From Gemmatimonadaceae bacterium (lineage in GTDB: Bacteria; Gemmatimonadota; Gemmatimonadetes; Gemmatimonadales; Gemmatimonadaceae): DNA of 64,000 nucleotides. Location: positions 6,924 through 70,923 of the forward strand of contig DASSNL010000104.1 in assembly GCA_035688075.1 (NCBI GenBank), written 5' to 3'. This document shows positions 1 to 64,000 of the stretch, one piece after another. The position numbers and the translations under genes are program-made. Under the pieces are notes generated by a model, which made no database searches, was not told the DNA's origin, and saw nothing but the letters and a program-made list of their open reading frames with translations. Every line of letters begins with the position of its first letter. Within the stretch, counting starts at the first letter, position 1.

Positions 1-1
1 C

Positions 2-1222
2 GTGCTGCGCGCAAAGTACCGGCTCGGTCTCTACCGCGATCCCTACCGTTACAGCAGCGCGGCGCGCGAGAAGGCGCTCACCCTCACGCCGGCCCACCGC
101 GCCGTAGCACGGCAGCTGGCGCGCGAATCGATCGTGCTCCTCCGGAACGAGGGACACGTCTTGCCGTTGCGGAAGGACATCGGCGTGCTGGCCGTGATCG
201 GTCCGCTCGCCGATGATTCCGCTTCTGCCCTGGGCTCGTGGTCCGCCGCCGGGCGCCCGGAAGACGCGGTCACCGTGGCGGACGGGTTGCGTCGCGCGGT
301 GACCCCCGACACCCGAATCCTCCGCGCCCGCGGGACGAGCATCGATGGCTCCGACACGAGCGGGATCGCGGAAGCGGTTCGCGTCGCGCGTCAGGCCGAC
401 GCGGTGGTGATGGTGCTGGGCGAGGAACGCGACATGAGCGGGGAGGCTCGGGACCGCGCCTTCATCGGACTTCCTGGTGAGCAGCTCCGGCTGGCGAAGG
501 CGGTTCAGGCGACCGGGAAGCCGGTGGTGGTAGTACTCATCAACGGCCGCCCACTCGCAACTCCGTGGCTGGCGGAGCACGTGCCCGCCATCGTCGAGAG
601 CTGGTACCTTGGCGTGGAGATGGGAGGCGCGGTTGCCGATGTTCTCTTCGGCGACTACAACCCCGGGGGGAAGCTCCCCGTCACCGTCCCTCGCGCGGTG
701 GGACAGGTACCCATCTACTACAATCACAAGAGCACGGGGCGTCCACCGAGCCAAAGCGACCGTTACACCTCGAAGTACATAGACATCCCGTGGACGCCGC
801 TCTATCCATTCGGGTACGGGGCGAGCTACACGACTTTCGAGTATGGCGAGCCGCGACTCAGTGCCACCGAGATTCGGCCATCCGACTCGCTCGTCGTCAC
901 CGTCGGCGTCACCAACTCCGGATCACGCGAGGGCGACGAGGTAGTACAGCTCTACGTGCGGGACGACGCGGCCAGTGTCACGCGTCCGGTGAAGGAGCTG
1001 CGAGGCTTCCGGAGAATCGCGTTGCAACCCGGAGAGACGCGTATGGTGAACTTCACGATCACCGCAAACGATCTGGCGTTCCATGACCGCGCGATGCGCC
1101 GGGTGGTCGAGCCAGGAACGTTCACGGTGTACGTGGGCACGAGCTCCGACAGCACACGCGAGGTGCACTTCCGCGTGTTGGGTGACGTCACGGCAGTCCC
1201 CGATACGGGGACCTCGAGGTGA
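2..1222 (+). CDS. Glycoside hydrolase family 3 beta-glucosidase, C-terminal part (5' end upstream of window)
   Basis: ORF open at the window edge. GH3 C-terminal domain motifs are present (VLLRNEGHVLPL, IAVIGPLADD, LPGEQLRLAKAV, KPVVVVLINGRPL, ESWYLGVEMGGAVADVLFGDYNPGGKLPVT), followed by an FnIII-like tail (VVQLYVRD..VKELRGFRRI). Confidence 0.85.
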   Translation: MLRAKYRLGLYRDPYRYSSAAREKALTLTPAHRAVARQLARESIVLLRNEGHVLPLRKDIGVLAVIGPLADDSASALGSWSAAGRPEDAVTVADGLRRAVTPDTRILRARGTSIDGSDTSGIAEAVRVARQADAVVMVLGEERDMSGEARDRAFIGLPGEQLRLAKAVQATGKPVVVVLINGRPLATPWLAEHVPAIVESWYLGVEMGGAVADVLFGDYNPGGKLPVTVPRAVGQVPIYYNHKSTGRPPSQSDRYTSKYIDIPWTPLYPFGYGASYTTFEYGEPRLSATEIRPSDSLVVTVGVTNSGSREGDEVVQLYVRDDAASVTRPVKELRGFRRIALQPGETRMVNFTITANDLAFHDRAMRRVVEPGTFTVYVGTSSDSTREVHFRVLGDVTAVPDTGTSR

Positions 1223-1313
1223 TGCGCTCGACCAGGAACAGCACCAGCGCACCAAACCGCGAGCTTTCCCAGCCGCGGCACACACCAGACTCGAATCACC
1301 TGAAGGGAGCGAT

Positions 1314-2492
<1,179 letters not shown>

Positions 2493-2668
2493 GGCCCTCT
2501 CCCCCGAGGTCGTTTACTGCTTCCTGCTTCCTGCTTCCTGCTTCCTTACAGCTCCTGCTTCCTTGCCTTTCCTGCTCTCTGCCGTCTGCCCTCTTCCTTC
2601 CCCTCCTCCCTTTCACCGCGCATCTTCTCTCGCTCGATTTAGAGTTCCGTTTCCCATGGAGGCAGAGC

Positions 2669-3319
2669 ATGGCACGAAGGGAGATATGGATCGGGAAGGC
2701 AGTGGCGCTCGCGGCGCTGCTGGCGGTGGTCGGGTGCGGAGGGGGTGGGGACAGCGCCGCGGACGCGGACACTGCCGTGGCGACGGAGCAGGAGGCAGCG
2801 CCGCAGCCGCAGGAGAGCGCGAGCGCTGAGCAGACCGCTGCGGAGGAGTCCGGGCCGGTCATTCTCACGGCGGATGATCTCGATCGCTACAGGAAGGGGA
2901 GACAGGCCGAGATAGCCGACGTGAAGAAGAAGGTCGCCGCGCTCGCCGCCGCGAAGAATGAAACGGACACGCTGAACGCGCTCGGCGCGCTCACCAACGA
3001 CGCAGAGCGCACTCAGGCGGGAGCCGACGCGGTGGGGATGTCGCTCGCGCAGTACGATCGGCTGACGGACGCGGTGGACCAGGTGCTCGGCGCCTACTCG
3101 ATGACGGAGATGATGCGCAAGAGTCAGGAGGGCGTGGACACCGCCTCGCTTCCCGAGGACGCTCGCGCGCAAGTGCGCCAGAACATGGCCCAGGCCGAGG
3201 AGGGTCTGAAGCGCCTACCCGAACAGAACGTCAAGCTCGTTGTCCCCCACGCCGCCGAGCTCGACTCCCTCCGCCTCCTCCCGGCCGCTCTGGCCCTGAA
3301 GGCCGCGTCGGGAGTGTGA
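2669..3319 (+). CDS. Hypothetical lipoprotein
   Basis: ATG 2669. Signal peptide with lipobox LLAVVG-C. Ala/Glu/Gln-rich mature part; no domain recognised. Confidence 0.6.
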   Translation: MARREIWIGKAVALAALLAVVGCGGGGDSAADADTAVATEQEAAPQPQESASAEQTAAEESGPVILTADDLDRYRKGRQAEIADVKKKVAALAAAKNETDTLNALGALTNDAERTQAGADAVGMSLAQYDRLTDAVDQVLGAYSMTEMMRKSQEGVDTASLPEDARAQVRQNMAQAEEGLKRLPEQNVKLVVPHAAELDSLRLLPAALALKAASGV

Positions 3320-3326
3320 TTTTAAA

Positions 3327-3425
3327 AGAAAGCAGAAAGCAGAAAGCAGTGAACTGCCTAGGGGTCGATGGCCTTCCCCTACGAGCCGTTCACTGCTTTC
3401 TGCTTTCTGCTTCCTGCTTTCTCCT
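3327..3425. repeat. Heptad-armed palindromic intergenic element, copy E2 (minimal form)
   Basis: GAAAGCA x3 + GTGAAC, core TGCCTAGGGGTCGATGGCCTTCCCCTACGAGCCG, then GTTCAC + TGCTTTC TGCTTTC TGCTTCC TGCTTTC. It fills the gap between the convergent stops at 3319 and 3426 almost exactly. Confidence 0.9.
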
Positions 3426-3758
3426 CTAGTCCCTCTCAGGTCCCGGCTCGTACTCCAATCCGCCGCTGCCAGCGGAGCCGAATTTCGGGGAGGTTATGGG
3501 GCCCGTGGTGGTGTGAGGCGGGTTGCGCTCCTCGTCGACCGGGCGGTTCTGCTGCTCGCGCGGGCTCGCGGCCTGGGTGCGGCGGCCGTGCTGCTGGTTC
3601 TCGTCGTTGTAGTTCTCGCCGACCGTCTCCCAGGTCGTGGAGCCGGTGAGGTTGCGGTTCTCTTCGATGTCACCGACGAGGTCCTCGCGCTTCTGCTGCT
3701 TGAGCGCGCGATCGACATCGTTCTGCGTGTCGCCCTTTTTCTTCTTGTTGTTTGCCAT
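3426..3758 (-). CDS. Small highly hydrophilic protein (110 aa), hypothetical, possibly stress-related
   Basis: ATG 3758 preceded by a strong AGGAGGGAG. Lys/Asn/Glu/Gln-rich, no TM segment; family not recognised. Confidence 0.6.
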   Translation of the reverse strand: MANNKKKKGDTQNDVDRALKQQKREDLVGDIEENRNLTGSTTWETVGENYNDENQQHGRRTQAASPREQQNRPVDEERNPPHTTTGPITSPKFGSAGSGGLEYEPGPERD

Positions 3759-3794
3759 GCTCCCTCCTGGCTACGAATACAGGGAGTAAGAAAC

Positions 3795-3813
3795 GTGGCA
3801 GGGGACGTGCCAC
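3795..3813. promoter_or_regulatory. Palindrome GTGGCA-N7-TGCCAC, readable on both strands as a sigma-54-type -24/-12 element (GG-N10-GC)
   Basis: Minus strand reads TGGCAC-GTCCC-CTGC (consensus TGGCAC-N5-TTGC), about 40 nt upstream of ATG 3758. Plus strand reads TGGCAG-GGGAC-GTGC, upstream of ATG 3887. Confidence 0.35.
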
Positions 3814-3886
3814 GGTCGGCAGTCGGGGCATTGCTCAGAAGGTGTACCATGGCCTACCTTCCACGTTGAATTTCAACGGAGCTCCT

Positions 3887-4492
3887 ATGGAGATGTCTAA
3901 TCGCTCGATGCGTAGCGCAGTGTTCGGGGCGGCGCTAGCCTCGCTGGCGGCGGTTGGCGCGATGGCCGGTACGGCGCCTTCGCTCGCGGCGCAGGTGGAC
4001 AGCAGTGCAGCGCTCCAGGTGGGCCAGAGCGCGCCTGACTTCACGGCGCCGGGTGCGACGCGCTACGGACTGCTGCGCGATCCCGTTTCGCTCTCGGACT
4101 TCAGCGGGAAGACCGTGGTGCTCGCGTTCTTCTACAAGGCGCGAACCAAGGGTTGAACGGTTCAAATGGAGGCGTACCGTGATCAGTACGCCAAGCTTTT
4201 CAACAACGGAAAGGACGTCGCCGTCATCGCCATCAGCGTGGACCCCGACACGGCGCTCGCATCGTGGGCGCACGACGAAGGGTTCCCGATGCTCTTCGTG
4301 AGCGACTCCGGCGGGGCGATCGGACGGAAGTACGGTATCTTCAACCAGAAGGCGGGACTCGACACGAGAGTGGTCTTCGTGATCGCGCCCGACGGCAAGG
4401 TCACGTACCGCGCGATGCCGTTCCGCGAGCTGGTGGCGAGCGCGTACGACGAATTGGGCAGCGCGGTCGCTCGAGCTTCCGGCGGTAACTGA
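3887..4492 (+). CDS. Secreted Bcp/AhpC-TSA family peroxiredoxin with in-frame TGA (4154-4156) at the peroxidatic Cys position; candidate selenoprotein, alternatively a nonsense pseudogene
   Basis: ORFs 3752-4156 and 4166-4492 are in the same frame, separated only by TGA. The joined sequence VVLAFFYKARTKG-[TGA]-TVQMEAYRD aligns with the Bcp motif [17 protein letters not shown] 3887 follows GGAG, and the N-terminus is a signal peptide (AVFGAALASLAAVGAMAGTAPSLAAQ). Confidence 0.7.
4171..4192 (+). promoter_or_regulatory. Hairpin 14 nt downstream of the in-frame TGA; candidate bacterial SECIS
   Basis: GGCGTAC (4171-4177) / GTACGCC (4186-4192) form a perfect 7-bp stem with loop CGTGATCA, which contains GU. 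The position is compatible with bacterial SECIS spacing. Confidence 0.45.
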
Positions 4493-4688
4493 GGGGGAGA
4501 GGGCAGGAAGCAGGAACGGCAGGGAAGCAGGAACGGCGAGGAAGCAGGAAACAGGAAACAGGAAACAGGAAACAGGTAACTGCCTCGGGGTCGGGGGCCC
4601 ACCTCCGGGAGCCGGTACCTGTTTCCTGTTTCCTTTTCTCCCTCTCCCTTCACTCCGGAGGCAGTTCACTGCTCTCTGCTTTCTTCCC
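4493..4688. repeat. Heptad-armed palindromic intergenic element, copy E3 (asymmetric, plus an extra solo half-arm)
   Basis: Long left arm (GGAAGCA/GGAACGG units, then GGAAACA x4 + GGTAAC), core TGCCTCGGGGTCGGGGGCCCACCTCCGGGAGCC, short right arm GGTACC TGTTTCC TGTTTCC. An additional GTTCAC TGCTCTC TGCTTTC half-arm lies at 4664-4684. Confidence 0.85.
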
Positions 4689-4777
4689 GATAGAGCGACC
4701 GACGCACTGACGCGGCGCGGCGCGACTGGAGAAGGCTTGACTCCTCGTGCGACGGGTTGAATAGTAGGCGCCCGGTC

Positions 4778-5632
4778 ATGAAACAGCGTTTCACTTCCGA
4801 TCATGCCGCGGTCGCGGAACCGACGTTTCCAGGGACCAGGGCCATTGTGCGCGCCATCGCCGTTCTAAAGGCGTTCAGTGGCGCTCGCTCCGCGTGGGGG
4901 CTGACCGAGCTGGCGAACGAGCTCTCACTCAACAAGGCGTCCGTCTTCCGGATCGTACGGACGCTGGAACAGGAAGGAATGCTGACGCGTGATCCGGGGC
5001 GCGATGTCTATCGCCTGGGACCGGAACTGATCGTGTTGGGCGCCCAGGCTCTCCGCTCCGCGGACTTCAGAGCGATTGCCCGGTTGCAGCTCGAAGCACT
5101 CGCCGAGAGCACTGGCGAGAGCGCGACGCTCGAGGTTCTCGTCGGCGAAGACACGCTCATTCTCGACGAAGTGCTGGGGCGCTTTTTCCTTGGCGGCGGC
5201 GGCGAGATCGGGACGCGCTGGCCGGCGCATGCCACGAGCACAGGGAAGGTGCTCCTCGCTGCGCTGAAGCGGAGGGGCGGGACGCTGCCCATCCGACTGG
5301 AAGCGCGCACGAAGAAAACCATCACCTCCCTCGCGCGGCTCGAGCGAGAGCTGGCGCGGGTGCACGAAGTGGGGTACGCGGTGGCAATCGAGGAATTGGA
5401 GCCGGGATATGTAGCCATCGGCGCGCCAGTGCACGACCACGAGGGCCAGGTGATCGCCGCCATCAGCATAGGCGGCCCCACTGGACGTATATCTGCCGAG
5501 CGAATCCCGGCGCTCGGTACGCTCGTACGTAGCGCTGCCGACGAGGTGTCGCGCGGTCTGGGCGCATCGTCGGCCGCCCTTCGGGACTCCAGCAGCGAAG
5601 GACGCGGCCGGGAATCCAGGACGGCCGGTTAG
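4778..5632 (+). CDS. IclR family transcriptional regulator
   Basis: wHTH segment LTELANELSLNKASVFRIVRTLEQEGML followed by an IclR-type effector domain. ATG 4778 (in-frame TTG 4757 is an alternative start). Confidence 0.85.
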   Translation: MKQRFTSDHAAVAEPTFPGTRAIVRAIAVLKAFSGARSAWGLTELANELSLNKASVFRIVRTLEQEGMLTRDPGRDVYRLGPELIVLGAQALRSADFRAIARLQLEALAESTGESATLEVLVGEDTLILDEVLGRFFLGGGGEIGTRWPAHATSTGKVLLAALKRRGGTLPIRLEARTKKTITSLARLERELARVHEVGYAVAIEELEPGYVAIGAPVHDHEGQVIAAISIGGPTGRISAERIPALGTLVRSAADEVSRGLGASSAALRDSSSEGRGRESRTAG

Positions 5633-5682
5633 GACCATCGGCTGGAAAAGCCAGCCATCACACCCCCTTTGGAGGAAGGTTC

Positions 5683-8600
5683 ATGAGACTTCCCGGTTTC
5701 GCCTGGAAGATCGCGCTGGCGATCGGACTCGCCGCCATCCCGCGCCTCGCCGCGGCACAGGGCAGCGGTACGATCAGAGGAACGGTCACGGATTCGTCGT
5801 CCGGCCAGCCGGTCATCGGCGCTCAGGTCACGGTCACGGGCACCACGCTGGGAACGATCACCGGCGGGGATGGCGCGTACACCCTCCGCAACGTTCCCGC
5901 GCGCGCCGTCACAGTGCGCGCACAGCGCATCGGCTTCGCTCCACTCGAGCGCGACATCACGCTCGCCGAGAACGACACCGCGACCGTGAATTTCGCCCTC
6001 ACGGCGATCGCGGCGCAGCTCTCCGAGATCGTCGTCGTGGGCTACGGCACGAGCACTCGCCAGGGCGTGAGCAGCGCGATCACCTCGGTGGGCTCGGAGC
6101 AGCTCGCCAACACGCCGTCGGCGAGCATCGAGTCGGCACTTCAGGGGAAGGCGCCTGGCGTGCAGGTGATGGAGAACGCCGGTAACCCCGGTAACGGACT
6201 CTCCATCCGCGTGCGCGGCCCTGCTTCGATCAACGCCGGCAATCAGCCGCTGTACGTCGTGGACGGCGTGCCGATCATCCAGGACGGCTACGGACAGCTC
6301 GGGATGGGCGGCCAGGATGTCACCGCCGTCTCTGGCCTCAACCCCGACGAGATCGCGTCCATCGACATCCTGAAGGATGCCGCGGCCTCCGCGATCTACG
6401 GTTCGCGCGGCTCCAACGGCGTGGTCATGATCACCACGAAGCGCGGCCAGGAAGGTAAGCCCAAGGTCACCTTCAACGCCTACTACGGTCGCCAGGACAA
6501 TCCGAAGCAGTATCCGCTCGTCAACGCGCAGCAGTACGTGGAGCTGTACAACGAGAGCGCGAAGAACGACGGCTACGACCCGGAAGACTACCCCTTCATT
6601 CCCGGTGAGGATGACGCGCGGAGCTTCAACTGGCAGGACGCTATCTTCCGCGACGCGCCGATCAGCGACATCCAGATCGGCCTGAGCGGCGGGAGCGAAC
6701 GGACCAAGTACTACATCTCGGGGTCGCGCTTCGATCAGGAAGGCATCGTCATCGGGTCGGCGTACAACCGCATCGCGACGCGCCTCAACCTCGACTTCAA
6801 TCCGTACGACAAGCTGCAGCTTCGCACCTCGATCGGCCTCACCCGCGAGGACCACCAGCGGATCGAGGGCGATGGGAGCCTCGACGGTGTCGTGACGAAC
6901 GCCATCGGCATGCAGCCCATGCGCCCGATCTTCTCCGACGATGGGAGCTACGCGGGCCGCGCCGAGGGTCTCAGGTACTCGAACCCGGTGGCGCTGGCGA
7001 ACCTCAACTCCACCTCCCTCAACACGCTCCGCGCGCTCGGCAACGTCGAGGCGACTTACCACTTCACCGATCGCGTCGCGCTCACCGGCCGCCTCGGAAT
7101 GGACATACTGGGGCTCGACGAGGAGCAGTGGGAGTCGCCGCTGGTGGATCGCACCTACGCTGCCAGCAACGGCGGCGTCGGCAAGAGCGGTCACACCAAC
7201 GTGCACCGCTACGTGATGGAGAGCTTCGCCACGGTGGACGCGCTCCGCAACGATCGCAGCACCCTGGAACTCGTTGGCGGGGCCAGCGTGGAGCACAACG
7301 ACTCCGACCTCAACTTCGTCCGCGGTGAGAACTTCCCGGACGGTTTCACCAAGTACGTGCGCAACGCCAGTATCGTCACGGAATACGACGGTCACGCCAC
7401 GAAGAACAACCTCGTTTCCTTCTTCAGCCGCGCCAACTACTCGCTGCTCGGCCGCTATCTCTTCTCCGCGGGCCTGCGCGCCGACGGCTCCTCTCGCTTC
7501 GGTGAGGACAGCCGCTACGGCGTCTTCCCCGCGGCTTCGGTTGGTTGGGTAGTCTCCGACGAGCCCTTCGCCGAGGGACTCGGCAGGGTCGCCAGCCTGA
7601 AGCTGCGCGCCAGCTACGGGGAGACGGGCAACCAGGGGATCGGAGACTTCGCCGCGCGGGCGCTCGCGGGCGGCGTGTCGTATGCCGGAACGCCGGGAAG
7701 CGCGCCGGTGTCCATCGCCAACCCGTCGCTCCGCTGGGAGAACACGCGCGAGTTCGACGGCGGCATGGATCTCTTCCTCTTCGATGGACGGCTCGGGGTC
7801 ACCGCCGACTACTACATCAGGAAGACATCGGACCTGCTCGTCCAGCGGCCCATCGCTCTCACCACGGGCTTCAGCAGCGTGTGGGACAACGTGGGCAACA
7901 TCGAGAACAAGGGTATAGATCTCAGCGTCACCACCGAGAACTTCCGCCCGTCCAACGAGGAGGGCTTCGGGTGGACCACGACGCTGAACCTCACGCGCAA
8001 TCGTAACAAGGTGACCAAGCTCTTCGGAGGCCAGCCCTTCACCACCGGGATCAACGGCCGCGAGACGAGCATCGTGACCGAAGGCCAGCCGCTCGGCTCG
8101 TTCTACATGTACGAGTTCCAGGGCGTGGATCCGCAGACGGGTGACGCGATCTTCCGCGATGTGGACGGCGACGGCGAGCTCACGTCCGCCGACAAGGTGA
8201 TCGTCGGCGATCCGCAGCCCGATTTCTTCGGCGGCCTTTCGAACGAGTTCTCGCTGAAGGGCTTTTCGCTCCGCACCTTCCTGCAGTTCAGCAAGGGCGC
8301 CGACATCTTCAACATGATGCGGCTCTTCACGGATGACGGCGGCTGCACGTGGGACAACATGTGGGCCGGCGCGCTCGATCGCTGGCAGAAGCCGGGCGAC
8401 GTCACCGACATGCCGCGCATGAGCTACGACTGCACCTCGGGCGCCGATGAGATTTCGAGCCGTTACATCGAGGATGGCTCGTACCTGCGGATCCAGGAGG
8501 TCACGCTCTCGTACGCGCTGCCTGCGAGCCTCCTCGCGCCGCTGCGCATCGAGAACGCACAGATCTTCGTTTCGGGACACAACCTCAAGACCTTCACCGA

Positions 8601-8724
8601 CTACTCGGGCTACAACCCGGACGTGAACAGCGCCGGTGCCGGGGCGAACATCGTCATGAGCACCGACTACTTCGCATACCCGATCGCCCGCACCTTCAGC
8701 ATCGGCATCCGAGGTGGATTTTGA
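5683..8724 (+). CDS. SusC/RagA family TonB-linked outer membrane receptor
   Basis: Signal peptide, carboxypeptidase-regulatory-like domain (GTIRGTVTDSSSGQPVIGAQVTVTGT), plug region (DEIASIDILKDAAASAIYGSRGSNGVVMITTKRG), long beta-barrel ending in an aromatic residue (..GIRGGF). RBS GGAGGAAGG. Confidence 0.92.
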   Translation: MRLPGFAWKIALAIGLAAIPRLAAAQGSGTIRGTVTDSSSGQPVIGAQVTVTGTTLGTITGGDGAYTLRNVPARAVTVRAQRIGFAPLERDITLAENDTATVNFALTAIAAQLSEIVVVGYGTSTRQGVSSAITSVGSEQLANTPSASIESALQGKAPGVQVMENAGNPGNGLSIRVRGPASINAGNQPLYVVDGVPIIQDGYGQLGMGGQDVTAVSGLNPDEIASIDILKDAAASAIYGSRGSNGVVMITTKRGQEGKPKVTFNAYYGRQDNPKQYPLVNAQQYVELYNESAKNDGYDPEDYPFIPGEDDARSFNWQDAIFRDAPISDIQIGLSGGSERTKYYISGSRFDQEGIVIGSAYNRIATRLNLDFNPYDKLQLRTSIGLTREDHQRIEGDGSLDGVVTNAIGMQPMRPIFSDDGSYAGRAEGLRYSNPVALANLNSTSLNTLRALGNVEATYHFTDRVALTGRLGMDILGLDEEQWESPLVDRTYAASNGGVGKSGHTNVHRYVMESFATVDALRNDRSTLELVGGASVEHNDSDLNFVRGENFPDGFTKYVRNASIVTEYDGHATKNNLVSFFSRANYSLLGRYLFSAGLRADGSSRFGEDSRYGVFPAASVGWVVSDEPFAEGLGRVASLKLRASYGETGNQGIGDFAARALAGGVSYAGTPGSAPVSIANPSLRWENTREFDGGMDLFLFDGRLGVTADYYIRKTSDLLVQRPIALTTGFSSVWDNVGNIENKGIDLSVTTENFRPSNEEGFGWTTTLNLTRNRNKVTKLFGGQPFTTGINGRETSIVTEGQPLGSFYMYEFQGVDPQTGDAIFRDVDGDGELTSADKVIVGDPQPDFFGGLSNEFSLKGFSLRTFLQFSKGADIFNMMRLFTDDGGCTWDNMWAGALDRWQKPGDVTDMPRMSYDCTSGADEISSRYIEDGSYLRIQEVTLSYALPASLLAPLRIENAQIFVSGHNLKTFTDYSGYNPDVNSAGAGANIVMSTDYFAYPIARTFSIGIRGGF

Positions 8725-8762
8725 GCGCCCGCAGAGCAACCCCGACCAGGACATCCAGGACC

Positions 8763-10088
8763 ATGAGATTGCGACTTCTGCTGCCGGCACTGCTCCTCGG
8801 CGCGCTGGCCGGCTGTGATTCGGTGCTGCAGACGGAACCGTCCGATCTGATTCCCAGCGGGAGTCTGATCAAGGATGGCCCCACCGCGCACGCGGCGCTG
8901 GTTGGCGCTTACGACGCACTGCAGGATCTGTCATACTACGGGAACGACTTCGTCGTGCTCGGCGACATGTCCGCCGACAACGCGGAGCACGTAGGCACTT
9001 ATCAGTTCCTCGATGCCATCTACCGGCACGAGACCCGCGCCGACAACTCGGCGATCACCGGCCTCTGGCAGGCGATCTACGAAGCGGTCGCGCGCGACAA
9101 CGCCATAATCCAGCAACTCCCCGAGGTGACGGAGATCGACGAGGACGAGCGCAACGAGATCCTCGGCGAGGCATATTTTCTGCGCGCGCTCAACTACCAC
9201 AACCTCGTGAAGCTGTGGGGCGACGTTCCGATGCCGCTGAAGCCGGCCGAGAGCCCCGAGGAAGCAGCCGCGTACACGCGGACGCCGGCCGCACAGGTGT
9301 ACCAGCAGATCCTGAGCGACCTCGATCAGGCCAGCAACTTGATGACCGAGGATAGTCAGACCCGACAGGCGTCGCTCGGCGCCGTACGCGCCCTGCGCGC
9401 CCGCGTGGATCTGTACATGGGCGATTGGGCCGGAGCGGTGGCCAACGCCGACAGCGTGTACGATATGGGCTACACGCTCGCAGCTCCCTACTCATCGCTC
9501 TTCTCCTCCGAAGGGTCCGACACTCCGGAGGACATCTTCCGCCTCAGCTTCACCGCGGTCGACTACAACGAGGTGGGCTACTACTACCTCTGGGACGGCC
9601 GTAACGAAGTGGATCCGACCCAGAGCATCTACGAGGCGTACGAGGACGGCGACGCCCGCCGCGACTGGTCGGTGCGCGAGGATGACGGCTACTACGAGGG
9701 CACGAAGTTCCCGACCACCGTTGGTGCCGAAGATCTGCACGTCATCCGCCTCGGCGAGGTTATCCTGATCAAGGCAGAGGCGCTGGCTCAGCAGGACAAG
9801 CTCGAGGAGGCCGTGGATGAGTACAACAAGCTTCGCCTTCGCGCCGGCCTCGATGCGCACGTCTTCGGGACCGACGTATCCACGAAGGACGACGTTCTGC
9901 AGGCGATCTGGCACGAGCGCCGCGTGGAGCTCGCCTTCGAGGGTGACCGCTGGCCCGACCTGGTTCGCACGGGCCAGGCCGTGAGCGTACTCGGGCTCCC
10001 ACCGGCGCAGGCGTACCAGACCCTCTACCCCATCCCCGCCCGCGAGAGAACCGTGGCTCCGGGTCTGACGCAGAACCCGGGGTACTGA
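8763..10088 (+). CDS. SusD/RagB family nutrient-binding outer membrane lipoprotein
   Basis: ATG 8763. Lipobox LGALAG-C. SusD-like motifs (AYFLRALNYHNLVKLWGDVP, ERRVELAFEGDRWPDLVR). Directly follows the SusC gene. Confidence 0.9.
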   Translation: MRLRLLLPALLLGALAGCDSVLQTEPSDLIPSGSLIKDGPTAHAALVGAYDALQDLSYYGNDFVVLGDMSADNAEHVGTYQFLDAIYRHETRADNSAITGLWQAIYEAVARDNAIIQQLPEVTEIDEDERNEILGEAYFLRALNYHNLVKLWGDVPMPLKPAESPEEAAAYTRTPAAQVYQQILSDLDQASNLMTEDSQTRQASLGAVRALRARVDLYMGDWAGAVANADSVYDMGYTLAAPYSSLFSSEGSDTPEDIFRLSFTAVDYNEVGYYYLWDGRNEVDPTQSIYEAYEDGDARRDWSVREDDGYYEGTKFPTTVGAEDLHVIRLGEVILIKAEALAQQDKLEEAVDEYNKLRLRAGLDAHVFGTDVSTKDDVLQAIWHERRVELAFEGDRWPDLVRTGQAVSVLGLPPAQAYQTLYPIPARERTVAPGLTQNPGY

Positions 10089-10247
10089 GGAGAGTAAAAG
10101 GAAGCAGATAGCAGAAAGCAGAAAGCAGAAAGCAGTGGGCGGCTCGTGGGGGATAGGGCCCTCAACCCCGAGGCCGTTCACTGCTTTCTGCTTTCTGCTT
10201 TCTGCTTCCTTGCCGCCCCTGCTTTCCGCTCTCTCCCCCTCCCTCCC
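10089..10247. repeat. Heptad-armed palindromic intergenic element, copy E4
   Basis: GGAAGCA GATAGCA GAAAGCA x3, core GGCGGCTCGTGGGGGATAGGGCCCTCAACCCCGAGGCCG, then GTTCAC TGCTTTC x3 TGCTTCC and a pyrimidine flank. Lies between convergent stops 10088 and 10248. Confidence 0.9.
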
Positions 10248-11405
10248 CTACATCAGCTCCCGCTGGGCAGCGGCTACACCGCTGCCCAGTTCTACATCTA
10301 CGCCTGCCCGCTTCAGTGTCATCTCGACGCCGGTGAGGGCGCCGAGGAGCATGAGCTCATTGAGGTCGCCGAGGTGGCCGATGCGGAAGGCTCTGCCGCC
10401 GAGCTGACCGAGGCCGGCGCCGAGGGAGAGGTTGTAGTGGCGGTACGCGGTGTCGATGATGGTGCTGGAGTTCGTGGCAGAGGGGGTCATCACGGTGCTG
10501 ACCGTGTCGGAGTAGGCGGCGGGATCGGTGGCACAGAGCGAGAGACCCCACGCCTCCACAGCCGCGCGGCAGGCGCCGGCCAGTCGGTTGTGGCGGGCGT
10601 ACACGTTCTCGAGTCCTTCCTCGAGGAGCATGTCGAGCGCTTCGCGGAGGCCGTAGAGGAGAGTGACGGCCGGCGTGTAGGGGAAGTAGCCCTGCGCGTT
10701 CTGCTGCATCATTGGGCCCAGGTCGAAGAATGCGCGCGGAGAGTGCGCGTTCTCGCGCGCAGCGAGCGCCTTCGGACTTACGGCGAGGATGCCGAGTCCG
10801 GCGGGGAGCATGAAGCCCTTCTGCGACCCCGCGATCGCGAGGTCCACGCCCCAGTCATCCATGCGGAACTCGAGGCTCGCAACGGAGCTCACGCCGTCCA
10901 CGTACAGGAGCGCGGGGTGATTGGCCGCATCGATGGCGCGGCGCACGGCGGCAATGTCGCTGGTGACACCGGTCGACGTCTCGTTGTGCACCACCAGCAC
11001 GCCCTTGATCTCGTGCGCCGAGTCGGCGTTCAGCGCCTCCTCGATTCGATCCGGCGGAACGGCCGCACCCCAGTCGGTCTCGATGACATCCACGCGATAG
11101 CCGAGTCGGCGCGCGCTGTCTATGAAGAGGTGGCCGAACTGACCACCGCGAACGGCGAGTAGCCTGTCGCCGGTGGAGAGCGTGTTCACCAGCGCCGCCT
11201 CCCACATCCCGCTTCCAGTAGCCGGAAAAACGAAGGTCTGTGCGCTCGTGGTGCCGAACACCTCTTTCAGTCTCGGGAGGATGGCGCGCGTGAGCTCGGG
11301 GAACGACGACGACCGGTGATCGTCCGTCGCGCGATGCATGGCGCGCTGGATCCTGTCGGGAGTGTTGGATGGACCGGGAACGAAAAGAAAGTTGCGACCG
11401 GGCAT
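10248..11405 (-). CDS. Class V PLP-dependent aminotransferase (alanine/serine-glyoxylate aminotransferase-like)
   Basis: N-terminal FVPGPSN motif, PLP-lysine region AIAGSQKGFMLPAGLG, and length typical of the AGXT/SgaA family. Confidence 0.85.
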   Translation of the reverse strand: MPGRNFLFVPGPSNTPDRIQRAMHRATDDHRSSSFPELTRAILPRLKEVFGTTSAQTFVFPATGSGMWEAALVNTLSTGDRLLAVRGGQFGHLFIDSARRLGYRVDVIETDWGAAVPPDRIEEALNADSAHEIKGVLVVHNETSTGVTSDIAAVRRAIDAANHPALLYVDGVSSVASLEFRMDDWGVDLAIAGSQKGFMLPAGLGILAVSPKALAARENAHSPRAFFDLGPMMQQNAQGYFPYTPAVTLLYGLREALDMLLEEGLENVYARHNRLAGACRAAVEAWGLSLCATDPAAYSDTVSTVMTPSATNSSTIIDTAYRHYNLSLGAGLGQLGGRAFRIGHLGDLNELMLLGALTGVEMTLKRAGVDVELGSGVAAAQRELM

Positions 11406-11541
11406 GCGGTGCTCCTGGGCTCGTGCTGAGAATCGGATTGTCGAAGATGCGGCCAGCCGGGAGTGCGGCCGGGGCTGGCCGGTGCGGGAACGCCGCTCGC
11501 AAACTATACTGGGCGCGAGACCTCAAGGAGCTCGTTACTCG

Positions 11542-14397
11542 ATGATCCCGCTTGTCACACTGCTGCTCGTCCTGCAGACGTCTACAGGAGCGGCCACGCC
11601 TGCCGCCGGTGTTCAGGATGCCGTATACGCTCCGGATGGCCGGCTCGCGCTGGCGATCGACGGCGACATCTGGGCGCAGCGCGCGGCCGGCGACACCACG
11701 AGATGGATGCGCGTCACCAGCGGTGACGCATGGGATCGAGAACCGGCATGGAGCGAGGATGGCAGATCGCTCGTGTTCGCATCCAATCACAATGGCGATT
11801 CGCGGCTCTATCGCGTGCGACTCGGTGCCACAGATAGTGGGGCGGCCCGCGACGGCGCGACGAGCACTCCCGAGCGGATCACGAGCGCGGATGAACCGGA
11901 GAGCAGCCCGGCGCTCGCGAAGGATGGCACGCTCGCCTTCGTCCGCGGCCGTGGTCCGACGGCTCGGATCTACATCCGCTCCGCGGATGGACGCGAGCGG
12001 CGCCTCACGAAGGCGAAGTCGGGCTCGGAGCGGTGGCCCGCGTTCTCTCCCGATGGCAAGTGGATCGCTTTCGTCAATGTCACCGAGAGCGGGCGGACGC
12101 TTCGAGTCGTCTCGATCACCGGCGACTCGAGCCGCACGATAGTGAGCGATCGCGCCAGTGAGCATCCCTCCTGGTCGCCAGATGGCAGTCGCATCGCATT
12201 CGGCGGCCGGAGTGGGTCGCCGGGCGTGTGGGTGACGACGACCGATGGTGATTACGTGAACCTCGTCAGCGCGCGGCGCGCGGCACCGGCGTGGTCCCCC
12301 GATGGCCGCACTCTGGCTCTGGTGGAGCTTCCACCTCCGCCGCCGGCGTACAACGGCGACCCCGATCGCCTGGGCGATCGCGCCGCGAGTGCCGTCCTCG
12401 AGGGCTCCGGCGCGCTCTGGTTCGTGCCGGCGCCCGCGGCGCCCGCCAGCGGGCGTGCGGCGTCGCTGGCTCTCGATGTGAACCGTCGAGAGAGGAATGC
12501 GGCTCGCTTCAACGCGGCATGGGAGCGAACCGCCCGGCTCTACTACTCCACACCCGATGCATCCACGCGCCGCGCGAAGTGGGAAGCGCTCCGCGATGAC
12601 TTCCGATCGCGCGCACTCGCCGCCAAATCAGATGACGAGCTGGCGAGCGTGGTGCACGAGATGCTGCTCCGACGTCCCCCGCTGCGTGCGCCGGCCACGG
12701 GACGCGCCGCCGTGTCGAGCGCGAACCCGGTGGCTACCGACGCCGGTCTCGAAATCCTGCGCAAGGGCGGCAATGTGGTGGACGCTGCCATCGCCGTGTC
12801 GTTTGCGCTCGGCGTGGTGGAGCCCGACGCCAGCGGGATCGGCGGCTACGGCCAGATGCTCATTCGGCTGGACTCGATGCCGCGCCCCACGCTCATCGAG
12901 TTCATGACGCGCCTGCCTCAGGACGTGCTCACCAACGAGAGCGCTATCCTCGCGAACGGCGGCTACCCCGACGACGGTCCAGTGCTTCCAAACGTCCCTG
13001 GCACAGTGGCCGGCATGTACAGGGCGTGGAAGGAGTACGGGAGCCACGAGGTTTCGTGGTCCGACATCCTTGCGCCGGCGATCCGCGCGGCGAAGGAGGG
13101 TTACGTCGTGAGCGACGGCCTCGCCACGACGCTCGCCACCGAGCGCGAGCACTTCCTGAAGTACGAGGGGAGCAGGGAGCTCTTCTTCCGCAACGGCGAG
13201 CCGCTCCATGCGGGTGACACCTTGCGCAACCCCGACCTTGCCTGGGCGCTCACCCAGATCGCCGACAGTGGTGCAGCGGCACTCTACCGCGGCGCCGTCG
13301 GCAGGCGGATGGTGACGGATCTTCGCGGTCACGGCAACGCGATGCGCGTGAGCGACCTCGCACGCTACTATGCGGCCGAGCGCGATCCGGTGACAGGGAG
13401 CTACCGCGGCTACACGATCTTCTCGAGCGCGCCCCCGGTCTCCGGCGGCGCCACGCTCGTCGCACAACTGAAGATGCTCGAGCAGCTGCCGAAGATCCCG
13501 TCGTACACCGAGGACGCTGCCACGCTGCACGCGATGATCGAGGCGTGGAAGCTCGTCCCGTCGTCACGCGGCCGCATAGCGGATCCCGGTCTCTGGCCGG
13601 TGAACATCACCGCGTACACGAGTCCGGACAGCGCACGTGCTCGGTGGCGCTGCTTCGACCCGCGACGCGCGCTGAGTGCCGAGGAGCTCGAGGGAACAAC
13701 GCCGAAGTGCTCCCGATCGCGGCGGGACGAGAGTCGCGCCGACCAGAGTGCAACGGGCGCGGACTCGAGCGAGAGCTCCGAGCCTGTGCACCGCCATCGC
13801 ACCGGCACGACCGCGTTCACCGTGGCCGATGCCGATGGCAATGTCGTAGCGGTGACGCAGACGCTCGGTACCTGGGGCGGCAGCTTCTACGTCACCCCGG
13901 GTCTCGGCTTCCTCTACAACGACAAGCTCACGTCGTACTCCAGCGACGCCGATGCCTTCGGCAGCCGCGCGCCGTACGCCCGCAACGGCAGCACGATCGC
14001 ACCCACCATCGTATTCCGAGGTGCTGGCTCGAAGCTCCGCCCCGTTCTCGCCGTCGGCGCGGCCGGCAACTCGTGGATCACCTCCGCCGTCTACACCATC
14101 GTAAGTGGAGTCCTCGACCAGAAGCTCGACGTTCAGCATGCCATCGAGCTCCCTCGCTTCCTCCTCACGCGCGAGCGCACCCGTACCAGCCGCGACTTCG
14201 TGATCGAGCTCGAGGACGGCTTCGCCCCGCGCGTGAAGCGCGACCTGGAAACGCTCGGCCATCGCCTCCACTTCATCTCCCTCCCCGGCGAGCTCCGCAT
14301 GGGCTACGCCTCCGCCGTCACCATAGGCGACTCCACGGTAACGGCAGGCGCAGACCCGCGGCGCGCCGGGGCGGCGGGGGCGGTTGGGAGGAAGTAG
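11542..14397 (+). CDS. ggt: Fusion protein: N-terminal TolB-like PD40 beta-propeller + C-terminal gamma-glutamyltranspeptidase
   Basis: ATG 11542 after AAGGAG, with a signal peptide. Repeated PD40 motifs (EPAWSEDGRSLVF, WPAFSPDGKWIAF, HPSWSPDGSRIAF, APAWSPDGRTLAL). The GGT domain follows (VATDAGLEILRKGGNVVDAAIA) with autoprocessing Thr context HRHRTG-TTAFTVADADGNVVAVTQTLG. Confidence 0.85.
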   Translation: MIPLVTLLLVLQTSTGAATPAAGVQDAVYAPDGRLALAIDGDIWAQRAAGDTTRWMRVTSGDAWDREPAWSEDGRSLVFASNHNGDSRLYRVRLGATDSGAARDGATSTPERITSADEPESSPALAKDGTLAFVRGRGPTARIYIRSADGRERRLTKAKSGSERWPAFSPDGKWIAFVNVTESGRTLRVVSITGDSSRTIVSDRASEHPSWSPDGSRIAFGGRSGSPGVWVTTTDGDYVNLVSARRAAPAWSPDGRTLALVELPPPPPAYNGDPDRLGDRAASAVLEGSGALWFVPAPAAPASGRAASLALDVNRRERNAARFNAAWERTARLYYSTPDASTRRAKWEALRDDFRSRALAAKSDDELASVVHEMLLRRPPLRAPATGRAAVSSANPVATDAGLEILRKGGNVVDAAIAVSFALGVVEPDASGIGGYGQMLIRLDSMPRPTLIEFMTRLPQDVLTNESAILANGGYPDDGPVLPNVPGTVAGMYRAWKEYGSHEVSWSDILAPAIRAAKEGYVVSDGLATTLATEREHFLKYEGSRELFFRNGEPLHAGDTLRNPDLAWALTQIADSGAAALYRGAVGRRMVTDLRGHGNAMRVSDLARYYAAERDPVTGSYRGYTIFSSAPPVSGGATLVAQLKMLEQLPKIPSYTEDAATLHAMIEAWKLVPSSRGRIADPGLWPVNITAYTSPDSARARWRCFDPRRALSAEELEGTTPKCSRSRRDESRADQSATGADSSESSEPVHRHRTGTTAFTVADADGNVVAVTQTLGTWGGSFYVTPGLGFLYNDKLTSYSSDADAFGSRAPYARNGSTIAPTIVFRGAGSKLRPVLAVGAAGNSWITSAVYTIVSGVLDQKLDVQHAIELPRFLLTRERTRTSRDFVIELEDGFAPRVKRDLETLGHRLHFISLPGELRMGYASAVTIGDSTVTAGADPRRAGAAGAVGRK

Positions 14398-14588
14398 AAG
14401 CAGGGTTCAGGAGGCAGGGTTCAGGGTTCAGGTACTACAGGTACAAGGAGACAGGAAACAGGAAACAGGGAACTGCCTCGGGGGTGAGGGCTCTCCCCCA
14501 CGAGTCGATACCTGTTTCCTGTTCCCTGTTTCCTGTCTCCTGCAGTTGGCAGTCCCTGAACCCTGAACCCCGTAGTTCTGAACCCTCG
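14398..14588. repeat. Composite palindromic element, copy E5 (GGAAACA-type element nested inside GGGTTCA-type arms)
   Basis: Outer arm AGGGTTCAGGAGGCAGGGTTCAGGGTTCAGGTACTAC, inner arm GGAGACA GGAAACA GGAAACA GGGAAC, core TGCCTCGGGGGTGAGGGCTCTCCCCCACGAGTCGA, then the complementary inner arm and the outer arm CTGAACCCTGAACCCCGTAGTTCTGAACCC. Confidence 0.9.
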
Positions 14589-14591
14589 CGG

Positions 14592-16283
14592 TCACGCCGC
14601 CGACACCACCTCCGCCTCCGGCACCGGCTCCTTCAGATGATCTAGCACGCGCTCGGCGGGGAGGCGTTGCGAGGTGGCGAGCCACATGATCAGGGCGGAG
14701 AAGACCGCCACCACCACGATCGCCCAGCCGAAACCGAGGATGCCGAGGTTGCCGGCGTGCGCCGAGAGGGCCGGGTAGTCGCCGAGCCAGCTGATGAGCG
14801 CGAGGCCGGCCAGCCACGCCACTACCCAGCTCCCCGAGCGGAACTCGAGCGGAGGAGTGGTCTCGCGGTTGCGTGCCTCGTGGAGAACTAGCACGATGTA
14901 GCCGATCAGCACCGCGATGAAGAGCTTCCAGTCGGTGGCCCAGCCGGACCAGTACACGATCAGGTTGGAGGAGAGGAAGGCGAGGTAGGCGATCAGCGTG
15001 GCGGCCGGAAGACGGAAGGGTCGCGCCTGACGCGGGATCTGGCGGCGCATCGCAACCAGGGCCAGCGGACCCGAGCCGAAAGAGAGCACCGTGGCCGAAG
15101 TCACGAAGCCGACCAGCTTCTGCCACCCCGGGAAGGGGAGGAAGAAGATCAGCCCGACCACGAAGGTGACGATCACGCTCACCCACGGCACACCGCGATC
15201 GCTCACCTTGGCCAGCGCCCGTGGCGCGTTTCCATTGCGGCCCATCGCATAGGAGATGCGAGCGGTCACAGTCGTGTAGATGAGTCCCGTGTCTGCCGGC
15301 GAGATGAAGGCGTCGATGTAGAGCAGGATCGCGAGCCAGCTCAACCCCATCACGCTGGCCAATGCAGCCAGCGGACCGTAGGTGGCGGCCACGTTCGAGA
15401 CTCCGCTCGTGAAGCTCGTGCCGATGTTCGCCCATCCGTTACGTAGCGCCTCGTCCGGCAGCGCGCCGATGAAGGCGGTCTGCAACGCGATGTACAGGAC
15501 GCCAGTGATGAGCACCGAGCCGATGATCGCGATCGGCACGTTGCGCTGCGGGTTGCGCGTCTCGCCCGCCAGCTCCACTCCCTGCCTGAACCCCAGATAG
15601 GAGAAGACGATTCCCGCGGTGGCTATCGACGAGAAGACCCCGGTCCACCCGAAAGGCATGAACCCACCGGCCAGCTCGTGACTGAAATTCACGCCGTGGA
15701 AGACCGTCAAGATGAACGAGACGATCACCACGACGATGATCGCCAGCTTCCACCAGACCATCGCGTTGTTGAGCCGCGCGAACCAGCGGATCCCCACCAC
15801 GTTGATCAGACTGAAGAGAGCGAGCAGGCCGGCCGCCACCGCGAAGCCAGCGCCGGTGAGCACCGGCACCCCCTGATCGAGTCGCTGCAGCCAGGGGAGG
15901 TAGTTGGTGGCGTACTGCAGCGCCGCCTCGACCTCGATCGACGTCGTGGACGCCACCGCCAGCCAGGTGATCCACCCGAGCGTGTAGCTCGCGAAAGAGC
16001 CGAAGGCGTAGTGCGGGAACCGCACCACGCCTCCGGACACGGGAAACATGGTCCCGAGCTCCGCGTAGCAGAGCCCGATCAGGATGATCATGACTCCGCC
16101 GATCGCCCACGCTATTACCGAAGCCGGGCCGGCGATCTGCGCCGCGCTGAGCGCGCCGAAGAGCCAGCCCGATCCTATTATCGATCCTACCGCCGTGAAG
16201 AGGAGTCCGACGATTCCGATGTCGCGTCGGAGGCGATGGTCGTCTGCGGCTTCGCGATGGATGACTGCGCCAGTATCTGCCAT
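14592..16283 (-). CDS. APC family amino acid/polyamine permease
   Basis: ATG 16283 preceded by GAGGAG. Multi-TM protein with N-terminal APC motif (FTAVGSIIGSGWLFG). Confidence 0.85.
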   Translation of the reverse strand: MADTGAVIHREAADDHRLRRDIGIVGLLFTAVGSIIGSGWLFGALSAAQIAGPASVIAWAIGGVMIILIGLCYAELGTMFPVSGGVVRFPHYAFGSFASYTLGWITWLAVASTTSIEVEAALQYATNYLPWLQRLDQGVPVLTGAGFAVAAGLLALFSLINVVGIRWFARLNNAMVWWKLAIIVVVIVSFILTVFHGVNFSHELAGGFMPFGWTGVFSSIATAGIVFSYLGFRQGVELAGETRNPQRNVPIAIIGSVLITGVLYIALQTAFIGALPDEALRNGWANIGTSFTSGVSNVAATYGPLAALASVMGLSWLAILLYIDAFISPADTGLIYTTVTARISYAMGRNGNAPRALAKVSDRGVPWVSVIVTFVVGLIFFLPFPGWQKLVGFVTSATVLSFGSGPLALVAMRRQIPRQARPFRLPAATLIAYLAFLSSNLIVYWSGWATDWKLFIAVLIGYIVLVLHEARNRETTPPLEFRSGSWVVAWLAGLALISWLGDYPALSAHAGNLGILGFGWAIVVVAVFSALIMWLATSQRLPAERVLDHLKEPVPEAEVVSAA

Positions 16284-16558
16284 GGTCTCCTCGTTGTGCC
16301 AGCGGCGCGTCCGGATGCCGGTCGAAGCATCCACGGCCACCGCTCGGTGTGCATCAGGGTCGATACAACGGATCATTGCCGCTGTGCACGCGGAGCACAA
16401 GGCGAAATCCATGGGAGTACATATATTTCCCGGGTCGCTGCGCCCGGCCCGCTCGCTCCTTCCGAACGCTTTTCGGGTATCGTGCGTAACTCACTGCGGG
16501 ATGTTCATTCCCGCTGGCGGGTCGTGACAACGTTGTTCTCGTTCACTAGCTTCCGATA

Positions 16559-16930
16559 ATGCCCGGCGTGCTCCGCAAATTCCGCCGTCCACGTTCGCGT
16601 GTGCTCGTCCTGGCCGCCTTCCTCGCGTTGGCGGCCCAGGGCGTGGCCACGCTTCTGGCGCCGGCGGCCGAGGCACGAGCGTCGCGGAGCGCGCCCGCTC
16701 ACGTCGAGAGCGGCGGCACCCATCAGCATCACTCGCACAATCCCGCCGACTGCGCGGCCTGCATCGCGCTCCAGCTCACGGGCCTTCCGCAGGTCGCGCC
16801 GAACAAGGGCGAGGTCCTCGCCGAGAAGCGGCCGATCAATCCGCCTCCGGCGTTGCACATCGCCAGCGCCAGTCGGCTGGACGAGCGACACTCCCGAGCA
16901 CCACCCACCCCCTCCATAACGCTTCGGTAG
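16559..16930 (+). CDS. Hypothetical secreted His/Cys-rich protein upstream of czcCBA (possible metal-binding accessory)
   Basis: Signal peptide, motif HVESGGTHQHHSHNPADCAACIAL, and position immediately upstream of the heavy-metal RND operon. Family assignment is uncertain (DUF2946-like or CzcI-like by context). Confidence 0.45.
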   Translation: MPGVLRKFRRPRSRVLVLAAFLALAAQGVATLLAPAAEARASRSAPAHVESGGTHQHHSHNPADCAACIALQLTGLPQVAPNKGEVLAEKRPINPPPALHIASASRLDERHSRAPPTPSITLR

Positions 16931-17119
16931 GTACCTCACCGACAGCGTTCCCGGGGTGTGCAACCCGCACACCCGGCTCCTCCGCGTCGCATCCACCGCA
17001 CAGGCCGGCGGGAGCGAGGCGCGTCCTTGGTGGCATCCACAGAGAGGACTGCGCACCGACTCTCGACATCGAGCATCCGCGGCGCGGCTCACCGCCAACG
17101 GAATGGTCAGAGGGGGTTC

Positions 17120-18430
17120 ATGTACGCGCACGTGCTCACAGTCGCATTGCTGCTGTCGTGGGGCGCATCCGCCCGCGGCCAGCAGCTTCCCACCGGACCA
17201 AGATCCCCGAGCGCGCCCCCCGACCTCGCGGGGGTGCTGGCTCTGTCCCGAAGCGAAGCGGTGGACAGCGCCCTCGCACGCAATCCACAGCTCCGCGCGG
17301 CTCGCGAACAGATAGCCCAGGCGCGCGCCCGCGTATCGGAGGCCACCGCTCTCCCGGATCCGGAGCTCGGACTCAGCATGGACACCGAGAACCGCCCCTT
17401 CACACACGGCGCGGCCGGGACGAAGGAGCTCGGACTCGGCGTCACGATCCCCTTCCCCACCAAGCTGTACCAGGCCGGCAAAGCCGCCGGAAGCGACGTC
17501 GATGCCGCTCGCTTCTCCTATGCGCAGTCGCGCCAGGAGATCGCTTCCGAGACCATCCAGAGCTACGACGCACTGCTGGTTGCGCGCCGGCACGGTGAGA
17601 ATCTCCGCGAGGCGAAGCAGCTCGCCGAGGACTTCCTCCAGAAGACGCAGGCGCGCTACAACGCTGGCAGCGCGGCCGGGATAGATGTGGTGAAGGCGAA
17701 AGTGGAAGTCTCGCGCGCGGAGAACGACCTCATCGCGAACGAGCGCGATGTGGCCAACGCGCGCGCCGCGCTGAATCGACTCATCGGGCGCGTCCTCGGC
17801 GCGCCGCTGGAGCTGTCCGACACTCTGGCCGCCCCCGAGCCGATCCCGGCGCTCGATCTGCTCGAGCGGCGCGCCCTCGAGGCTCGCCCGGAGATACGCG
17901 GCATGGAGGCGGCGCGGCGCGGCGCGAGTGCGACGGCTTCGCTCGCGCGCCAGTACTGGCTACCCGACGTCAGCGTCTCGTTGACCAAGGATTTCGCCGA
18001 TGGGGTGGACGCCCCATACACTACCGAGATCGGCTTCGGCATTCCGCTCTTCTTCTGGCAGCATCACAAGGGCGAGGTCGCGGAGGCGAGACACCACGAA
18101 CTCGAGTTGCAGGCTAGCAGCCGGGATCTCGCTGCCCAGGTGGCTCAGGAGGTCCAGGCGGCGCACGCGGCTGCCAGCACTTCTCTGCGGCAGGTGGCCT
18201 ACCTGCGCGACGAGCTCCTCCCTGAAGCTCGCGAGGCCTATCGAATCGCCTCCACCAGCTACGGCCTGGGCGGCTCCTCCGCCCTCGAGGTACTGGACGC
18301 CCAACGCACCCTGCTCGACGTCGAGAGCCAGTACACCGATGCGCTCGGTGCTTCCAACGACGCCCGCGCCCAGCTCGAGCTGGCCGTGGGTGCACCGCTC
18401 GACTCGACCTCCACCATCCGAGAGCCATGA
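17120..18430 (+). CDS. czcC: TolC-family outer membrane efflux protein (CzcC-like)
   Basis: ATG 17120 with signal peptide. Two OEP repeats. Stop overlaps the next start (ATGA). Confidence 0.85.
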   Translation: MYAHVLTVALLLSWGASARGQQLPTGPRSPSAPPDLAGVLALSRSEAVDSALARNPQLRAAREQIAQARARVSEATALPDPELGLSMDTENRPFTHGAAGTKELGLGVTIPFPTKLYQAGKAAGSDVDAARFSYAQSRQEIASETIQSYDALLVARRHGENLREAKQLAEDFLQKTQARYNAGSAAGIDVVKAKVEVSRAENDLIANERDVANARAALNRLIGRVLGAPLELSDTLAAPEPIPALDLLERRALEARPEIRGMEAARRGASATASLARQYWLPDVSVSLTKDFADGVDAPYTTEIGFGIPLFFWQHHKGEVAEARHHELELQASSRDLAAQVAQEVQAAHAAASTSLRQVAYLRDELLPEAREAYRIASTSYGLGGSSALEVLDAQRTLLDVESQYTDALGASNDARAQLELAVGAPLDSTSTIREP

Positions 18431-19587
18431 GAACCATCAACAAGACATTGACCGCCCTCGCGGTTGGCATCACGGTCGCGTCGGGCGCTGGTTGCGGCTC
18501 CAAGGCCGACGCCGATTCGGTGACCGCCCGCGCCGACTCGGGCAGGAAAGACTCCTCGCTGGTACTCCCCGCCGAACAGCGCGAGCGCATAGGCGTCGTG
18601 GCGGTCGCCCCGTCGTCCTTTCATCGAGTCGTCGAGACCACCGGCACGGTGGCTTACGACGGCGACCAGTCCACGCAGATCCTCGCACCGATCTCGGGCC
18701 CTGTGACGCGGATCCTCGTGCAACCGGGTGTGCGCGTGCACAGGGGACAGGCGCTTGCCTACGTGTCGTCGCCCGACTTCGCCGAAGCGGTGGCCGACTA
18801 CCGGAAGGCGCGTGCTACCGCGGTGAACGCACAGCGCGTCGCCGATCTCGACGCACAGCTCTTCAAGAACGACGCGATCGCGCGGCGTGACCTCGAGCAG
18901 GCACAGACCGACGCCATCTCCGCCGCCGCGGATCGCGACGCCGCGCTCCAGCGGCTCCAGGCGCTCGGAGTGGACGATTCTACACTGAAAGAGCTGCAAG
19001 CAGGTCATGCCGCCGAGGTAGTGCGCGGAGTGATTCGCTCTCCGATAGAGGGGACGCTCGTGGAGCGCGCCATCACGCCGGGACAGCTCCTCGAGGCTGG
19101 CTCGACCCCCTGCTTCACCGTGGCCGACATGTCGGCAATGTGGGTGATGGCCAACGTGTTCGAGTCTGACCTTTCCTCGGTGCACGTGGGCGATGTGGCC
19201 ACAGTCATCACCAACGCATCGCGTGAGCCCATTTCCGGAAAGGTGGACAACGTCGCCGCCTTCGTGGATCCGAGCACCAAGGCAACCGCAGTCCGAATTG
19301 TGGTGCCCAACCGCGGCGGCCTGCTCAAGAAGGACATGTACGTGAACGTGGGCATCCGTTCGCGCGATCAAAGCAGCGGCCTCCTCGTACCCGTCTCCGC
19401 GGTGCTGCGCGATGAGGACAATCGTCCCTTCGTCTTCATCCAGGACTCGGCCGGCCGCTACGAGCGACGCGCCGTGGATCTGGGCTCACGGATAGATGAG
19501 CGTTACGAGGTAAGCAATGGGCTGCGCCCCGGCGACCGCGTCATCTCGCGGGGCGGTCTCTTCCTGCAATTCGCGCAGAGCCAATGA
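18427..19587 (+). CDS. czcB: RND efflux periplasmic adaptor (CzcB/HlyD family lipoprotein)
   Basis: Lipobox SGAG-C, barrel-sandwich/coiled-coil adaptor pattern, translationally coupled on both sides (ATGA overlaps). Confidence 0.88.
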   Translation: MRTINKTLTALAVGITVASGAGCGSKADADSVTARADSGRKDSSLVLPAEQRERIGVVAVAPSSFHRVVETTGTVAYDGDQSTQILAPISGPVTRILVQPGVRVHRGQALAYVSSPDFAEAVADYRKARATAVNAQRVADLDAQLFKNDAIARRDLEQAQTDAISAAADRDAALQRLQALGVDDSTLKELQAGHAAEVVRGVIRSPIEGTLVERAITPGQLLEAGSTPCFTVADMSAMWVMANVFESDLSSVHVGDVATVITNASREPISGKVDNVAAFVDPSTKATAVRIVVPNRGGLLKKDMYVNVGIRSRDQSSGLLVPVSAVLRDEDNRPFVFIQDSAGRYERRAVDLGSRIDERYEVSNGLRPGDRVISRGGLFLQFAQSQ

Positions 19588-22500
19588 GCACCACCGACAT
19601 CCCGCCGCGGCTCGACGAACAGCCGGAATACATGGCGGCGCCCGCGGAGCGCCGCCCGTCGCTGATCAATCGCATCGTAGCGACATCCATCACGCAGCGA
19701 TTTCTCGTTGTGCTTCTGGCCATCATGCTGGTAGCCGCGGGAATCTGGAGCTTCACGAGACTTCCCGTGGACGCGTACCCCGATCTCTCGCCGCCGATCG
19801 TGGAGGTGATCACGCAATGGCCGGGTCACGCATCCGAGGAAGTCGAACGGCTCATCACCGTGCCGGTAGAGGTCGAGATGAACGGCCTCCCGAACCTGCA
19901 CGTGGTGCGATCGGTGTCGCTCTACGGCCTGTCTGATGTGAGCCTCACCTTCGACGACGGCACGGACCTCTACTTTGCGCGCCAGCAGGTCTTCGAGCGG
20001 CTCCCCGACGTGGAGGTACCGGATGGCGTCTCGCCGTCGGTGGGCCCGCTCTCATCGCCCTCCGGTCTGGTCTATCGCTACGTTCTGCAGAGCCCCGACC
20101 GGTCGCCGATGGAGCTCAAGAACATCAACGACTGGGTCATCACCAAAGCGTACAAGTCGGTACCCGGAGTGGCCGAGGACTCTCCGCTCGGGGGAGAGAC
20201 GATGCAGTACCAGGTACTCCTCGATCCCACGCGGCTCGCCGGCTCGGGGCTGACGGTGGCCGACGTCGGGAACGCGCTCGGCGCCAACAATGGCAACGCC
20301 GGCGGCGGCTTCTATTCCGAGGGCGGCCAGTTCTACTACGTGCGCGGGCTGGGGCGCGTGCACGACGTGGAAGACATCGGCAACATCGTGGTCGCGGTAC
20401 ACGACGGTACTCCAATCCTGGTGAAGGATGTCGGACAGGTAGTTATCGGCCACGCACCCCGGCTCGGACAGTTCGGCTTCGACAGCACGAACGACGCCGT
20501 CGAGGGCGTGATCATGATGCGGACCGGCGAACAGGCTCAGACGGTGCTGCAGGGAGTGGAGGCGAAGACGCGCGCGCTGAACGACTCGGTGCTACCGAAG
20601 GACGTGAAGATCCACCCCTACTACGACCGGAGCGATCTCGTTGCGCTCACCACGCACACCGTGGAGGACAACCTCCTGCGCGGGATCGTGCTGGTGGTGG
20701 TCGTTCTGATCTTCTTCCTCTACGACTTCCGCTCCGGCATGATCGTGGCTGCCACGATCCCGCTCTCGCTTCTCTTCGCCTTCGTCGTCCTCGACATACG
20801 CGACATACCGGCGAACCTGCTATCGATAGGTGCCATCGACTTCGGCATCCTGGTGGATGGCGCGGTGGTGATGGTGGAGAACATCTATCGCCAACTCGCG
20901 CTGCGACACGGAACATCGTATCGGCTGCGCGAGGTCATCGTGCGGGCCGCCGCCGAAGTGGACCGGCCGATCTTCTACGCGGTGGCGGTGATCATCGCAG
21001 GCTTCCTCCCCATCTACGTACTCTCAGGTCCATCGGGGCGGCTATTTCGCCCGATGGCCGACACCACGATTTTCGCGCTCGTCGGATCGCTGCTCGTCAC
21101 GCTCACGCTCATCCCCGTGCTCGCGTCGTGGCTTTACAAGAGTGGGGTGAAAGAGCGGCGGAACGCGGCCTTCGAGTGGATCAAGGGAGTCTACCGCCGG
21201 GGGCTCGATGCCGTGCTGGCGCACCCCTGGGCCACGATATTCGGCTCGACAGCGGTGTTCGTAGTGTCGCTGCTGTTCATCCCGTTCATCGGTGCGGAGT
21301 TCATGCCGCACCTGGACGAGGGCGCGCTCTGGGTGCGAGCGACGATGCCGTACACCATCTCATTCGACGAGTCGTCGAAAATAGTGCCGCAGATCCGCTC
21401 CATCCTGAAGTCCTTCCCTGAGGTTACAGTAGTAGGCTCCGAGCACGGCCGCCCCGACGACGGCACCGACGCCACCGGCTTCTTCAACGCCGAGTTCTAC
21501 GTGGGACTCAAGCCTTACGACCAGTGGGAGGGGAAGATCCACGACAAGGCGCAGCTGATCGAAGCCATCAACGAGAGACTGAAGATCTTCCCCGGGATCA
21601 TCTTCAACTACACGCAGCCTGCCGAAGACGCCGTGGACGAGGCGGAGACCGGTCTCAAGAGCGCCCTCGCGGTGCAGGTGTTCGGGAGCGATCTGCACGT
21701 TCTCGAGAAGAGCGGGGTGGAGATCAAGAAGGTGCTCGAGCAGGTACCCGGGATCACCCATGTCACCGTCGTGCAGGAGCTCGGCCAGCCGGCGCTCACG
21801 ATCACCCCCGATCGCGCAAAGATCGCGCGCTACGGCGTGAACGTGGCCGACGTGAACGGTCTGATCGAAGCGGCCGTAGGCGGGGCGGCTGTCACGGAAG
21901 TAGCGCAAGGGGAGCGGCTCTACGATCTCGTGGTGCGCCTGCAGCCGCAGTTCCGCCAGACGCCAGAGCGGATCGGCGACATCCCCGTCGCCACTCCGGA
22001 CGGCCAGCAGGTGCCGCTGAAGGATCTGGCGGACATCCAGGTCTCGAGCGGGGCGTCGTTCATATACCGTCAGGACAACTCGCGTTTCATCGGAGTGCAA
22101 TTTTCGGTGGAGGGACGCGACCTGGCGGGCGCGGTGCACGACGCTCAGCGGGCTGTAGCGGCAGCGGTGCCCGTTCCCTCGGGCTACCGTGTGGAGTGGG
22201 GCGGCGAGTACAAGGAGTACACAGCGTCGCGGCAGCAGCTGCGGGTCATCCTCCCGCTCACGGTGCTGCTGATCTTTCTCCTTCTCTTCGCGTTGTACAG
22301 CAACTTCAAGTTCCCGCTGATAACGGTCATCGGTGTGGTGCTGTCGGCGCCAGTGGGCGGGCTCGTGGCACTCCTGGTGACGGGGACGCCCTTCTCGGTC
22401 AGCTCTGGGATTGGGTTCCTCGCACTCTTCGGTGTCTCGGTGCAGACGGCGGTCGTCTACATCTCGTACGCCAACGAGCTACGGCAGGGGGGAGTAAGCA

Positions 22501-22739
22501 TCATGGAGGCCACACGCGAAGCCGCGTTGCTGCGGCTGCGGCCGATCATGATGACCGCGCTCGTGGCGGCGTTCGGGCTTCTCCCCGCCGCGCTAGCGCA
22601 CGGCGTTGGCTCGGACTCGCAGCGCCCCTTCGCGCTGGTGATCGTGGGCGGGATGTTCTCGCGACTCCTCATCAGTGTCTTCCTCATGCCTGCGCTCTAC
22701 GCCGTGGTAGCACGCCCGGGCGACCGGCTGGAGGTGTGA
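19584..22739 (+). CDS. czcA: CusA/CzcA family heavy-metal efflux RND transporter
   Basis: 1051 aa, 12-TM RND architecture, CzcA-type N-terminus (LINRIVATSITQRFLVVLLAIMLVAAGIWSF..LPVDAYPDLSPP). Confidence 0.93.
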   Translation: MSTTDIPPRLDEQPEYMAAPAERRPSLINRIVATSITQRFLVVLLAIMLVAAGIWSFTRLPVDAYPDLSPPIVEVITQWPGHASEEVERLITVPVEVEMNGLPNLHVVRSVSLYGLSDVSLTFDDGTDLYFARQQVFERLPDVEVPDGVSPSVGPLSSPSGLVYRYVLQSPDRSPMELKNINDWVITKAYKSVPGVAEDSPLGGETMQYQVLLDPTRLAGSGLTVADVGNALGANNGNAGGGFYSEGGQFYYVRGLGRVHDVEDIGNIVVAVHDGTPILVKDVGQVVIGHAPRLGQFGFDSTNDAVEGVIMMRTGEQAQTVLQGVEAKTRALNDSVLPKDVKIHPYYDRSDLVALTTHTVEDNLLRGIVLVVVVLIFFLYDFRSGMIVAATIPLSLLFAFVVLDIRDIPANLLSIGAIDFGILVDGAVVMVENIYRQLALRHGTSYRLREVIVRAAAEVDRPIFYAVAVIIAGFLPIYVLSGPSGRLFRPMADTTIFALVGSLLVTLTLIPVLASWLYKSGVKERRNAAFEWIKGVYRRGLDAVLAHPWATIFGSTAVFVVSLLFIPFIGAEFMPHLDEGALWVRATMPYTISFDESSKIVPQIRSILKSFPEVTVVGSEHGRPDDGTDATGFFNAEFYVGLKPYDQWEGKIHDKAQLIEAINERLKIFPGIIFNYTQPAEDAVDEAETGLKSALAVQVFGSDLHVLEKSGVEIKKVLEQVPGITHVTVVQELGQPALTITPDRAKIARYGVNVADVNGLIEAAVGGAAVTEVAQGERLYDLVVRLQPQFRQTPERIGDIPVATPDGQQVPLKDLADIQVSSGASFIYRQDNSRFIGVQFSVEGRDLAGAVHDAQRAVAAAVPVPSGYRVEWGGEYKEYTASRQQLRVILPLTVLLIFLLLFALYSNFKFPLITVIGVVLSAPVGGLVALLVTGTPFSVSSGIGFLALFGVSVQTAVVYISYANELRQGGVSIMEATREAALLRLRPIMMTALVAAFGLLPAALAHGVGSDSQRPFALVIVGGMFSRLLISVFLMPALYAVVARPGDRLEV

Positions 22740-22782
22740 TTCGTGCGAGCGTGCTGACGCGGCTATCTTGAACGTTCAATCC

Positions 22783-22807
22783 GGCGCGGCCCGACTCCTG
22801 CCGCGCC
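22783..22807 (+). terminator. GC hairpin after czcA (possible terminator, no U-tract)
   Basis: GGCGCGGC (22783-22790) / GCCGCGCC (22800-22807) form an 8-bp stem with a 9-nt loop. Confidence 0.25.
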
Positions 22808-22835
22808 GCCTCACGCTCGTACCGAGGAGCCCGTC

Positions 22836-23747
22836 ATGCCCGCTACGCCGTTCAACGTCGGACTGATCCAGCAAGCCGTCAGCGAGAACGCGGATGCAAC
22901 CGTGGATGCCGCGGAGCGCGGCATCCGCGAGGCCGCCGGCCGCGGCGCGCAGATCATCTGCCTGCAGGAGCTCTTCAACGCTCCCTACTTCTGCAAGGTG
23001 ACCGACGCCGAGCGCTTCGACCTCGCGGAAGCGATCCCCGGTCCCACGGTGGAGCGGATGCAGCGCCTGGCGGCGGAGCTGGCGGTGGTGATCATCGTGC
23101 CGATCTTCGAGCGGCGCGGGGCCGGACTCTATCACAATTCGGCCGCCGTGGTGGACGCCGATGGATCGATACTCGGCACCTACCGCAAGATGCACATCCC
23201 CGACGATCCGCTCTATCACGAGAAGTACTACTTCACGCCGGGTGAGATCTACCAGCACGACGAGTCGAAACCGCCCTCCGGCTTCCGCGTCTTCCGCACG
23301 CGCTACGCGACCATCGGCGTGTTGATCTGCTGGGACCAGTGGTACCCCGAGGCCGCGCGCATCACGGCCCTCATGGGCGCCGAGATACTGTTTTATCCCA
23401 CCGCCATCGGGTGGCACCCGAAGGAGAAGGAAGAGTGGGGCGCGGCGCAGGCAGATGCGTGGCGCACCGCGCAGCGCGCGCACGCGATAGCGAACGGCGT
23501 TTACGTCGCGGCGGTGAATCGCGTGGGCTTCGAGCCGGAGCCGGGGACAGACGGCATAGAGTTCTTCGGCCATTCGTTCATCGCCGATCCATTCGGTCGA
23601 ATCATCGCTGAAGCGCGATCCGAGCCGGCCATTCTCACTGCCAGCTGCGACCCAGGGCTCATCGAGTACACGCGCCGCAACTGGCCCTTCTTCCGCGACC
23701 GACGGATCGATGCGTACGCGCCGATCCTGAACCGCTACATCGGGTGA
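22836..23747 (+). CDS. aguB: N-carbamoylputrescine amidase (carbon-nitrogen hydrolase)
   Basis: Nitrilase-superfamily Glu-Lys-Cys triad with Cys in the ICWDQWYPEAAR motif typical of this enzyme. Coupled to the agmatine deiminase gene (GTGA overlap). Confidence 0.88.
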   Translation: MPATPFNVGLIQQAVSENADATVDAAERGIREAAGRGAQIICLQELFNAPYFCKVTDAERFDLAEAIPGPTVERMQRLAAELAVVIIVPIFERRGAGLYHNSAAVVDADGSILGTYRKMHIPDDPLYHEKYYFTPGEIYQHDESKPPSGFRVFRTRYATIGVLICWDQWYPEAARITALMGAEILFYPTAIGWHPKEKEEWGAAQADAWRTAQRAHAIANGVYVAAVNRVGFEPEPGTDGIEFFGHSFIADPFGRIIAEARSEPAILTASCDPGLIEYTRRNWPFFRDRRIDAYAPILNRYIG

Positions 23748-24910
23748 GCATCGATCTTTCGGCATCGAAGCGTCGGATGCCGGCCGAGTGGGAACCGCAC
23801 GCGGCGACGTGGATCGGCTGGCCACACCACGCGCCCGACTGGCCGGGAAAGTTCGAGCCGATCCCGTGGGTGTACGCCGAGATCGTGCGCGCACTGCACC
23901 GGCACGAGCGCGTCGAGATCCTGTGCCACAGCGAGGAGGTGGGTGAGGAGGCGTTGCGGCTGCTGCGCTCCCACGCCGTGGATCTCTCGCGCGTCGGACT
24001 GCACCACGTCGCGACCGACCGTGTCTGGCTGCGCGACTCCGGCCCCACGGCCGTGGTGTCGCCCGAAGGTCGCGTGCACTGGGTGCAATGGCGCTTCAAC
24101 GGATGGGCCAAGTACCCCAACCACGCACGCGACCAGCTCGTGCCAGCTCGGGTAGCCGAGATCAGCGGCCTCCCGCTGGAAGAAGCCGTGCGTCCCGACG
24201 ACGCGGCACCGCTAGTTCTCGAGGGAGGCGGCATCGAGACTGACGGCGCAGGCACGCTCATGGTGACGGAGGAGTGGCTCCTCTCCGACGTCCAGGTTCG
24301 CAATCCCGGCCTCGACCGCGCCGGCTACGAACGCGCCTTCGCGCGCTACCTCGGCGTGGACCGCACGATCTGGCTCGGCGAAGGTTGCGTGGGCGACGAC
24401 ACGCACGGCCACATTGACGACATCGCCCGCTTCACCGACTCTCACACGGTGGTGCTCGCCTACGAGGAGGACCCCGCCGACGACAACCATGCCCGCTCCG
24501 CCGACAACCTGCATCGCCTGGAGCTCGCCGCGCGCACCTTCCCCGGCGGCCTCCGGGTGGTGAAGCTCCCCTTCCCTCGCCCCGTGATCATGGACGGCGA
24601 GCGCCTCCCCGCCAGCTACGCCAACTTCTACATAGCCAACGGCGTGGTAATCGTCCCCACCTTCAACGACCCGAAGGACCGCGTCGCCCTCTCCACCCTC
24701 GCCGACCTCTTCCCCGACCACGAAGTCACCGGCATCCACGCCGTAGACCTCGTCTGGGGATTGGGTACGCTGCACTGCCTGTCACAGCAGGAACCCGCGG
24801 GGAGAAAGCAGAGAGCAGAAAGCAGTGAGGGCCGTGAGGGTTCAGGGTTCAGGGTTCAGGGTTCAGGAACTGCCCGAAGGTCGGGCTCTCGACTCCGAGG
24901 TAGTCACTGA
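23744..24910 (+). CDS. aguA: Agmatine deiminase; C-terminal ~37 aa and the stop are encoded by repeat E6
   Basis: N-terminal MPAEWEPHAATWIGWPH and C-terminal catalytic GTLHCLSQQ motifs. The reading frame continues into the heptad repeats (..RKQRAESSEGREGSGFRVQGSG..). Confidence 0.88.
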   Translation: MSIDLSASKRRMPAEWEPHAATWIGWPHHAPDWPGKFEPIPWVYAEIVRALHRHERVEILCHSEEVGEEALRLLRSHAVDLSRVGLHHVATDRVWLRDSGPTAVVSPEGRVHWVQWRFNGWAKYPNHARDQLVPARVAEISGLPLEEAVRPDDAAPLVLEGGGIETDGAGTLMVTEEWLLSDVQVRNPGLDRAGYERAFARYLGVDRTIWLGEGCVGDDTHGHIDDIARFTDSHTVVLAYEEDPADDNHARSADNLHRLELAARTFPGGLRVVKLPFPRPVIMDGERLPASYANFYIANGVVIVPTFNDPKDRVALSTLADLFPDHEVTGIHAVDLVWGLGTLHCLSQQEPAGRKQRAESSEGREGSGFRVQGSGTARRSGSRLRGSH

Positions 24911-24972
24911 ACCCTGAACCCTGTAGTTCTGAACCCTGATAGTTCCCTGCTCTCTGCTCTCTGCTTTCTCCC
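24799..24972. repeat. Composite palindromic element, copy E6 (GGGTTCA-type nested inside GAAAGCA/GAGAGCA arms)
   Basis: Outer arm GAAAGCA GAGAGCA GAAAGCA, inner arm GGGTTCA x4, core TGCCCGAAGGTCGGGCTCTCGACTCCGAGGTAGTCAC, inner arm TGAACCC TGAACCC TGTAGTTC TGAACCC, outer arm TGCTCTC TGCTCTC TGCTTTC. Confidence 0.9.
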
Positions 24973-25033
24973 ATTCTTTCTCCCCCACCTCCCCAATTCT
25001 TGCACATCCTCTCCCTCGATACTCGGGCAGGAT

Positions 25034-26383
25034 GTGGCAGATATGGCATTCGGGAAACAGAGGAGAGCGGATCAGGACGACGTGTTGGCGGCGGCGATAG
25101 GGGAGAGTGCGAGTGCGCTGCGCTCGGGGGCGGATCTCGATCCGCTGCTCGATCAGATTGGCGACTCGAGGTACGTGCTCATCGGTGAGGCGTCACACGG
25201 GACATCCGACTTCTACCGCTGGCGAGCGGAGCTGTCGAAGCGGCTGATAGCGGAGCGCGGCTTCTCGTTCGTGGCGGTGGAGGGCGACTGGCCCGACTGC
25301 TACCGCGTCAACCGCTTCGTGAAGGGCTACCCCGATTCGGGGAGCAACGCGTACGAGGTGCTGCACGCCTTCGACCGGTGGCCCACCTGGATGTGGGCAA
25401 ATCGTGAGGTGGTGGACTTCACCACCTGGCTCAGGGAGCACAACGAGCCGCGCCCGTCGGAGGCGCAGGCGGGCTTCTACGGACTCGACGTTTACTCGCT
25501 GTACGAGTCGATGACCGAGGTGGTGCGCTATCTCGAAGGGATCGATCCCGAGGCGGCGAGCGGCGCGAAGCGCGCCTACTCGTGCTTCGAACCGTACTAC
25601 GGTGACGTCCAGGAGTACGCACGCGCCACCGCGCTCGTCCCCACCTCGTGCGAGGACGAAGCGGTGTCCATCCTCTCGGCACTCAGGCGCAAGGCGCCCG
25701 AGTACGCTGCCGATGATCGCGAGGCGTACTTCAACGCCGAGCAGAACGCGCTCGTGGCGCAGGGTGCGGAGCTCTATTACCGCACGATGGTGCGCGGTGG
25801 CCCTGGGAGCTGGAACGTGCGCGACTACCACATGGTGGACACGCTCGAGCGCCTGATGACCTTCCACGGCCCACTCGCCAAGGCCATCGTGTGGGAGCAC
25901 AACACCCACGTGGGCGACGCGCGCTTCACCGACATGGCGCGCGCGGGGATGGTGAACGTGGGCCAGCTGGTGCGCCAGCGCCATGGGAACGAGGGCGTGG
26001 TGCTCGTCGGATTCGGCAGCTACCACGGCACCGTGATCGCCGCCGAGGAGTGGGGACTCCCCATGCAGCGGATGCGCGTCCCCAACGCGCGCGACGACAG
26101 CTACGAGGGAGTGATGCACCGATCCGGCGTTCCGCGTTTCCTCCTCGTCTTCGACGGCTCCGACGACGGCGGCATCATCGGTCTCGACATGGTGCGCGGA
26201 CACCGCGCGATCGGCGTCGTCTATAACCCCGCGCACGAGCGCTGGGGCAACTACGTCCCCACGCTCCTCCCGCGCCGCTACGACTCCTTCATCTTCCTCG
26301 ACCACACCGACGCCCTCGACCCGCTCCACATGCCCGTCCACGTCACCGGCGAGCCGCCCGAGACGTATCCGTCGGGGGAGTAG
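25034..26383 (+). CDS. Erythromycin esterase family protein
   Basis: Family motifs are present (RYVLIGEASHGTSDFYRWRAELSKRLI, FVAVEGDWPD, WEHNTHVGDAR). Confidence 0.8.
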   Translation: MADMAFGKQRRADQDDVLAAAIGESASALRSGADLDPLLDQIGDSRYVLIGEASHGTSDFYRWRAELSKRLIAERGFSFVAVEGDWPDCYRVNRFVKGYPDSGSNAYEVLHAFDRWPTWMWANREVVDFTTWLREHNEPRPSEAQAGFYGLDVYSLYESMTEVVRYLEGIDPEAASGAKRAYSCFEPYYGDVQEYARATALVPTSCEDEAVSILSALRRKAPEYAADDREAYFNAEQNALVAQGAELYYRTMVRGGPGSWNVRDYHMVDTLERLMTFHGPLAKAIVWEHNTHVGDARFTDMARAGMVNVGQLVRQRHGNEGVVLVGFGSYHGTVIAAEEWGLPMQRMRVPNARDDSYEGVMHRSGVPRFLLVFDGSDDGGIIGLDMVRGHRAIGVVYNPAHERWGNYVPTLLPRRYDSFIFLDHTDALDPLHMPVHVTGEPPETYPSGE

Positions 26384-26589
26384 GGGGAAGAAAAAGGCAG
26401 AGAGCAGAGAGCAGAAAGCAGTGAAAACCTCCGGGGCCGACGGGGTCAGGTCTTCAATTTCGAGCCGTACGGGCACTGGCCCGTACGGCTCGAAATTGAA
26501 GACCTGACCCCGTCGGCCTGTTCGAGATCTCGGCTATGGAGGGTTTTCACTGCTTTCTGCTTTCTGCTCTCTGCTCTCTGCTTTCTCTC
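26384..26589. repeat. Heptad-armed palindromic element, copy E7, carrying a perfect 40-bp inverted repeat in its centre
   Basis: Arms GAGAGCA x2 GAAAGCA GTGAAAAC / GTTTTCAC TGCTTTC x2 TGCTCTC x2. Inner arms 26435-26474 and 26479-26518 are exact reverse complements with a 4-nt loop (ACTG). Confidence 0.92.
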
Positions 26590-27168
26590 TCAGATTCTCA
26601 CAAACGCCCCCACCCTCACCGTCGTCCTTCCAACATCCGGGACCTCCATGCGGCGGAGCTCGAGGTAACCGGACCAGGTACGGTCGGAGGTGAGGTCTAT
26701 GGCGGTACCGCCGAAGAACTGGGCGCCGAGTTTCGTGCCGCTGTAGCGGTCGCGGAGCGCATCGCCGCCGGCGATGTCGTTGCCGAGGAAGTGGACGCCG
26801 ACGCCGGCACCAACGAAGGGCTCGAGGCGACGCCAACGGAAGAGGGCGAGGCGCAGGTCGGCGGTGAGCGAGAAGTCGTGGAAGGAGCTCTCCAGCTCCG
26901 AGCCGATGCTGCCAGGTCGGTCGGCCTCGGCGTGCAGATAGTTCGCGCCGACCACAACGTGCGCCGCGGGAACGAGCACCGATCCGATATCCAGCTCGGC
27001 GCCGAGGTCCCAACCGCCGTGCGCATCGTCGACCCAGGTGTAGCTCAGGTACGAGCCGATCCTGTCGATCCCGAGATGCGCTTTCTCACTGCTGTCGGCA
27101 CTGGACTGCGACCACGACGCCGGCGCGAACAGCAGCATCGCTGCCGCGACAGCCCATGTTGCCCTCAC
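26590..27168 (-). CDS. Small outer membrane beta-barrel protein (OmpW/OmpA-like barrel fold)
   Basis: Signal peptide MRATWAVAAAMLLFAPASWSQ and an alternating amphipathic strand pattern, 192 aa. Lies 4 nt downstream of recQ on the same strand. Confidence 0.6.
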   Translation of the reverse strand: MRATWAVAAAMLLFAPASWSQSSADSSEKAHLGIDRIGSYLSYTWVDDAHGGWDLGAELDIGSVLVPAAHVVVGANYLHAEADRPGSIGSELESSFHDFSLTADLRLALFRWRRLEPFVGAGVGVHFLGNDIAGGDALRDRYSGTKLGAQFFGGTAIDLTSDRTWSGYLELRRMEVPDVGRTTVRVGAFVRI

Positions 27169-27172
27169 TCGA

Positions 27173-28636
27173 TCATCCCCTCCCGTTCACGCAGCTGTCA
27201 CACTGCTGGCAGCGCCAGTCAGCATCGAGCTGCGCTCCGAAGTACTCGAGAATGTAACGCGTCCTGCAACGAAGGGTCTGGCAGTACTCGACGATCGCAT
27301 CGAGCTTTCTGCGATCGCGCTCGCGCCTCTCCTCGTACGAGTGCAGATCTTCGCTGAGATCCACTTTCGTGAGATCGTCCGCGAGGCGCTCCCAGCTCCC
27401 GCCACGGTACTCGCGCACCAGCCCATGCCGCTTCAGGAGGATGAGCGTGATGCGCGTCTTTCGCAACGATACATCGGATCGCTCCGAGAGCTCGGCCACC
27501 GGCACCTTCGTGTTTCTCGGATAGCGCTCGAGAACCAGCGCCACTCGCGCCGCCTCCTGGACCTCGGGATACTTCCCGCCGAGGAAGTAACTCTGGATGC
27601 GGCGGTCCTCCACACGGTACAACATCGTGCACACGGCGGGAAGCCCATCGCGCCCCGCCCTTCCCGCCTCCTGATAGTAGGCCTCGATCGACCCCGGGAA
27701 GTTGTAGTGCACCACGAAGCGGATATCCGCCTTGTCGATGCCGAGCCCGAAGGCGTTGGTGGCGACCATCGCCTTGAGCTCGCCGGCCATGAAGGCATCC
27801 TGCGATTCCTTCCGCTGCGCCGCCGGCATCTTGCCGTGGTAGAGCGCCACCGCGAAGTCGCCTCGCAGGCGCCCGTGCAGGCGCTCGGCCTCCTTCACGG
27901 TCGCCGTGTACACGATACCGCTTCCCTCACTCTCGGTGAGATGCCTTCTCACCTCCGCGTCTTTCGCCTCGGCGTTGACCGTGCGGCGGACCTCGAAGCG
28001 GAGGTTGGGGCGCTCGAAACCGGTGATCGTGACGCGCGGATCGCGCATACCTAGCTGTCTGATGATGTCGGCGCGCACCTCCTCGGTGGCCGTGGCGGTG
28101 AGCGCCATGATCGGCGGCCGACCGAGCCGCTTCGCGACAGAGCCCAGCACGAGGTAGTCGGGGCGGAAATCGTGTCCCCACTGGCTCACGCAATGCGCCT
28201 CGTCCACCACGAACAGCGAGACCGAGCGCGTGAGCAGGAGCTCGAAGAACTCCCGGTCCTTGAACCGCTCCGGCGTGAGATAGAGGATCTCGCCCTTTCC
28301 TTCACCAACCAGCTCCTGCATGCAACGCGACTCCGCACTCGAGAGGTGCGAGTGCATGGCGAGCGCCTCGACTCCCTGCGCGCTGAGCTTGTCCTGCTGA
28401 TCTTTCATGAGCGCGATGAGCGGCGTCACGACCACCGTGAGCCCCGGCAGCATCAGCGCCGGAAGCTGGTAGATGAGCGACTTGCCGCTCCCGGTCGGCA
28501 TGACGATGAGCGTGTCTTCCCCGCCGAGGGGCGCGCGCATCGATTCCCATTGGCCTTCCTGGAAGTCCTCGTGACCGAAACGGTCGTTGAGAACCGCCAT
28601 GGCCTGTGCCCTGGTGGTGTCACTGCTACCCTGCAT
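27173..28636 (-). CDS. recQ: RecQ family ATP-dependent DNA helicase (short form, no HRDC)
   Basis: Motif I MPTGSGKS, motif II VVDEAHCVSQWGHDFRPDY, helicase C domain, RecQ Zn-binding region, and a terminal Cys cluster (CRTRYILEYF..WRCQQCDSC). Confidence 0.88.
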   Translation of the reverse strand: MQGSSDTTRAQAMAVLNDRFGHEDFQEGQWESMRAPLGGEDTLIVMPTGSGKSLIYQLPALMLPGLTVVVTPLIALMKDQQDKLSAQGVEALAMHSHLSSAESRCMQELVGEGKGEILYLTPERFKDREFFELLLTRSVSLFVVDEAHCVSQWGHDFRPDYLVLGSVAKRLGRPPIMALTATATEEVRADIIRQLGMRDPRVTITGFERPNLRFEVRRTVNAEAKDAEVRRHLTESEGSGIVYTATVKEAERLHGRLRGDFAVALYHGKMPAAQRKESQDAFMAGELKAMVATNAFGLGIDKADIRFVVHYNFPGSIEAYYQEAGRAGRDGLPAVCTMLYRVEDRRIQSYFLGGKYPEVQEAARVALVLERYPRNTKVPVAELSERSDVSLRKTRITLILLKRHGLVREYRGGSWERLADDLTKVDLSEDLHSYEERRERDRRKLDAIVEYCQTLRCRTRYILEYFGAQLDADWRCQQCDSCVNGRG

Positions 28637-28694
28637 ACGCGCTGCACGCTAGGCACGAAACATTCCAAGCCCCCGCATCGGCGTGGGAGAGCGG

Positions 28695-29084
28695 CTAGGT
28701 CCGCTCGCGCAACGCGAGCAACTCGCGAGCGGCGGTTATACCGAGGTAGGCGCCAATCAGAGAGACGACGACACTCAGGAGCACGTACGCGGCCGCTCGA
28801 CCTAACTGGCCTTCCTCGAGGAGTATCATCGTGTCGTACGTGAATGTCGAAAACGTCGTGTACCCCCCGCAGAAGCCTGTCGTCAGGAGCCCGCGCACCT
28901 CCGGGCTGACAGAGACGCTAGACAGCGCGTAGCTCATCAGGAATCCGAGCAGAAGCGACCCGGAAATGTTCACCACGAGCGTACCGATCGGGAACGCCGT
29001 TCCCGTCTTCTGTTGCAGGAAGCTGCTGAGGAGGAAGCGCGCGACGCCGCCGAGGGCGCTCCCGAGTGCGACGTACCAGATCAT
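28695..29084 (-). CDS. crcB: Fluoride ion channel CrcB/FluC
   Basis: ATG 29084. About 129 aa, 4 TM segments, motifs GTLVVNISGS and GFCGGYTTFSTF. A fluoride riboswitch lies about 105 nt upstream. Confidence 0.9.
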   Translation of the reverse strand: MIWYVALGSALGGVARFLLSSFLQQKTGTAFPIGTLVVNISGSLLLGFLMSYALSSVSVSPEVRGLLTTGFCGGYTTFSTFTYDTMILLEEGQLGRAAAYVLLSVVVSLIGAYLGITAARELLALRERT

Positions 29085-29160
29085 GGATGATGAGGATGGT
29101 GCGAGGGTGAACGCGGCGTGGCGGACCTGACACGTCCGAAGGTGCGCTCGTGATCGCTGG

Positions 29161-29197
29161 ACACAATAAACTCCCACGTGACGGGATCACGTAGGAG
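29161..29197 (-). terminator. Intrinsic terminator forming the expression platform of the fluoride riboswitch
   Basis: Minus strand reads CTCCTACGTGA-TCCCG-TCACGTGGGAG (11-bp stem) followed by TTTATTGTGT. The 5' arm overlaps the riboswitch pseudoknot strand ACTCCTAC. Confidence 0.7.
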
Positions 29198-29242
29198 TCA
29201 TCAGCCACCTGTCCGTGGCGGTTCACGGCGAACTCCATCGCC
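29191..29242 (-). promoter_or_regulatory. Fluoride riboswitch (crcB RNA motif)
   Basis: Minus strand reads GGCGATGGAGTTCGCCGTGAACCGCCACGGACAGGTGGCTGATGACTCCTAC. P1 is GGCGA/TCGCC, the pseudoknot is GGAGT/ACTCC, and the conserved AACCGCC and GCTGATGA..CCTAC elements are present. Confidence 0.9.
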
Positions 29243-29317
29243 GAATCAGGTTCTAACTCAATCTTACGACCAGCCCGAGACTGCGTCAACGGCCCGGGAG
29301 CTCGTGCCGCCCACACA

Positions 29318-29746
29318 CTATCCTTCCGCCTCACCACCATCCCCGGGCTCCCTCGCCTTCCAGCTCCCCGTGATATCTATCGGCCAGCTCCCGGTGCGCT
29401 CCCCTTTCGGGACGTCCGGGCGATACATGATGACCTTCGCACGCTCCAGCGTGATCAAACCGCCACCAATCATCTCATCGAGCTCCGGAAGGATCGCCTC
29501 GACCTTCTCTTCCGTGTCGACGCACTCGACGATCACCGGCAGGTCGAGAGAGAGGGTCTCTATCCGGTCGGTGTGGATTTTCGAGTTGGACCCGAACCCC
29601 ATGATCGCGCGGAGCACGGTCGCGCCCGCGTAATGGCGCTCGCGCAGCAATTCGACGATTGCCTGGTACAGTGGACGCCCACGGTACTTGTCGCGCTCTC
29701 CGATGTGGATGCGCATGAGCACGCGTTCACCCTTCAACCCTTGCAT
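29318..29746 (-). CDS. DUF190 domain protein (PII-like, commonly fluoride-associated)
   Basis: ATG 29746 after GGAGGA (in-frame GTG 29761 is an alternative). Motif LMRIHIGERDKYRGRPLYQAIVELLRE is typical of DUF190. Confidence 0.8.
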   Translation of the reverse strand: MQGLKGERVLMRIHIGERDKYRGRPLYQAIVELLRERHYAGATVLRAIMGFGSNSKIHTDRIETLSLDLPVIVECVDTEEKVEAILPELDEMIGGGLITLERAKVIMYRPDVPKGERTGSWPIDITGSWKAREPGDGGEAEG

Positions 29747-29950
29747 GGAACCGTCCTCCACCGATGGCCGGCCGCGTTCGCGAACCCGAAGTGAGGGTCA
29801 GCGGCGCCTCTCGCGATAAGCTAGCGCAGGGCGCTCGAGCCGAGAAAGGTCGAACCGGCCGAGCGCGGGGCGGGTGAGCGCGGCACGACTCTTCCATCCG
29901 CTCGGCAGTTACAGGGGAGCGACCCAGAACAGGCGGCGACGGGAGGTCAC

Positions 29951-30160
29951 ATGGCGCAGATTCGCATCGAGCAGAGGCGGAGCGGGCTTGGCTGGCTCTG
30001 GCTCATCATCGCCCTGATCATTGTCGCAGTCATCGTCTGGTTCCTCGCGAGCGGAGCGTGGCGGACGACCACGACACCCGCACGTGTGAATGACACCACG
30101 CCTTCGTCGCTGGAGTCACGGCCGGCGAGCAGTCCCAGCACGCTTCCAGCGGCTGTATAG
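29951..30160 (+). CDS. Small membrane protein, hypothetical (69 aa)
   Basis: ATG 29951 preceded by GGGAGG. One TM segment (GWLWLIIALIIVAVIVWFLA). Confidence 0.5.
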   Translation: MAQIRIEQRRSGLGWLWLIIALIIVAVIVWFLASGAWRTTTTPARVNDTTPSSLESRPASSPSTLPAAV

Positions 30161-30267
30161 GCGGGTCAGTCGAACGGCTGGAAGGGGGCTGGAGCGCTGG
30201 CTGCCGCGGCACTCCCCGAAGCGATCGTCGCCTCGAAAAATGGAACGAGCTACCTCAGGAGTGCACC

Positions 30268-30843
30268 ATGGCCAGAGAGAAGCCTCGCAGTACCGACCAA
30301 GCCGGCACCGGCCCGGACCCTCGTCTCTCGCGCCACCTGATGCCGTTGCGTGAAGCGAAGCGGTATCGCCTGGGCAAAGGCGAGCCCGACATCCGCGGGT
30401 GGAGCGTATTCACCTCGACCGGGCAGGAGGTAGGACGCGTGGGCGACCTCCTCGTGGACCCGTCGATGGGCGAGGTGGTGATGTTCGACGTCAACCGCGG
30501 GGACACCGGCGACCAGACCATCGCGCCGCTCCGCGCCGCCTGGATCGACCGCGAGACGAAGCGCGTGATCATAGACAGCTCGTTCCTCGCCCCGCAGAGC
30601 GACGCCTTCGCGGCGACGGCGCGCACACCCGTTCCGGCGCCGCCTGCCCCGCCCGTCGTGCGCACCGACGAGGAAATCGCGCGGGAGCGGGATGCGAGAG
30701 ATCTCTCGCGCGACGAGCGCACGGTACGCTCGGACGAGGTGATGGTGGACCGCCGGCTGGCCGATGCCGACGAACCGCTACCGCCGGATGCCCCACGGAT
30801 CGAGCGCCGCGAGTACGACGACTACCCCGACCGGCCCGCGTGA
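30268..30843 (+). CDS. PRC-barrel domain protein
   Basis: ATG after AGGAG. PRC-barrel-like segment (IRGWSVFTSTGQEVGRVGDLLVDPSMGEVVMFDV). Confidence 0.6.
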   Translation: MAREKPRSTDQAGTGPDPRLSRHLMPLREAKRYRLGKGEPDIRGWSVFTSTGQEVGRVGDLLVDPSMGEVVMFDVNRGDTGDQTIAPLRAAWIDRETKRVIIDSSFLAPQSDAFAATARTPVPAPPAPPVVRTDEEIARERDARDLSRDERTVRSDEVMVDRRLADADEPLPPDAPRIERREYDDYPDRPA

Positions 30844-30960
30844 GCTCGCCGCTCGGGCTCTCCTCGCTCGGCGGATCGTCTGTACGTCCGAAGCGTGACG
30901 CTGGCCGCGTCCGGGGAGTCAATGTTGACTCCGTCCCGCCCCGCCGGTTAGCGTCCCCTC

Positions 30961-31548
30961 GTGCATAGAACACTGTCGCGCCTAGCGCTCGTCGCTGGTC
31001 TCTCCCTCCTCCCCTGCACCGTCGCGGCGCAGCGCGCCCCCGTACAGGAGGAGGGCGCCGTTGCCGAGGCCGACTCCGAGCTCCCACGCCCCTTCGCGAG
31101 CTTCAACGCGTCGGCCCGCTCGCTCCGCGACTCGATCGTCGCGCTCGCCCGCGCGCAGATCGGGAAGCGCTATGTCTACGGCGGTGAGTCGCCCTCGCGC
31201 GGCTTCGACTGCAGTGGCCTAGTTCAGTACATTGCCTCCGCGCTCCATATCCATATCCCACGCACCGCGCGCCTCCAGGCGCACGTGGGCGATTCGATCC
31301 CGCCCGACACTTCGCGCCTCCTCCCCGGCGACCTCCTCACCTTCGGCAACGGCAAGACCATCACCCACATCGGCATCTACGTGGGCGATGGCCGGATGGT
31401 CCACGCCAGCACCGCCGCCGGCAAGGTTATCGAAACGAAGCTCCTCCGCCCCCCGGCGCGGGGAATCAAGCCCTGGCGTGGCGCGAGGAGGTTGGATGTG
31501 GCGGAGGGGGCAGAGGGGAAGCAGGAAGCAGGAAGCAGGAAGCAGTGA
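30961..31548 (+). CDS. NlpC/P60 (C40) family peptidoglycan peptidase; last codons and the stop lie in repeat E8
   Basis: Signal peptide. Catalytic Cys in GFDCSGLVQY and His in ITHIGIYVGDGRMVHAS. The tail ..GAEGKQEAGSRKQ is encoded by heptads. Confidence 0.85.
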   Translation: MHRTLSRLALVAGLSLLPCTVAAQRAPVQEEGAVAEADSELPRPFASFNASARSLRDSIVALARAQIGKRYVYGGESPSRGFDCSGLVQYIASALHIHIPRTARLQAHVGDSIPPDTSRLLPGDLLTFGNGKTITHIGIYVGDGRMVHASTAAGKVIETKLLRPPARGIKPWRGARRLDVAEGAEGKQEAGSRKQ

Positions 31549-31735
31549 ACGACTCGTAATGCAACGTCATCCCCGCAAAAGCGGGGACCCATGTTAGCCA
31601 GACTGAACATGGGTCCCCGCTTTTGCGGGGATGACGACTGTCGGTGTGCAGTTCCTGTTTCCTGCTTCCTGTTTCCTGTTCCCTTGCCGTTCCTGCTTCC
31701 TGCTTCCTGCTTCCTCCTTTCTTCTCACTCCCTCC
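31505..31735. repeat. Heptad-armed palindromic element, copy E8, carrying a 31-bp inverted repeat in its centre
   Basis: Arms GGAAGCA x3 GTGAAC / TGTTTCC, TGCTTCC units. Inner arms 31565-31595 and 31606-31636 (CGTCATCCCCGCAAAAGCGGGGACCCATGTT and its complement) have a 10-nt loop. Confidence 0.9.
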
Positions 31736-32867
31736 TCCGCACCACCGCCTCCGTAAGCAGCACGGCACCGCTGTCAGGGAAATCCAGGCGCGCGAGGGAG
31801 TCGGCGAGGATCACGGCGCGGCTGCTCCGATCGGAGCTGACGCGGCCGGGGGCGCGCTGCTTGGTGGGACGAAGGTGAGCGTGCAGCACTCCGCGTTTCG
31901 TATCGAGGACCGTGCAGAGGATCGCCCCGCGATTGAGCGGCTCCCGGAGGGAGAAGGGGCCGTAGGTGACGAGGTTGCCGAGCGAGTAGGCGATGAGCGA
32001 CTCGTTGCGCCACTCGAGGGCGCGCACCACGTGGGGGCCGTGACCGACCACGAGCTTCGCCCCGGCATCTGTGGCTGCGTGGGCGAAGGCTACGGGGTTT
32101 CCACGCCGCTCCTCGAAGTACACCTCCATGGTGTCGCGCGTGCGCTGAGCAGACCGCCCCTCGGCGCCCAGATGCATCGTCACCACTAGCAGCGGATAGC
32201 GCGCCGCCGCTCGCGCCACGTGACGCCTCACGGCAGCTATGTCGCGCGGATCGGGACCGGTCGAAGTGCTGAAGCCGAGGAAGGCGACGGTGTCGCCGCC
32301 GCGCGTGACAACCGGCGTCGCCAGCGTGTCGACGCCCGTGACGTGCACGCGCGCGCGCTCCAGCAGCTTCACGGTGCGCTCGAAGCCGCGCGCGCCCGCG
32401 TCGCGCGCGTGGTTGTTCGCGAGGTTCCCCACTACCTGCCCGCGCGGCGATATCCTTCGAAGAGCGGCGGCCGCCGCCGGCGGTTGACGCAGCGCGAAGC
32501 AGCCTCGCGCACCGGGCTCGCACTTGGGCTCCTCCACGGGTCCGCTCCCGATCGCGCCTTCGACATTCACGAGCACGATGTCGGCGTCGCTGACGAGCGG
32601 TCGCAGCGGGCGCAGCACCGCATCGGGATTGGGAAGCGCGGGCACCGGACGCCTGAGCCACTCGGACATCTTCGTCGTCCAGGTGGTATCGAGGTTGGTG
32701 CCCAGCGTGACGTCGCCTCCCGCGCAGACTCGCACGCGGTCGCCACTGCCACTTCTCGCGGCAGTGGCCGCATCCTGTCCGGCCGCGGGTGATCCCACTC
32801 CCGGGGCCACGAGGAGTGCTGCCGCGAAGATCGCCGAGCGGAGCAGAAGTGCTCGGCCAGCGATCAC
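31725..32867 (-). CDS. CapA family protein (PGA_cap metallophosphatase-like)
   Basis: Signal peptide and CapA motifs (CAGGDVTLG, LVNVEGA, NLANNHARDAG, VVTMHLGAE, VVGHGPHVV). The start overlaps the bioD stop by 4 nt. Confidence 0.8.
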   Translation of the reverse strand: MIAGRALLLRSAIFAAALLVAPGVGSPAAGQDAATAARSGSGDRVRVCAGGDVTLGTNLDTTWTTKMSEWLRRPVPALPNPDAVLRPLRPLVSDADIVLVNVEGAIGSGPVEEPKCEPGARGCFALRQPPAAAAALRRISPRGQVVGNLANNHARDAGARGFERTVKLLERARVHVTGVDTLATPVVTRGGDTVAFLGFSTSTGPDPRDIAAVRRHVARAAARYPLLVVTMHLGAEGRSAQRTRDTMEVYFEERRGNPVAFAHAATDAGAKLVVGHGPHVVRALEWRNESLIAYSLGNLVTYGPFSLREPLNRGAILCTVLDTKRGVLHAHLRPTKQRAPGRVSSDRSSRAVILADSLARLDFPDSGAVLLTEAVVRRRE

Positions 32868-33613
32868 GCGCGTGCTTCCTCTCCCTCGGCTGCTAGCAGT
32901 GGCGACTGCTGGGGAAGCGAGATGACCGGCGCGCGCAGAGCATCGAGTCCAGCGCTTGTCGCCGCGGAAGCGAGCGCCGCGGGATCGAGCGGCCTCGCGA
33001 GAAACGGGAAGCGGAAAATGGGAACTCCAGGGAGCGCGTCGGCCAGTGCTTCGGTTGTCGCGATGTCGAGCTCTCCGCTCTGGTCAGCGTAGACTTCGTT
33101 GATGACCACGCCGCGGATACGAAGGCCTGCCTCGCGCGCGGCCCGGGCTACGAGAAGTAGATGACTCACGAGTCCCGGACGGTCAGCGGCCACCACGAGC
33201 AGCTCCAGATTCCATCGCCGTGCGAGACGGTCGAACGACATCCCCGGAGCGACCGGTACGAGGAGTCCGCCCGGGTCCTCCACGATGACAGTATCACGTC
33301 CAGCGGCGAGGCGGCTGAAGGCGGCGTCGAGGAGCGAGATGGTGCTTCCCGAGCGCGGCTCCAGGGCGGGCGTCGCCAGGGCGCGCGAATCCAGTGCTGT
33401 GGCCGGGCACACATCCTCGGGGCAATCCGCCCCGCCGGCGGCGGCGAGCAGCAGGTCGACGTCGCTGGTCTCATCTCCATAGATGCTTTCGGCATCGACC
33501 GGCTTCATCGCGGCCACCCGCAACCCGTCACGGCGGAGCATCGTGAGCAGCGCCGCCGCCACAATGGTCTTTCCGACTCCCGTGTCCGTTCCCGTCACCG
33601 CGAGACGCATCAT
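32864..33613 (-). CDS. bioD: Dethiobiotin synthase
   Basis: VTGTDTGVGKT P-loop, KPV motif and EDPGG (EGAGG equivalent). Collinear by eye with E. coli BioD. Confidence 0.85.
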   Translation of the reverse strand: MMRLAVTGTDTGVGKTIVAAALLTMLRRDGLRVAAMKPVDAESIYGDETSDVDLLLAAAGGADCPEDVCPATALDSRALATPALEPRSGSTISLLDAAFSRLAAGRDTVIVEDPGGLLVPVAPGMSFDRLARRWNLELLVVAADRPGLVSHLLLVARAAREAGLRIRGVVINEVYADQSGELDIATTEALADALPGVPIFRFPFLARPLDPAALASAATSAGLDALRAPVISLPQQSPLLAAEGEEARA

Positions 33614-33764
33614 CGGGCCTCCTTACCAAGCGGCGCGCCAAGCCGGCGCGACCGCTTCGTGCAACGAGTGGGATCCAGTATGCAGCGTTGAGATTGCCGG
33701 CAAAGGCGAGCGGAGCGGGCCGGCGCGCAATCCTTAACCTTGCAGCTTTTCCCCGCGCGCGAAA

Positions 33765-33943
33765 GGGGGAGGGGAGAGAGCAGAAAGCAGAGAGCAGAAA
33801 GCAGGGAAACCCCCGTAGGCAGGAGGTCGGTGGCATGCCGCGGGTGCCACCAAGAAACAGGAGACAGGAATGGCCCGTAGGGAGAGGCGCCTGTCGCCCG
33901 AGGCGGTTAACTGCTTTCTGCTCTCTGCTGTCTGCTTTCTCCC
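33765..33943. repeat. Heptad-armed palindromic element, copy E9 (in a divergent promoter region)
   Basis: GAGAGCA GAAAGCA GAGAGCA GAAAGCA GGGAAAC ... GGTTAAC TGCTTTC TGCTCTC TGCTGTC TGCTTTC. The centre contains the hairpin GGTGGCA-N9-TGCCACC and GGAGACA/GGAAACA-like fragments. Confidence 0.85.
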
Positions 33944-34128
33944 GATGCCCCTGTCCGATTCCGGGACGCGCATTCCCAGATGCGGGCAGGGGGGAGAGGA
34001 AGGGAGACGGTGTAAGGCTAGGCAGAACAACAAGTTATGGACGATTCGCCGACGGCATGGGACTTCCTTAAAGGAAGGGCGAGTGGCGATAGTGCCCCTA
34101 CCAATGAACGAACAGGAGAAGGATCAGC

Positions 34129-35373
34129 TTGGACATCCCGCGTGAGCCAAAGGGCAAGAAGAAGCGCTACGTGATCGGCGCCATCGCCATCGTCGCGGTG
34201 GTGGGGATCACCGCGGCGCTGAGCACGCTCGAGCCCGCCGCTCCTTCCGTGGACAGGGCGACGCTCTGGATCGACACGGTTCGGCAAGGGCAGATGGTGG
34301 TGCAGGTTCGCGGACCGGGCACCCTGGTCCCCGAGCAGATCCAGTTCATCTCGGCGATCACGGGCGGCCGGGTGGAGCAGATCCACGTGAGGCCGGGGAC
34401 GAAGGTGGAGCCCAATACGCTCATCCTCGAGATGACCAACCCGGACGTCCAGCTCGAGGCGCTATCGGCGGAGCAGCAGCTCAACGCGGCCCAGGCCGCG
34501 CTGGTGCAGCTCAAGCTGAGCCTGCAGACGCAGAAGCTGGCGCAGGAAGCGGTGGTCGCCACGGCGCGCGCAAACTATCAGACGGCGAAGCGTCAGGAAG
34601 AGGTCGCGCTGGCGCTCGACAAGAAGGGACTCATGTCGCCGCAGGAAGTCGGCGACGCGAAGGACAAGGCCACCGAGGCGGAAACCACCTTCAAGGTGGA
34701 AACCCAAAAGCTGGATGAGTTGTCCAAGTCGGTGGACGAGCAGATCGAGCTGCAGAAGGAGCAGGTCGAGCGGCTGCGTGCCATCGCTCAATATCAGCGC
34801 AGGCGCGTCGCGTCCATGGACGTGCATGCGGGTGCCACGGGCGTTCTACAGGATATGGATCTGCAGCCGGGTCAGTGGGTGCAGGCGGGGACTCTTCTCT
34901 GCAAGGTCGCGCAGCCTGGACGGCTCAAGGCTGTGCTACGCATTCCCGAGACGCAGGCGAAGGATATCCAGATCGGCCAGGTAGCGTCCATAGACACGCG
35001 AAACGGGATCGTGCCAGGTCACGTAATCAGGGTAGACCCGTCGGTGCAGAACGGCACGGTGACCGTGGACGTGGGTCTCGAGGGGAAGCTTCCTCCGGGC
35101 GCTCGTCCTGACCTGAGCGTCGACGGCACGGTCGAGATCGAACGCCTCAAGGATGTGATGTACGTGGGCCGCCCCGCATACGGTCAGGCCGAGAGCACCG
35201 TGGGAGTCTTCAAGCTCTCGCCCGACGGCTCGGAGGCGACGCGCGTGAACGTGAAGCTCGGCAAAGCATCGGTGAATACGATCGTCGTAGAGCAGGGTCT
35301 CAACGTGGGCGACCGCGTGATCATCTCCGATATGTCCAACTGGGACTCGCAGGACCGCGTCCGCCTCAAGTGA
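34129..35373 (+). CDS. Periplasmic adaptor subunit (MacA/HlyD family)
   Basis: TTG 34129 after AGGAGAAGG. N-terminal TM anchor, long coiled-coil (QLNAAQAALVQLKLSLQTQKLAQE..), beta-barrel and MP domains. Confidence 0.85.
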   Translation: MDIPREPKGKKKRYVIGAIAIVAVVGITAALSTLEPAAPSVDRATLWIDTVRQGQMVVQVRGPGTLVPEQIQFISAITGGRVEQIHVRPGTKVEPNTLILEMTNPDVQLEALSAEQQLNAAQAALVQLKLSLQTQKLAQEAVVATARANYQTAKRQEEVALALDKKGLMSPQEVGDAKDKATEAETTFKVETQKLDELSKSVDEQIELQKEQVERLRAIAQYQRRRVASMDVHAGATGVLQDMDLQPGQWVQAGTLLCKVAQPGRLKAVLRIPETQAKDIQIGQVASIDTRNGIVPGHVIRVDPSVQNGTVTVDVGLEGKLPPGARPDLSVDGTVEIERLKDVMYVGRPAYGQAESTVGVFKLSPDGSEATRVNVKLGKASVNTIVVEQGLNVGDRVIISDMSNWDSQDRVRLK

Positions 35374-35419
35374 ACGACAAGCGCACTCCTCCCTTCACAC
35401 TCCGATCCCGGATCTGACC

Positions 35420-36232
<813 letters not shown>

Positions 36233-36239
36233 TGGAGAA

Positions 36240-36385
36240 GCGCTGAACAGGAAGCAGGGAGCAGGAAGCGGGAAGCAGTAGCGGCTCTCCAGCGTTGGCT
36301 ACTCCTCCGGGGCCGTTGCTGCCTACCGCTTTCTCCTCTTTGACTTCCTGTTTCCGCGCCTCCCCCCTCCCCCTTCTGCTTTCCC
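36240..36385. repeat. Degenerate heptad-armed element, copy E10 (inside the adaptor-ATPase-permease operon)
   Basis: Left arm GGAAGCA GGGAGCA GGAAGCG GGAAGCA, core-like GCGGCTCTCCAGCGTTGGCTACTCCTCCGGGGCCG, eroded right arm (CTTTCTCC..CTTCCTGTTTCC) and pyrimidine flank CCTCCCCCCTCCCCC. Confidence 0.7.
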
Positions 36386-36467
36386 ACACGATCTCCGCGC
36401 GCCACATCGCGCGAATCTGAATCGCGCGTAGCGAGCTCGCGTTCACTCCAGGGCAAGGAGGACGCCC

Positions 36468-38927
36468 GTGGACACGCTACTCCAGGATCTCCGCTACGCG
36501 ATGCGCTCGCTGCGGCGGAGCCCCGGATTCTTTTTCGCGGCTGTATTCACTCTGGCACTCGGGATCGGCGCGACCACGGCGATCTTCAGCGTTGTCAACA
36601 GCGTGCTGCTCCGCCCCCTTCCCTACGCGGAGCCGGATGCCGTGGTTCGCATCTGGAACAGCTTCGGTGGGTCACCGAAGGCGGCGATATCGCCGGCGGA
36701 GTACTTCGATTACCACGATCGAGCGACTGCGTTCTCCGCCTTCGGGGTGTACGCTACCGGGCAGGCCGTGAATCTCACGGGCGCCGATGTTCCGGAGCGA
36801 CTGCATGCCAGCTACCTCTCCGTCGGCGTCTTCCCCGCTCTGGGAATCCGGCCGGGACTGGGTCGCGCATTCACGGCGGAAGAGGATACGCCATCCGGGG
36901 CGCACGTGGTCGTGCTGAGCGACGGGCTCTGGCGGCGCCGCTTCGCCGCCTCTCCGTCGATCGTCGGACAACGGATCACGCTGAACGGCGAGTCGTACGA
37001 GGTCATCGGCGTCATGCCGCCCGAATTCCGACTCCCCGAAGATTTCGGCGCCATCGCGCCGAGCGAGCTGTTCCTCCCGTTGGGAATCGACCGGGCGAGC
37101 ATCCCCAACCGCGGCAGCCACTTTCTGCATGCGGTCGCGCGGTTGCGCCCGGGCGTGACGATGGCGCTCGCGCAGCAATCCGTTCGCAAGGTTGCCGCGG
37201 ACTTCGTGCGCGACTTCCCGGACGACTATCCGGCCGACATGCACTTCGATGCGACCGTCGTTCCGCTCCGCCAGGATCTGCTCGGACCGGTGAGGCCGGC
37301 GTTGCTCGTGCTCTTCGGCGCGGTGAGCCTCCTCCTTCTGACAGCCTGCGCCAACGTCGCCGGGCTTCTTCTCTCGCGCTCCGACGCCAGGCGGCAGGAG
37401 CTCGCGGTTCGCACGGCGCTTGGCGCGGGCAGCGGCCGTATCGTTCGACAGCTGCTCGTGGAGAGTCTCCTGCTGGGAGTCACCGGTGGTGCGCTCGGAC
37501 TTCTCCTCGCGTACTGGGGAGCTCACGCGATGGTGCTCGCGCAACCGGGCGACATCCCGCGCATCCAGGGCGTGTCGCTGGATCTTCGCGTCCTCCTCTT
37601 TGCGCTCGGCACATCCGTGATCACGGGCCTCGCGTTCGGCATCCTCCCCGCACTGCGCGCCACGCGAGGGAACGCGCAGTCGATGATCAGAGAGGGCGGG
37701 CGCGGCCGCAGCGCGGGGCTCGCTTCGCAGCGCGGCCAGCGGGCGCTCGTCGTCGCCGAGACGGCGCTCACGTTGGTGCTTCTCTTCGGTGCCGGCCTTC
37801 TGGCGCGCAGCTTCGTGAAGCTGCAGAGCGTGGACCCGGGGTTCCGGGCCGAGAACATTCTCACCAGCCGAGTGACGCTTCCCGCGCGCGAGTATTCCAC
37901 TCCTGCGCAGGTGACACGCTTCTACGGGCAGCTCATGCAGCGTCTCGCGGCGCTCCCCGGCGTGACCGCCTCGGGTGCCGTGAGCAGCCTTCCGCTCGCC
38001 ACCACGCTGGGTGATCTCAACTTTCACATCCAGGGTCGGCCGGAGGCGGAAGGGGACATCTCCCCGAAGGCGGACTGGCTGGTGGTGACACCGGGCTACT
38101 TCGAGGCGCTCGGGATGCGACTGGTGCGCGGTCGCGCGATCGAGACCACCGATGACGAGCGTGCGCCCGGCGTCGTGGTGATCAATCAGGCAATGGCGCA
38201 TCGCTACTGGCAGGGTGAAAATCCGATCGGACAGCGCTTCGAGCTCGGCGGCGGCGCGGGTCCCGGTTGGGTGACGGTGATCGGAGTGGTCGATGACGTT
38301 CGTCATGGCGGGCTCGATTCCGAGCCGAGCGCGCAGATGTACCTGCCGCACGCGCAATTCCTCCTATGGGATTCGCACAGGGCGATCGCCGGGATGACCG
38401 TCGCGCTCCGCACGTCGGGCGATCCGGCGCGACTCGCCGCGGCGGTGCGGCGTGAGGTCCACGCTCTCGATCCGAACCTTCCCGTGAGCGAAGTGCAGAC
38501 GATGGAGCAGGTAGTCTCGGCTTCAATCGCGCAGCCGCGCTTCCTGGCGCTCCTCTTCTCCGGCTTCGCGGTCGTCGCGCTGGTTCTGGCCGCGGTCGGC
38601 TTGTACGCCGTGCTGGCGTACTCGGTGAGCCGCCGCAGTCGCGAGATCGGCATCCGCATGGCGCTCGGCGCGCGCGAGCACGACGTCGCCAGCCTCGTGA
38701 TTCGGCAGGGACTCCTCCTGGCGCTCGTCGGGATCGCGCTCGGCCTCGTGGGCAACGTCGCGCTCCATGGCCTGGTGAAGAGCCTTCTTTTCGGCGTGAG
38801 TGCGATGGACCCGTTGACGCTTCTCGCCGTCTCCGTGCTTCTCGCCGCGATAGCACTCCTGGCGTCCTGGCTGCCGGCGCGCCGGGCCGCACGTGTCGAT
38901 CCGATAGTGGCACTCAGATCCGAGTAG
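36468..38927 (+). CDS. ADOP-type duplicated MacB-like/FtsX ABC permease, paralogue 1
   Basis: GTG start after AAGGAGGA. N-terminal [46 protein letters not shown], two MacB_PCD+FtsX halves, C-terminal [17 protein letters not shown]. Confidence 0.9.
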
Positions 38928-38938
38928 GAGATCGCTCC

Positions 38939-41344
38939 ATGGAAACGTTGCTGCAGGACATCCGCTACGCCGCACGCTCTCTGCGCAGGAGCCCGGGCTT
39001 CACCATCGTTGCCGTGCTCACGCTCGCGCTGGGGATCGGCGCCAACGCGGCGATCTTCAGCGTGGTGAACGGCGTTCTCCTCCGCCCGCTCGCGTACGCG
39101 AACCCCGATCGGCTGGTCATGGTCTGGGGCCACAACGAGAACATAGGGAACGAGACGGCATCGCTCCCCGACTTCAAGGACTGGCGCGAGCGTAACACCG
39201 TCTTCGAGAGCATGGCGGCAGTGGCCAACACGCGCTTCGATGTGACGGGGGACGGAGAACCGGAGCGCGTCGACGCGGCACTCACCACCGCCAACTTCTT
39301 CCATGTACTCGGCGTGACACCGGAGGTCGGTCGCGCCTTCAACGCCGAAGAGGAGACGAGCGGTCGCGATCGCGTGGTGGTGTTGAGCCACGGCTTCTGG
39401 GAGCGCCGGTTCGGCGCGCGCGCCGACGCGGTTGGCCGCACCGTCACGTTGAGCGGGCTTCCCTACACCGTGATCGGCGTAGCGCCGGCCGGCTTCCGCT
39501 TCGGCAATGCGAGCGAGATGTGGGCGCCGCTGCGCACCGACACCACGCGCGGCCGTCGTGCGGACTTCCTCACCGTCGTGGCGCGGCTGAAGCCTGGCAC
39601 TACCATGGACCAGGCACAGGCTCAGATGACCACCATCGGCCGCGCGCTCGAGGCGCAGTACCCGGAGAGCAATACCGGTTGGAGGCCGGAACTGGTGTCG
39701 CTCAAGGAAGAACTGGTGGGCGACGTCCGGCCCGCGCTCCTCGTGTTCATGGGAGCGGTGGGGTTGGTGCTGCTCATCGCCTGCGCGAACGTCGCGAACC
39801 TGATGCTGATGCGCGCCGCTGCTCGCGAGCGCGAGATGGCGATCCGCGCCGCGCTGGGCGCCGGACGAAAGCGAATCGTTCGACAGATGCTGACGGAGAG
39901 TACGCTGGTAGCGCTGCTCGGCGGGATGCTCGGGCTCCTGCTCGCGGTGTGGGGTGTCTCGTCGCTCGGCGTGACACAAGCCACTCCCATCCCCCGACTC
40001 GATGAAACCGGCGTGGACGGCCGAGTGCTGGCATTCACGCTGGTACTGTGCCTCGGCACCGGACTTCTCTTCGGGCTCGCCCCTGCCCTTCGCCTCGTGT
40101 CGGGGAGGACACAGGAGTCGCTTCGAGAGGGTGCGCGTGGTGCATCGGGTGGCATCGGAGTTCACCAGCTCCGTGGAGCGCTGGTGCTCGGAGAGGTAGC
40201 GCTCGCGCTGGTGTTGCTCGTCGGTGCGGGGCTTCTCATCCGGAGCTTCGACAGACTCTCGAACGTCAATCCCGGGTTCGACTCGCACTCGGTGATCTCC
40301 GCGCAGATCGTGCTCCCTCGCGTGCGCTACGCTGAAAGCAACAACCAGCTCGCGTTCTTCGATCAGCTCCTCCAGACCACGCGTGCGATGCCCGGCGTGG
40401 AGTCCGTGGCGCTCACCTCCGATGCGCCGCTCAGCGGAGGGGGCAACTATCTGAGCTTCGAGGTTGCCGGCCGGCCGCCAGCCCCGCCGAACACTGTGCA
40501 GGATGCGGAAGTGCTGGTCACCGGATCCGACTACTTCCGCACGTTGCGCATCCCTCTTCGTTCCGGGCGCATCTTCACGGCGCAGGATGATGAACGCGCC
40601 ACCCGGGTTGTCGTGATCAACAGCGCCATGGCGCGCCGCTTCTGGCCGTCCGGCGATCCGATCGGTGCACGGATCACGCTGGGTGATCCAGCCGACAGCT
40701 CATCGTGGCGTACGGTGGTCGGCGTGGTGGCGGACGTGCGGCAGAACGCGCTCAACGACGATCCGTATCCGCAACTCTTCCTTCCGCTGGCGCAGACGCC
40801 GCAGCGTGCCATGCTGCTGCTCGCGCGCACCACCGGGAATCCCGCGTCGCTGGCCGGCCCCATCCGCCGCGCGGTGACGGCGCTCGACCCTGACCTGCCA
40901 GTATCCGACATCCGCACGCTCGACGAGCGTCTCGACCAGTCCATCGCGCAGCCGAGGGTCAGCATGATACTGCTCGGAATCTTCGCGCTGATGGCGCTGG
41001 TGCTTGCCGCCGTCGGGATCTACGGCGTGCTCTCCTACACCGTGACCCAGCGCACCCGCGAGCTCGGGATTCGCATGGCGCTCGGCGCCGAGTCGAACAG
41101 CGTCATGCGACTCGTGGTCGGCCAGGCGATGATGCCGGCGCTGGTCGGCGTGGTACTCGGCCTGGCGGGCGCGTGGGGCGCGACGCGGCTGATGTCGACT
41201 CTCCTCTTCGGCGTGAGCGCCACCGATCCGGTGACGTTCATCGCTGTAGCGCTCTTTCTTCTGGCTGTCGCCGCGCTGGCGAGCTGGATTCCGGCGCGGA
41301 GGGCGACGAGGGTGGATCCGCTGATAGCATTGAGGGCGGAGTGA
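38939..41344 (+). CDS. ADOP-type duplicated permease, paralogue 2
   Basis: Same N-terminal signature ([22 protein letters not shown]..) and C-terminal signature (PARRATRVDPLIALRAE). Lies 11 nt after paralogue 1. Confidence 0.9.
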   Translation: METLLQDIRYAARSLRRSPGFTIVAVLTLALGIGANAAIFSVVNGVLLRPLAYANPDRLVMVWGHNENIGNETASLPDFKDWRERNTVFESMAAVANTRFDVTGDGEPERVDAALTTANFFHVLGVTPEVGRAFNAEEETSGRDRVVVLSHGFWERRFGARADAVGRTVTLSGLPYTVIGVAPAGFRFGNASEMWAPLRTDTTRGRRADFLTVVARLKPGTTMDQAQAQMTTIGRALEAQYPESNTGWRPELVSLKEELVGDVRPALLVFMGAVGLVLLIACANVANLMLMRAAAREREMAIRAALGAGRKRIVRQMLTESTLVALLGGMLGLLLAVWGVSSLGVTQATPIPRLDETGVDGRVLAFTLVLCLGTGLLFGLAPALRLVSGRTQESLREGARGASGGIGVHQLRGALVLGEVALALVLLVGAGLLIRSFDRLSNVNPGFDSHSVISAQIVLPRVRYAESNNQLAFFDQLLQTTRAMPGVESVALTSDAPLSGGGNYLSFEVAGRPPAPPNTVQDAEVLVTGSDYFRTLRIPLRSGRIFTAQDDERATRVVVINSAMARRFWPSGDPIGARITLGDPADSSSWRTVVGVVADVRQNALNDDPYPQLFLPLAQTPQRAMLLLARTTGNPASLAGPIRRAVTALDPDLPVSDIRTLDERLDQSIAQPRVSMILLGIFALMALVLAAVGIYGVLSYTVTQRTRELGIRMALGAESNSVMRLVVGQAMMPALVGVVLGLAGAWGATRLMSTLLFGVSATDPVTFIAVALFLLAVAALASWIPARRATRVDPLIALRAE

Positions 41345-41418
41345 ATGAGACGGAAGTGAGCCGCCATATGCGTATCGGGCAGTAGATAACCCCGACGCAC
41401 GAACAATCAACAGCGCAA

Positions 41419-43836
41419 ATGAACATGATCCACGATCTGTGGCAGGACATTCGCCACGCCCTGCGGTCGATGTTCCACAACCTCGGCTTTACGGCGACGG
41501 TCGTGCTGGTCCTCGCGCTCGGAATAGGAGCCAACAGTACGCTTTTCGGGATAGTGGATGCCGTTATCCTTCGGCCGCTTCCCTACCCCGAATCCGACCG
41601 GATCGTCTCCATCTCCATGGCGAATGAGGATGGCAACGACGTCGGCCGCCTCGACGATCCAACCGCGCAGCTTCTCGCTGGAAGCGCGCTCCGGAATTTC
41701 GATGCCGTGGCGCTCAGCAACGGCACCGGCGCCAACCTGACTGGCGGCAGCGCGCCGGAACGAGTAGCGGGGGCGCGAACATCGGCGAGCTTCTTCGAGG
41801 TCATGGGAGTGGCGCCCGTGGTGGGAAGGACCTTCACCGCAGACGAGCTCCGTAAGGGCGGCCCATCGGCGGTCATCATCGGGAACGGACTCTGGAAGCG
41901 CGACTTCGGCGGAGATCCGTCCGTACTCGGACGCGCGGTACAACTGGACGATCGAAACTACACTGTCGTGGGCGTGATGCCCGAGGGATACGACTACCCG
42001 AACGACGCCGAGTACTGGCTTCCACTTCCGCCATCGGAACCGATGGCGGGAGGCGGCTACATGTACGTCGACGTCATCGGCCGGCTGAAATCGGGCGTCA
42101 GCGTGCCGGGTGGAGTGGCCGAGCTGAAATCCGTGCGAAGCCGCTATGCCGCTGAGCTCCCATCCGACCTGCAGAGCGCTACCCTGCGCGCGATGACCCT
42201 GCATGAGCGAGCGTACGGCAACCTGCGTCCTGCCCTGCTCATGCTGCTCGGCACCGTCGGATGCGTACTCCTGATAGCCTGCGCAAACGTCGCGAACCTG
42301 CTGCTTGCTCGCGCGGCGGTCCGGAGAAGAGAGTTCGCGCTCCGCACGGCACTGGGCGCTGCCAGGAGCCGGCTCGTGCAACAGGTGCTGGTGGAGAGCG
42401 TGCTCCTCGCGCTGCTCGGGGGCGCGGTCGGTCTCGCCCTTCCTCTGTACGGGATGCCGCTCCTCGCCGCGTTCGGCCCCGACGATCTCCGGTCGGTGCC
42501 GGACATCGCCGTGAACGGCGGCGTGCTCGTTTTCACTCTCGCGGTGTCGCTCGGCACCGGCGTGCTGTTCGGGAGCGCGCCAGCGATCGCTCTCGCGAGC
42601 GGGGATGTCCAGATCGCGCTGCGAAATGGCGGCACGACGCTGCTCGGTGAAGGCGGACGGACCGGTCCCAGACGCGTACTTGTCGCGGCAGAGCTGGCGC
42701 TGGCCGTGGTGCTGCTCACCGGTGCGGGACTCCTGGTGAAGAGCTTCATCAATTTCCGCGGAGTCGATCCCGGTTTTACAGCGGAGGGCGTGCTCAACGC
42801 GACGGTCACTCTGCCGGAGACGCGCTACGAGAGCGCGGTGGCGCAGGAGCAGTTCTTCCGCGAGCTTCTCTCGCGCGTGCGAGCCATCCCGACCGTGGAG
42901 AGTGCCGCGCTCTCCTCGATCACTCCTCTGGGCGGATTCAACATGATTCGGCGGTCCGACCCGAACGCCAACTCGCCGATCCAGCTGGCGGTGCCGCAGT
43001 TCGCCGTGTCCGCGGTAGGCACGGAGTACTTCGACGTCTTCGGAATCCCTGTGATCGCCGGTCGCGAGTTCGCCGAGCAGGACGACGCCCGCGCGGAACC
43101 GGTGGTCATAATAAGCGAGTCGATGGCGCGCGCTGCCTTCCCGGGGCATCGCGCGGTTGGGGAGCAGCTGGCGCTAGGCGACGACGAGAGTTACACGGTC
43201 GTCGGCGTGGTGGCCGATGTTCGCCAGCGGCCGGCGCAGGCCGTACCGCTCCCCATGGTGTACAGGCCTCGGCTGCAGGCCGGATCGTCCACGTATGGCC
43301 ACATCTCGCTGCGCACGCGCGACGGTACCGATCCTCTGACGCTCGTACCGGCGCTCCGTGCCGCGCTGCGCGCGGTGGACGCTACCCAGCCGCTCTCGCA
43401 CATCACGACTATGGAGGCGCTCCTCAGCGAATCCATCGCACCCCGCCGATTCAACGTGCTCCTCCTCGGCTCGTTCGCTGCGCTGGCATGCGTGCTCGCA
43501 GCAGTGGGGTTGTACGGCGTGATCGCGTTCCTCGTGGCGCAGCGCACTCGCGAGATCGGCCTTCGCATGGCACTCGGCGCCGAGGCGAGACAAATTGTTC
43601 TCGCGGTCCTGCGCCAGGGGCTGCGCGTGGCAGCGGCCGGCGTGGTCGTTGGAATAACCGCCTCTCTGGTGCTATCGAGAATTGTGGAGGGGATGCTGTT
43701 CGGCATCACTCGTCACGACCCGATGGTATTCGTCGCCGTGCCGCTGCTCCTCCTCGGCGTGGCGGCGCTGGCCATCGTGATCCCGGCGCGCCGCGCCAGC
43801 CGCGTCGACCCGGTGATCGCGCTGCGGGCGGAGTAG
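41419..43836 (+). CDS. ADOP-type duplicated permease, paralogue 3
   Basis: More divergent N-terminus (MNMIHDLWQDIRHALRSMFHNLGFT..) with a conserved C-terminus (PARRASRVDPVIALRAE). Confidence 0.9.
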   Translation: MNMIHDLWQDIRHALRSMFHNLGFTATVVLVLALGIGANSTLFGIVDAVILRPLPYPESDRIVSISMANEDGNDVGRLDDPTAQLLAGSALRNFDAVALSNGTGANLTGGSAPERVAGARTSASFFEVMGVAPVVGRTFTADELRKGGPSAVIIGNGLWKRDFGGDPSVLGRAVQLDDRNYTVVGVMPEGYDYPNDAEYWLPLPPSEPMAGGGYMYVDVIGRLKSGVSVPGGVAELKSVRSRYAAELPSDLQSATLRAMTLHERAYGNLRPALLMLLGTVGCVLLIACANVANLLLARAAVRRREFALRTALGAARSRLVQQVLVESVLLALLGGAVGLALPLYGMPLLAAFGPDDLRSVPDIAVNGGVLVFTLAVSLGTGVLFGSAPAIALASGDVQIALRNGGTTLLGEGGRTGPRRVLVAAELALAVVLLTGAGLLVKSFINFRGVDPGFTAEGVLNATVTLPETRYESAVAQEQFFRELLSRVRAIPTVESAALSSITPLGGFNMIRRSDPNANSPIQLAVPQFAVSAVGTEYFDVFGIPVIAGREFAEQDDARAEPVVIISESMARAAFPGHRAVGEQLALGDDESYTVVGVVADVRQRPAQAVPLPMVYRPRLQAGSSTYGHISLRTRDGTDPLTLVPALRAALRAVDATQPLSHITTMEALLSESIAPRRFNVLLLGSFAALACVLAAVGLYGVIAFLVAQRTREIGLRMALGAEARQIVLAVLRQGLRVAAAGVVVGITASLVLSRIVEGMLFGITRHDPMVFVAVPLLLLGVAALAIVIPARRASRVDPVIALRAE

Positions 43837-43871
43837 CAATGACGATCCCTCGCACTGATTCGCTTCACGAA

Positions 43872-44438
43872 TCAGATCGGCCGGAAGCGCTCCTCGAGGG
43901 AGAGCGTGAACGGCGCCGATGCGTCGGCCGGGTGCCAAGTAGGGAGCTCGCGTTCCACGCGAGGGAAGACCGCGTCGCAGGTCCACACCTCGACCGAGCG
44001 AGCATCGGCATCGACAATCCAGTAGAGCGGTGTGGCCTGCTCCTGATAGAGACGCCGCTTGGTGAATCGATCGGCGCGGACGGAGGAAGGACTCAGCACT
44101 TCGATGGCGAGGAGCAGATGCCGGATCTGGCGCCAATCGAGAGTCCGGGCTTCATCCACTGCCATGACGAACACATCAGGCTGAACCAGCACGTCTGGCA
44201 GTCCCCACGATATGTCCGACGGCGACGACAGCACCAGTCCGACCTGCTCGCGATCCAGATACTGGTGCAGCGCCACAAGCAGACGTCCCACCACCATTTG
44301 GTGCCATGGTCGTGGTCCGGGGCTCACGAGGAGCTCTCCATGTACGGTCTCGTAGCGCGGCCAGTGGCGCGGCTCGCGAGCATTGAGCTCGCGGACCATG
44401 TCGCCCGAGTAGAAGTCGATCGTGGCGGCCATACCCAT
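43872..44438 (-). CDS. Uma2 (DUF820) family putative endonuclease, antisense to the permease array
   Basis: Uma2 motifs are present (YETVHGELLVSP, PDVLVQPDVFV, LAIEVLSPSS..DRFTKRRLYQEQATPLYWIVD). Start placed at the internal ATG 44438; the ORF is open to 44588, which would leave only 14 nt before the divergent start at 44603. Confidence 0.75.
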   Translation of the reverse strand: MGMAATIDFYSGDMVRELNAREPRHWPRYETVHGELLVSPGPRPWHQMVVGRLLVALHQYLDREQVGLVLSSPSDISWGLPDVLVQPDVFVMAVDEARTLDWRQIRHLLLAIEVLSPSSVRADRFTKRRLYQEQATPLYWIVDADARSVEVWTCDAVFPRVERELPTWHPADASAPFTLSLEERFRPI

Positions 44439-44602
44439 ACTATCGCCTCGGCGGCTGGAGAGAAGCAAGTGCGGGACATCCCCAACCATGTCGCCGGAGC
44501 GCATACGGAGCATCATCGAATCATTGCACTCTCTACCGACACGCCGCACGCGCGTCGTCATGCGACAGTAATCAGGCTCAATCTCCACCAGCGGGACTCG
44601 TC

Positions 44603-47092
44603 ATGACATCTATCGCGCAGGATCTCCGCTACGCTGCACGCTCGCTCCGCCGCAGCCCCGGCTTCACCATCGTCGCCATCCTCACGCTCGGACTCGGGCT
44701 CGGCGCCACCGCCGCGATCTTCACGCTGCTGAACGCCGTGGTGCTGCAGCCGCTACCGTACCCCGAGCCCGACCGCCTGGTCGACATCGGCTCGCGCTGG
44801 CCGGGCGTGAACGCCGACATGCGGATCGGGATCTCGCCGGCGAACTACTTCTACTTCCGGGATCATAGCAGGACGCTGGAGGATGTCGGCGTCTACCTCA
44901 CCTCGGAAGCCACCATCACCGGCGACGATCATCCCGAGCGAGTGCGCGTCGCGGAGGCAAGCGCCGGAGTACTGCGTGCTCTTCGTGCGAAGGCTGCGCT
45001 CGGACGAATCATCTCGGAGGACGATGACCAGCCCGCGAGCACCGCGCCCGGCTCGGTCGCACCCGGACCGTCGGCGCCGGTGGCCGTGCTCAGTCACGAT
45101 TTCTGGGAGCGCCGATACGGGGGAGATCCGAACGTAATCGGCAAGACCATGTGGATCGACTCGCGAGCGGTACCGATCGTCGGAGTGCTCGAGCAAGGCG
45201 TACAGCTCCCCGACCAGGACGTGGATGTCTGGCAGGCGCTGGGGCTCAACCCCGTCGGACGAGCCACGAACTGGCATATGTTCGGCGCGATCGCGCGTCT
45301 TCGGGCCGGAGCCACCATCGACCAGGCACGATCCGAGCTCGCCGCCGTCAGCAGTCGCGTGGTGGAGCTCTTCCCTACGGCGTACAGCGACGCCTTCATG
45401 AAGGACACCAGCTTCCGCTTCGACGTCGCATCGATGCGCAGCATCGTGCTCGGCGACGTGGGTCGCTCGCTCTGGATCCTCTTCGGCACGGTCGGACTGG
45501 TGCTTCTCATTGCCTGCTTCAACGTCGCGAACTTATTCCTCGCTCGTACCGAGAGCCGCCAACAGGAGACAGCCATAAGGATGGCACTCGGCGCGCGCTC
45601 CACACAGCTCGCGCGGCATTACCTCACGGAGAGCGCCCTGCTCTCGTTGTTCGCGGCAGCTCTCGGAATCGCCTTCGCAGGGGGCGCGGTGAGGCTGCTG
45701 CTCGCGTTCTCGCCGACATGGATACCGCGGCTGAGCATGGTGCGGCTCGGGTGGGAGAGCGTTGCCTTCACGGTGTTCATCTCACTCGCCGCTGCGGCGG
45801 CCTTCGGGCTCTTCCCCGTAGTGGCCGCGCGTCGCACCGCGAGGGGATCCCGCCGGAGCGGAGCACGGGGCTCCACGGCGACGAGAAAGCAGCATGCGGT
45901 GCGAAGCACACTGGTCGTCGTTCAGATGGCGCTCGCTCTAGTGCTGCTCGCGGCCGCCGGCCTCATGCTGCGCAGCTTCGCGAAGCTGCGCAGCGTCGAT
46001 CCGGGGGTGCGACCGGAGGGCATTCTGGCCATGGAGCTGCATCTCCCGTCCCAGCGCTACACGAGCTACGAGCAGGTGAGCGCGTTCTATAAGGAGCTCA
46101 CATCGCGGCTCGAAGGATTGCCCGGTGTGACGCGAGCGAGCGTGACCACGGAGCTGCCGCTCACCGTCACAGGATTCGGATGCAACGCTGTTTTCGTGGA
46201 AGACCAACCGCCGGCGCCCAACGTGAACCCGCCGTGCGTGGATGTGAGCACCGTCTCTCCCGGCTTCTTCAATTCGCTCGGGATAAGGGTGCGTGGCCGC
46301 ATCCCTGACTGGTCGGACATCGAGAGCCGCAGTGGTGCAGTCGTAGTGAGCAAGGCGCTGGCCCAGCGTTTCTGGCCCGGTGAAGACCCGATCGGCAAGG
46401 GCATCCGAGCGCAGGGATTCAGAGAGCCGTTCTACCGTGTCGTGGGCGTCACCGAAGACGTGCGCTACAATGGGCTCGACAAGCCGCCGACCGAGATGGT
46501 CTACTTCCCGCTCCTTCCCATGGAGGACGCACCGCTCTGGAGCCCGCAGCGCTCCGTGACGCTGGTGGTGAAGAGCGCGAGCGCGCACCCCGAGCAACTC
46601 GCGGCCACCGTTCGTCGCACCCTCGCCGGCATCGACTCCGACATCCCGCTCGCCAACGTCCGCACTATGAACGAAGTGGTGGCGAAGTCGATGGCGCGCA
46701 CATCGCTCACGATGCTTTTGCTCGCCATCGCGGGCGGGATGGCGCTCGTGCTCGCGGCGGTGGGGCTCTACGGCGTCATATCGTACATAGTGAGCCGCCG
46801 CACTCGAGAAATCGGCATCCGGGTCGCGCTCGGTGCTCAGGTGGCAGAGGTGATCAGGAGCGTCACGCTCCAATCGCTACGGCTCGCGCTGCTGGGAACG
46901 GCGGCAGGGGTCATAGGCGCACTCATGCTGACGCGCTTTCTGCGGTCGATGCTCTTCGAGGTGAACCCGACCGACCCCCTCGTGCTCGCGGGTGTGTCGC
47001 TCGTGCTCGTCGTCGTGGCGCTCGCGGCCAGCTACATGCCCGCGCGCCGAGCGGCGAAGATAGATCCCGTGATAGCGTTGCGAGCGGAATAG
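44603..47092 (+). CDS. ADOP-type duplicated permease, paralogue 4
   Basis: N-terminal [22 protein letters not shown].. and C-terminal ..PARRAAKIDPVIALRAE. Confidence 0.9.
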   Translation: MTSIAQDLRYAARSLRRSPGFTIVAILTLGLGLGATAAIFTLLNAVVLQPLPYPEPDRLVDIGSRWPGVNADMRIGISPANYFYFRDHSRTLEDVGVYLTSEATITGDDHPERVRVAEASAGVLRALRAKAALGRIISEDDDQPASTAPGSVAPGPSAPVAVLSHDFWERRYGGDPNVIGKTMWIDSRAVPIVGVLEQGVQLPDQDVDVWQALGLNPVGRATNWHMFGAIARLRAGATIDQARSELAAVSSRVVELFPTAYSDAFMKDTSFRFDVASMRSIVLGDVGRSLWILFGTVGLVLLIACFNVANLFLARTESRQQETAIRMALGARSTQLARHYLTESALLSLFAAALGIAFAGGAVRLLLAFSPTWIPRLSMVRLGWESVAFTVFISLAAAAAFGLFPVVAARRTARGSRRSGARGSTATRKQHAVRSTLVVVQMALALVLLAAAGLMLRSFAKLRSVDPGVRPEGILAMELHLPSQRYTSYEQVSAFYKELTSRLEGLPGVTRASVTTELPLTVTGFGCNAVFVEDQPPAPNVNPPCVDVSTVSPGFFNSLGIRVRGRIPDWSDIESRSGAVVVSKALAQRFWPGEDPIGKGIRAQGFREPFYRVVGVTEDVRYNGLDKPPTEMVYFPLLPMEDAPLWSPQRSVTLVVKSASAHPEQLAATVRRTLAGIDSDIPLANVRTMNEVVAKSMARTSLTMLLLAIAGGMALVLAAVGLYGVISYIVSRRTREIGIRVALGAQVAEVIRSVTLQSLRLALLGTAAGVIGALMLTRFLRSMLFEVNPTDPLVLAGVSLVLVVVALAASYMPARRAAKIDPVIALRAE

Positions 47093-47154
47093 GGGCGAGT
47101 GCGCACCGTGAACCCGCTAGCTGAAGGACTCTACATCACTCCGGCGAACGATCC

Positions 47155-49572
47155 ATGGACATCTTGATCCAAGACGTGCGGCTCGCGCTCCGCGCGCTAC
47201 GCAGGACGCCAGGCTTCACCCTCATCGCGGTCCTCTGCCTCGCGCTCGGAACGGGGGCGACGACCGCGATCTTCACGGTGGTGAACGCCGTGCTTTTGCG
47301 ACCACTTCCCTTCCCGCAGCCGGAGCAGCTCGTGCGGCTGTACGAGGGACACACCACCAACTCAGGATTCTACGGCTCTGTATCGCCCGCCAACTTCATC
47401 GACTGGCAGCGACAGAACACCGTCTTCGACCAGCTGGTGGCATACCAGGCCCAGAGCGTCAACTTGCAGAGCGCCAGTACACCGGAGCGCCTCGCTGCGG
47501 TGACCACTACCGGCAACCTGTTCCAGATGCTCCGGACAGGTGCTGAGATCGGGCGTACGTTCACTCCCGAGGAGGCACGAGAGGGCGCGGCGCGTGTGGC
47601 GGTGCTGAGTGATGCCGCATGGAGGGCGCGCTTCGGAGCTGATCGGTCGATCATCGGCCGCACGGTCACGCTCGATGGCGAGCAATACACGGTGATCGGC
47701 GTGATGCCAGCCGAATTCTCCTTCCCGGCCACGGCCGCCGTGGACGTCTGGCTGCCGCACCCCTTCACACCCGATGAGCGCACCCAGCGCGACAGCCACT
47801 ATCTCTCCGTGGTAGGTCGCGTGAAGCCCGCCATCACGCTCGACGCCGCGCTGGCGCAGATGAAGCAGATCGCGGCGCGCCTCGCGCAGGAATATCCCGA
47901 CGCCGATGGCACGCGCACGGTGAAGCTGCTCTCGATGCGCGACGACCTGTTCGGAAAGAACCTGCGGACGCAGCTCTACGTCCTTCTCGGTGCCTCGGTC
48001 CTGGTACTGCTCATCGCATGCGTGAACGTGGCCAACCTCCTGCTCGCGAGAGCAGCCATGCGCCGGCGCGAGGTGGCGGTTCGCGCGGCGCTTGGTGCAG
48101 GCGCTGGTCGCCTGGCGCGCCAGTTTCTCACGGAGAGCGTACTTCTCTCGTTGATCGGTGCCGGTGGCGGTCTGCTCCTCGCGTACGGCGGCGTGCGAGG
48201 GCTCGTCGCGCTCGCCTCGAGCGACATCCCCCGCGCCCACCCGATCGGCTTCGATGCCGGGATCTTCGCGTTCCTGGCGGCAATTGCCGTAGTCACCGGG
48301 ATTGCATTCGGCCTGGTGCCGGCGATCCAGGGAGCCCGGGTCGACCCGCGCGACAACCTCGCCGACGGCTCGCGCGGCGGGAGCACGGGTCGCGCTCAGC
48401 AACGCTTCCGCGGCGCGCTCGTCGGCGCGGAGGTAGCGCTCTCGCTCGTCCTGCTCATCGGTGCTGCGCTTCTCATGAAGGCGTTCGTCGCGCTCGAGAA
48501 CACGCCATCGGGTATCGCCACCGATCACGTCATCACTTTCCACGTCTCGGTAAGCGGCGATCAGGAGGACGGAGGCGCGGCAGCCTCCTTCTATCAGCCC
48601 GCGCTCCAGAGGATGTCGGCACTGCCGGGAGTCACCGCGGCTGGCCTCACCTCGCTCCTCCCGCTGCAGGACTACTGGTGGAACGCCATCTTCTCCATTG
48701 AAGGGCATCCGCCCGCCGAGCGAGGGAAGGAGCCAGTGGCCGAGATCCGCGCGACGAGCGCCGGCTACTTCCGGGCTCTGAGGATTCCGATCGTTCAGGG
48801 ACGCAACTTCGGCGAGCAGGATGCCGCCGGCGCGCCGCTCGTGATGCTGGTGAACCGCGCGCTGGTGAAGCGCTACTTCCCCGGCGAAGATCCGATCGGT
48901 CAGCGGCTGAAGCTCGACACCCTCACGTTCACGGTGGTCGGTGTGGTGGGCGACACGAGAGGCGAATCTCTCGAGAGGCCGCCGATGCCGGAGTTCTACA
49001 TCCCGTACACGCAGCTCGGGAGCTGGCTACCCCCGGAGATCACCTTCACGGTTCGCACAGAAGTGCCGCCCGCCAGCGTCATGCCCGCGATCCGTGAAGC
49101 GGTGCACGCCGTGGATCCCACGCAGCCGATCTTCCGGGTCGAGACGATGGAGGAAGTCGTATCCCGCTCGCTCTCGAGCCACCGCCTCTACCTCTGGCTC
49201 CTCGGCACTTTCGCTGTGATCGCGCTCGCCCTCGCCACGGCGGGGATCTACGGCGTGACCTCGTATCTCGTAACACAGCGCACGCGCGAAATGGGGATCC
49301 GGTTGGCGCTGGGCGCCCCGCCGGCGTCGCTGAAGGCGATGGTCGTGCGGCAGGAGGCCGTGGTGGCAATCATCGGCACGATCGTCGGGCTGGTAGGAGC
49401 GTTCGCAGTCACGCGGCTGCTGGCGAGCTTCCTGTACGGCGTCAGCGCCACCGACCCGATCACGTATCTCTGCGTGGCGCTGGCACTCATCGCGATCGCC
49501 ATGCTGGCCAGCTACGTCCCGGCGCGCCGCGCGACACGAGTAGACCCCACCACCGCACTGCGAACGGAATAG
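47155..49572 (+). CDS. ADOP-type duplicated permease, paralogue 5
   Basis: N-terminal MDILIQDVRLALRALRRTPGFT.. and C-terminal ..PARRATRVDPTTALRTE. Confidence 0.9.
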   Translation: MDILIQDVRLALRALRRTPGFTLIAVLCLALGTGATTAIFTVVNAVLLRPLPFPQPEQLVRLYEGHTTNSGFYGSVSPANFIDWQRQNTVFDQLVAYQAQSVNLQSASTPERLAAVTTTGNLFQMLRTGAEIGRTFTPEEAREGAARVAVLSDAAWRARFGADRSIIGRTVTLDGEQYTVIGVMPAEFSFPATAAVDVWLPHPFTPDERTQRDSHYLSVVGRVKPAITLDAALAQMKQIAARLAQEYPDADGTRTVKLLSMRDDLFGKNLRTQLYVLLGASVLVLLIACVNVANLLLARAAMRRREVAVRAALGAGAGRLARQFLTESVLLSLIGAGGGLLLAYGGVRGLVALASSDIPRAHPIGFDAGIFAFLAAIAVVTGIAFGLVPAIQGARVDPRDNLADGSRGGSTGRAQQRFRGALVGAEVALSLVLLIGAALLMKAFVALENTPSGIATDHVITFHVSVSGDQEDGGAAASFYQPALQRMSALPGVTAAGLTSLLPLQDYWWNAIFSIEGHPPAERGKEPVAEIRATSAGYFRALRIPIVQGRNFGEQDAAGAPLVMLVNRALVKRYFPGEDPIGQRLKLDTLTFTVVGVVGDTRGESLERPPMPEFYIPYTQLGSWLPPEITFTVRTEVPPASVMPAIREAVHAVDPTQPIFRVETMEEVVSRSLSSHRLYLWLLGTFAVIALALATAGIYGVTSYLVTQRTREMGIRLALGAPPASLKAMVVRQEAVVAIIGTIVGLVGAFAVTRLLASFLYGVSATDPITYLCVALALIAIAMLASYVPARRATRVDPTTALRTE

Positions 49573-49581
49573 GAGAGAGCC

Positions 49582-52074
49582 ATGGGCACTATCTTTCGTG
49601 ATGTACGCTTCGCGCTTCGAGCCATGCGCCGCAGTCCATCGTTCACCTTCGTCGCGGTGCTCTGCCTCGGGCTCGGCATCGGAGCGACGAGCACGATCTT
49701 CGGGATCGTGGATGTGCTCTTCTTCCGACCACCGGAAGGCGTGGCCGATCCCGCTTCGATAGTTCGTCCCTACATCGCGCGCGACACCGGCGCGATCCAG
49801 ACGACGGCGGGAGGTGCTCCGCGTACGTCATTCCCGGACTACGTGGATCTTAGGGACAACACACGATCGCTCAGTGGACTGGCCGCATTCAGCGACGTCG
49901 CACTTAGCGTGGGCCAGGGAGTGGAGGTGCGGCATGCCGATGGGATGGAGGTAACGGCCAACTACTTCAGCGTCCTCGGCGTACGTCCCGCACTCGGCCG
50001 TTTCTTCGTCCCCGATGAGGACGCAGGTAAGGGGGCACCGCCCGCCGTCGTGATCAGCCACCGCTACTGGCAACGCGCATTTGGAGGCGACCGGTCCGTG
50101 ATTGGCCAGAGCATCATAATCGACGGCCATAGCTATCCCATTGTGGGGGTAGCCGCTAGTGGCTTCCGCGGGATCGACCCGAGTGCGACGGATATCTGGA
50201 TTCCCTTCTCGCAGGACGAAAAGCTGGGTAATGGCGCCGATCACCTCACGAATCGTATCTCCATCTGGGTCCAGATGGTCGGGCGGCTGGCACCCGGTGT
50301 CTCACCCGAAGTGGCTTCCACGGAGCTCACGACGATACTGACGCACTCGGCGGAATCGACGCCAATGCTCGACCCCACGCCGAAGCTCGTGCTCGGACCT
50401 GTCTTCTCCTCGCGCGGGCCCGGATCGTCGAGCGCGATCAGCATGGCGCGGCTCTCCCTGTGGCTCGCGATCGCCGCCGGACTGCTGCTGGCGATAGCCT
50501 GCGCCAACACCGCCAATCTGCTCCTCGCTCGCGCCGCTACGCGTCGGCGCGAGATCGCGATCCGCCTCTCGATAGGCGCTGGGCGCTCGCGGATCATTCG
50601 TCACCTCCTCACGGAGAGTGTGCTTCTTGCGCTCCTGGGCGCGGCGTTGGGCGTGGTGCTCGCGTCCTGGGGGAGCGGGCTCGTGAAGCTGGACGGCCTC
50701 GCGGAGCTGAGCTTCTTCGCGCATGGCCGGGTAGTAGGGTTCGCGGTGATGGCAGCGGTGCTCTGCGGGATCATCTTCGGGCTGGCGCCCGCGCTCTGGG
50801 CCACGCGCGCGGATCTGGCTATCGCGATGAAGGAAGGAGTACGCGAAGGGACCGATCGTAGATCACGGCTCCGCTCCGCCCTCATGGTGCTGCAGGTGGC
50901 GCTCGCGGTCGTATTACTGACCGGCGCGGGCCTCTTCGTTCACAGCCTGCGCAACGTTCAGTCGATCGAGCCGGGCTTCGACGCCGATCACCTGCTGCGC
51001 GCATCACTCGACCTGAAGTCGGCTGGCTACGGCGACACCGCGACCTCGATGTTCTACGATCGTGCGATGCAGACGGTGCGCGAGCTACCCGGCGTGCGCG
51101 GCGTCACCGTGGCTGCCATCACGCCTCTCAGCGGCTATAGGTCGCTGACGGGTTTCCGGGTGCCCGGTTACGACGATCTATCGACCAGTGATCCTACTCT
51201 TCACCTCCGAGAGCTCATGTCCGGTAATGGACCGGTGTCGATCAATGCCGGCGCCGGATACTTCGCCGCGATCGGCACCCCCGTCGTCCAGGGGCGTGAC
51301 TTCTCGGAGAGCGACCGTGCTGACAGCGATCCGGTCGCCATCGTGAACCAGAGCTTCGCGCATCACTACTGGCCTGGGACGAGCCCCATCGGGAAGTGCA
51401 TCGACCTCGGCAGCAACGAGAAGCCGTCTTGCCACACCGTGGTGGGAGTGGTAGCGGACGCGAAGTACTCGCAGATCGACGAAAAACAGTTGGAGGCGTT
51501 CTTCATGCCGATCGCGCAGTCCGGAAGCCGGTTCGGCGACAATGTCTTGCTCATCCGCACCGCGGGCGATCCGGCTGCTTCTGTCGAAACCATACGCAGA
51601 GCGTTGCAGGGTCTCGCGTCCAATCTTCCGTACGCCAATGTCGAGACGCTCACCGACGTTCTCAGGCCGCATCTCCAGCCCCGCCGCCTCGGCGCCGCGA
51701 TGTTCGGCGCCTTCGGCGTCCTCGCGCTCGCGCTCGCGGCGATCGGGCTCTACGGCGTGATCTCGTACGCGGTCGCCCAGCGCACGCACGAGGTGGGGAT
51801 CCGTCTCGCGCTCGGTGCGCAGCCCGGACAGGTTCTCCGCCTCGTGGTGCGGCAGGGAGTGCTGCTCACCGTGCTAGGTCTCGCGATCGGCATCGTCGGA
51901 GCTCTCGCCGGGGCGCGGCTCATCACGCACTTTCTCTTCGGCGTGAGCGCCACCGATCCGATCACCTTCGCGGGCGTCTGCGTGGCGCTCGGAACGGTCG
52001 CCGCGCTCGCGAGCTACATCCCCGCGAGGAGAGCGGCGCGCGTAGACCCGATCGTCGCGCTGCGATCGGAGTAG
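49582..52074 (+). CDS. ADOP-type duplicated permease, paralogue 6
   Basis: N-terminal MGTIFRDVRFALRAMRRSPSFT.. and C-terminal ..[17 protein letters not shown]. Lies 9 nt after paralogue 5. Confidence 0.9.
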   Translation: MGTIFRDVRFALRAMRRSPSFTFVAVLCLGLGIGATSTIFGIVDVLFFRPPEGVADPASIVRPYIARDTGAIQTTAGGAPRTSFPDYVDLRDNTRSLSGLAAFSDVALSVGQGVEVRHADGMEVTANYFSVLGVRPALGRFFVPDEDAGKGAPPAVVISHRYWQRAFGGDRSVIGQSIIIDGHSYPIVGVAASGFRGIDPSATDIWIPFSQDEKLGNGADHLTNRISIWVQMVGRLAPGVSPEVASTELTTILTHSAESTPMLDPTPKLVLGPVFSSRGPGSSSAISMARLSLWLAIAAGLLLAIACANTANLLLARAATRRREIAIRLSIGAGRSRIIRHLLTESVLLALLGAALGVVLASWGSGLVKLDGLAELSFFAHGRVVGFAVMAAVLCGIIFGLAPALWATRADLAIAMKEGVREGTDRRSRLRSALMVLQVALAVVLLTGAGLFVHSLRNVQSIEPGFDADHLLRASLDLKSAGYGDTATSMFYDRAMQTVRELPGVRGVTVAAITPLSGYRSLTGFRVPGYDDLSTSDPTLHLRELMSGNGPVSINAGAGYFAAIGTPVVQGRDFSESDRADSDPVAIVNQSFAHHYWPGTSPIGKCIDLGSNEKPSCHTVVGVVADAKYSQIDEKQLEAFFMPIAQSGSRFGDNVLLIRTAGDPAASVETIRRALQGLASNLPYANVETLTDVLRPHLQPRRLGAAMFGAFGVLALALAAIGLYGVISYAVAQRTHEVGIRLALGAQPGQVLRLVVRQGVLLTVLGLAIGIVGALAGARLITHFLFGVSATDPITFAGVCVALGTVAALASYIPARRAARVDPIVALRSE

Positions 52075-52085
52075 CGATGGTGCGT

Positions 52086-52120
52086 GTCCGATTGCGGGAT
52101 AGCCTATCCCGCAATCGGAC
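52086..52120 (+). terminator. Perfect 17-bp hairpin after permease paralogue 6 (possible terminator; no U-tract)
   Basis: GTCCGATTGCGGGATAG-C-CTATCCCGCAATCGGAC, 12 nt after the stop, at the start of the only long (256 nt) gap in the array. Confidence 0.4.
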
Positions 52121-52330
52121 AACCGCGCGCTCGCGGACGAGCGAGCCGCACGGTGCATCCCGTTATGGCACAACCACTTCGCTCGCCCACCCGGCTGGCA
52201 CGGCCCTTCCCTTGTAGGCTGCCGGTGGCGGGGAGGACCGCCATCCGGACCGGTCTCCCGACCGGTGCGCAAAAGCACGCATCGCGCACGCGACCGTGTC
52301 TGCTAACGGAGATCTCACGGAGCCCCGAGC

Positions 52331-54769
52331 ATGGACAGGATACTGAGCGACATCCGCCTCGCGCTGCGCCGCCTGCGCCGCACACCCGGCTTCACTCTCG
52401 TGGCAGTGCTCACGCTCGCATTGGGGATCGGCGCCAACACCGCGATCTTCAGCGTGGTGAACGCGGCGCTCCTCCGTCCCCTCCCCTATCCGGACGCGCA
52501 GCGGATCGTACAACTCTACGCCACGCGTGATGGCGACCGGAGTACGGTCTCACCGCCCGACTTCACCGACTGGCGCGAGCAGGCCGGCGTCTTCCAGGGC
52601 ATGGCAGCCCTCAACACAGGCTCCGACTTCACCCTCACCGGAACCGGCGCGCCCGAGCGGATGGCTGGTGCGCAGGTGACGGCGGACTTTTTCTCGGTGC
52701 TCCAGACCCCACCAGCCGTCGGGAGAGGCTTCACGCCGAGCGATGAAGTCGTGGGTCAGAACAAGGTAGTGATCCTCAGCTACGCACTCTGGCAGCAGCG
52801 CTTCGGCGGCCGCCCGGACATCACGGGTCAGTCGATAGAGATAAACCGGATGCGTTACACGGTAGTCGGTGTGATGCCGCGCGACTTCGAGTACCCGCAG
52901 GGAGCGAAACTGTGGACGCCGCTGGCGTTCACCGCCGAGGACCTGGCCACCCAGCGCGGCGCGCACTACCTCTTCGTCATCGCCCGCCTGCGGCAAGGAG
53001 TCTCGGTCGAGCAGGCCCAGGCCGCGATGCGCGCGGTCTCGGAACGGCTCGCCGTGCAGTATCCGAAGACCAACAAGGAGTGGCGTGCCACAGCCGTGCC
53101 GATGCGCGAGGCTCTGGTGGGCGACGTTCGACCCGCGCTCCTCATTCTCCTCGGCGCGGTCGGTCTGGTACTTCTCATCGCCTGCGTCAACGTCGCGAAC
53201 CTGCTTCTGGCTCGCTCCATGGCGCGCGGTCGCGAGCTCGCGATCCGCACCGCCCTCGGTGCCGGACGCTCGGCGATCGTACGCGGCATACTCACGGAGA
53301 GCGTGCTGCTGGCCGTGCTCGGCGGAGCGGCGGGGCTGGTGGTGGCCACGTGGGCGACATCCGCTCTCGTAGCGCTCCAGCCGGACGCAATCCGCGGACT
53401 GGGACCGGTGAGTATCGACGGCACGGTGCTCGGCTTCACCATCCTCCTCGTACTCATCACGGGATTTCTGTTCGGGCTCCTGCCCGCCCTGCAGGCATCG
53501 AGCATCGCCGACGTGAGCGGCCGCCTCAAGGAAGGCTCGCGTTCGGCCACGGGCGGCCGCGAATGGTGGCGTGCTCGCGGCGTGCTGGTGGGAGTGGAGA
53601 TGGCGCTCGCGGTGATGCTGCTCGCCGGCGCCGGGCTGCTCATCCGCAGCTTCGTCCGTCTGGTGCAGACCGATCCCGGGTTCCGGACCGAGCACATCCT
53701 CGCCTTCGACCTCTCGCTCCCCGACGCGAGCTACCCGAAGCCCGAGCAGAGCGACGCGTTCTTCACCCGGTTGCTCACCGACGTACGCGCTCTTCCCGGT
53801 GTCGAGGACGCGAGCGGCATCTACGGCATGCCCCTCACCGACTTCAGCTACCAGATCTCCGTGCATTCGCTGGACGGGCGCGTGCTCTCGTCGGATGAAC
53901 AGGACGCGCTTTCCTCGCCCCAGATCCGCGTCGTCGCGCCCGACTACTTCGATGTTCTCGGCATCCGCACACTCCGCGGACGGCCGATCACCGACGTCGA
54001 CAACGCGACCGCGCCACGCGCGGTGGTCGTGAACGAAACGGCTGCCCGGTTGTACTGGCCAGGGGAGGATGCCCTGGGTCGCGAGATCACGGTCGGTACC
54101 AGCCTGGGTCTCGACCGCGGGCGGGCGGGCGGAACGGTGGTCGGCGTGGTAGCAGACACAAAGGACTTCGGGCCGGGCGAGTCGACGAAGCCGGAGCTGT
54201 TCCTGTCGCACAGCCAGATGCCGGTAACGTTCATGAGTATCGTCGTGCGCACGGCGTCGCCCAACAGCGACGCGCTTCTGAGCTCCATCCGGGAGCGACT
54301 CCGCGCGATCGACCCGAACGTCCCGATCTACCAGGCACGCACCATCGATCAGCTCATGGGCGAATCGGTCGCCAGGCCGCGCTTCTACATGCTGCTCCTG
54401 GGCGCGTTCGCGCTCTGCGCCCTCATGCTCGCCGCGATCGGCATTTACGGTGTGATGGCGTACGTGGTGGGACAGCGCACCCACGAGATCGGTGTGCGCA
54501 TGGCTCTGGGTGCGCGAGGAACGCAGGTGCTGCGTGAAGTGGTGGCGCGCGGGATGCGTCCCGCGGTCGTAGGGCTGGCCGCTGGCCTCGCTGGCGCGCT
54601 CGCGCTCACGGGCGTGCTCTCGAAGCTGCTCTACGGAGTGAGCGCTACCGACCCGCTCACCTTCATCGGAGTCGCGATCGTGCTCGGCGCCGTGGCGTTG
54701 CTGGCGAACTGGGTCCCGGCGCGCCGGGCAGCGCGCGTGGACCCGGCCATCGCTCTGAGAAGCGAATAG
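52331..54769 (+). CDS. ADOP-type duplicated permease, paralogue 7
   Basis: N-terminal MDRILSDIRLALRRLRRTPGFT.. and C-terminal ..[17 protein letters not shown]. Confidence 0.9.
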   Translation: MDRILSDIRLALRRLRRTPGFTLVAVLTLALGIGANTAIFSVVNAALLRPLPYPDAQRIVQLYATRDGDRSTVSPPDFTDWREQAGVFQGMAALNTGSDFTLTGTGAPERMAGAQVTADFFSVLQTPPAVGRGFTPSDEVVGQNKVVILSYALWQQRFGGRPDITGQSIEINRMRYTVVGVMPRDFEYPQGAKLWTPLAFTAEDLATQRGAHYLFVIARLRQGVSVEQAQAAMRAVSERLAVQYPKTNKEWRATAVPMREALVGDVRPALLILLGAVGLVLLIACVNVANLLLARSMARGRELAIRTALGAGRSAIVRGILTESVLLAVLGGAAGLVVATWATSALVALQPDAIRGLGPVSIDGTVLGFTILLVLITGFLFGLLPALQASSIADVSGRLKEGSRSATGGREWWRARGVLVGVEMALAVMLLAGAGLLIRSFVRLVQTDPGFRTEHILAFDLSLPDASYPKPEQSDAFFTRLLTDVRALPGVEDASGIYGMPLTDFSYQISVHSLDGRVLSSDEQDALSSPQIRVVAPDYFDVLGIRTLRGRPITDVDNATAPRAVVVNETAARLYWPGEDALGREITVGTSLGLDRGRAGGTVVGVVADTKDFGPGESTKPELFLSHSQMPVTFMSIVVRTASPNSDALLSSIRERLRAIDPNVPIYQARTIDQLMGESVARPRFYMLLLGAFALCALMLAAIGIYGVMAYVVGQRTHEIGVRMALGARGTQVLREVVARGMRPAVVGLAAGLAGALALTGVLSKLLYGVSATDPLTFIGVAIVLGAVALLANWVPARRAARVDPAIALRSE

Positions 54770-54817
54770 CGCGGGAATGACGGTGCTCGCCGTGGCCCAC
54801 GCTAACCGGAGGGTTCG

Positions 54818-57250
54818 ATGATCGAGAACGTGCTGCTGGATGCGCGTCATGCGCTTCGCGCCCTGCGGAGGAGCCCGGGCTTCACGCTGGTAGCGGTGCT
54901 CACCCTCGCGATCGGGATCGGCGCGACGACGACGATCTTCAGTATAGTGAACGCGGTGGTGCTGCGTCCGCTCCCCTTCCACGACCCAGGCCGGCTGGTC
55001 CGTGTGTGGGATGTGAACCCGCACGGCAGCGAAGTCCCGACGTCCGACGCGACGTATCTCGATGTGCGAGAGCGAAATCGCTCTTTTCTGGAGATGGCCG
55101 CGTTCAGCGATACGAAGCGCAGCCTCGTGCTCACCGACGGCTGCGCGCCCAGCGCCACCGAGTGCGAACCGGTGCGACTGCAGAGCGCCGCGGTCACGTC
55201 GAGTCTCTTCCCCCTCCTTGGCATTGCCCCCGCGCTCGGCCGCACGTTCAACACGATGGAAGATCGGCCGGGTGGCGACAGTCGTGTGGTGGTGATCGGG
55301 CACGAGCTCTGGGTGCGTCGCTTCGGGTCGAACCCAACGCTGATCGGGAGTGACGTGACGCTCGACGACCGGCGCTACACCGTGATCGGCATCATGCCCG
55401 ACAGCTTCGCCTTCCCGAATCCCGCGGAGCTCTGGGTGCCGCTGGTGCTCGACCCCGCGCGCGATCGCGACGAGCACGATCTCACCGTAATCGGTCGGCT
55501 GGGCCCGGACATAACGCTCGACCAGGCCAGCTCCGATCTCCAGCGCGTGGCCGAGAAGCTCGGCACCGAGCATCCACGAACCAACGCCGGCTGGAGCGTG
55601 CGTGTCGCGAGCTTCGATGACTGGATGATCGGCCCGCGCCTCGAGCGCGCGGTATTCGTTCTCTTCGGAGCGGTGGGCTTCCTCCTCCTCATGGCGTGCG
55701 CCAACATCGCGAACCTGTTGATCGCTCGGGGGAGCGCTCGACAGGCGGAGATCGGGATCCGCGCCGCTCTCGGCGCGAGCCGCGCACGGCTCACGAGGCA
55801 ACTCCTCACGGAGAGCCTGCTGCTCGGACTTCTCGGCGCGGCGGTGGGACTTGGCCTCGCATCGTGGTCGGTCGCACTCGTACGCACCCTAGGACCGGCG
55901 GACATCCCACGGCTCCGCGATGTCGCCATGGACTCGCACGTGCTCGGCTTCACGCTGCTCCTGGCGCTGTTGACGAGCGTGCTCTTCGGCCTCGCGCCTG
56001 CCGTGCGCGTTTCGCGGGTGGATCTCCACTCGACGCTCGAGCGCGGCACCCGCCGCACGACGTCGCGCGGACGTGCGCGCGTTCGCAGCGTTCTGGTCGT
56101 GGTGCAGGTCGCACTGGCCATGATGCTGCTCGTCGGCGCAGGTCTGATGTTCGGGAGCTTCCTCCGACTGCAGGCGGTGCCGACGGGATACGACGTCTCG
56201 AACGTGCTGACCGTGCCGCTCGAGCTTCCCGACGAGCGTTACTCCGGCCAACAGCGCACTGCCTTCTTCGAGAGTGTGCGTGCCAGAATCGCCGCCATCC
56301 CGGGTGTTCGATACGTGGGTGCTACGAGCACCGATCCGCTGCGTCAGTGGGGCTTCAGCAACGACGTGACCCCGGAGGATCGCGCTGCGACTGCGCCCGC
56401 AGGCGGCTTCATGCAGGCCGGGTGGCGCAGCGTCACGCCGGGCTACTTCCGCGCCATGGGGATACCGCTCCTGCAGGGGCGAGTGCTGACCGAGTCCGAT
56501 GGTGCAGCGGGCGAGCAGCCGATAGTGATCACGCGAAGCATGGCGAGCCGGCTCTGGCCAGGTGAGGACGCCCTGGGCAAGCGAATCTTCTGGGGCGGGA
56601 CCGACGGCACACCGCACACGGTGGTAGGCGTGGTGGGCGACATCCGGGATGTGCAGCTCGATGCCGAGCCGGAGCCGCTCATGTTCCTCCCGTATCGCGC
56701 GGTTGCCGTTCCGGGGATGACCCTGGTCATCCGTACCGCCGGCACTCCATCGAGCGTTGCGGCCGCGGTGCGGCGTGAGCTCCGTGCTGCGGACACGCAG
56801 CTCCCGCGCCCCGAGATCAGCTCGCTCTCCGAGAACAGAGCCGCTGCCGTGGCCGAGCCACGTTTCAGGATGCTCCTGCTCGGCGGGTTCGCGGCGGCCG
56901 CGCTCCTGCTGGCGACCCTGGGTGTCTACGGCGTGATGGCGTTCTCCGTCACTCAGCGGACCCGTGAGATCGGCGTGCGGATCGCGCTCGGGGCGCACGC
57001 GCGCCGGGTCTTTGCGCTGGTGCTGAAGCAGGGGATGCTGCTCGCGGGCATCGGAGTGCTCGTGGGGCTCGCCGGCGCGCTCGCGCTCACACGTGTCCTG
57101 CAGAGTCTCCTGTTCGAGATCAGCGCTACGGATCCGCTGGTGCTCATCGCCGTGGCGATCCTGCTTGGCGTCGTGACGATGATCGGCGCGTATCTTCCGG
57201 CCAGGCGCGCGGCGCGGATAGACCCGGCGATAGCGCTGAGGGAAGAGTGA
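54818..57250 (+). CDS. ADOP-type duplicated permease, paralogue 8
   Basis: N-terminal MIENVLLDARHALRALRRSPGFT.. and C-terminal ..PARRAARIDPAIALREE. Confidence 0.9.
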   Translation: MIENVLLDARHALRALRRSPGFTLVAVLTLAIGIGATTTIFSIVNAVVLRPLPFHDPGRLVRVWDVNPHGSEVPTSDATYLDVRERNRSFLEMAAFSDTKRSLVLTDGCAPSATECEPVRLQSAAVTSSLFPLLGIAPALGRTFNTMEDRPGGDSRVVVIGHELWVRRFGSNPTLIGSDVTLDDRRYTVIGIMPDSFAFPNPAELWVPLVLDPARDRDEHDLTVIGRLGPDITLDQASSDLQRVAEKLGTEHPRTNAGWSVRVASFDDWMIGPRLERAVFVLFGAVGFLLLMACANIANLLIARGSARQAEIGIRAALGASRARLTRQLLTESLLLGLLGAAVGLGLASWSVALVRTLGPADIPRLRDVAMDSHVLGFTLLLALLTSVLFGLAPAVRVSRVDLHSTLERGTRRTTSRGRARVRSVLVVVQVALAMMLLVGAGLMFGSFLRLQAVPTGYDVSNVLTVPLELPDERYSGQQRTAFFESVRARIAAIPGVRYVGATSTDPLRQWGFSNDVTPEDRAATAPAGGFMQAGWRSVTPGYFRAMGIPLLQGRVLTESDGAAGEQPIVITRSMASRLWPGEDALGKRIFWGGTDGTPHTVVGVVGDIRDVQLDAEPEPLMFLPYRAVAVPGMTLVIRTAGTPSSVAAAVRRELRAADTQLPRPEISSLSENRAAAVAEPRFRMLLLGGFAAAALLLATLGVYGVMAFSVTQRTREIGVRIALGAHARRVFALVLKQGMLLAGIGVLVGLAGALALTRVLQSLLFEISATDPLVLIAVAILLGVVTMIGAYLPARRAARIDPAIALREE

Positions 57251-57385
57251 CGTCGAGATGCGAGCTGCCCGGGACTGCCCTCGGTCGGTCCGTTCCGTGC
57301 CGGGAATCGCCCGCGCGAGTTAGCTTTGCAGATACCAGGGGGCGCTCCGCGCCGCCCCGGCCACCAACCTCACGAGGTACGAGTG

Positions 57386-58162
57386 ATGGCATCGCTCAAG
57401 TCGCTGTTCACCGGCGGGTCGACTCCCGCTCCCGCATCCGAGCCCGCGTCCGCGCCTGACGCCGCACCGACGACGCAGCCGGTCGGCGCCCCAGAGTCGC
57501 AACTGATCTCCGTTCGCAACATCGAGAAGTCCTACCCGGTAGGGAATGGGCGCAGCTACGTGCTCAGACGCGTGACCTTCGACATCCGCCCCGGCGAGTT
57601 CGTGTCGATCATGGGGCCATCGGGCGCCGGAAAGTCCACGATCCTGAGCATACTCGGCATGCTGGACGGAGACTGGAGCGGCGAGTTCTACTTCCTCGGG
57701 CATCCGGTGCACGCGATGTCGAACCGCGAGCGCGTGGCGCTCAACAAGCAGTACATCGGCTTCGTGTTCCAGCAGTACCACCTCATCGACGATCTCACGG
57801 TCGCCGAGAACCTGGACATCCCGCTCTCCTACCGCAACGTGAAAAAGAGCGACCGCCAGGCGATGGTCGCCGACACGCTCGACCGCTTCAACATCGTGGG
57901 GAAGAAGGATCTGTACCCGCGGCAGCTCTCCGGCGGCCAGCAGCAGCTCGTGGGTGTCGCCCGCGCCGTGATCGCCAGCCCCAAACTGATCCTCGCCGAC
58001 GAGCCCACCGGGAACCTCCACTCGAGCCAGGGCGCCGAGATCATGGAGCTCTTCACGAAGCTCAACCAGCAAGGCACCACGATCATCCAGGTCACCCACT
58101 CCGACACCAACGCGGCCTATGGGAACCGGATTATCAACTTGAAGGATGGGTGGATAGTGTAG
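57386..58162 (+). CDS. ABC transporter ATP-binding protein (MacB/LolD type, stand-alone), second copy
   Basis: ATG 57386 after GAGG. Walker [10 protein letters not shown], signature LSGGQQQLV, Walker [13 protein letters not shown]-loop VTHS. Confidence 0.88.
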
Positions 58163-58165
58163 TGT

Positions 58166-58334
58166 GAAAAGAAAGCAGAGAGCAGAAAGCAGTGACTGCA
58201 AGGGTTCAGGAGGCAGGGTTCAGGGTTCAGGTACTACCTCGGAGTAGAGATCTTTCCGCCCGAGGCAGTCACTGAACCCTGAACCCTGTAGCTCTGAACC
58301 CTGAGGTCCTCACTGCTTTCTGCTTTCGACTTTC
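58166..58334. repeat. Composite palindromic element, copy E11 (GGGTTCA-type nested in GAAAGCA arms)
   Basis: Outer arm GAAAGCA GAGAGCA GAAAGCA GTGAC, inner arm AGGGTTCAGGAGGCAGGGTTCAGGGTTCAGGTACTAC (identical to E5), core CTCGGAGTAGAGATCTTTCCGCCCGAGGCAGTCAC, inner arm TGAACCC TGAACCC TGTAGCTC TGAACCC, outer arm TGCTTTC TGCTTTC GACTTTC. Confidence 0.9.
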
Positions 58335-59651
58335 TCACTTCCCCTCCGTCAACCGGTGCATCAGCACCGCCGCCCGCTTCGTGAGGGGACCGAGCATGCG
58401 GAGGTCGGCGGTTTCTTTTTCGGTGTGGTCGTCGTGGCCGGAGAGGCCGAGGCCATCGATGGCCATGGGGACCAGGTTCGCCACGAAGGCCACGTCGGCG
58501 GCGCCGGCGCGTGAGGGATCTACGGCTTCCACAGGACCGAAGCCGAGGTCGCGGCTCGCCTGGTCGTACATGGCGAGGAGGCGCTTGTTGCCATCGGTGG
58601 GTGCCATGGGCGGGTAGCCCTCGAGGAAGGTGATCTCGGACTTCGTGTTCGGGAGCGACTTCGACACGATCGTGCGCATCGTCTGCTGCGCGCGCTCGAG
58701 CTGCTCGGGACTGATGGCGCGCAGGTCGCCACCCACCTCCACGTGTTCGGCCACCACGTTGTGCTTCCCAGCTGCCTTGCCCTCGGTCAGCGTGGTGTCG
58801 AGGCCCACCATCGTACCACCAACTATCACGCCGGGGTTGAAGGTCAGATACTTCTCGCTCGAGAGCTGCTTGTAGAATTCATCGAGCACCCGGCTCGCCT
58901 CGAAGACCGCGCCCGCGCCAACGGTCGGCGTGAAGATCTGCGACGAGTGCGCCGGAGTGCCGGTGCTCTTCAGGAGCCACGAGCCCGCACTGCGCCGCGA
59001 GATCACCGCGGTGCGCGGGTCGGCGGCACCGTCCTCGAAGCCGAGCGCCGCCGCTGCGCCATGGGCAGCGTCGGTGAGCGCGCGACGTGCCTCGGAGAGC
59101 GGCGGGCCCGAGTCCTCTTCATCGCCGTCGAATACCACGACGATGTTCATCTTGTCGAGGAGCCCCGCGTCCTTCAGCGCGCGCAGAGCGTACACCACTA
59201 TGACATCGCCGCCCTTCATGTCGATGATCCCCGGCCCACGAGCGGTGGAGTCGTCCAGCCGCTCGAACTTCTGAAACGGACTCTCGGGCGGGAACACCGT
59301 GTCGAGATGGCCGATCAGGACGAGCTTGGGTCCCGGCCCTGGATGCTCTGCGACGAGATGCCCAGCGCGCTCGAAGCCGGACCCGTCGACCCACCGGGTG
59401 GTGAAGCCGAGCGAATCGAACTGCGCGCGGAAGACGTCGCCAACCTGACGCACCCCCGCGAAGTTCATCGTCCCGCTGTTGATGTTCACCACGCGGATGA
59501 GGAGGTCGAGCGCCTCGTCGTTGTGCCTGTCGACCGCGCTCACGATCTTCTGCTCGGCCTTGGAGAGCGCCCTCTTCCCCTGCGCCCCCGCCGGCCCCAC
59601 GATCGCCCCGAGCGCGAGGACGAGTGCTAGTGGTAGAGTTTGTGTACGCAT
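58335..59651 (-). CDS. M20 family metallopeptidase (carboxypeptidase G2-like)
   Basis: Signal peptide. Metal-binding motifs (LIGHLDTVF, DMKGG, FDGDEEDSG) and the M20 dimerisation-domain layout. Confidence 0.82.
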   Translation of the reverse strand: MRTQTLPLALVLALGAIVGPAGAQGKRALSKAEQKIVSAVDRHNDEALDLLIRVVNINSGTMNFAGVRQVGDVFRAQFDSLGFTTRWVDGSGFERAGHLVAEHPGPGPKLVLIGHLDTVFPPESPFQKFERLDDSTARGPGIIDMKGGDVIVVYALRALKDAGLLDKMNIVVVFDGDEEDSGPPLSEARRALTDAAHGAAAALGFEDGAADPRTAVISRRSAGSWLLKSTGTPAHSSQIFTPTVGAGAVFEASRVLDEFYKQLSSEKYLTFNPGVIVGGTMVGLDTTLTEGKAAGKHNVVAEHVEVGGDLRAISPEQLERAQQTMRTIVSKSLPNTKSEITFLEGYPPMAPTDGNKRLLAMYDQASRDLGFGPVEAVDPSRAGAADVAFVANLVPMAIDGLGLSGHDDHTEKETADLRMLGPLTKRAAVLMHRLTEGK

Positions 59652-59664
59652 GGAGGGAAGATAA

Positions 59665-59925
59665 GTGAGAGACAGCAGAAAGCAGAAAGCAGAGGGCAGA
59701 GGGCAGAGGGCAGAAAGCAGAAAGCAGTGAAAACCCTGAGGGTTCGGAACTACAGGGTTCAGAACTACAGGGTTCAGGGTTCAGGTACTACCTCGGGGGA
59801 GTGGATCTCGAGCGTCGGGCAGTTCCTGAACCCTGAACCCTGCCTCCTGAACCCTCGAGCAGTTCCTGCTTTCTGAACCCTCGAGCAGTTCCTGCTTTCT
59901 GCTGTCTGCCTTCTGCTTTCACCCG
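59665..59925. repeat. Composite palindromic element, copy E12 (largest; GGGTTCA-type in flipped orientation inside GAAAGCA/GAGGGCA arms, with a 26-nt tandem duplication)
   Basis: Outer arm GAAAGCA x2 GAGGGCA x3 GAAAGCA x2. Inner left arm has CTAC-interrupted GGGTTCA units; inner right arm is CCTGAACCCTGAACCCTGCCTCCTGAACCCT. The unit CTGAACCCTCGAGCAGTTCCTGCTTT is repeated at 59847-59872 and 59873-59898. Confidence 0.9.
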
Positions 59926-60123
59926 CCCTCCCTCCCCTCCCGCATCCCGCCCCCGCACCACCCCGTCCCAAAATCGAACACCCGTACTGGCTCCGGGTAA
60001 CATAAGGTGTTATCCTGCCGGAACTTATATCGGGGGAAGAAGGGTACGCCGATTGCCTCGAATGGCAGAGAAACGGACCGCACCGCTGTCCGTAATACTG
60101 TCGAACGCCGCTTCCAGTCCATC

Positions 60124-61497
60124 ATGATCGCTGAACCACGCCCCACGATTCTCATCGCAGACGACCAGCTCGACGTGCTCGAGGCCCTCCGTCTCATGCT
60201 CAAGGCGGAGGGATTCCAGATCGAGACCGCCAGGTCGGTCGCCGCCATCCTCACGACGGTGGAGACGCGTGAGCTCGACGCGGTCATCATGGACCTGAAC
60301 TACACGCGCGACACCACATCCGGGCGGGAGGGGCTCGACCTCATCCCGAAGATCGCGGCACTCGAGCCGAACCTGCCGATCATCGTAATGACGGCGTGGG
60401 GAAGCGTGGACGGCGCCGTGGAGGCCATCCGTAACGGCGCCTGGGACTTCATCGAGAAGCCGTGGGACAATGCGCGGCTGATGACCACGCTGCGCACCCA
60501 GCTCGACCTGGGGCGCGCCGTGCGCCGCGCTCAGCGGCTGGAAGGTGAGAACAGCCTTCTCCGCAAGAGCGGGCTCCCGGAGATCATCGCCGAGTCGCCT
60601 CGGATGCGGCCGGTGCTGCAGCTCATGGAGCGCGTCGGCCCGTCGGACGCGCACGTTCTGATCACCGGCGAGCACGGCACGGGAAAGGAACTCGTAGCAC
60701 GCTGGCTTCACGCGGTGTCGCCGCGCTCGTCGCAGGCCTTCGTGGCGGTGAACATGGGCGGGCTCTCGGAGGGCGTCTTCGAGAGCGAGCTGTTCGGACA
60801 CGTGCGCGGCGCGTTCACCGATGCGAAGACCGACCGCGTGGGGCGCTTCGAGCTTGCCGATCGCGGTACGCTCTTCCTCGACGAGATCGCCAACGTCCCG
60901 CTCTCGATGCAGGCGAAGCTCCTGCGCGTCCTGCAGTCGGGCGAAGTGGAGCGCGTGGGATCGTCGCGCCCGCGCGCGGTCAACGCGCGACTGCTATCAG
61001 CCACCAACGCCGACCTGCACACCGAAGTCGCCGAGGGGAGGTTCCGCGAGGATCTGCTTTTCCGACTCAACACCATCGAGATCTCGCTCCCGCCGCTCCG
61101 CGACCGGCGCGAGGACATCCCGCGCCTCGCGATGCACTTCCTCAAGCGGCATTCGCAGCGCTACGGGAAGCAGATCGGCGGCTTCGACAGCGCCGGAATG
61201 CAAGCGATGCTCGACCATATCTGGCCCGGCAACATTCGCGAGCTCGACCACGCCATCGAGCGCGCCGTCCTCCTCGCGCAGGGCGACACGGTGCGCGCGG
61301 GCGACCTCGCTCTGCGTATGGGTACTCCCACATCGAATGCCGCATCGCGCTTCGAGGAGCTGACGCTCGAGGAGGCGGAGCGCCTGCTGATCCAGAAGGC
61401 GCTAACCCGCTTCGACGGCAACGTGAGCCAGGCGGCGAAGGCGCTGGGCTTGAGCCGCAGCGCACTGTACCGCCGTCTCTCCAGCCATGGTCTCTGA
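60124..61497 (+). CDS. Sigma-54-dependent response regulator (NtrC family: REC + AAA+ + Fis HTH)
   Basis: REC domain ([16 protein letters not shown]), Walker [15 protein letters not shown] (GAFTGA-loop equivalent), Walker B LFLDEI, C-terminal HTH ([19 protein letters not shown]). Confidence 0.9.
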
Positions 61498-62836
61498 CCG
61501 GCCGCCACCGAGCGGGAAGAGCGGTCCACCCACGCGCTTCGAGAACCGCATATTCTGGCTCGCCCTTCTGGCCGGCGCGCCGGGAGTCATCGCCGCGCTC
61601 CTCCTCCTCTGGACGGGGGATCACTCCACGCGCGCGCAGTGGACGCTGACCATCATCATCGTGGGCGCCTGGCTCGCGGTGGTGCTCACGCTGCGCGAGC
61701 GCGTGATGCGCCCGCTGCAAACGGTGGCGAACATGCTGGCCGCGCTGCGCGAGGGAGACTTCTCCATCCGCGGCCGCGGCGCGCGCACCGACGACGCTCT
61801 GGGCCTGGTCCTCCTCGAGGTGAATACCCTCGGCGACACACTCCGCTCGCAGCGAATGGAGGCGCTCGAGGCCACGGCGCTCCTGCGCACGGTGATGGAG
61901 GAGATCGACGTGGCGATCTTCGCCTTCGATGAGCTGCGCCGCCTCCGCCTCGTGAATCGCGGCGGCGAGCGGTTGCTCGGCCAGAAGGCCGACGTGATCC
62001 TCGGAAGCACGTCGGCGTCGCTCGGGCTGGGCGGCTACCTGCGCGGAGATCCGGAGCGCACGGTTGACCTCGACTTCCCCGGCGGCCACGGACGATGGCA
62101 GATGCGGCGCGGCACCTTCCGCCAGGGCGGACGGCCGCATCAGTTGCTCGTGCTCTCCGACCTCAGCAGGGCGCTGCGCGAGGAGGAACGGCTCGCGTGG
62201 CAGCGGCTCATACGCGTGCTCGGCCACGAGATCAACAACTCGCTCACGCCCATCAAATCGATAGCGGCGAGTCTGCGCGATCTCCTCGCGCGTCCGACGC
62301 GCCCCGACGACTGGCAGGAAGATGTGGGCGCGGGGCTTACCGTGATCGCCGGCCGGTCCGAGGCGCTCGGCCGCTTCATGGCCGCGTACGCGCTCCTCGC
62401 GCGACTTCCCAGTCCGCAGCCGCGACCGGTGGACGTAGAGGCTTGGGTGCGGCGCGTGTCGCGACTGGAGACCCGCGTGCACGTTTGCGTGGACCCGGGG
62501 CCGCCCATCACGATCGAGGCCGATGGCGACCAGCTCGACCAGCTACTGATCAACCTGGTGCGCAACGCGGCCGACGCATCGCTCGAGACCGGCGGCGAGG
62601 TGAGTATCGGCTGGTCGCGTAATACATCGACAGTCGATGTATGGGTCCGTGACGAAGGGCTGGGGCTCTCCGACACCGCGAACCTCTTCGTCCCTTTCTT
62701 CACCACCAAGCCATCGGGGAGCGGCATAGGACTGGCGCTGAGCCGGCAGATCGCCGAAGCTCATGACGGGACGTTGACGCTGCAGAACCGCACCGATGCG
62801 AGCGGCTGCGAGGCGCGACTCCGACTTCCTCTGTAG
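61487..62836 (+). CDS. Sensor histidine kinase (TM-HAMP-PAS-like-HisKA-HATPase)
   Basis: H-box LGHEINNSLTPI, N-box LINLVRNAADA, G1 VRDEGLGL, G2 GSGIGLALSRQIAEAH. Overlaps the regulator gene by 11 nt. Confidence 0.88.
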   Translation: MVSDRPPPSGKSGPPTRFENRIFWLALLAGAPGVIAALLLLWTGDHSTRAQWTLTIIIVGAWLAVVLTLRERVMRPLQTVANMLAALREGDFSIRGRGARTDDALGLVLLEVNTLGDTLRSQRMEALEATALLRTVMEEIDVAIFAFDELRRLRLVNRGGERLLGQKADVILGSTSASLGLGGYLRGDPERTVDLDFPGGHGRWQMRRGTFRQGGRPHQLLVLSDLSRALREEERLAWQRLIRVLGHEINNSLTPIKSIAASLRDLLARPTRPDDWQEDVGAGLTVIAGRSEALGRFMAAYALLARLPSPQPRPVDVEAWVRRVSRLETRVHVCVDPGPPITIEADGDQLDQLLINLVRNAADASLETGGEVSIGWSRNTSTVDVWVRDEGLGLSDTANLFVPFFTTKPSGSGIGLALSRQIAEAHDGTLTLQNRTDASGCEARLRLPL

Positions 62837-62865
62837 CGCGAAACCTCGATAGACACCACCGGCGC

Positions 62866-63657
62866 ATGCCTTCCCGGACTCGTCCTCTCATCCTCGACCC
62901 CGACGCGAGGCCGGTCATCGCGCACCGCGGTGCCTCGGCCCGCGCACCGGAGAACACCATGCGCTCCTTCGAGCTCGCGCTCGAGGAAGGCGCGGATGCG
63001 CTCGAGATGGACGTGCACGTGAGCGCGGACGGTGTACCGGTAGTGATCCACGACCCGAGTCTCGCGCGCACCACCGGCGTTCAGGCGCTTGTGGCCGCGC
63101 TCCCCACCGAACGGATACTCGAGGCCGATGCTGGCGCGCGCTTCTCCCCCGATGGGGGGCGCACCTTCCCGATGCGTGGACAGGGCATCCGGATCCCGCT
63201 ACTCTCCGAGGTGCTCGCAGCCTTCCCCGCTACGCCTTTCATAATCGAGATAAAGACCGGCGCCGCGAGCGAAGCAGTGCGGCGCGTGCTCCAGGAACGG
63301 GGCGCTGCCGAGCGCAGCGTGCTCATGTCTTTCGATTCCACCGCACTGGACATCTTCCGCCAGGCGCCCTGGCTCACCGGCGCCACTGGCAGCGATACTC
63401 AGCGGCTGATCCGCCGCGCCCTGCTCCGCCGAGAGCCGGAAGCAGCGAACTACGCGGCCTTCTCGCTCCCCGAACGCTACCATGGCGTCCCACTTCCGAT
63501 AGATCTCATCGCGCGCACGGCACGACGCATGGAAAAGCCGGTGCACATCTGGCCGATCGATTCACCCGAGCGCGCGCGGCGCCTCTGGCGGAAGGGCGTG
63601 TCGGGGATCGTCACGAACTACCCCTCCGATATCCGCGCCGCGAGAGAATCGGTCTGA
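62866..63657 (+). CDS. Glycerophosphodiester phosphodiesterase family protein
   Basis: GDPD motifs are present (VIAHRGASARAPENTMRSF, ALEMDVHVSADGVPVVIHD). Confidence 0.85.
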   Translation: MPSRTRPLILDPDARPVIAHRGASARAPENTMRSFELALEEGADALEMDVHVSADGVPVVIHDPSLARTTGVQALVAALPTERILEADAGARFSPDGGRTFPMRGQGIRIPLLSEVLAAFPATPFIIEIKTGAASEAVRRVLQERGAAERSVLMSFDSTALDIFRQAPWLTGATGSDTQRLIRRALLRREPEAANYAAFSLPERYHGVPLPIDLIARTARRMEKPVHIWPIDSPERARRLWRKGVSGIVTNYPSDIRAARESV

Positions 63658-63998
63658 CGGGCTCCCGGAGAGGCCGCCGCGACCACCGATGTGCGACGGA
63701 GCTCCAACCGATGCAGGATCACATCGATGTCGGCCGGAAGGATGTCACCCGCCGAGACCGCGGGCCCGATGGCCGCGAGCATCGCCGCACGCATCTGCGC
63801 TTCGCTACGCCGGGCGCGCTCATCGAGATAGCCCTCATCCTCGAGATACTCACGCAACGCGGCCATCTTCCGCTTCTGGAAGCCGGACACTCCGCCCGCT
63901 TCCAGCCCCTCCATTAGCGCGCGCGCGTCGCCGCCGCACCGCTCGCAGAGCGACTGAACGCGCTCGATCTGGATCTCCGACACGGCGCCGGAATCCAT
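63618..63998 (-). CDS. Hypothetical protein (may extend beyond the window end)
   Basis: 126-codon ORF starting 2 nt from the window edge. No family recognised. Its 3' end overlaps the GDPD gene by 40 nt. Confidence 0.3.
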   Translation of the reverse strand: MDSGAVSEIQIERVQSLCERCGGDARALMEGLEAGGVSGFQKRKMAALREYLEDEGYLDERARRSEAQMRAAMLAAIGPAVSAGDILPADIDVILHRLELRRTSVVAAASPGARQTDSLAARISEG

Positions 63999-64000
63999 CA

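Follow-up and report, generated by a model that had tools for sequence, protein, structure and literature searches.

Does the in-frame TGA that divides a peroxiredoxin-like gene of a Gemmatimonadaceae bacterium encode selenocysteine (Sec), or does it mark a gene that is broken? We addressed this question in a 64-kb window (the whole stretch of DNA analyzed), for which a first-pass annotation had described two open reading frames (ORFs; 3752-4156 and 4166-4492, forward strand) that share one frame and are separated only by the TGA at 4154-4156, and had read them as a single Sec-decoded peroxiredoxin (Prx) rather than two fragments. Both ORFs and their sole interruption were recovered exactly as described, and the joined translation across the TGA reads ..GKTVVLAFFYKARTKG*TVQMEAYRDQYAKLFNNGKDVAVIAISVD.. 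The conservation of the TGA, the hairpin that follows it, the conservation of the downstream protein, and the existence of hairpin-free Cys forms together support that reading, and we consider it very probable that 3887-4492 is a single working gene whose product belongs to the AhpC/TSA superfamily and is a secreted 1-Sec peroxiredoxin.

A single reading frame encodes a peroxiredoxin with an N-terminal leader

The complete coding sequence (3887-4492, forward strand) spans 201 codons, including the putative Sec codon at position 90, and ends at a true TGA stop (4490-4492). The real start is ATG 3887, as it lies 5 nt downstream of a Shine-Dalgarno-like GGAG (3878-3881, forward strand; read from the sequence, with a presumed function) and an independent gene call in L001 picks it as well; TTG 3752 is not the start, and the alternative is ATG 3908, the position at which the homologues begin. 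L001 is an independent assembly whose sequence is the same as that of the window gene, there called as fragments of 89 and 108 aa. The window gene is collinear with Cys-containing homologues of ~197 aa, and its own translation contains no Cys anywhere.

The Pfam AhpC-TSA domain matched residues 45-174 across the TGA (1.7e-29; 102.7 bits vs. a cutoff of 26), and the Redoxin domain match likewise crossed it. An AF2 model of a close relative (P0110) adopted a Prx fold (pLDDT 88), with which Foldseek retrieved Bcp4, AhpE and other Prx structures at a probability of 1.00, Bcp4 on top. The first-pass label ‘Bcp-type’ is imprecise: the window protein scored 61 bits against a cutoff of 140 for the E. 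coli Bcp equivalog, and AhpE is its nearest solved relative by sequence.

The first-pass annotation had also noted an N-terminal signal peptide, and we agree, both from a reading by eye and from the homologues. The leader (3887-3991, forward strand; ~residues 1-27 or 1-35, with an approximate boundary) has a basic N-region, a hydrophobic core and AMA/LAA-Q cleavage motifs, and an equivalent hydrophobic leader ending in A-Q was found in all homologues aligned. The alignment of solved Prx structures to the window protein begins only at residue 38-45, and in the AF2 model of a relative the first ~30 residues are predicted with low confidence. The protein is thus predicted to be exported across the cytoplasmic membrane.

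The TGA occupies the peroxidatic position and is conserved among relatives

The claim that the stop falls on the catalytic Cys held in two alignments: the TGA (4154-4156, forward strand) stands opposite the peroxidatic Cys of M. tuberculosis AhpE, and its column is an invariant Cys in 22 homologues, which marks it as a putative Sec codon at the peroxidatic position. It was likewise aligned with TGC/Cys in 114 database homologues and in three loci (L082, L083 and L168). We then turned to the orthologue alignment that had been proposed as a check, using 160 relatives from two independent collections, one metagenomic and one of GTDB species genomes (in the latter, all 80 hits are MAGs), all Gemmatimonadaceae or Gemmatimonadales. 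These relatives share 49-76% protein identity with the window gene and differ at 26-41% of nucleotides, and TGA is kept at the Sec codon in 80/80 metagenome loci and in 79/80 loci from GTDB species genomes (159/160 overall). Where the first-pass annotation had named relatives with TGC and a lost hairpin as the pattern that would speak against Sec decoding, we found the opposite, with both the TGA and the hairpin kept.

Four database proteins show ‘W’ or ‘L’ at the Sec position. The DNA behind the one ‘W’ protein checked (P0063/L167) reads TGA, so that this residue is a translation-table artefact; the one ‘L’ protein checked (P0049/L166) reflects a genuine TTA on a contig with 1.6x coverage, and is a sequencing error or a dead allele. 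A global reassignment of TGA was rejected, as TGA terminates 21 of the 37 other genes in the window.

Downstream of the TGA, all 41 invariant residues of the family are present in the window gene, and among 77 Sec forms the amino acids stay constant (e.g. W, R161 and G) as their codons vary, which shows purifying selection on a translated product. The conserved active-site Arg (R161; codon 4367-4369, forward strand) is invariant in the homologue alignment and matches the Arg in ..GIANRGTFVV.. of AhpE; the 77 Sec forms all keep it but spell it with different codons, which shows that selection acts on a product translated beyond the UGA.

A nearly invariant hairpin lies within a frozen nucleotide block

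The perfect 7-bp hairpin that the first-pass annotation had placed 14 nt after the TGA is present at 4171-4192 (forward strand), with the stem GGCGTAC/GTACGCC in DNA and the loop CGTGATCA. As RNA (stem GGCGUAC/GUACGCC, loop CGUGAUCA), it matches the apical hairpin of a bacterial SECIS (bSECIS) in all four criteria quoted in PMC13188914: a 7-bp stem, an 8-nt loop with G at position 2, a distance of 21 nt from the UGA to the loop (14 nt to the stem), and a minimum free energy (MFE) of -10.3 kcal/mol. Judged from the window sequence alone, the hairpin does not stand out statistically (region z = -1.5; 13/200 shuffles fold equally well), and its significance comes only from comparative data. The hairpin is identical in 142/163 sequences, and pairs 2-7 are paired in 163/163. 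The closing pair is GC in 148, AU in 3, UA in 1 and CG in 1, and is mismatched in 10 (AA 7, AC 3); with so little variation in the rest of the hairpin, this pair alone offers real covariation. RNAalifold recovered a consensus of the invariant apical hairpin only. A lower stem, in which UUCA (4199-4202) could pair with UGAA (4154-4157), is part of the MFE fold of the window but absent from the RNAalifold consensus; both tetranucleotides occur together in 148/163 sequences, and they may form a lower stem of the putative SECIS.

The hairpin sits inside a block that is conserved at the nucleotide level (4163-4204, forward strand; CAA ATG GAG GCG TAC CGT GAT CAG TAC GCC AAG CTT TTC AAC). In 77 sequences of <95% mutual identity, the codons at +3 to +16 from the TGA showed almost no synonymous variation (entropy 0.00-0.24 bits), with the exception of the CTN Leu codon (1.07 bits), compared with ~1-2 bits elsewhere for 4- and 6-fold codons; the frozen codons include minority ones (CAA, 10%; CGT, 10%; GAT, 33%). 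Cys forms that encode nearly the same peptide do so with CAG, CGC, GAC and similar codons and have no hairpin, and the fold of the corresponding segment reaches only -0.7 to -3.4 kcal/mol. No second SECIS-like hairpin was found in the window or in the collected Prx-flanking DNA. The gene is shown to be intact, with strong selection on both UGA and hairpin, and its protein to have a Prx fold and the active-site residues.

Proposed route of Sec insertion and the search for its machinery

We propose that the hairpin, 14 nt downstream of the UGA, would act as a bacterial SECIS and recruit SelB-GTP-Sec-tRNA(Sec), such that Sec would be inserted at 4154-4156 in place of termination and the ribosome would read on to the stop at 4490-4492. 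Sec is accordingly the residue that we infer at position 90. The signal peptide would then take the Sec-Prx across the cytoplasmic membrane, where the selenolate at position 90, placed by Thr87 and Arg161, would reduce peroxides and be converted to a selenenic acid. Since the protein has no Cys, it lacks a resolving residue, a trait of 1-Cys peroxiredoxins such as AhpE, and an external reductant must recycle it; a periplasmic TlpA-like thioredoxin that receives its electrons from CcdA/DsbD is a good candidate. Genes for a TlpA-like protein and CcdA adjoin the Sec-Prx gene in 50/160 loci, though not in the window.

Neither selA, selB, selC nor selD was found within the window. Searches with tblastn (E. 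coli SelA, SelB and SelD, NC_000913.3) returned no selA, selB or selD in ~1.2 Mb of Prx-flanking DNA, and no tRNA-Sec was detected in the 64-kb window (ARAGORN, Rfam) or in the collected Prx loci (ARAGORN). Because sel genes can lie far from the Prx gene, their absence from Prx neighbourhoods is uninformative rather than negative. ARAGORN did call long ‘tRNA-Leu’ or ‘tRNA-Gly’ genes beside the Prx in L020, L021 and L120; of these possible mis-called tRNA-Sec genes, those in L020 and L021 have no Rfam tRNA match and are probably false positives. None of the papers examined, Sec reviews and surveys included, describes Sec use in Gemmatimonadota/Gemmatimonadetes.

Alternative explanations for the interrupted frame

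The most obvious alternative is a nonsense pseudogene, in which a TGC-to-TGA change inactivated a gene for a Cys-peroxiredoxin and left the two ORFs as its decaying remnants. Close full-length homologues with TGC do exist, the change is a single transversion, annotators call two fragments, and the window copy has lost the active-site Pro as well. Nonetheless, a TGA common to 159 relatives this divergent in nucleotides, the retention of every invariant downstream residue through varying codons, and a frozen nucleotide block that occurs after the TGA in TGA forms only are not what decay would leave; persistence of this kind across a whole family is impossible for a dead gene, and the divergence of the relatives also excludes assembly chimeras of one sequence. 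We regard the pseudogene as effectively refuted by these comparative data. Equally improbable is a split enzyme, made by stopping at the UGA and restarting at ATG 4166 so that two polypeptides assemble. Gene callers predict precisely these two products, and the ATG (4166-4168, 9 nt after the TGA) is invariant, but Q93 and M94 are invariant in Cys forms too, which makes the Met a structural residue rather than a restart signal. A split would moreover cost the enzyme its catalytic residue, deprive the C-terminal half of a signal peptide, so that the two halves would end up in separate compartments, and leave the SECIS-like hairpin 3' of the ATG unexplained.

Programmed read-through of the UGA without selenium, by tRNA-Trp, tRNA-Cys or a Cys-charged tRNA-Sec that would insert Trp or Cys, deserves somewhat more weight, although we still judge it improbable. 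Structures 3' of a stop codon can stimulate read-through in general, and the hairpin might do so here; in addition, none of the Sec machinery turned up in the window or the ~1.2 Mb of Prx-flanking DNA, and the reviews and surveys examined do not name the Gemmatimonadota as Sec-using. Against this, the codon occupies the catalytic Cys position, at which no residue but Cys or Sec would work, and with TGC one mutation away there is no rationale for encoding Cys by an inefficient UGA in ~160 lineages. The hairpin also fits the SelB-type bSECIS model in each of its four criteria, and the loss of Pro confined to the UGA forms suggests a chemistry unlike that of the Cys forms. Sec decoding of one continuous, secreted Prx thus stays our strongly preferred explanation.

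Sec forms have largely lost the canonical active-site Pro

Alignments place T87 (near-invariant), U90 (at the Cys position) and R161 (invariant) as the Prx active-site residues. The motif Y-K-A-R-T-K-G-U (4133-4156, forward strand; Tyr TAC 4133-4135, Thr 4145-4147) is the counterpart of PxxxTxxC, and Tyr83 stands where the canonical Pro is missing from the window protein. The Tyr-for-Pro change is a second active-site deviation, which the first-pass annotation did not mention. In a motif census, Pro was retained in 117/118 Cys forms vs. 21/165 Sec forms (replaced in 1% vs. 87%), the Sec forms carrying Y (72), F (56), I (12), V (2), S (1) or A (1) at this position. With the Pro missing from the window protein, its peroxidase chemistry is assumed by homology, and we describe it as a putative peroxidase. 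A bolder and more doubtful reading, which we would sooner bet against than for, is that the Cys-to-Sec swap made this near-universal Pro dispensable; these proteins would then be secreted ‘1-Sec’ peroxidases with a mechanism of their own, recycled through a periplasmic TlpA/CcdA relay. If true, it would follow as well that nearly all soil Gemmatimonadaceae decode Sec.

Genomic context and significance

Sec and Cys forms share a genomic neighbourhood, and in one genome both lie in tandem. In a neighbor-joining tree the two forms were interleaved on very short internal branches, and a nearest-neighbour test separated the two groups. A generic scan of flanking genes for Sec/Cys pairs gave no second candidate and was dominated by spurious antisense ORFs, and a GC3-based scan of the window for further joins across an in-frame TGA did not discriminate. 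The natural Sec/Cys pairs, with their correlated Pro/non-Pro state, offer a ready comparison of the benefit of Sec and the role of the conserved Pro.

When the C-terminal half was searched, each of the best 120 database matches measured 105-121 aa and bore the name ‘redoxin domain-containing protein’, ‘peroxiredoxin Q/BCP’ or ‘hypothetical protein’. Public databases record the gene only in two pieces, with hundreds of truncated entries; the two selenoprotein-specific Prx models of NCBI miss the clade, and a dedicated Sec-exception model would repair the annotation in most Gemmatimonadaceae genomes. If our reading is right, the gene implies working Sec insertion in an abundant, mostly uncultured soil family and suggests that the Gemmatimonadaceae require selenium for envelope peroxide defence. 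The hairpin, essentially invariant over ~160 lineages, should also serve as a clean probe for other selenoproteins and for the cognate SelB in these bacteria.

Comparison with known peroxiredoxins and selenoproteins

The first-pass annotation had assigned Sec-containing AhpC/TSA peroxiredoxins to a known bacterial selenoprotein class, and the literature agrees (PMC13188914, PMC9312934, PMC5029168); two of these papers, PMC13188914 and PMC9312934, cite Sohling 2001 for its experimental verification. The window gene shares the traits of this Sec-Prx family, namely T-x-x-U, an in-frame SECIS hairpin after the UGA (here predicted) and Cys homologues, and, like PrxU of Eubacterium acidaminophilum (NF040737; PF00578, TxxU), has an AhpC/TSA domain in which Sec would replace the peroxidatic Cys. 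It is not PrxU, as it scored 82.3 bits against the NF040737 cutoff of 270, and it differs in its signal peptide and its lack of any Cys (1-Sec type). The Pro of the ‘highly conserved PxxxTxxU’ (PMC13188914) is mostly missing from Gemmatimonadaceae Sec forms, and the host of PrxU is a strict anaerobe, whereas the window-type Sec-Prx occurs in Gemmatimonadaceae of aerobic soil.

Among PDB structures the best sequence match is the 1-Cys AhpE of M. tuberculosis (Rv2238c; E = 1e-14), which also has the lowest RMSD to the P0110 model (2.4-2.8 Å; 31-34% identity; TM 0.78-0.86, normalised to target length), although BCP-type entries score about equally. AhpE and the window protein share a single redox-active residue, the absence of a resolving Cys, and the conserved Thr and Arg; they differ in that AhpE resides in the cytoplasm, relies on Cys and has retained the Pro of PxxxTxxC, and only about one-third of residues are identical. 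The BCP/PrxQ proteins (E. coli Bcp, Sulfolobus Bcp1/Bcp4) have the same fold and a similar local motif (..FYPKAxTxGCT..), and JGI labels the gene fragments ‘peroxiredoxin Q/BCP’, but the window protein reached 60.8 bits against the NF006960 cutoff of 140. Typical BCPs carry a resolving Cys five residues after the peroxidatic Cys; the window protein lacks this second Cys, and is predicted to be secreted and to contain Sec. The remaining thioredoxin-fold selenoproteins of the same Pfam clan, the Prx-like thiol:disulfide oxidoreductase (UxxC), cd02970 (UxxS) and Prx-SUH (CxxU, NF045827), are set apart by their motifs, as the putative Sec of the window protein lies in TxxU and is followed by TVQ, with no UxxC or CxxU; the protein scored 27.8 bits against the NF045827 cutoff of 298 and has no Cys from which a CxxU could be built. 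The window gene is therefore a previously unannotated member of the known Sec-Prx class with a variant active-site motif.

The peroxiredoxin gene and its in-frame TGA

The peroxiredoxin (Prx) coding frame (3887-4492, +) comprises 201 codons, starting at ATG 3887 with a GGAG (3878-3881, +) ahead of it and ending at the stop codon TGA 4490-4492, and its sole interruption is an in-frame TGA (4154-4156, +); a 22-nt hairpin, GGCGTAC-CGTGATCA-GTACGCC (4171-4192, +), starts 14 nt past this codon. We found the interrupted single frame and the hairpin just as the first-pass annotation had described them. Pfam AhpC-TSA (1.7e-29) and Redoxin matches to the joined product extend across the TGA, and alignment with Mycobacterium tuberculosis AhpE (..FFYKARTKG*.. 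vs. ..FFPLAFTGIC..) bears out the proposal that the TGA occupies the peroxidatic Cys position; the distal active-site Arg also aligns with that of AhpE. The TGA is reproducible, since a JGI metagenome contig (L001) carries the same sequence over the whole gene, with three substitutions just before the stop codon only, and has the gene called as two (89 + 108 aa); this contig represents the same population as the window and is not independent evolutionary evidence. Global reassignment of TGA is ruled out, since it terminates 21 of the window's 37 other genes, and the Prx gene itself also ends in TGA.

Conservation of the TGA among relatives

The full-length database homologues (~197 aa, Gemmatimonadota, ≤67% identical) all have Cys at the TGA position, within the motif FFP(K/R)ARTxGC, at whose Pro the window protein has Tyr. 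When DNA rather than called proteins was scanned, this codon proved to be TGA in every one of the 80 best metagenome loci (53-72% identity) and in 79/80 best loci from GTDB species-representative genomes, the single exception (L163) having Cys. The latter 80 are all MAGs, nearly all titled Gemmatimonadaceae, Gemmatimonadales or Gemmatimonadota, the others being a few titled ‘bacterium’ only and one Candidatus Carthagonibacter. The peptide pattern used in the scan, QMEAYRDQ, enriches this clade at the amino-acid level, but its degeneracy in nucleotide terms means that it cannot have created the nucleotide conservation. Across 77 sequences (mutually <95% identical, with 59-74% nucleotide identity to the window), amino acids are kept on both sides of the TGA while codons vary freely, with a codon entropy of ~1-2 bits at 4- and 6-fold codons such as those of the invariant Arg161 and of Gly and Leu positions. 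This conservation indicates that the UGA is read through.

Two loci deserve separate mention. An ENA contig of 1.6x coverage (NODE_137323, L166) has TTA (Leu) in place of TGA with its hairpin intact (closing pair C-G), which points to a sequencing error or else to an allele that has been inactivated. At a JGI locus (Ga0526441_067991, L167) the DNA reads TGA; the Trp in the deposited protein (P0063) evidently stems from a gene call that translated this codon as Trp.

A hairpin specific to UGA forms

Taken alone, the hairpin region is statistically unremarkable (z = -1.5; 13/200 shuffles fold equally well). Among the 77 sequences, synonymous entropy is ~0 at codons +3 to +16 past the TGA (CAA ATG GAG GCG TAC CGT GAT CAG TAC GCC ACG/AAG CTN TTC AAC), the CTN Leu codon excepted, and the frozen codons include minority choices of this genome (CAA, 10%; CGT, 10%; GAT, 33%). 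The hairpin is identical in 142/163 UGA-form sequences; pairs 2-7 are paired in 163/163 (once as G-U instead of G-C), the closing pair is G-C in 148, A-U in 3, U-A in 1, C-G in 1 and mismatched in 10, and the loop varies at two positions only (CGGGAUCA, n=5; CGUGACCA, n=3). With its 7-bp stem, 8-nt loop, G at loop position 2 followed by U, UGA-to-loop distance of 21 nt and MFE of -10.3 kcal/mol, it agrees with the published bacterial SECIS (bSECIS) model on all four criteria, in the form in which PMC13188914 quotes them. Three Cys-form genes (L082, L083 and L168) encode a near-identical peptide (..TVQMETYRDQYA..) with other codons (CAG, CGC, GAC/GAT, TAT and similar), and in them the matching segment reaches only -0.7 to -3.4 kcal/mol when folded. 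The element is thus confined to UGA forms, which is what a SECIS should show.

Selenocysteine and its alternatives

The first-pass annotation had weighed a selenoprotein against a nonsense pseudogene, and the pseudogene is excluded by the conservation of both the TGA and the protein sequence downstream of it, which favors the selenoprotein. We reject termination at the UGA followed by reinitiation at ATG 4166: that Met is no less invariant in Cys forms, the split product would lose the catalytic residue, and its two halves would end up on opposite sides of the membrane. Read-through with a residue other than selenocysteine (Sec) is unlikely: with TGC only a single mutation away, there would be little reason to retain it. 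That the residue is Sec we infer from where the codon lies in the active site, from a hairpin geometry of the SelB type and from the precedent set by Sec-peroxiredoxins.

The 64-kb window contains no tRNA at all, and no tRNA-Sec was found in any retrieved Prx locus, nor did E. coli probes (NC_000913.3) detect a SelA, SelB or SelD homologue in ~1.2 Mb of Prx-neighbourhood DNA; as linkage to Prx is not required, this is silence rather than a negative result. The selenoproteome surveys and reviews examined make no mention of Gemmatimonadetes/Gemmatimonadota. A class-V aminotransferase ~6 kb from Prx (10248-11522, -) was checked for a selenium role and showed no link; instead of a selenocysteine lyase or cysteine desulfurase, its closest match is the L-aspartate-glyoxylate aminotransferase BhcA (555 bits, below the 650 cutoff).

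Active-site Pro and Sec/Cys evolution

The Pro of the PxxxTxxC/U motif is present in 117/118 Cys forms vs. 21/165 UGA forms, the remainder of which have Y (72), F (56), I (12), V (2), S (1) or A (1); one Cys form (P0110) has Tyr. A role in shielding the peroxidatic residue is generally ascribed to this Pro, and Sec resists irreversible over-oxidation, a property that, speculatively, could relax the constraint on Pro. Sec and Cys forms interleave in a crude NJ tree with very short internal branches; by a nearest-neighbour test they separate, 164/165 Sec forms being nearest another Sec form. One MAG (LacPavin_0818_WC50_MAG_63_9, L153) encodes a Cys-type paralogue (CTAQMTHYRDLW, Cys codon at 714) and a Sec-type Prx (U-TVQMEAYRDQYA, TGA at 1268) in tandem on the same strand, a natural Sec/Cys pair inside one genome.

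Genomic neighbourhood

In 50/160 Sec-form loci, genes for a TlpA-like periplasmic thioredoxin (WCPNC motif; Redoxin, AhpC-TSA and Thioredoxin Pfam matches) and a CcdA/DsbD_TM membrane protein lie convergently just downstream of Prx, examples being L096 and L129 (within ~2 kb 3' of the Prx TGA). The pair was noted at L168/L169 too, and it also adjoins a Cys form. An electron relay CcdA -> TlpA -> Prx, a candidate periplasmic reductant route, can reasonably be hypothesised from this arrangement, although the window itself lacks the pair. Downstream neighbours common to both forms (glycerate-kinase-like DUF4147/MOFRL, CN-hydrolase, agmatine deiminase) place them in the same neighbourhood. In the window, Prx is flanked by an IclR regulator (4757-5632) and a divergent gene (3426-3758, -), also called on L001, for a small hydrophilic protein (110 aa, highly charged, low-complexity; MANNKKKKGDTQ...) that matches no Pfam or NCBIfam family.

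Directly past the Prx stop codon lies a palindromic intergenic element (4493-4650) of heptamer repeats (CAGGAAA/CAGGAAG)n with an inverted pyrimidine-rich arm (arms 4546-4583 and 4611-4637), with further copies at 2449-2540, 14445-14542, 31522-31709 and 33851-33868. Its motif CAGGAAACAGGAAACAGG (≤2 mismatches) has 19 matches at at least five window sites, mostly intergenic (0 expected by chance), and the element has the look of a REP-like or terminator-like repeat family. Prx is also adjoined by purine-rich repeats of this sort in other Gemmatimonadaceae loci (e.g. L088). Unusually long ARAGORN calls right after Prx, ‘tRNA-Leu(cag)’ (98 nt) and ‘tRNA-Gly(gcc)’ (87 nt), at L020 777-874 (-), L021 692-789 (-) and L120 10657-10743 (+), are probably false positives from structured intergenic repeats; Rfam gave no tRNA match for the ones at L020 and L021.

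Elsewhere in the window, a fluoride riboswitch (29185-29251, -; Rfam RF01734, 61.7 bits, E = 1e-14) directly precedes the CrcB fluoride channel gene (crcB, 28695-29177, -) and lies close to a DUF190 gene (29318-29761, -). Eight consecutive paralogous genes (36468-57250, +; ~800-830 aa each), the two scanned being ADOP-family duplicated permeases (MacB_PCD + FtsX; TIGR03434, 968 bits), form an array that a Uma2-family gene (43872-44588, -) interrupts and that has ABC ATPase genes on either side (35420-36232 and 57326-58162).

Relation to known peroxiredoxins

All homologues share a hydrophobic N-terminal leader, which lies outside the region aligned to solved structures and is modelled with low confidence, and the protein is predicted to be secreted. 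It contains no Cys, so Sec90 would be its only redox-active residue. For a close Cys/Tyr relative (P0110), the confident AlphaFold2 model (pLDDT 88 overall, >90 over the mature domain) has Sulfolobus Bcp4 and M. tuberculosis AhpE as its best PDB neighbours, AhpE giving the highest identity (31-34%) and lowest RMSD (2.4-2.8 Å). The product falls below the NCBIfam equivalogs PrxU (82 vs. 270 bits), Prx-SUH (28 vs. 298) and E. coli Bcp (61 vs. 140) and is a member of none. The clade is unrecognised by current annotation: the best 120 database matches to the C-terminal half are all fragments of 105-121 aa with generic names, and some JGI proteins have the TGA translated as Trp.

The kind itself is already known, as the first-pass annotation stated, because the bacterial selenoprotein family of Sec-containing peroxiredoxins (PF00578, TxxU) has been verified by experiment (PMC13188914, PMC9312934) and is among the 20 most widely distributed such families, in 78 organisms (PMC5029168). 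Judged from sequence, what appears new is a large, family-wide Gemmatimonadaceae clade of putative Sec-peroxiredoxins, with a predicted secreted, Cys-free architecture, frequent apparent loss of the ‘highly conserved’ Pro and a remarkably invariant candidate SECIS. AhpE uses a 1-Cys-type mechanism, and a Cys-free Prx with a single Sec90 would be of the same type.

Follow-up and report, generated by a model that had tools for sequence, protein, structure and literature searches.

At positions 10089-10247 of a 64-kb stretch of Gemmatimonadaceae DNA (66% GC; the whole stretch is called the window here), two facing arrays of 7-nt repeats enclose a short palindrome. Related elements elsewhere in the window carry other repeat units, and within each element the two arms are complementary. 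What keeps the arms matched while the unit changes from copy to copy? A preliminary description of this DNA had offered two answers: selection on pairing, in a hairpin of RNA or single-stranded DNA, or homogenization of both arms from one template strand.

The copy at 10089-10247, designated E4, fills the space between a SusD-like ORF on the plus strand (8721-10088, stop codon 10086-10088) and a class-V aminotransferase gene on the minus strand (stop codon 10248-10250). After a short, purine-rich spacer (10089-10099), the left arm begins 11 nt past the SusD-like stop codon. It consists of one GGAAGCA, one GATAGCA and three GAAAGCA units followed by a G, with CAG recurring every 7 nt (10100-10135). 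The 45-nt core (10136-10180, minus strand) is a copy of a conserved 44-nt imperfect palindrome, core A (consensus TGAACTGCCTCGGGGGTGAGGGCCCTACCCCCACGAGCCGTTCA), and matches our covariance model R1 at 63.4 bits (E = 4e-16) as well as alignments A1 and A2. The right arm (10181-10209) is a C followed by three TGCTTTC units and one TGCTTCC, and a degenerate pyrimidine tail with decayed heptads such as CTGCTTT, CCGCTCT and CTCCCCC (10210-10247) reaches the aminotransferase stop codon. Tandem Repeats Finder places period-7 arrays of 3.9-4.9 copies at 10102-10135 and 10181-10207.

The segment 10100-10209 is therefore a heptad hairpin around a 45-nt core. The right arm complements the left; as a correction to the preliminary description, the arms are unequal, with 5 units on the left and 4 on the right. 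As RNA, E4 has a predicted folding energy of -94.7 kcal/mol (z = -9.2), and the opposite strand reaches -90.3 (z = -6.6). As DNA, the fold is at -47.1 (z = -10.9), with the surplus left-arm heptad looped out.

Eleven other copies lie within the same 64 kb. Period-7 arrays are found by Tandem Repeats Finder at 12 window loci, CAG or CTG is present in every real array, and the pattern of three CAGN4 units plus a closing CAG occurs 28 times against 0.01 expected by chance. The CAG/CTG heptad arms reported earlier are real, and each of the unit types then named (GGAAGCA, GAAAGCA, GGAAACA, GAGAGCA, GAGGGCA and GGGTTCA, with their complements) is present in the copies to which it had been assigned. 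Core A is recognized by R1 in E1-E5, on both strands and in 5 of 5 cases inside heptad arms. E1 (2436-2546, minus strand) has GGAAGCA arms around core A at 2473-2516 (minus), and a MalK-like ORF enters it and stops at 2492. E2 (3327-3422, plus), between convergent genes, has GAAAGCA arms and core A at 3350-3392 (plus). In E3 (4503-4638, plus), a left arm of GGAAGCA and GGAAACA faces a right arm of TGTTTCC across core A at 4576-4618 (plus).

Other copies are nested, have a different core or are decayed. E5 (14401-14586, plus) combines outer GGGTTCA arms and remnants of a second, type-B core with inner GGAAACA arms and core A at 14469-14511 (plus). The reverse order is seen in E6 (24803-24969, minus), where outer GAAAGCA/GAGAGCA arms enclose GGGTTCA arms and a type-B core at 24867-24906, and an agmatine-deiminase-like ORF terminates at 24910. 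E11 (58170-58335, plus) has outer GAAAGCA arms with core-A end remnants, and E12 (59670-59920, plus), between divergent genes, has outer GAAAGCA/GAGGGCA arms; the inner elements of both have GGGTTCA arms and type-B cores, at 58231-58271 and 59785-59825, respectively. An unrelated long palindrome (about 26430-26530) takes the place of the core in E7 (26397-26586; GAGAGCA/GAAAGCA arms), as does a GTCATCCCCGC...GCGGGGATGAC palindrome (about 31560-31650) in E8 (31517-31719; GGAAGCA arms), where an NlpC/P60 ORF stops at the CAGTGA junction (31548). E9 (33775-33940), also between divergent genes, has GAAAGCA/GAGAGCA arms and a 106-nt core. E10 (36248-36330) is a decayed copy with an ABC ATPase gene on one side and its permease gene on the other.

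All copies share one polarity. Each unit of the 5' arm is CAG with four mostly purine bases after it, and the 3' arm is the complement, on whichever strand the element is read, so that the purine strand runs 5' to 3' towards the apex from both sides. Array pairs are CAG-first rather than CTG-first by 14:0 in the window and by 18:3 in loci fetched by a single arm. The number of heptads per arm varies from 2 to more than 8, and left and right counts are almost uncorrelated (r = 0.13 for 133 metagenome elements, among the matches listed). The arms are all that RNAalifold recovers from whole elements. Core A itself is homologous and oriented between copies and has a T.C mismatch that recurs, as well as a bulged C and a bulged A; its hand-drawn helix is 82% paired yet shows little covariation, and the core is thus conserved in sequence while its structure is unproven.

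Core A travels with its arms. Model R1 found 27 matches in 100 other loci, every one heptad-capped and some of them in copies that had played no part in fetching the locus; altogether core A recurs at 30 or more loci, always within arms. Core subtypes are linked to unit types: TG-starting cores occur with RRAG-CAG units in 17 of 17 cases, and GT, GG or TA cores with GAAA-CAG units in 6 of 9 (p = 4e-4). TGAAC...GTTCA cores carry GAAAGCA, GAGAGCA or GGAAGCA arms, GTAAC...GGTAC cores mostly GGAAACA arms, and core B accompanies the GGGTTCA arms of E6, E11 and E12. The linkage of core subtype to unit type indicates that whole elements propagate as subfamilies. Copies also accumulate inside one another: in E5, E6, E11 and E12, the inner element sits between remnants of both ends of the outer core, foreign palindromes occupy the apex of E7 and E8 and of the loci L001, L004, L024 and L060, and flanks beyond the perfect arms resemble decayed heptads. 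The picture that emerges is one of layered copies, with what would be the youngest palindrome at the center. E4 is one copy of this dispersed, fast-evolving, non-coding hairpin repeat of a soil Gemmatimonadota lineage; the aminotransferase beside it is matched best by proteins from metagenome-assembled genomes of Gemmatimonadaceae and Gemmatimonadales.

We measured the matching of arms in 10 cleanly delimited window copies, using the 4 variable bases of each heptad in core-proximal register and, as shuffled partners, arms of other copies from the same genome. Variable bases agreed with the element's own partner arm at 95% of positions, compared with 52% for shuffled partners, and 0 of 10000 permutations reached the observed value. 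A metagenome scan with GCAG/CTGC fixed and R or Y at the remaining positions yielded at least 133 distinct elements. Among the matches listed, arm identity in the 133 was 84% vs 66 ± 1.3% after shuffling, and 81 of these 133 had the same dominant unit in both arms. Ungapped alignment of 84 arm pairs revealed double changes at 12 of 12 variable pairs, with 162 double-change cells where shuffling gives 64 ± 16 (a value of 162 was reached in 0 of 500 shuffles). Rare CGG/CCG units are mirrored exactly in both arms (L214:343, L128:1959, L152:3527), and the order of units is mirrored between the arms of E7 and E9. The compensated arm differences that had been described for the window are thus borne out here and in the larger sample. 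The invariance claimed for CAG/CTG holds for all window arrays but gives way in the mirrored CGG/CCG variants and in CAG-less heptad hairpins of other Gemmatimonadota.

Closely related strains differ in these elements. In contig pairs whose flanks are 98-100% identical, a single arm differs by one to four heptads (L007/L008, L135/L142, L147/L157); L135 and L142 have 7 vs 3 units in one arm between identical flanks. The preliminary description attributed variation in heptad number to slippage, and the near-identical pairs L007/L008 and L135/L142 display the copy-number change directly. Uncompensated point changes separate L193 from L214 (98-100% identical flanks), and L163 and L238 have the 44-nt core exactly inverted between 100% identical flanks. 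Both the core inversions and the copy-number differences come from short-read metagenome assemblies and could be artefacts, since an assembler can in principle traverse a short inverted-repeat loop either way. In another lineage, (GAAAGCA)3-4 arms are 92-100% conserved, against 75-81% identity in the coding sequence next to them and a loop that is scrambled. That the arms outconserve coding sequence points to selection on the arm sequence itself or to its constant regeneration. At one locus of this lineage the arms are apparently translated. Outside the window, arms apparently also read as a signal peptide; this putative, hairpin-encoded peptide belongs to the cytochrome c of an alternative complex III locus (L132, L167, L227). 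A 7-nt period had been considered incompatible with coding; however, three heptads make 21 nt, and in the window the arms read as protein tails of the ORFs that end in E1, E6 and E8.

The position of the elements relative to genes is biased. Gene strands were assigned with a codon-periodicity caller checked on the window, together with Pfam hits, after an ORF-based caller was dropped as too error-prone. Window elements occupy 6 of 7 convergent junctions, four tandem and two divergent ones (Fisher p = 6e-4), and the metagenome sample contains, among the matches listed, 30 convergent, 39 tandem and 5 divergent placements (p = 2e-5). In the same sample, again among the matches listed, 128 of 191 callable flanks are gene 3' ends. 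The arms begin 0-13 nt from stop codons, and the element is therefore essentially the whole spacer.

We compared the window with syntenic contigs of relatives (L001-L009; aminotransferase 95, 89, 87 and 84% identical). The neighboring genes are syntenic also in relatives without the element. In the spacer between the aminotransferase and SusD genes, every relative has an element, yet a different one: L001, where the flanking protein is 95% identical, has GGAAGCA arms and a core inverted relative to the window's GAAAGCA copy; L004 has GGAAACA arms plus a foreign palindrome; in L007 and L008, GGAAACA arms enclose a short core. At one orthologous site with flanks that are 92% identical, neither the core nor the unit is the same. 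In the GGT-permease spacer, the window and L001 have an element and L003 a decayed one, whereas L004 has an empty spacer of 46 nt and L007 a plain GC hairpin, and plain GC-rich hairpins also stand at the E1 and E2 sites in L004 and L007. These plain hairpins suggest a recent spread, in the window's lineage, into places of ordinary terminator-like hairpins. Judged by position, a role as a two-way transcription terminator or 3'-end hairpin would be the most likely one for the element. To judge from its position bias and uniform polarity, and from the plain hairpins that relatives have at orthologous sites, the host would use the element, or at least tolerate it, in this capacity. A terminator role does not fit the 2 of 12 window copies between divergent genes and the one inside an operon.

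Heptad hairpins are not confined to this lineage. A genome collection with one genome per species was scanned for four GCAGRRA units; here, as in the metagenome scan, counts are minimum figures and the frequencies of taxa have no quantitative meaning. The matches listed include Gemmatimonadota, Acidobacteriota, Planctomycetota, Verrucomicrobiota, Cyanobacteria, Bacteroidota and others. Mirror-image hairpins built from differing units (GAAACCA, AGTCCAA, AAATGCA, GGTTTCG, ACGAGCG, CCTTCGA) occur in Thermoanaerobaculia, Chloracidobacterium, Latescibacterota, Bacteroidia and other Gemmatimonadota, and some cyanobacteria and Bacteroidia have facing CAG and CTG arrays with unmatched variable bases. 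A scan of viral contigs for the two-arm pattern gave 0 matches. CAG phasing is not universal among bacterial heptamers, as CAG or CTG is present in 65 of 172 other period-7 arrays among the matches listed. The earlier idea that CAG/CTG is a contact or cleavage motif is weakened by the CAG-less heptad hairpins of Gemmatimonadota and other phyla; CAG is better described as a trait of the family than as an established contact site.

We give about an even chance to a reading in which the palindrome behaves as a unit of DNA that is copied whole, nests at its apex, slips in one arm, has its arms recopied and acts as a two-way 3'-end hairpin. Whole elements, core and arms together, would be copied to many loci as subfamilies, the unit type being inherited along with its complement. 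New palindromes would land at the apex of older ones, producing onion-like layers with mirrored unit types and decay outwards. Each arm may independently gain or lose heptads through replication slippage, and one arm may occasionally be recopied from the other by intrastrand template switching or by recombination within the palindrome, a process that could also flip the core. In gene-end spacers, above all convergent ones, the element would serve, or be tolerated, as a two-way terminator or 3'-end hairpin. Mobility is read from dispersal here, since we found no transposase, target-site duplication or clean filled-versus-empty site pair.

Could the transcript, rather than the DNA, be what holds the arms together? 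It is possible, although unlikely, that the element is a 3'-UTR hairpin RNA, either a two-way intrinsic terminator or an mRNA stabilizer, and that compensatory substitutions selected in the transcript maintain its complementarity. In favor of this are the very stable folds of both strands, the strong covariation and the enrichment at gene 3' ends and convergent junctions. Moreover, the element is the sole hairpin in those spacers, with plain hairpins at orthologous sites of relatives, its arms are kept while loops drift, and its purine-first, pyrimidine-last polarity leaves a U/C-rich 3' side in both directions. However, RNA pairing tolerates G.U, and the transcribed strand shows no excess of it: in 68 elements transcribed from one side only, we counted 33 G.U-type against 43 A.C-type mismatches (p = 0.30), in a test whose power is modest (76 informative mismatches) and which assumes a core-proximal pairing register. 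Arm length showed no asymmetry relative to transcription (the 3' arm is no longer than the 5' arm, 16 vs 18), and the core lies in both orientations relative to transcription, with no tie to gene direction, and is inverted between close relatives. The mirroring of CGG/CCG variants is exact even where a G.U pair would suffice, so that G-C compensation is complete down to rare variants, and the stems far exceed the needs of a terminator. Copies between divergent genes and inside an operon also count against this reading. In addition, unit type is tied to core subtype; many of the apparent compensations are therefore inherited subfamily traits, and few independent events are needed. Rfam, at gathering and E-value thresholds, has no family for the element, and over 10040-10300 gives only generic miRNA-precursor long-hairpin models far below threshold on both strands. 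On the sequences available, it is more likely that the arms are kept complementary by DNA-level copying than by compensatory selection on RNA. Of the two causes first proposed, homogenization from one template, combined with inheritance of whole palindromes, is favored by the evidence, and selection on RNA pairing is not.

Copying at the DNA level need not involve movement. In an account we consider quite unlikely, the stem repeat of an existing hairpin slips in 7-nt units, the most slippage-prone in bacteria, quasi-palindrome correction copies the changes to the other arm, and nothing moves. A heptamer excess is general in bacteria and, where Rehm et al. 2015 take it up (PMC4692102), is ascribed to polymerase slippage, following Mrazek 2007. 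Period 7 likewise dominates the tandem repeats of our fetched loci (297 of 586 rows, among the matches listed), and single-arm copy-number changes separate strains. Mirror-image hairpins also exist in Acidobacteriota, Bacteroidota, Latescibacterota, Cyanobacteria and other Gemmatimonadota, with units and loops that bear no relation to those of this family; in general, building in place may therefore outweigh the copying of elements. Growth in place does not predict that a 44-nt core, conserved and oriented, should recur at 30 or more loci, always inside arms, nor the link of core subtype to unit type, the core-end remnants around the inner elements of nested copies, or the difference in both core and unit at an orthologous site with 92%-identical flanks. 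These four features argue for copying between loci, at least in this lineage. The heptads could be iterated recognition or cleavage tags for an enzyme of folded single-stranded DNA such as a RAYT/HUH-like transposase, additions to 3' ends by a templated polymerase or binding sites of a repeat-reading protein, which we judge highly improbable. The invariance of CAG across window arrays, the strict polarity of the purine strand towards the apex, the asymmetric irregularities retained in the core (T.C mismatch, bulged C and A), the apex as a hot spot for palindrome insertion and the one lineage that conserves arm sequence and not pairing alone would all be natural for a protein substrate. A G(C/T)AG adjoins the core stem as well, recalling GTAG-tagged REPs, but on the opposite side of the stem from E. 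coli-type REPs; CAG gives way in the mirrored variants, other heptad hairpins lack it, and no candidate gene was seen in the window or the loci. Somewhat broader, though still improbable, is the proposal that a dedicated enzymatic system, such as a folded-ssDNA nuclease or transposase or a templated polymerase that adds or copies heptads towards the apex, builds and spreads the hairpins and inserts palindromes. If this were true, the elements of Gemmatimonadota, Acidobacteriota, Xanthomonas and others would be a new class of mobile or self-renewing DNA that also supplies the host's genes with terminators, protein tails and even signal peptides.

Inverted repeats of heptamers have been described before, in Xanthomonas. 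Each genome has about 185 GGGAATC arrays, 70-75 of them in facing pairs. The arrays lie an average of 28 nt past the ORF upstream, seldom occur between divergent genes and differ from species to species; Nostoc has an intergenic heptameric simple-sequence repeat with the unit GGGGA(C/T)T (PMC4692102). Like the Gemmatimonadota elements, these are intergenic 7-nt tandems just past stop codons, often in inverted pairs able to form a stem-loop, under-represented between divergent genes, and found beside the same genes in related species with variable length and sequence. E4 has the features of such an inverted heptameric repeat: a 7-nt tandem unit and inverted arrays 45 nt apart in an intergenic position downstream of an ORF. 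Its GAAAGCA unit lacks a G-tract and so falls outside the G-rich, G-quadruplex type of unit (GGGAATC or GGGGAYT); the GGGTTCA arms of E5, E6, E11 and E12 are the only ones in the window to fit the G3N4 quadruplex motif. The Xanthomonas inverted heptamers and the Gemmatimonadota elements are the same kind of object. They differ in phylum and unit, with CAG plus purines in the present family, which in addition has several partner-matched unit types per genome, a 44-nt apex core and nesting. Arm covariation and cores were not analyzed in PMC4692102, and our literature search found no paper on such repeats in Gemmatimonadota. New here are the several partner-matched unit types within one genome, a conserved core that falls into subfamilies, the nesting in layers and the dynamics between strains.

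REP, BIME and REPIN sequences are short, high-copy, dispersed extragenic palindromes, non-autonomous and associated with RAYT transposases (Bertels & Rainey 2011, PMC3116915; Di Nocera et al. 2013, PMC3733652). A REP is defined as a 20-40 bp palindrome whose 5' end carries an unpaired tag, GTAG or CGTC (PMC3733652). Similar to the heptad family, they lie mainly after genes, between convergent or co-directional ones, are thought to form RNA hairpins and have G(C/T)AG beside the stem. However, they are without tandem heptad arms, and the stems of the heptad family are much longer. The tag is also misplaced for a REP: the CTGC/CTAC of the core lies 5' of the stem, which puts G(C/T)AG 3' of it, on the other strand. 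Element-flanking window ORFs scanned against Pfam include no RAYT or other transposase. In terms of MITEs, the arms are inverted repeats, and neither a target-site duplication nor a parent IS was found, with no filled-versus-empty pair to compare. Integron attC sites consist of R''(RYYYAAC)...R'(GTTRRRY) boxes with extrahelical bases at a cassette 3' end, next to an integrase gene; the core ends TGAAC...GTTCACT have C, not R, after GTT, and there is no integrase gene.

The STRR heptamers of cyanobacteria are intergenic tandem arrays. They and the TAACTGA repeats resemble the present family in being intergenic heptamer arrays, several with CAG or CTG, but they are mostly direct repeats upstream of start codons. 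The TAACTGA direct repeats, equivalent to CTGATAA, were reported by MacGregor 2015 (PMC4679880); this paper and one on intrastrand triplexes (PMC4666352) describe different things. In Moorena and Anabaena loci, CAG arrays are followed by CTG arrays, and where two arrays face each other, in L090, L093 and L014, the variable bases are not complementary.

Template switching within quasi-palindromes is the subject of Ripley's model, and small inversions occur in the hairpin loops of chloroplast DNA. Such switching predicts recopied mirror arms, compensation without selection and loop flipping between close relatives, as observed. As a mutational process and not an element family, however, it leaves the 7-nt period and the spread of one core over many loci unexplained. 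Two-way intrinsic terminators are found at convergent genes, and high-GC bacteria have hairpin terminators poor in U-tracts. Like these, the elements are GC-containing hairpins that fill convergent spacers, purine-rich on the 5' and pyrimidine-rich on the 3' side in both directions. They differ in their stem of 25-40 bp of tandem repeats without a canonical U-tract and in the copies that lie in promoter regions or inside an operon. A canonical intrinsic terminator has a GC-rich stem of 5-20 bp, a 3-8 nt loop and a U-tract; no T-run follows the E4 stem. A scan with a terminator consensus returned partial arm or core fragments of E1, E2, E3 and E5 only, and nothing at E4.

Of all long simple repeats, heptamers are the most strongly over-represented in many bacteria, and here their history can be traced, with partner-matched unit types in one genome, a conserved core and layers that record the order of insertion. 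Differences between strains display slippage and possibly the flipping of cores. The family could show how palindromes stay perfect without RNA selection, how terminator-like hairpins are replaced wholesale in a lineage, and how repeats feed new C-terminal tails and signal-peptide-like N-termini into proteins. In practical terms, the elements break short-read assemblies (several contigs end inside one) and lengthen predicted ORFs.

The window has no tRNA or tmRNA genes. The sole Rfam match in it that passes the gathering threshold is a fluoride riboswitch at 29185-29251.

Because 7 and 3 share no common factor, a heptad array encodes an identical seven-residue repeat in all frames. In three further fetched loci, L132 (9379-10041, minus strand), L167 and L227, an open reading frame (ORF) runs in frame through an entire heptad hairpin at the junction of ActD and cytochrome c in an alternative complex III operon. 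It starts with a conserved M(S/F)RG, after which the purine arm is translated as SRKQKAESRN. The loop that follows varies (26, 32 or 43 nt) with the frame preserved, and the pyrimidine arm beyond it is translated as LLSAFCFLLSAF. The ORF then arrives at a cysteine immediately ahead of the conserved mature cytochrome. Therefore, the heptad hairpin seems to encode a signal-peptide-like N-terminus of cytochrome c at these loci.

Three ORFs in the window enter the left arm of an element and terminate within that element: a MalK-like ATPase (2410-2492, copy E1), an agmatine-deiminase-like protein (24800-24910, E6) and an NlpC/P60 protein (31517-31548, E8). One such stop is the TGA of the CAGTGAAC junction. 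All three have thereby acquired heptad-coded C-terminal tails, such as RKQEAGS, and the MalK tail is approximately 17 residues longer in the window than in the syntenic contigs L004 and L007.

The apex of heptad hairpins is repeatedly occupied by members of a second family of dispersed palindromes, GTCATCCCCGCGAAAGCGGGGATCCATGTT...AACATGGATCCCCGCTTTCGCGGGGATGAC, composed of two small hairpins. This family is found in E8 (31560-31650), in two syntenic contigs (L001, 6840-6920; L004, 11240-11300) and in L024 and L060. The apex of E7 (26430-26530) holds another long palindrome, different from this one.

The (GGGTTCA)n arms (24837-24866, 14401-14431, 58201-58230 and 59768-59784) match a G3N4 quadruplex motif, a fit they share with the GGGAATC repeats of Xanthomonas. 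They can also be read as TTCAGGG repeats, resembling telomeric units. That is probably a coincidence.

Inverted heptad arrays that lack CAG, (CCTTCGA)n and (GGTCGAA)n, occur in another Gemmatimonadales genome (L052, 5841-6091), with the pyrimidine-rich arm first. Between them lie a tRNA-Met gene (5886-5959) and an incomplete second copy of the 3' end of that gene, which is accompanied by terminator-like hairpins.

Heptad elements break short-read assemblies: several metagenome contigs of relatives (L003, L005, L006 and L009) terminate within or directly at the element that follows the aminotransferase gene.

The window also carries a fluoride riboswitch (crcB motif; 29185-29251, minus strand), which scores 61.7 bits where the gathering score is 34. 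Directly after an ABC ATPase gene, eight paralogous ORFs, each about 800-830 residues long, follow one another in tandem (36468-57250); the first, to which our scan was confined, encodes a MacB/FtsX-type permease. This first permease gene is separated from the ATPase gene by the decayed copy E10.

What the first reader, a model, noticed from the sequence alone, without database searches (positions are those of the whole stretch)
14398..14588. Russian-doll copy: a GGAAACA-type element sits inside the centre of a GGGTTCA-type element
Seen: the outer 37 nt AGGGTTCAGGAGGCAGGGTTCAGGGTTCAGGTACTAC is identical to the inner left arm of E11 (58200-58236). In E5, however, it is followed by a complete GGAGACA/GGAAACA-armed element with the standard core TGCCTCGGGGGTGAGGGCTCTCCCCCACGAGTCGA. 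The GGGTTCA-type right arm (CTGAACCCTGAACCCCGTAGTTCTGAACCC) then resumes. Inference: one element has inserted into, or been templated at, the apex of another. The hairpin apex may therefore be the preferred target. That behaviour is reminiscent of ssDNA-hairpin-guided mobilisation by HUH/Y1 transposases (IS200/IS605, REP-RAYT).
Basis: partly seen in the sequence, partly recalled or inferred. Interest (0 to 1): 0.65.

Follow-up and report, generated by a model that had tools for sequence, protein, structure and literature searches.

The report
Nested heptamer-armed hairpin repeats between genes
A 190-base DNA palindrome that exactly fills the gap between two converging genes is built like an onion from two members of a family of hairpin repeats whose arms are strings of 7-base units. 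Close relatives show these layers being gained, lost and flipped, so it is a fast-evolving REP/MITE-like repeat. The enzyme that moves it is still unidentified.

Summary
Window 14398-14591 is one rod-like hairpin with about 79 nested pairs (RNA -125 kcal/mol, z about -10). It has outer GGGTTCA arms, whose 37-mer is identical to 58201-58237. It has inner GGAGACA/GGAAACA arms and a single core. It fills the gap between the stop codons of two convergent genes.

It belongs to a family of 12 elements in the window. These occupy all six clear convergent junctions. Each layer is a tandem (CAGNNNN)n array followed by a linker G(G/T)NACT(G/A)C, and there is one roughly 28-nt core. The window comes from a Gemmatimonadaceae genome.

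In metagenomic copies and syntenic relatives, the inner modules always start exactly at the linker, where the core otherwise starts. At another locus, E2, an element 89% identical to E5's inner part is present in one relative. It is absent from the window and from two outgroups, which indicates a recent centre-directed insertion. CGTC-type REP doublets sit at the same centres, and one related contig also carries an IS200-type IS there.

At the E5 locus itself, the sister strain shares the inner layer but has different outer arms. Arrays slip, centres invert and arms mirror each other, so one simple insertion does not explain E5.

No HUH/Y1 gene lies in the window, and that link is unproven. 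Closest described relatives: REP/BIME and the Xanthomonas GGGAATC inverted heptamer arrays. Verdict: a new variant of a known kind.

The parts
14395..14397 (+). TAG stop codon of the upstream PD40/gamma-glutamyltranspeptidase gene (11338-14397). The element starts at the next base.
14401..14430 (+). Outer left arm: CAGGGTT CAGGAGG CAGGGTT CAGGGTT CA. This is the 'A-type' GGGTTCA module, which contains one GGAGGCA variant unit.
   Evidence: Identical to 58201-58231 and to 59825-59855(-). Also present in 35 metagenomic loci.
14431..14438 (+). Outer linker GGTACTAC. A linker of the form G(G/T)NACT(G/A)C ends every heptamer array on the side facing the apex.
14439..14445 (+). AGGTACA: a degenerate unit or second linker. 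It may be a collapsed middle layer. Copies L143 and L132 have AGGTTGA and AGCTTGA at this position.
14446..14467 (+). Inner left arm: AGGAGAC AGGAAAC AGGAAAC A. The next unit, AGGGAAC, runs into the linker.
   Evidence: L155 has the same order of variant units at the orthologous locus and at its E2 locus.
14468..14476 (+). Inner linker GGGAACTGC.
14477..14504 (+). Core hairpin CTCGGGGGTGAGGGCTCTCCCCCACGAG. It is the only core in the element and is homologous to the cores of all family members.
14505..14511 (+). Inner right linker TCGATAC.
14512..14541 (+). Inner right arm CTGTTTC CTGTTCC CTGTTTC CTGTCTC CT. It is complementary to the inner left arm, with a one-unit shift in register.
14542..14549 (+). 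GCAGTTGG: a second linker-like piece on the right arm, the partner of 14439-14445. L135 has the same double linker (GCAGTTC GTAGTTCC).
14550..14555 (+). Outer right linker CAGTCC.
14556..14586 (+). Outer right arm CTGAACC CTGAACC CCGTAGTT CTGAACC CT. This is the 'B-type' arm, with a GTAGTT interruption.
   Evidence: E11 (58270-58306) has the same arm with 3 mismatches.
14592..14594 (-). Stop codon (TCA on the plus strand) of the convergent amino-acid permease gene (14592-16412, minus strand).
2419..2600 (.). E1. GGAAGCA arms plus core, inside a decayed outer layer. The ABC-ATPase ORF reads into it.
3320..3425 (.). E2. Simple GAAAGCA element between convergent genes. It is the 'empty' state relative to L155.
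4493..4700 (.). E3. GGAAGCA/GAAAGCA outer layer with a GGAAACA inner layer. A host half-core is retained on the right side.
10089..10247 (.). E4. Simple GAAAGCA element between convergent genes.
24795..24975 (.). E6. GAAAGCA outer layer, GGGTTCA inner layer, one core.
26384..26589 (.). E7. GAGAGCA arms. The core is split by an 84-nt perfect palindrome at 26435-26518.
31497..31741 (.). E8. GGAAGCA arms. The centre (31565-31636) is occupied by a perfect doublet of CGTC-type REPs.
33761..33961 (.). E9. GAAAGCA arms with an irregular centre. It lies between divergent genes.
36233..36380 (.). E10. Degenerate GGAAGCA element lying between the ABC ATPase gene and the first MacB-like permease gene.
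58163..58334 (.). E11. GAAAGCA outer layer, GGGTTCA inner layer (the 37-mer twin of E5), one core. It lies between convergent genes.
59665..59925 (.). E12. GAAAGCA/GAGGGCA outer layer and GGGTTCA inner layer, inverted relative to E5 and E11. A 26-nt stretch is duplicated on the right arm. It lies between divergent genes.

Best explanation
E5 is a composite member of a dispersed family of extragenic palindromes in a Gemmatimonadaceae genome.

What is shown:
- The basic unit is a tandem heptamer array (CAGNNNN)n, then a linker G(G/T)NACT(G/A)C, then a roughly 28-nt core hairpin, followed by the mirror image of the linker and array.
- Composite 'onion' copies carry one whole unit at the symmetry centre of another.
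- Four further processes remodel the copies quickly. Single units slip in and out of the arrays. The segment between the arms inverts. Whole layers are lost or exchanged. One arm is copied onto the other, which keeps the arms complementary.

What is inferred:
- Onion copies arise when a whole unit enters the centre of another, replacing or splitting the host core.
- E5 is the product of several such steps. Its GGAGACA/GGAAACA+core unit is shared with the sister strain. Its GGGTTCA outer layer is a copy of the module also seen in E11. A collapsed layer lies between the two.
- The resulting rod of about 79 nested pairs sits flush between two stop codons. It most likely acts as a bidirectional transcript-end hairpin, blocking read-through or protecting 3' ends, as REP and BIME elements do.

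The agent that copies the units between loci is not identified.
For: Family and architecture:
- 12 elements lie in 64 kb. The (CAGN4)3CAG pattern occurs 28 times against 0.01 expected.
- The gap across linker, core and linker is constant at 36-45 nt (40-45 in the window's own copies), and all cores are homologous.

Dispersal:
- The 37-mer is identical at two window loci and its first 31 nt at a third.
- The same module occurs in 35 metagenomic loci and in two other Gemmatimonadaceae MAGs.

Position-specific nesting:
- The 35 metagenomic loci divide into 10 simple copies, 8 nested copies and 5 with other palindromes at the centre. The other 12 are cut by a contig end or are not family copies. 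The junction is always at the linker.
- Remnants of the host core, CTCGA and TCGAG, or a half-core CTCGGGGGTGAGGG, flank the inner modules in E12, E3 and three L155 loci.

Polarised gain:
- Only L155 has the inner element at E2. The window, L269, L270, L271 and L272 do not.
- That element matches E5's inner part at 96 of 108 positions.

Remodelling:
- One unit differs between contigs that are 99.5% identical.
- Centres are inverted at E1 and between L132 and L143.
- A 16-nt stretch, including the stop codons, is mirrored on both flanks in L155.
- Layer content differs at the orthologous E5 locus in four relatives.

Position relative to genes:
- All six clear convergent junctions carry an element, and the elements abut stop codons.
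- In all four elements that lie between same-direction genes, the sense-strand RNA fold is more stable than the antisense fold. This is weak evidence.
Against: - No enzyme, target-site duplication or excision product was seen.
- E5 has no host-core remnant. At its own locus the outer layer, not the inner one, is what differs from the sister strain. Insertion alone therefore cannot explain E5.
- All observed layer combinations could also arise by deletion between linkers in multi-layer master copies.
- A terminator or RNA-stabilising role is inferred only from position and stability. No U-tract follows the hairpin, and 2 of the 12 elements lie between divergent genes.
- Acidobacteriota and Planctomycetota copies often lie just upstream of start codons.
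- Metagenomic contigs can be mis-assembled at repeats. The tail of L269 matches nothing.
Confidence: 0.6

Rival explanations
1. The heptamer-armed hairpins are mobilised as single-stranded DNA by a HUH/Y1 transposase, either a RAYT or an IS200/IS605 TnpA. This enzyme cuts at the linker (CTAC/GTAG or CTGC/GCAG) and integrates into the single-stranded apex of another hairpin.
For: - No target-site duplications are seen, and the junctions at the linker are precise.
- The linkers carry the GTAG/CTAC tetranucleotide that marks the GTAG superfamily of REPs (PMC3733652).
- REP doublets occupy the same centres.
- In contig L139 a PF01797 Y1 transposase gene lies inside a GGGTTCA/GGAAACA element.
- Close homologues of that gene are common in metagenome assemblies.
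Against: - No Y1 or RAYT gene lies in the 64-kb window or in the 21.8-kb syntenic relative.
- The Y1 gene that was found belongs to a normal IS200-type IS. It has its own end hairpins (CCACCGCC..GGCGGTGG) and its own target (TTAAT or TCTAG). The heptamer elements have no such ends.
- Many linkers read CTGC rather than CTAC.
- The outer-layer swap at E5 and the mirrored flanks are not what single-strand cut-and-paste would produce.
Confidence: 0.2
2. There is no transposition. The onion structure grows and shrinks in place. Arrays expand and contract by replication slippage. Layers are deleted between the direct repeats formed by the linkers. One arm is copied from the other by template switching within the hairpin. 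Shared modules spread between loci by ectopic gene conversion.
For: - One unit differs between contigs that are 99.5% identical.
- Arms are unequal in L155 E2, with 4 units against 9, and L158 has an unpaired extra module on one arm.
- At E1 the unit flavour has changed in concert on both arms, with the same order of variants.
- A 16-nt mirrored flank in L155 includes both stop codons.
- The inner inserts of E7 and E8 are perfect palindromes with arms of 40 and 31 nt.
- E5 and L135 both carry a double linker, which looks like a ghost layer.
Against: - An identical 37-mer at loci with unrelated flanks requires copying between loci. So does an 89%-identical complete inner element at E5 and at L155's E2 locus. 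Gene conversion has no homology outside the element from which to start.
- At E2 the polarity is gain of a full unit with its own core, not loss.
Confidence: 0.25
3. The layers are primarily functional rather than selfish. The heptamer arrays are binding registers for a protein with a 7-nt footprint, such as a cold-shock-domain protein, or they form G-quadruplexes. Layer composition is tuned by selection at each gene end.
For: - Heptamer arrays near stop codons, many paired as inverted repeats, are described in Xanthomonas, and the G-rich strand folds into G4 structures in vitro (PMC4692102).
- CspB binds one heptamer per protein (cited in PMC4679880).
- GGGTTCA-armed hairpins occur in several phyla and in phage-like contigs, again directly after stop codons.
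Against: - Only GGGTTCA has G3 tracts. GAAAGCA and GGAAACA cannot form G4 structures.
- In the hairpin the arrays are base-paired, so they are not available as single strands.
- Layer content differs freely between strains with about 8% divergence at the same gene pair, which argues against locus-specific tuning.
Confidence: 0.1

Closest known systems
REP / REPIN / BIME elements (repetitive extragenic palindromes, their inverted doublets and mosaics; mobilised by RAYT Y1 transposases)
   Same: - High-copy extragenic palindromes concentrated at gene 3' ends and convergent junctions.
- A mosaic, modular build with conserved linkers, as in BIMEs.
- No target-site duplication.
- They serve as landing sites for IS elements.
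- Some REP dimers are reported to sit inside longer palindromes (PMC3733652).
- True CGTC-type REP doublets occur at the centres of these very elements.
   Different: - Units are 100-260 nt rather than 20-40 nt.
- Arms are tandem heptamer arrays of several flavours.
- The organisation is concentric, not side by side.
- No RAYT has been found so far.
Xanthomonas GGGAATC heptameric repeats (Rehm et al. 2015, PMC4692102)
   Same: - Tandem heptamer arrays, roughly 90% intergenic, mostly 0-50 nt from a stop codon.
- 70-75 sites per genome are paired in convergent orientation as inverted repeats able to form stem-loops.
- Repeat length varies between species while the type is preserved.
   Different: - One heptamer type only.
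- No linkers, shared cores or nested layers are described.
- They were interpreted as G-quadruplex formers. Here most flavours lack G3 tracts.
Bacterial MITEs that fold into long hairpins (Correia/NEMIS, ERIC, RUP, Nezha)
   Same: - Non-coding palindromic elements of 100-300 nt next to genes.
- They are co-transcribed and affect mRNA stability or termination.
- Size variants arise from internal insertions.
   Different: - MITEs have defined terminal inverted repeats, target-site duplications and a related full-length IS. None of these was found here.
- Their arms are not tandem arrays.
IS200/IS605 family insertion sequences and their palindrome-associated derivatives
   Same: - Single-strand, hairpin-dependent biology with no target-site duplication.
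- One such IS lies inside an element in L139, inserted 3' of TTAAT in the same palindrome type that splits E7's core.
   Different: - The heptamer elements lack the IS's subterminal hairpins and carry no transposase gene.
- They are palindromic from end to end.
Heptamer direct-repeat arrays (cyanobacterial STRR; TAACTGA repeats of Beggiatoaceae, PMC4679880)
   Same: - 7-nt periodicity, intergenic location and spread across distant phyla with no known mechanism.
   Different: - Those arrays are direct repeats, mostly upstream of start codons. They are not paired into hairpins or layered.

Membership tests
REP/REPIN-RAYT system | Short, high-copy, extragenic imperfect palindromes | tested here: inconclusive
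   The elements are extragenic, palindromic and high-copy: 12 in 64 kb. However, they are 100-260 nt long and their arms are tandem heptamers. Only the roughly 28-nt core is of REP size.
REP/REPIN-RAYT system | Conserved GTAG (or CGTC) tetranucleotide tag at one end of the palindrome | tested here: inconclusive
   Linkers read ...ACTAC / GTAGT... in some copies (E5, E11, E12, L137, L141). In many others they read ...ACTGC / GCAGT....
REP/REPIN-RAYT system | A RAYT (Y1/HUH, PF01797) gene in the genome, typically flanked by the REPs | tested here: not met
   tblastn with an IS200 TnpA, and with a RAYT sequence recalled from memory, found nothing credible in the window. No Y1_Tnp gene appears in the gene lists of the syntenic relatives. 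This covers only the 64-kb window and about 50 kb of relatives. The rest of the genome could not be searched.
MITE (derived from a DDE-transposase IS) | Target-site duplication flanking the element | tested here: not met
   No direct repeat flanks the elements. E5 has GTAGAAGC|...|CGCGGTCA and E11 has GACTGCA|...|GAGGTCC. The filled versus empty comparison at E2 shows none either.
MITE (derived from a DDE-transposase IS) | Terminal inverted repeats shared with a full-length IS | not tested
   No full-length IS with heptamer-array ends was seen in any fetched locus. No systematic search was possible.
IS200/IS605-derived palindromic element | Subterminal left-end and right-end hairpins like those of the parent IS, and insertion 3' of a fixed tetra- or pentanucleotide | tested here: not met
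   The IS in L139, L260 and L261 has CCACCGCC(N4)GGCGGTGG hairpins at both ends and the targets TTAAT or TCTAG. The heptamer elements contain neither.
Heptameric SSR inverted pairs (Xanthomonas type) | Tandem 7-nt arrays, intergenic and within about 50 nt of a stop codon | tested here: met
   TRF reports period-7 arrays in all 12 elements. E5 starts 1 nt after a TAG and ends 5 nt before the other gene's stop codon. 10 of the 12 elements abut a gene's 3' end.
Heptameric SSR inverted pairs (Xanthomonas type) | Two arrays of the same heptamer in convergent orientation, forming an inverted repeat | tested here: met
   All 12 elements show this. In addition, several heptamer types are layered, each with a linker and a shared core. 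That has not been described for Xanthomonas.
Intrinsic (Rho-independent) terminator | GC-rich hairpin followed by a U-tract | tested here: not met
   The hairpin is present, but the downstream sequence is CGCGGTCACGCC on the plus strand and GCTTCTACTTCC on the minus strand. There is no T-run. Termination or 3'-end protection without a U-tract remains possible but is untested.

The most novel reading that the evidence does not exclude
These are a previously undescribed class of self-nesting mobile hairpins. A unit consisting of heptamer array, linker and core would be copied specifically into the apex of another extruded hairpin. The machinery would be still unknown: possibly a single-copy domesticated HUH enzyme, or a replication-coupled template-switching process. 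The 7-nt step would reflect the footprint of that machinery. This would also explain the long-noted but unexplained excess of heptameric repeats, and of heptamer-armed hairpins, in distant bacterial phyla and in phage-like contigs.
Probability: 0.2. Interest if true: 0.8.

Novelty: new variant of a known kind. Interest (0 to 1): 0.6.

Why it matters
If the centre-directed nesting is real, this lineage offers a natural system in which every step is visible between strains that differ by only a few percent. Those steps are insertion of a palindromic repeat, array slippage, inversion and arm-to-arm templating.

It bears on three open questions:
- How REP-like repeats spread and persist.
- Why heptameric repeats are over-represented in bacteria.
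- How long perfect palindromes are tolerated in a chromosome.

There are practical consequences too. The elements occupy every clear convergent gene junction in the window. They overlap the 3' ends of ORFs and so add repeat-encoded tails to proteins. They bound a 5.5-kb gene-content difference between strains. They break metagenomic assemblies. They therefore matter for annotating and binning Gemmatimonadaceae genomes.

Tried and rejected
- **Orientation bias.** All 12 elements have the purine-rich arm on the left. I first read this as a replication-linked bias. It is trivial, because a palindrome reads the same on both strands. Orientation can only be defined from asymmetries such as the GGAGGC and GTAGTT bulges or the core loop.
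- **Rfam.** The gathering-threshold scan found only a fluoride riboswitch. No known RNA family covers the elements. No tRNA genes were found.
- **Source genome.** It was not among the 119 genome-contig hits. An exact-protein look-up with my ORF start failed. The source was identified only as Gemmatimonadaceae, through homologues.
- **Target-site duplications.** None found.
- **Y1/RAYT searches.** tblastn found nothing in the window. The one RAYT-like hit, L019 1871-2266, lies 5.7 kb from its GGGTTCA array in a MAG labelled cyanobacterium.
- **Consensus fold of cores.** RNAalifold on a MAFFT alignment of 20 cores returned no structure. Indels put the two arms out of register, so this is uninformative rather than evidence against a hairpin.
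- **Possible empty site at E3.** L269 looked like an empty site, but its last 50 nt or so match nothing and are probably an assembly artefact at the repeat.
- **E7-type palindrome in viruses.** It is absent from the viral contigs.
- **Literature string search.** Searching for GGGTTCA arrays gave only primer coincidences.
- **G-quadruplex as the unifying property.** Rejected, because most flavours lack G3 tracts.
Full report
**1. The observation**

- The outer 37-mer AGGGTTCAGGAGGCAGGGTTCAGGGTTCAGGTACTAC is exact at 14402-14438 and at 58201-58237.
- Its first 31 nt recur at 59825-59855 on the minus strand. Shuffled sequence gives 0 matches.
- The core is at 14474-14508 and the GGGTTCA-type right arm at 14556-14585.
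- The whole stretch folds into a single rod of about 79 nested pairs. As DNA it gives -62.1 kcal/mol (z -9.1). As RNA it gives -125.3 on the plus strand (z -10.3) and -127.2 on the minus strand (z -12.7).
- It fills exactly the space between the TAG of a PD40/gamma-glutamyltranspeptidase gene (ending at 14397) and the stop codon of a convergent amino-acid permease gene (14592-14594).

**2. The family in the window**

Twelve such elements lie in the 64 kb. I call them E1 to E12 in order along the window; the finding is E5. They start at about 2419, 3320, 4493, 10089, 14398, 24795, 26384, 31497, 33761, 36233, 58163 and 59665.
- Their arms are tandem heptamers that all fit CAGNNNN: CAGAAAG, CAGAGAG, CAGGAAG, CAGGAAA, CAGGAGA, CAGGAGG, CAGAGGG and CAGGGTT. 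The pattern (CAGN4)3CAG occurs 28 times against 0.01 expected.
- Each array ends, on the side facing the apex, with a linker G(G/T)NACT(G/A)C.
- The centre is a core of about 28 nt. The distance from the last CAG to the first CTG is 40-45 nt in every simple window copy and 36-45 nt across all 20 collected copies. The cores from the window and its relatives are homologous, with consensus CAGGAACTGCCTCGGGGTnGAGATCTCTCCCnCGAGGTAGTACCTG.
- Because the elements are palindromes, the fact that the purine-rich arm is always on the left is trivial. It is not an orientation bias.
- Several window copies are layered. E6, E11 and E12 have GAAAGCA outside GGGTTCA. E3 has GGAAGCA/GAAAGCA outside GGAAACA. 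E5 has GGGTTCA outside GGAAACA.
- E7 and E8 carry foreign perfect palindromes in the core. E7's has 40-nt arms and E8's has 31-nt arms, and E8's is a doublet of CGTC-type REPs.

**3. Position relative to genes**

Pfam-supported gene calls show that all six clear convergent junctions carry an element: E2, E4, E5, E7, E8 and E11. Two of five divergent junctions do (E9, E12), and four of about thirty same-direction junctions do (E1, E3, E6, E10). Three ORFs run into the elements: 1083-2492, 23744-24910 and 30961-31548. No T-run follows the hairpins, so they are not canonical intrinsic terminators. In all four same-direction cases the sense-strand RNA fold is 3.6-9.5 kcal/mol more stable than the antisense fold. 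This is a weak hint of selection at the RNA level.

**4. Origin and distribution**

The window is from a Gemmatimonadaceae genome. The closest named permease homologues carry that label.

- Most are direct arrays.
- 17 have both arms. They come from Acidobacteriota, Planctomycetota, Ktedonobacterales, Wenzhouxiangella, Halothiobacillus and Gemmatimonadota.
- L024 and L068, both Gemmatimonadaceae MAGs, carry the same A-type arm.
- L068 is nested like E5, with GGGTTCA outside GGGATCA/GGAAGCA and one core.

The same 17-mer hits 98 stretches of viral contigs. Seven of them have both arms, again directly after stop codons. Not every Gemmatimonadaceae contig has these elements. L258 has none in 11.7 kb, and L259 has hairpins with 9-mer arms instead.

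**5. Catalogue of nested and simple copies**

A metagenome scan with the 28-mer of the A-type arm gave 35 loci.
- In 10 loci the linker is followed directly by a core.
- In 8 loci it is followed by another heptamer array. The combinations include GGGTTCA over GAAAGCA over GGAAACA in L126 and L133, GGGTTCA over GGAAACA in L132 and L143, GAAAGCA over GGGTTCA over GGAAACA in L135, GGGTTCA over GGAGGCA in L134, plus L139 and L151.
- In 5 loci it is followed by other palindromes.
- The remaining 12 are cut by a contig end or are not family copies.

In all 8 nested copies the inner array starts immediately after ACT(G/A)C. Both orders occur, GAAAGCA outside GGGTTCA and the reverse, so there is no fixed hierarchy. 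No copy has a complete inner hairpin sitting off-centre in one arm. There is never more than one core.

Host-core remnants flank many inner modules. CTCGA and TCGAG flank GGGTTCA modules in E12 and in L120-L124 and L135. A half-core CTCGGGGGTGAGGG lies on one side of GGAAACA modules in E3 and at three L155 loci. E5 itself has no such remnant. Instead it has a second linker-like piece on each arm, as L135 does. This looks like a middle layer whose array has shrunk to zero units.

**6. Orthologous loci**

Syntenic contigs from close relatives were recovered.
- L155 has 92% nucleotide identity in the permease gene.
- L156 and L157 have 88%.
- L158 and L159 have 83%.
- The resulting tree is ((window, L155), L156/L157), L158/L159.

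The gap between the GGT gene and the permease gene holds the following:
- Window: GGGTTCA, then the ghost linker, then GGAGACA/GGAAACA, then the core.
- L155: GAAAGCA/GGAAGCA, then the same GGAGACA/GGAAACA arms, then a REP doublet in place of the core.
- L156/L157: GAAAGCA, then a core split by a perfect REP doublet, with no GGAAACA layer.
- L158: GGGTTCA outermost, then GAAAGCA, then a core, plus an unpaired extra module on one arm.

So the inner layer is shared by the two sister strains and absent from the next relative. That is consistent with entry into a GAAAGCA host. The outer GGGTTCA layer of E5 is not shared with the sister. The history of this locus therefore includes exchange or loss of outer layers as well as an inner insertion.

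Other loci compared between the window and L155:
- E6 has the same outer arms but GGGTTCA inside in the window and GGAAACA inside in L155.
- E1 has an orthologous core that is inverted. The unit flavour has changed in concert on both arms, with the same variant order.
- E3 and E4 correspond to a single element in L155. The 5.5-kb IclR-SusC/D block lies between them in the window.

**7. A polarised gain**

At E2 the window is a simple GAAAGCA hairpin. So are the contigs L269 and L270, which encode an identical flanking protein. L155 has a complete GGAGACA/GGAAACA+core element inside the same arms. That element matches E5's inner part at 96 of 108 positions.

Two outgroups lack the layer. L271 (85% protein identity) is simple. 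L272 (84%) has a REP doublet instead. The most parsimonious reading is a gain in the L155 lineage, at the centre of a pre-existing hairpin, with loss of the left half of the host core.

**8. Other processes**

- L269 is 99.5% identical to window 1571-4501 but has five CTGCTTC units in E1's right arm where the window has four. This is slippage.
- L132 and L143 are orthologous loci whose inner element is inverted between them.
- In L155 the element between AhpC and the aminotransferase gene is flanked on both sides by the same 16 nt, GCGGGAGCTGATGTAG. This includes the last codons and the stop codons of both genes. In the window the AhpC side reads GGCGGTAACTGA. One arm has evidently been copied onto the other.
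- Such templating would also explain the perfect palindromes in E7 and E8. It would explain how a change on one arm comes to appear on both.

**9. The HUH/Y1 question**

- No Y1 gene lies in the window or in the syntenic relatives.
- In L139 an IS200-type TnpA (PF01797) lies inside a GGGTTCA/GGAAACA element. It is inserted 3' of TTAAT in the same palindrome type that splits E7's core.
- Close homologues are common in metagenome assemblies. They belong to ordinary ISs with their own end hairpins and their own targets.
- This shows that hairpin centres attract single-strand transposons in this lineage. It does not show that a Y1 enzyme moves the heptamer elements. The rest of the genome could not be searched.

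**10. Comparison with what is known**

- REP, REPIN and BIME elements share the genomic niche, the modular mosaic build, the lack of target-site duplications and the role as IS targets. REP dimers inside longer palindromes have been noted (PMC3733652).
- Xanthomonas GGGAATC heptamer arrays lie within about 50 nt of stop codons. In 70-75 cases per genome they are paired as inverted repeats (PMC4692102). This is the closest described relative of the arm structure.
- I found no description of concentric layers of different heptamer arrays with linkers and a shared core, of their turnover between strains, or of these sequences themselves.

**11. Verdict**

Centre-directed nesting is real and recent at one locus.
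- E5's own history is more complex than a single insertion, and the enzyme is unknown.
- I classify it as a new variant of a known kind, an extragenic palindromic repeat. It is of moderate to high interest for people who work on bacterial repeats and mobile DNA.

Noticed in passing
window 29185-29251 (-): A fluoride riboswitch (RF01734, 61.7 bits) lies directly upstream of a crcB gene (28695-29177, minus strand). A DUF190 gene follows at 29318-29761.
   Followed up: partly
window 36468-57250 (+): Eight consecutive paralogues of about 800-830 aa lie here. The one scanned has MacB_PCD and FtsX domains. They sit between two ABC ATPase genes and have no heptamer elements between them.
   Followed up: partly
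window 4684-10159 vs L155 16196-16412: A 5.5-kb block (an IclR regulator, a TonB-dependent receptor and SusD) is present in the window and in L271 but absent from L155. In the window it lies between two complete elements, E3 and E4. L155 has a single element there. The hairpins mark the boundary of a gene-content difference between strains.
   Followed up: partly
L155 16170-16440: The same 16 nt, GCGGGAGCTGATGTAG, occurs in inverted orientation on both flanks of the hairpin. It covers the last codons and stop codons of both convergent genes (AhpC and the aminotransferase). The palindrome has extended into coding sequence.
   Followed up: yes
window 1083-2492, 23744-24910, 30961-31548; L155 GGT gene end at 12011: Several ORFs read into the heptamer arrays and stop inside the element. 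The proteins therefore carry short repeat-encoded C-terminal tails that differ between strains.
   Followed up: partly
window 26435-26518; L139 (reverse complement) 470-1170: An 84-nt perfect palindrome has a conserved outer part, GACGGGGTCAGGTCTT(C/T)AATTTCGAGC. The inner part differs between copies but is perfectly symmetric in each. In L139 an IS200-type IS is inserted into one copy after TTTAAT, and a second copy is nested beside it.
   Followed up: partly
window 31565-31636; L155 11860-11960; L156 7740-7830; L271 2310-2400; L272 4750-4823; L024 6340-6375: A family of CGTC-tagged REPs, CGTCATCCCCGC(N4)GCGGGGA..CATGTT, usually occurs as perfect inverted doublets (REPIN-like). In every case seen it is inserted in the core of a heptamer-armed hairpin.
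   Followed up: partly
L160-L257 (IMG/VR), e.g. L227 3370-3450 and 4470-4610, L177 4190-4400: GGGTTCA arrays occur in 98 stretches of viral contigs. Some form hairpins directly after stop codons. L223 2660-2750 has GGGATTA arms around a lone (CTGAACC)3.
   Followed up: partly
L259 1440-1640 and 10300-10420: A related Gemmatimonadaceae-like contig has hairpins whose arms are 9-mer arrays, (CAGGATGGA)n and (ATCCTGTCA)n, instead of heptamers.
   Followed up: no
L158 7700-7984: One arm carries an extra GGGTTCA/GGGGTCA module with no partner on the other arm. Two alternative pairings are therefore possible. This may be an intermediate state, before the two arms have been made alike.
   Followed up: no
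window 59839-59901: E12's right arm contains a 26-nt tandem duplication (CCTGCTTTCTGAACCCTCGAGCAGTT, 2.4 copies). It repeats a junction between layers.
   Followed up: no
L001, L043, L045, L057, L062, L074, L079: In Acidobacteriota and Planctomycetota the GGGTTCA-armed hairpins often abut start codons or ribosome-binding sites rather than stop codons. Their units degrade towards the apex. In window E1 it is the outer layer that is decayed.
   Followed up: no
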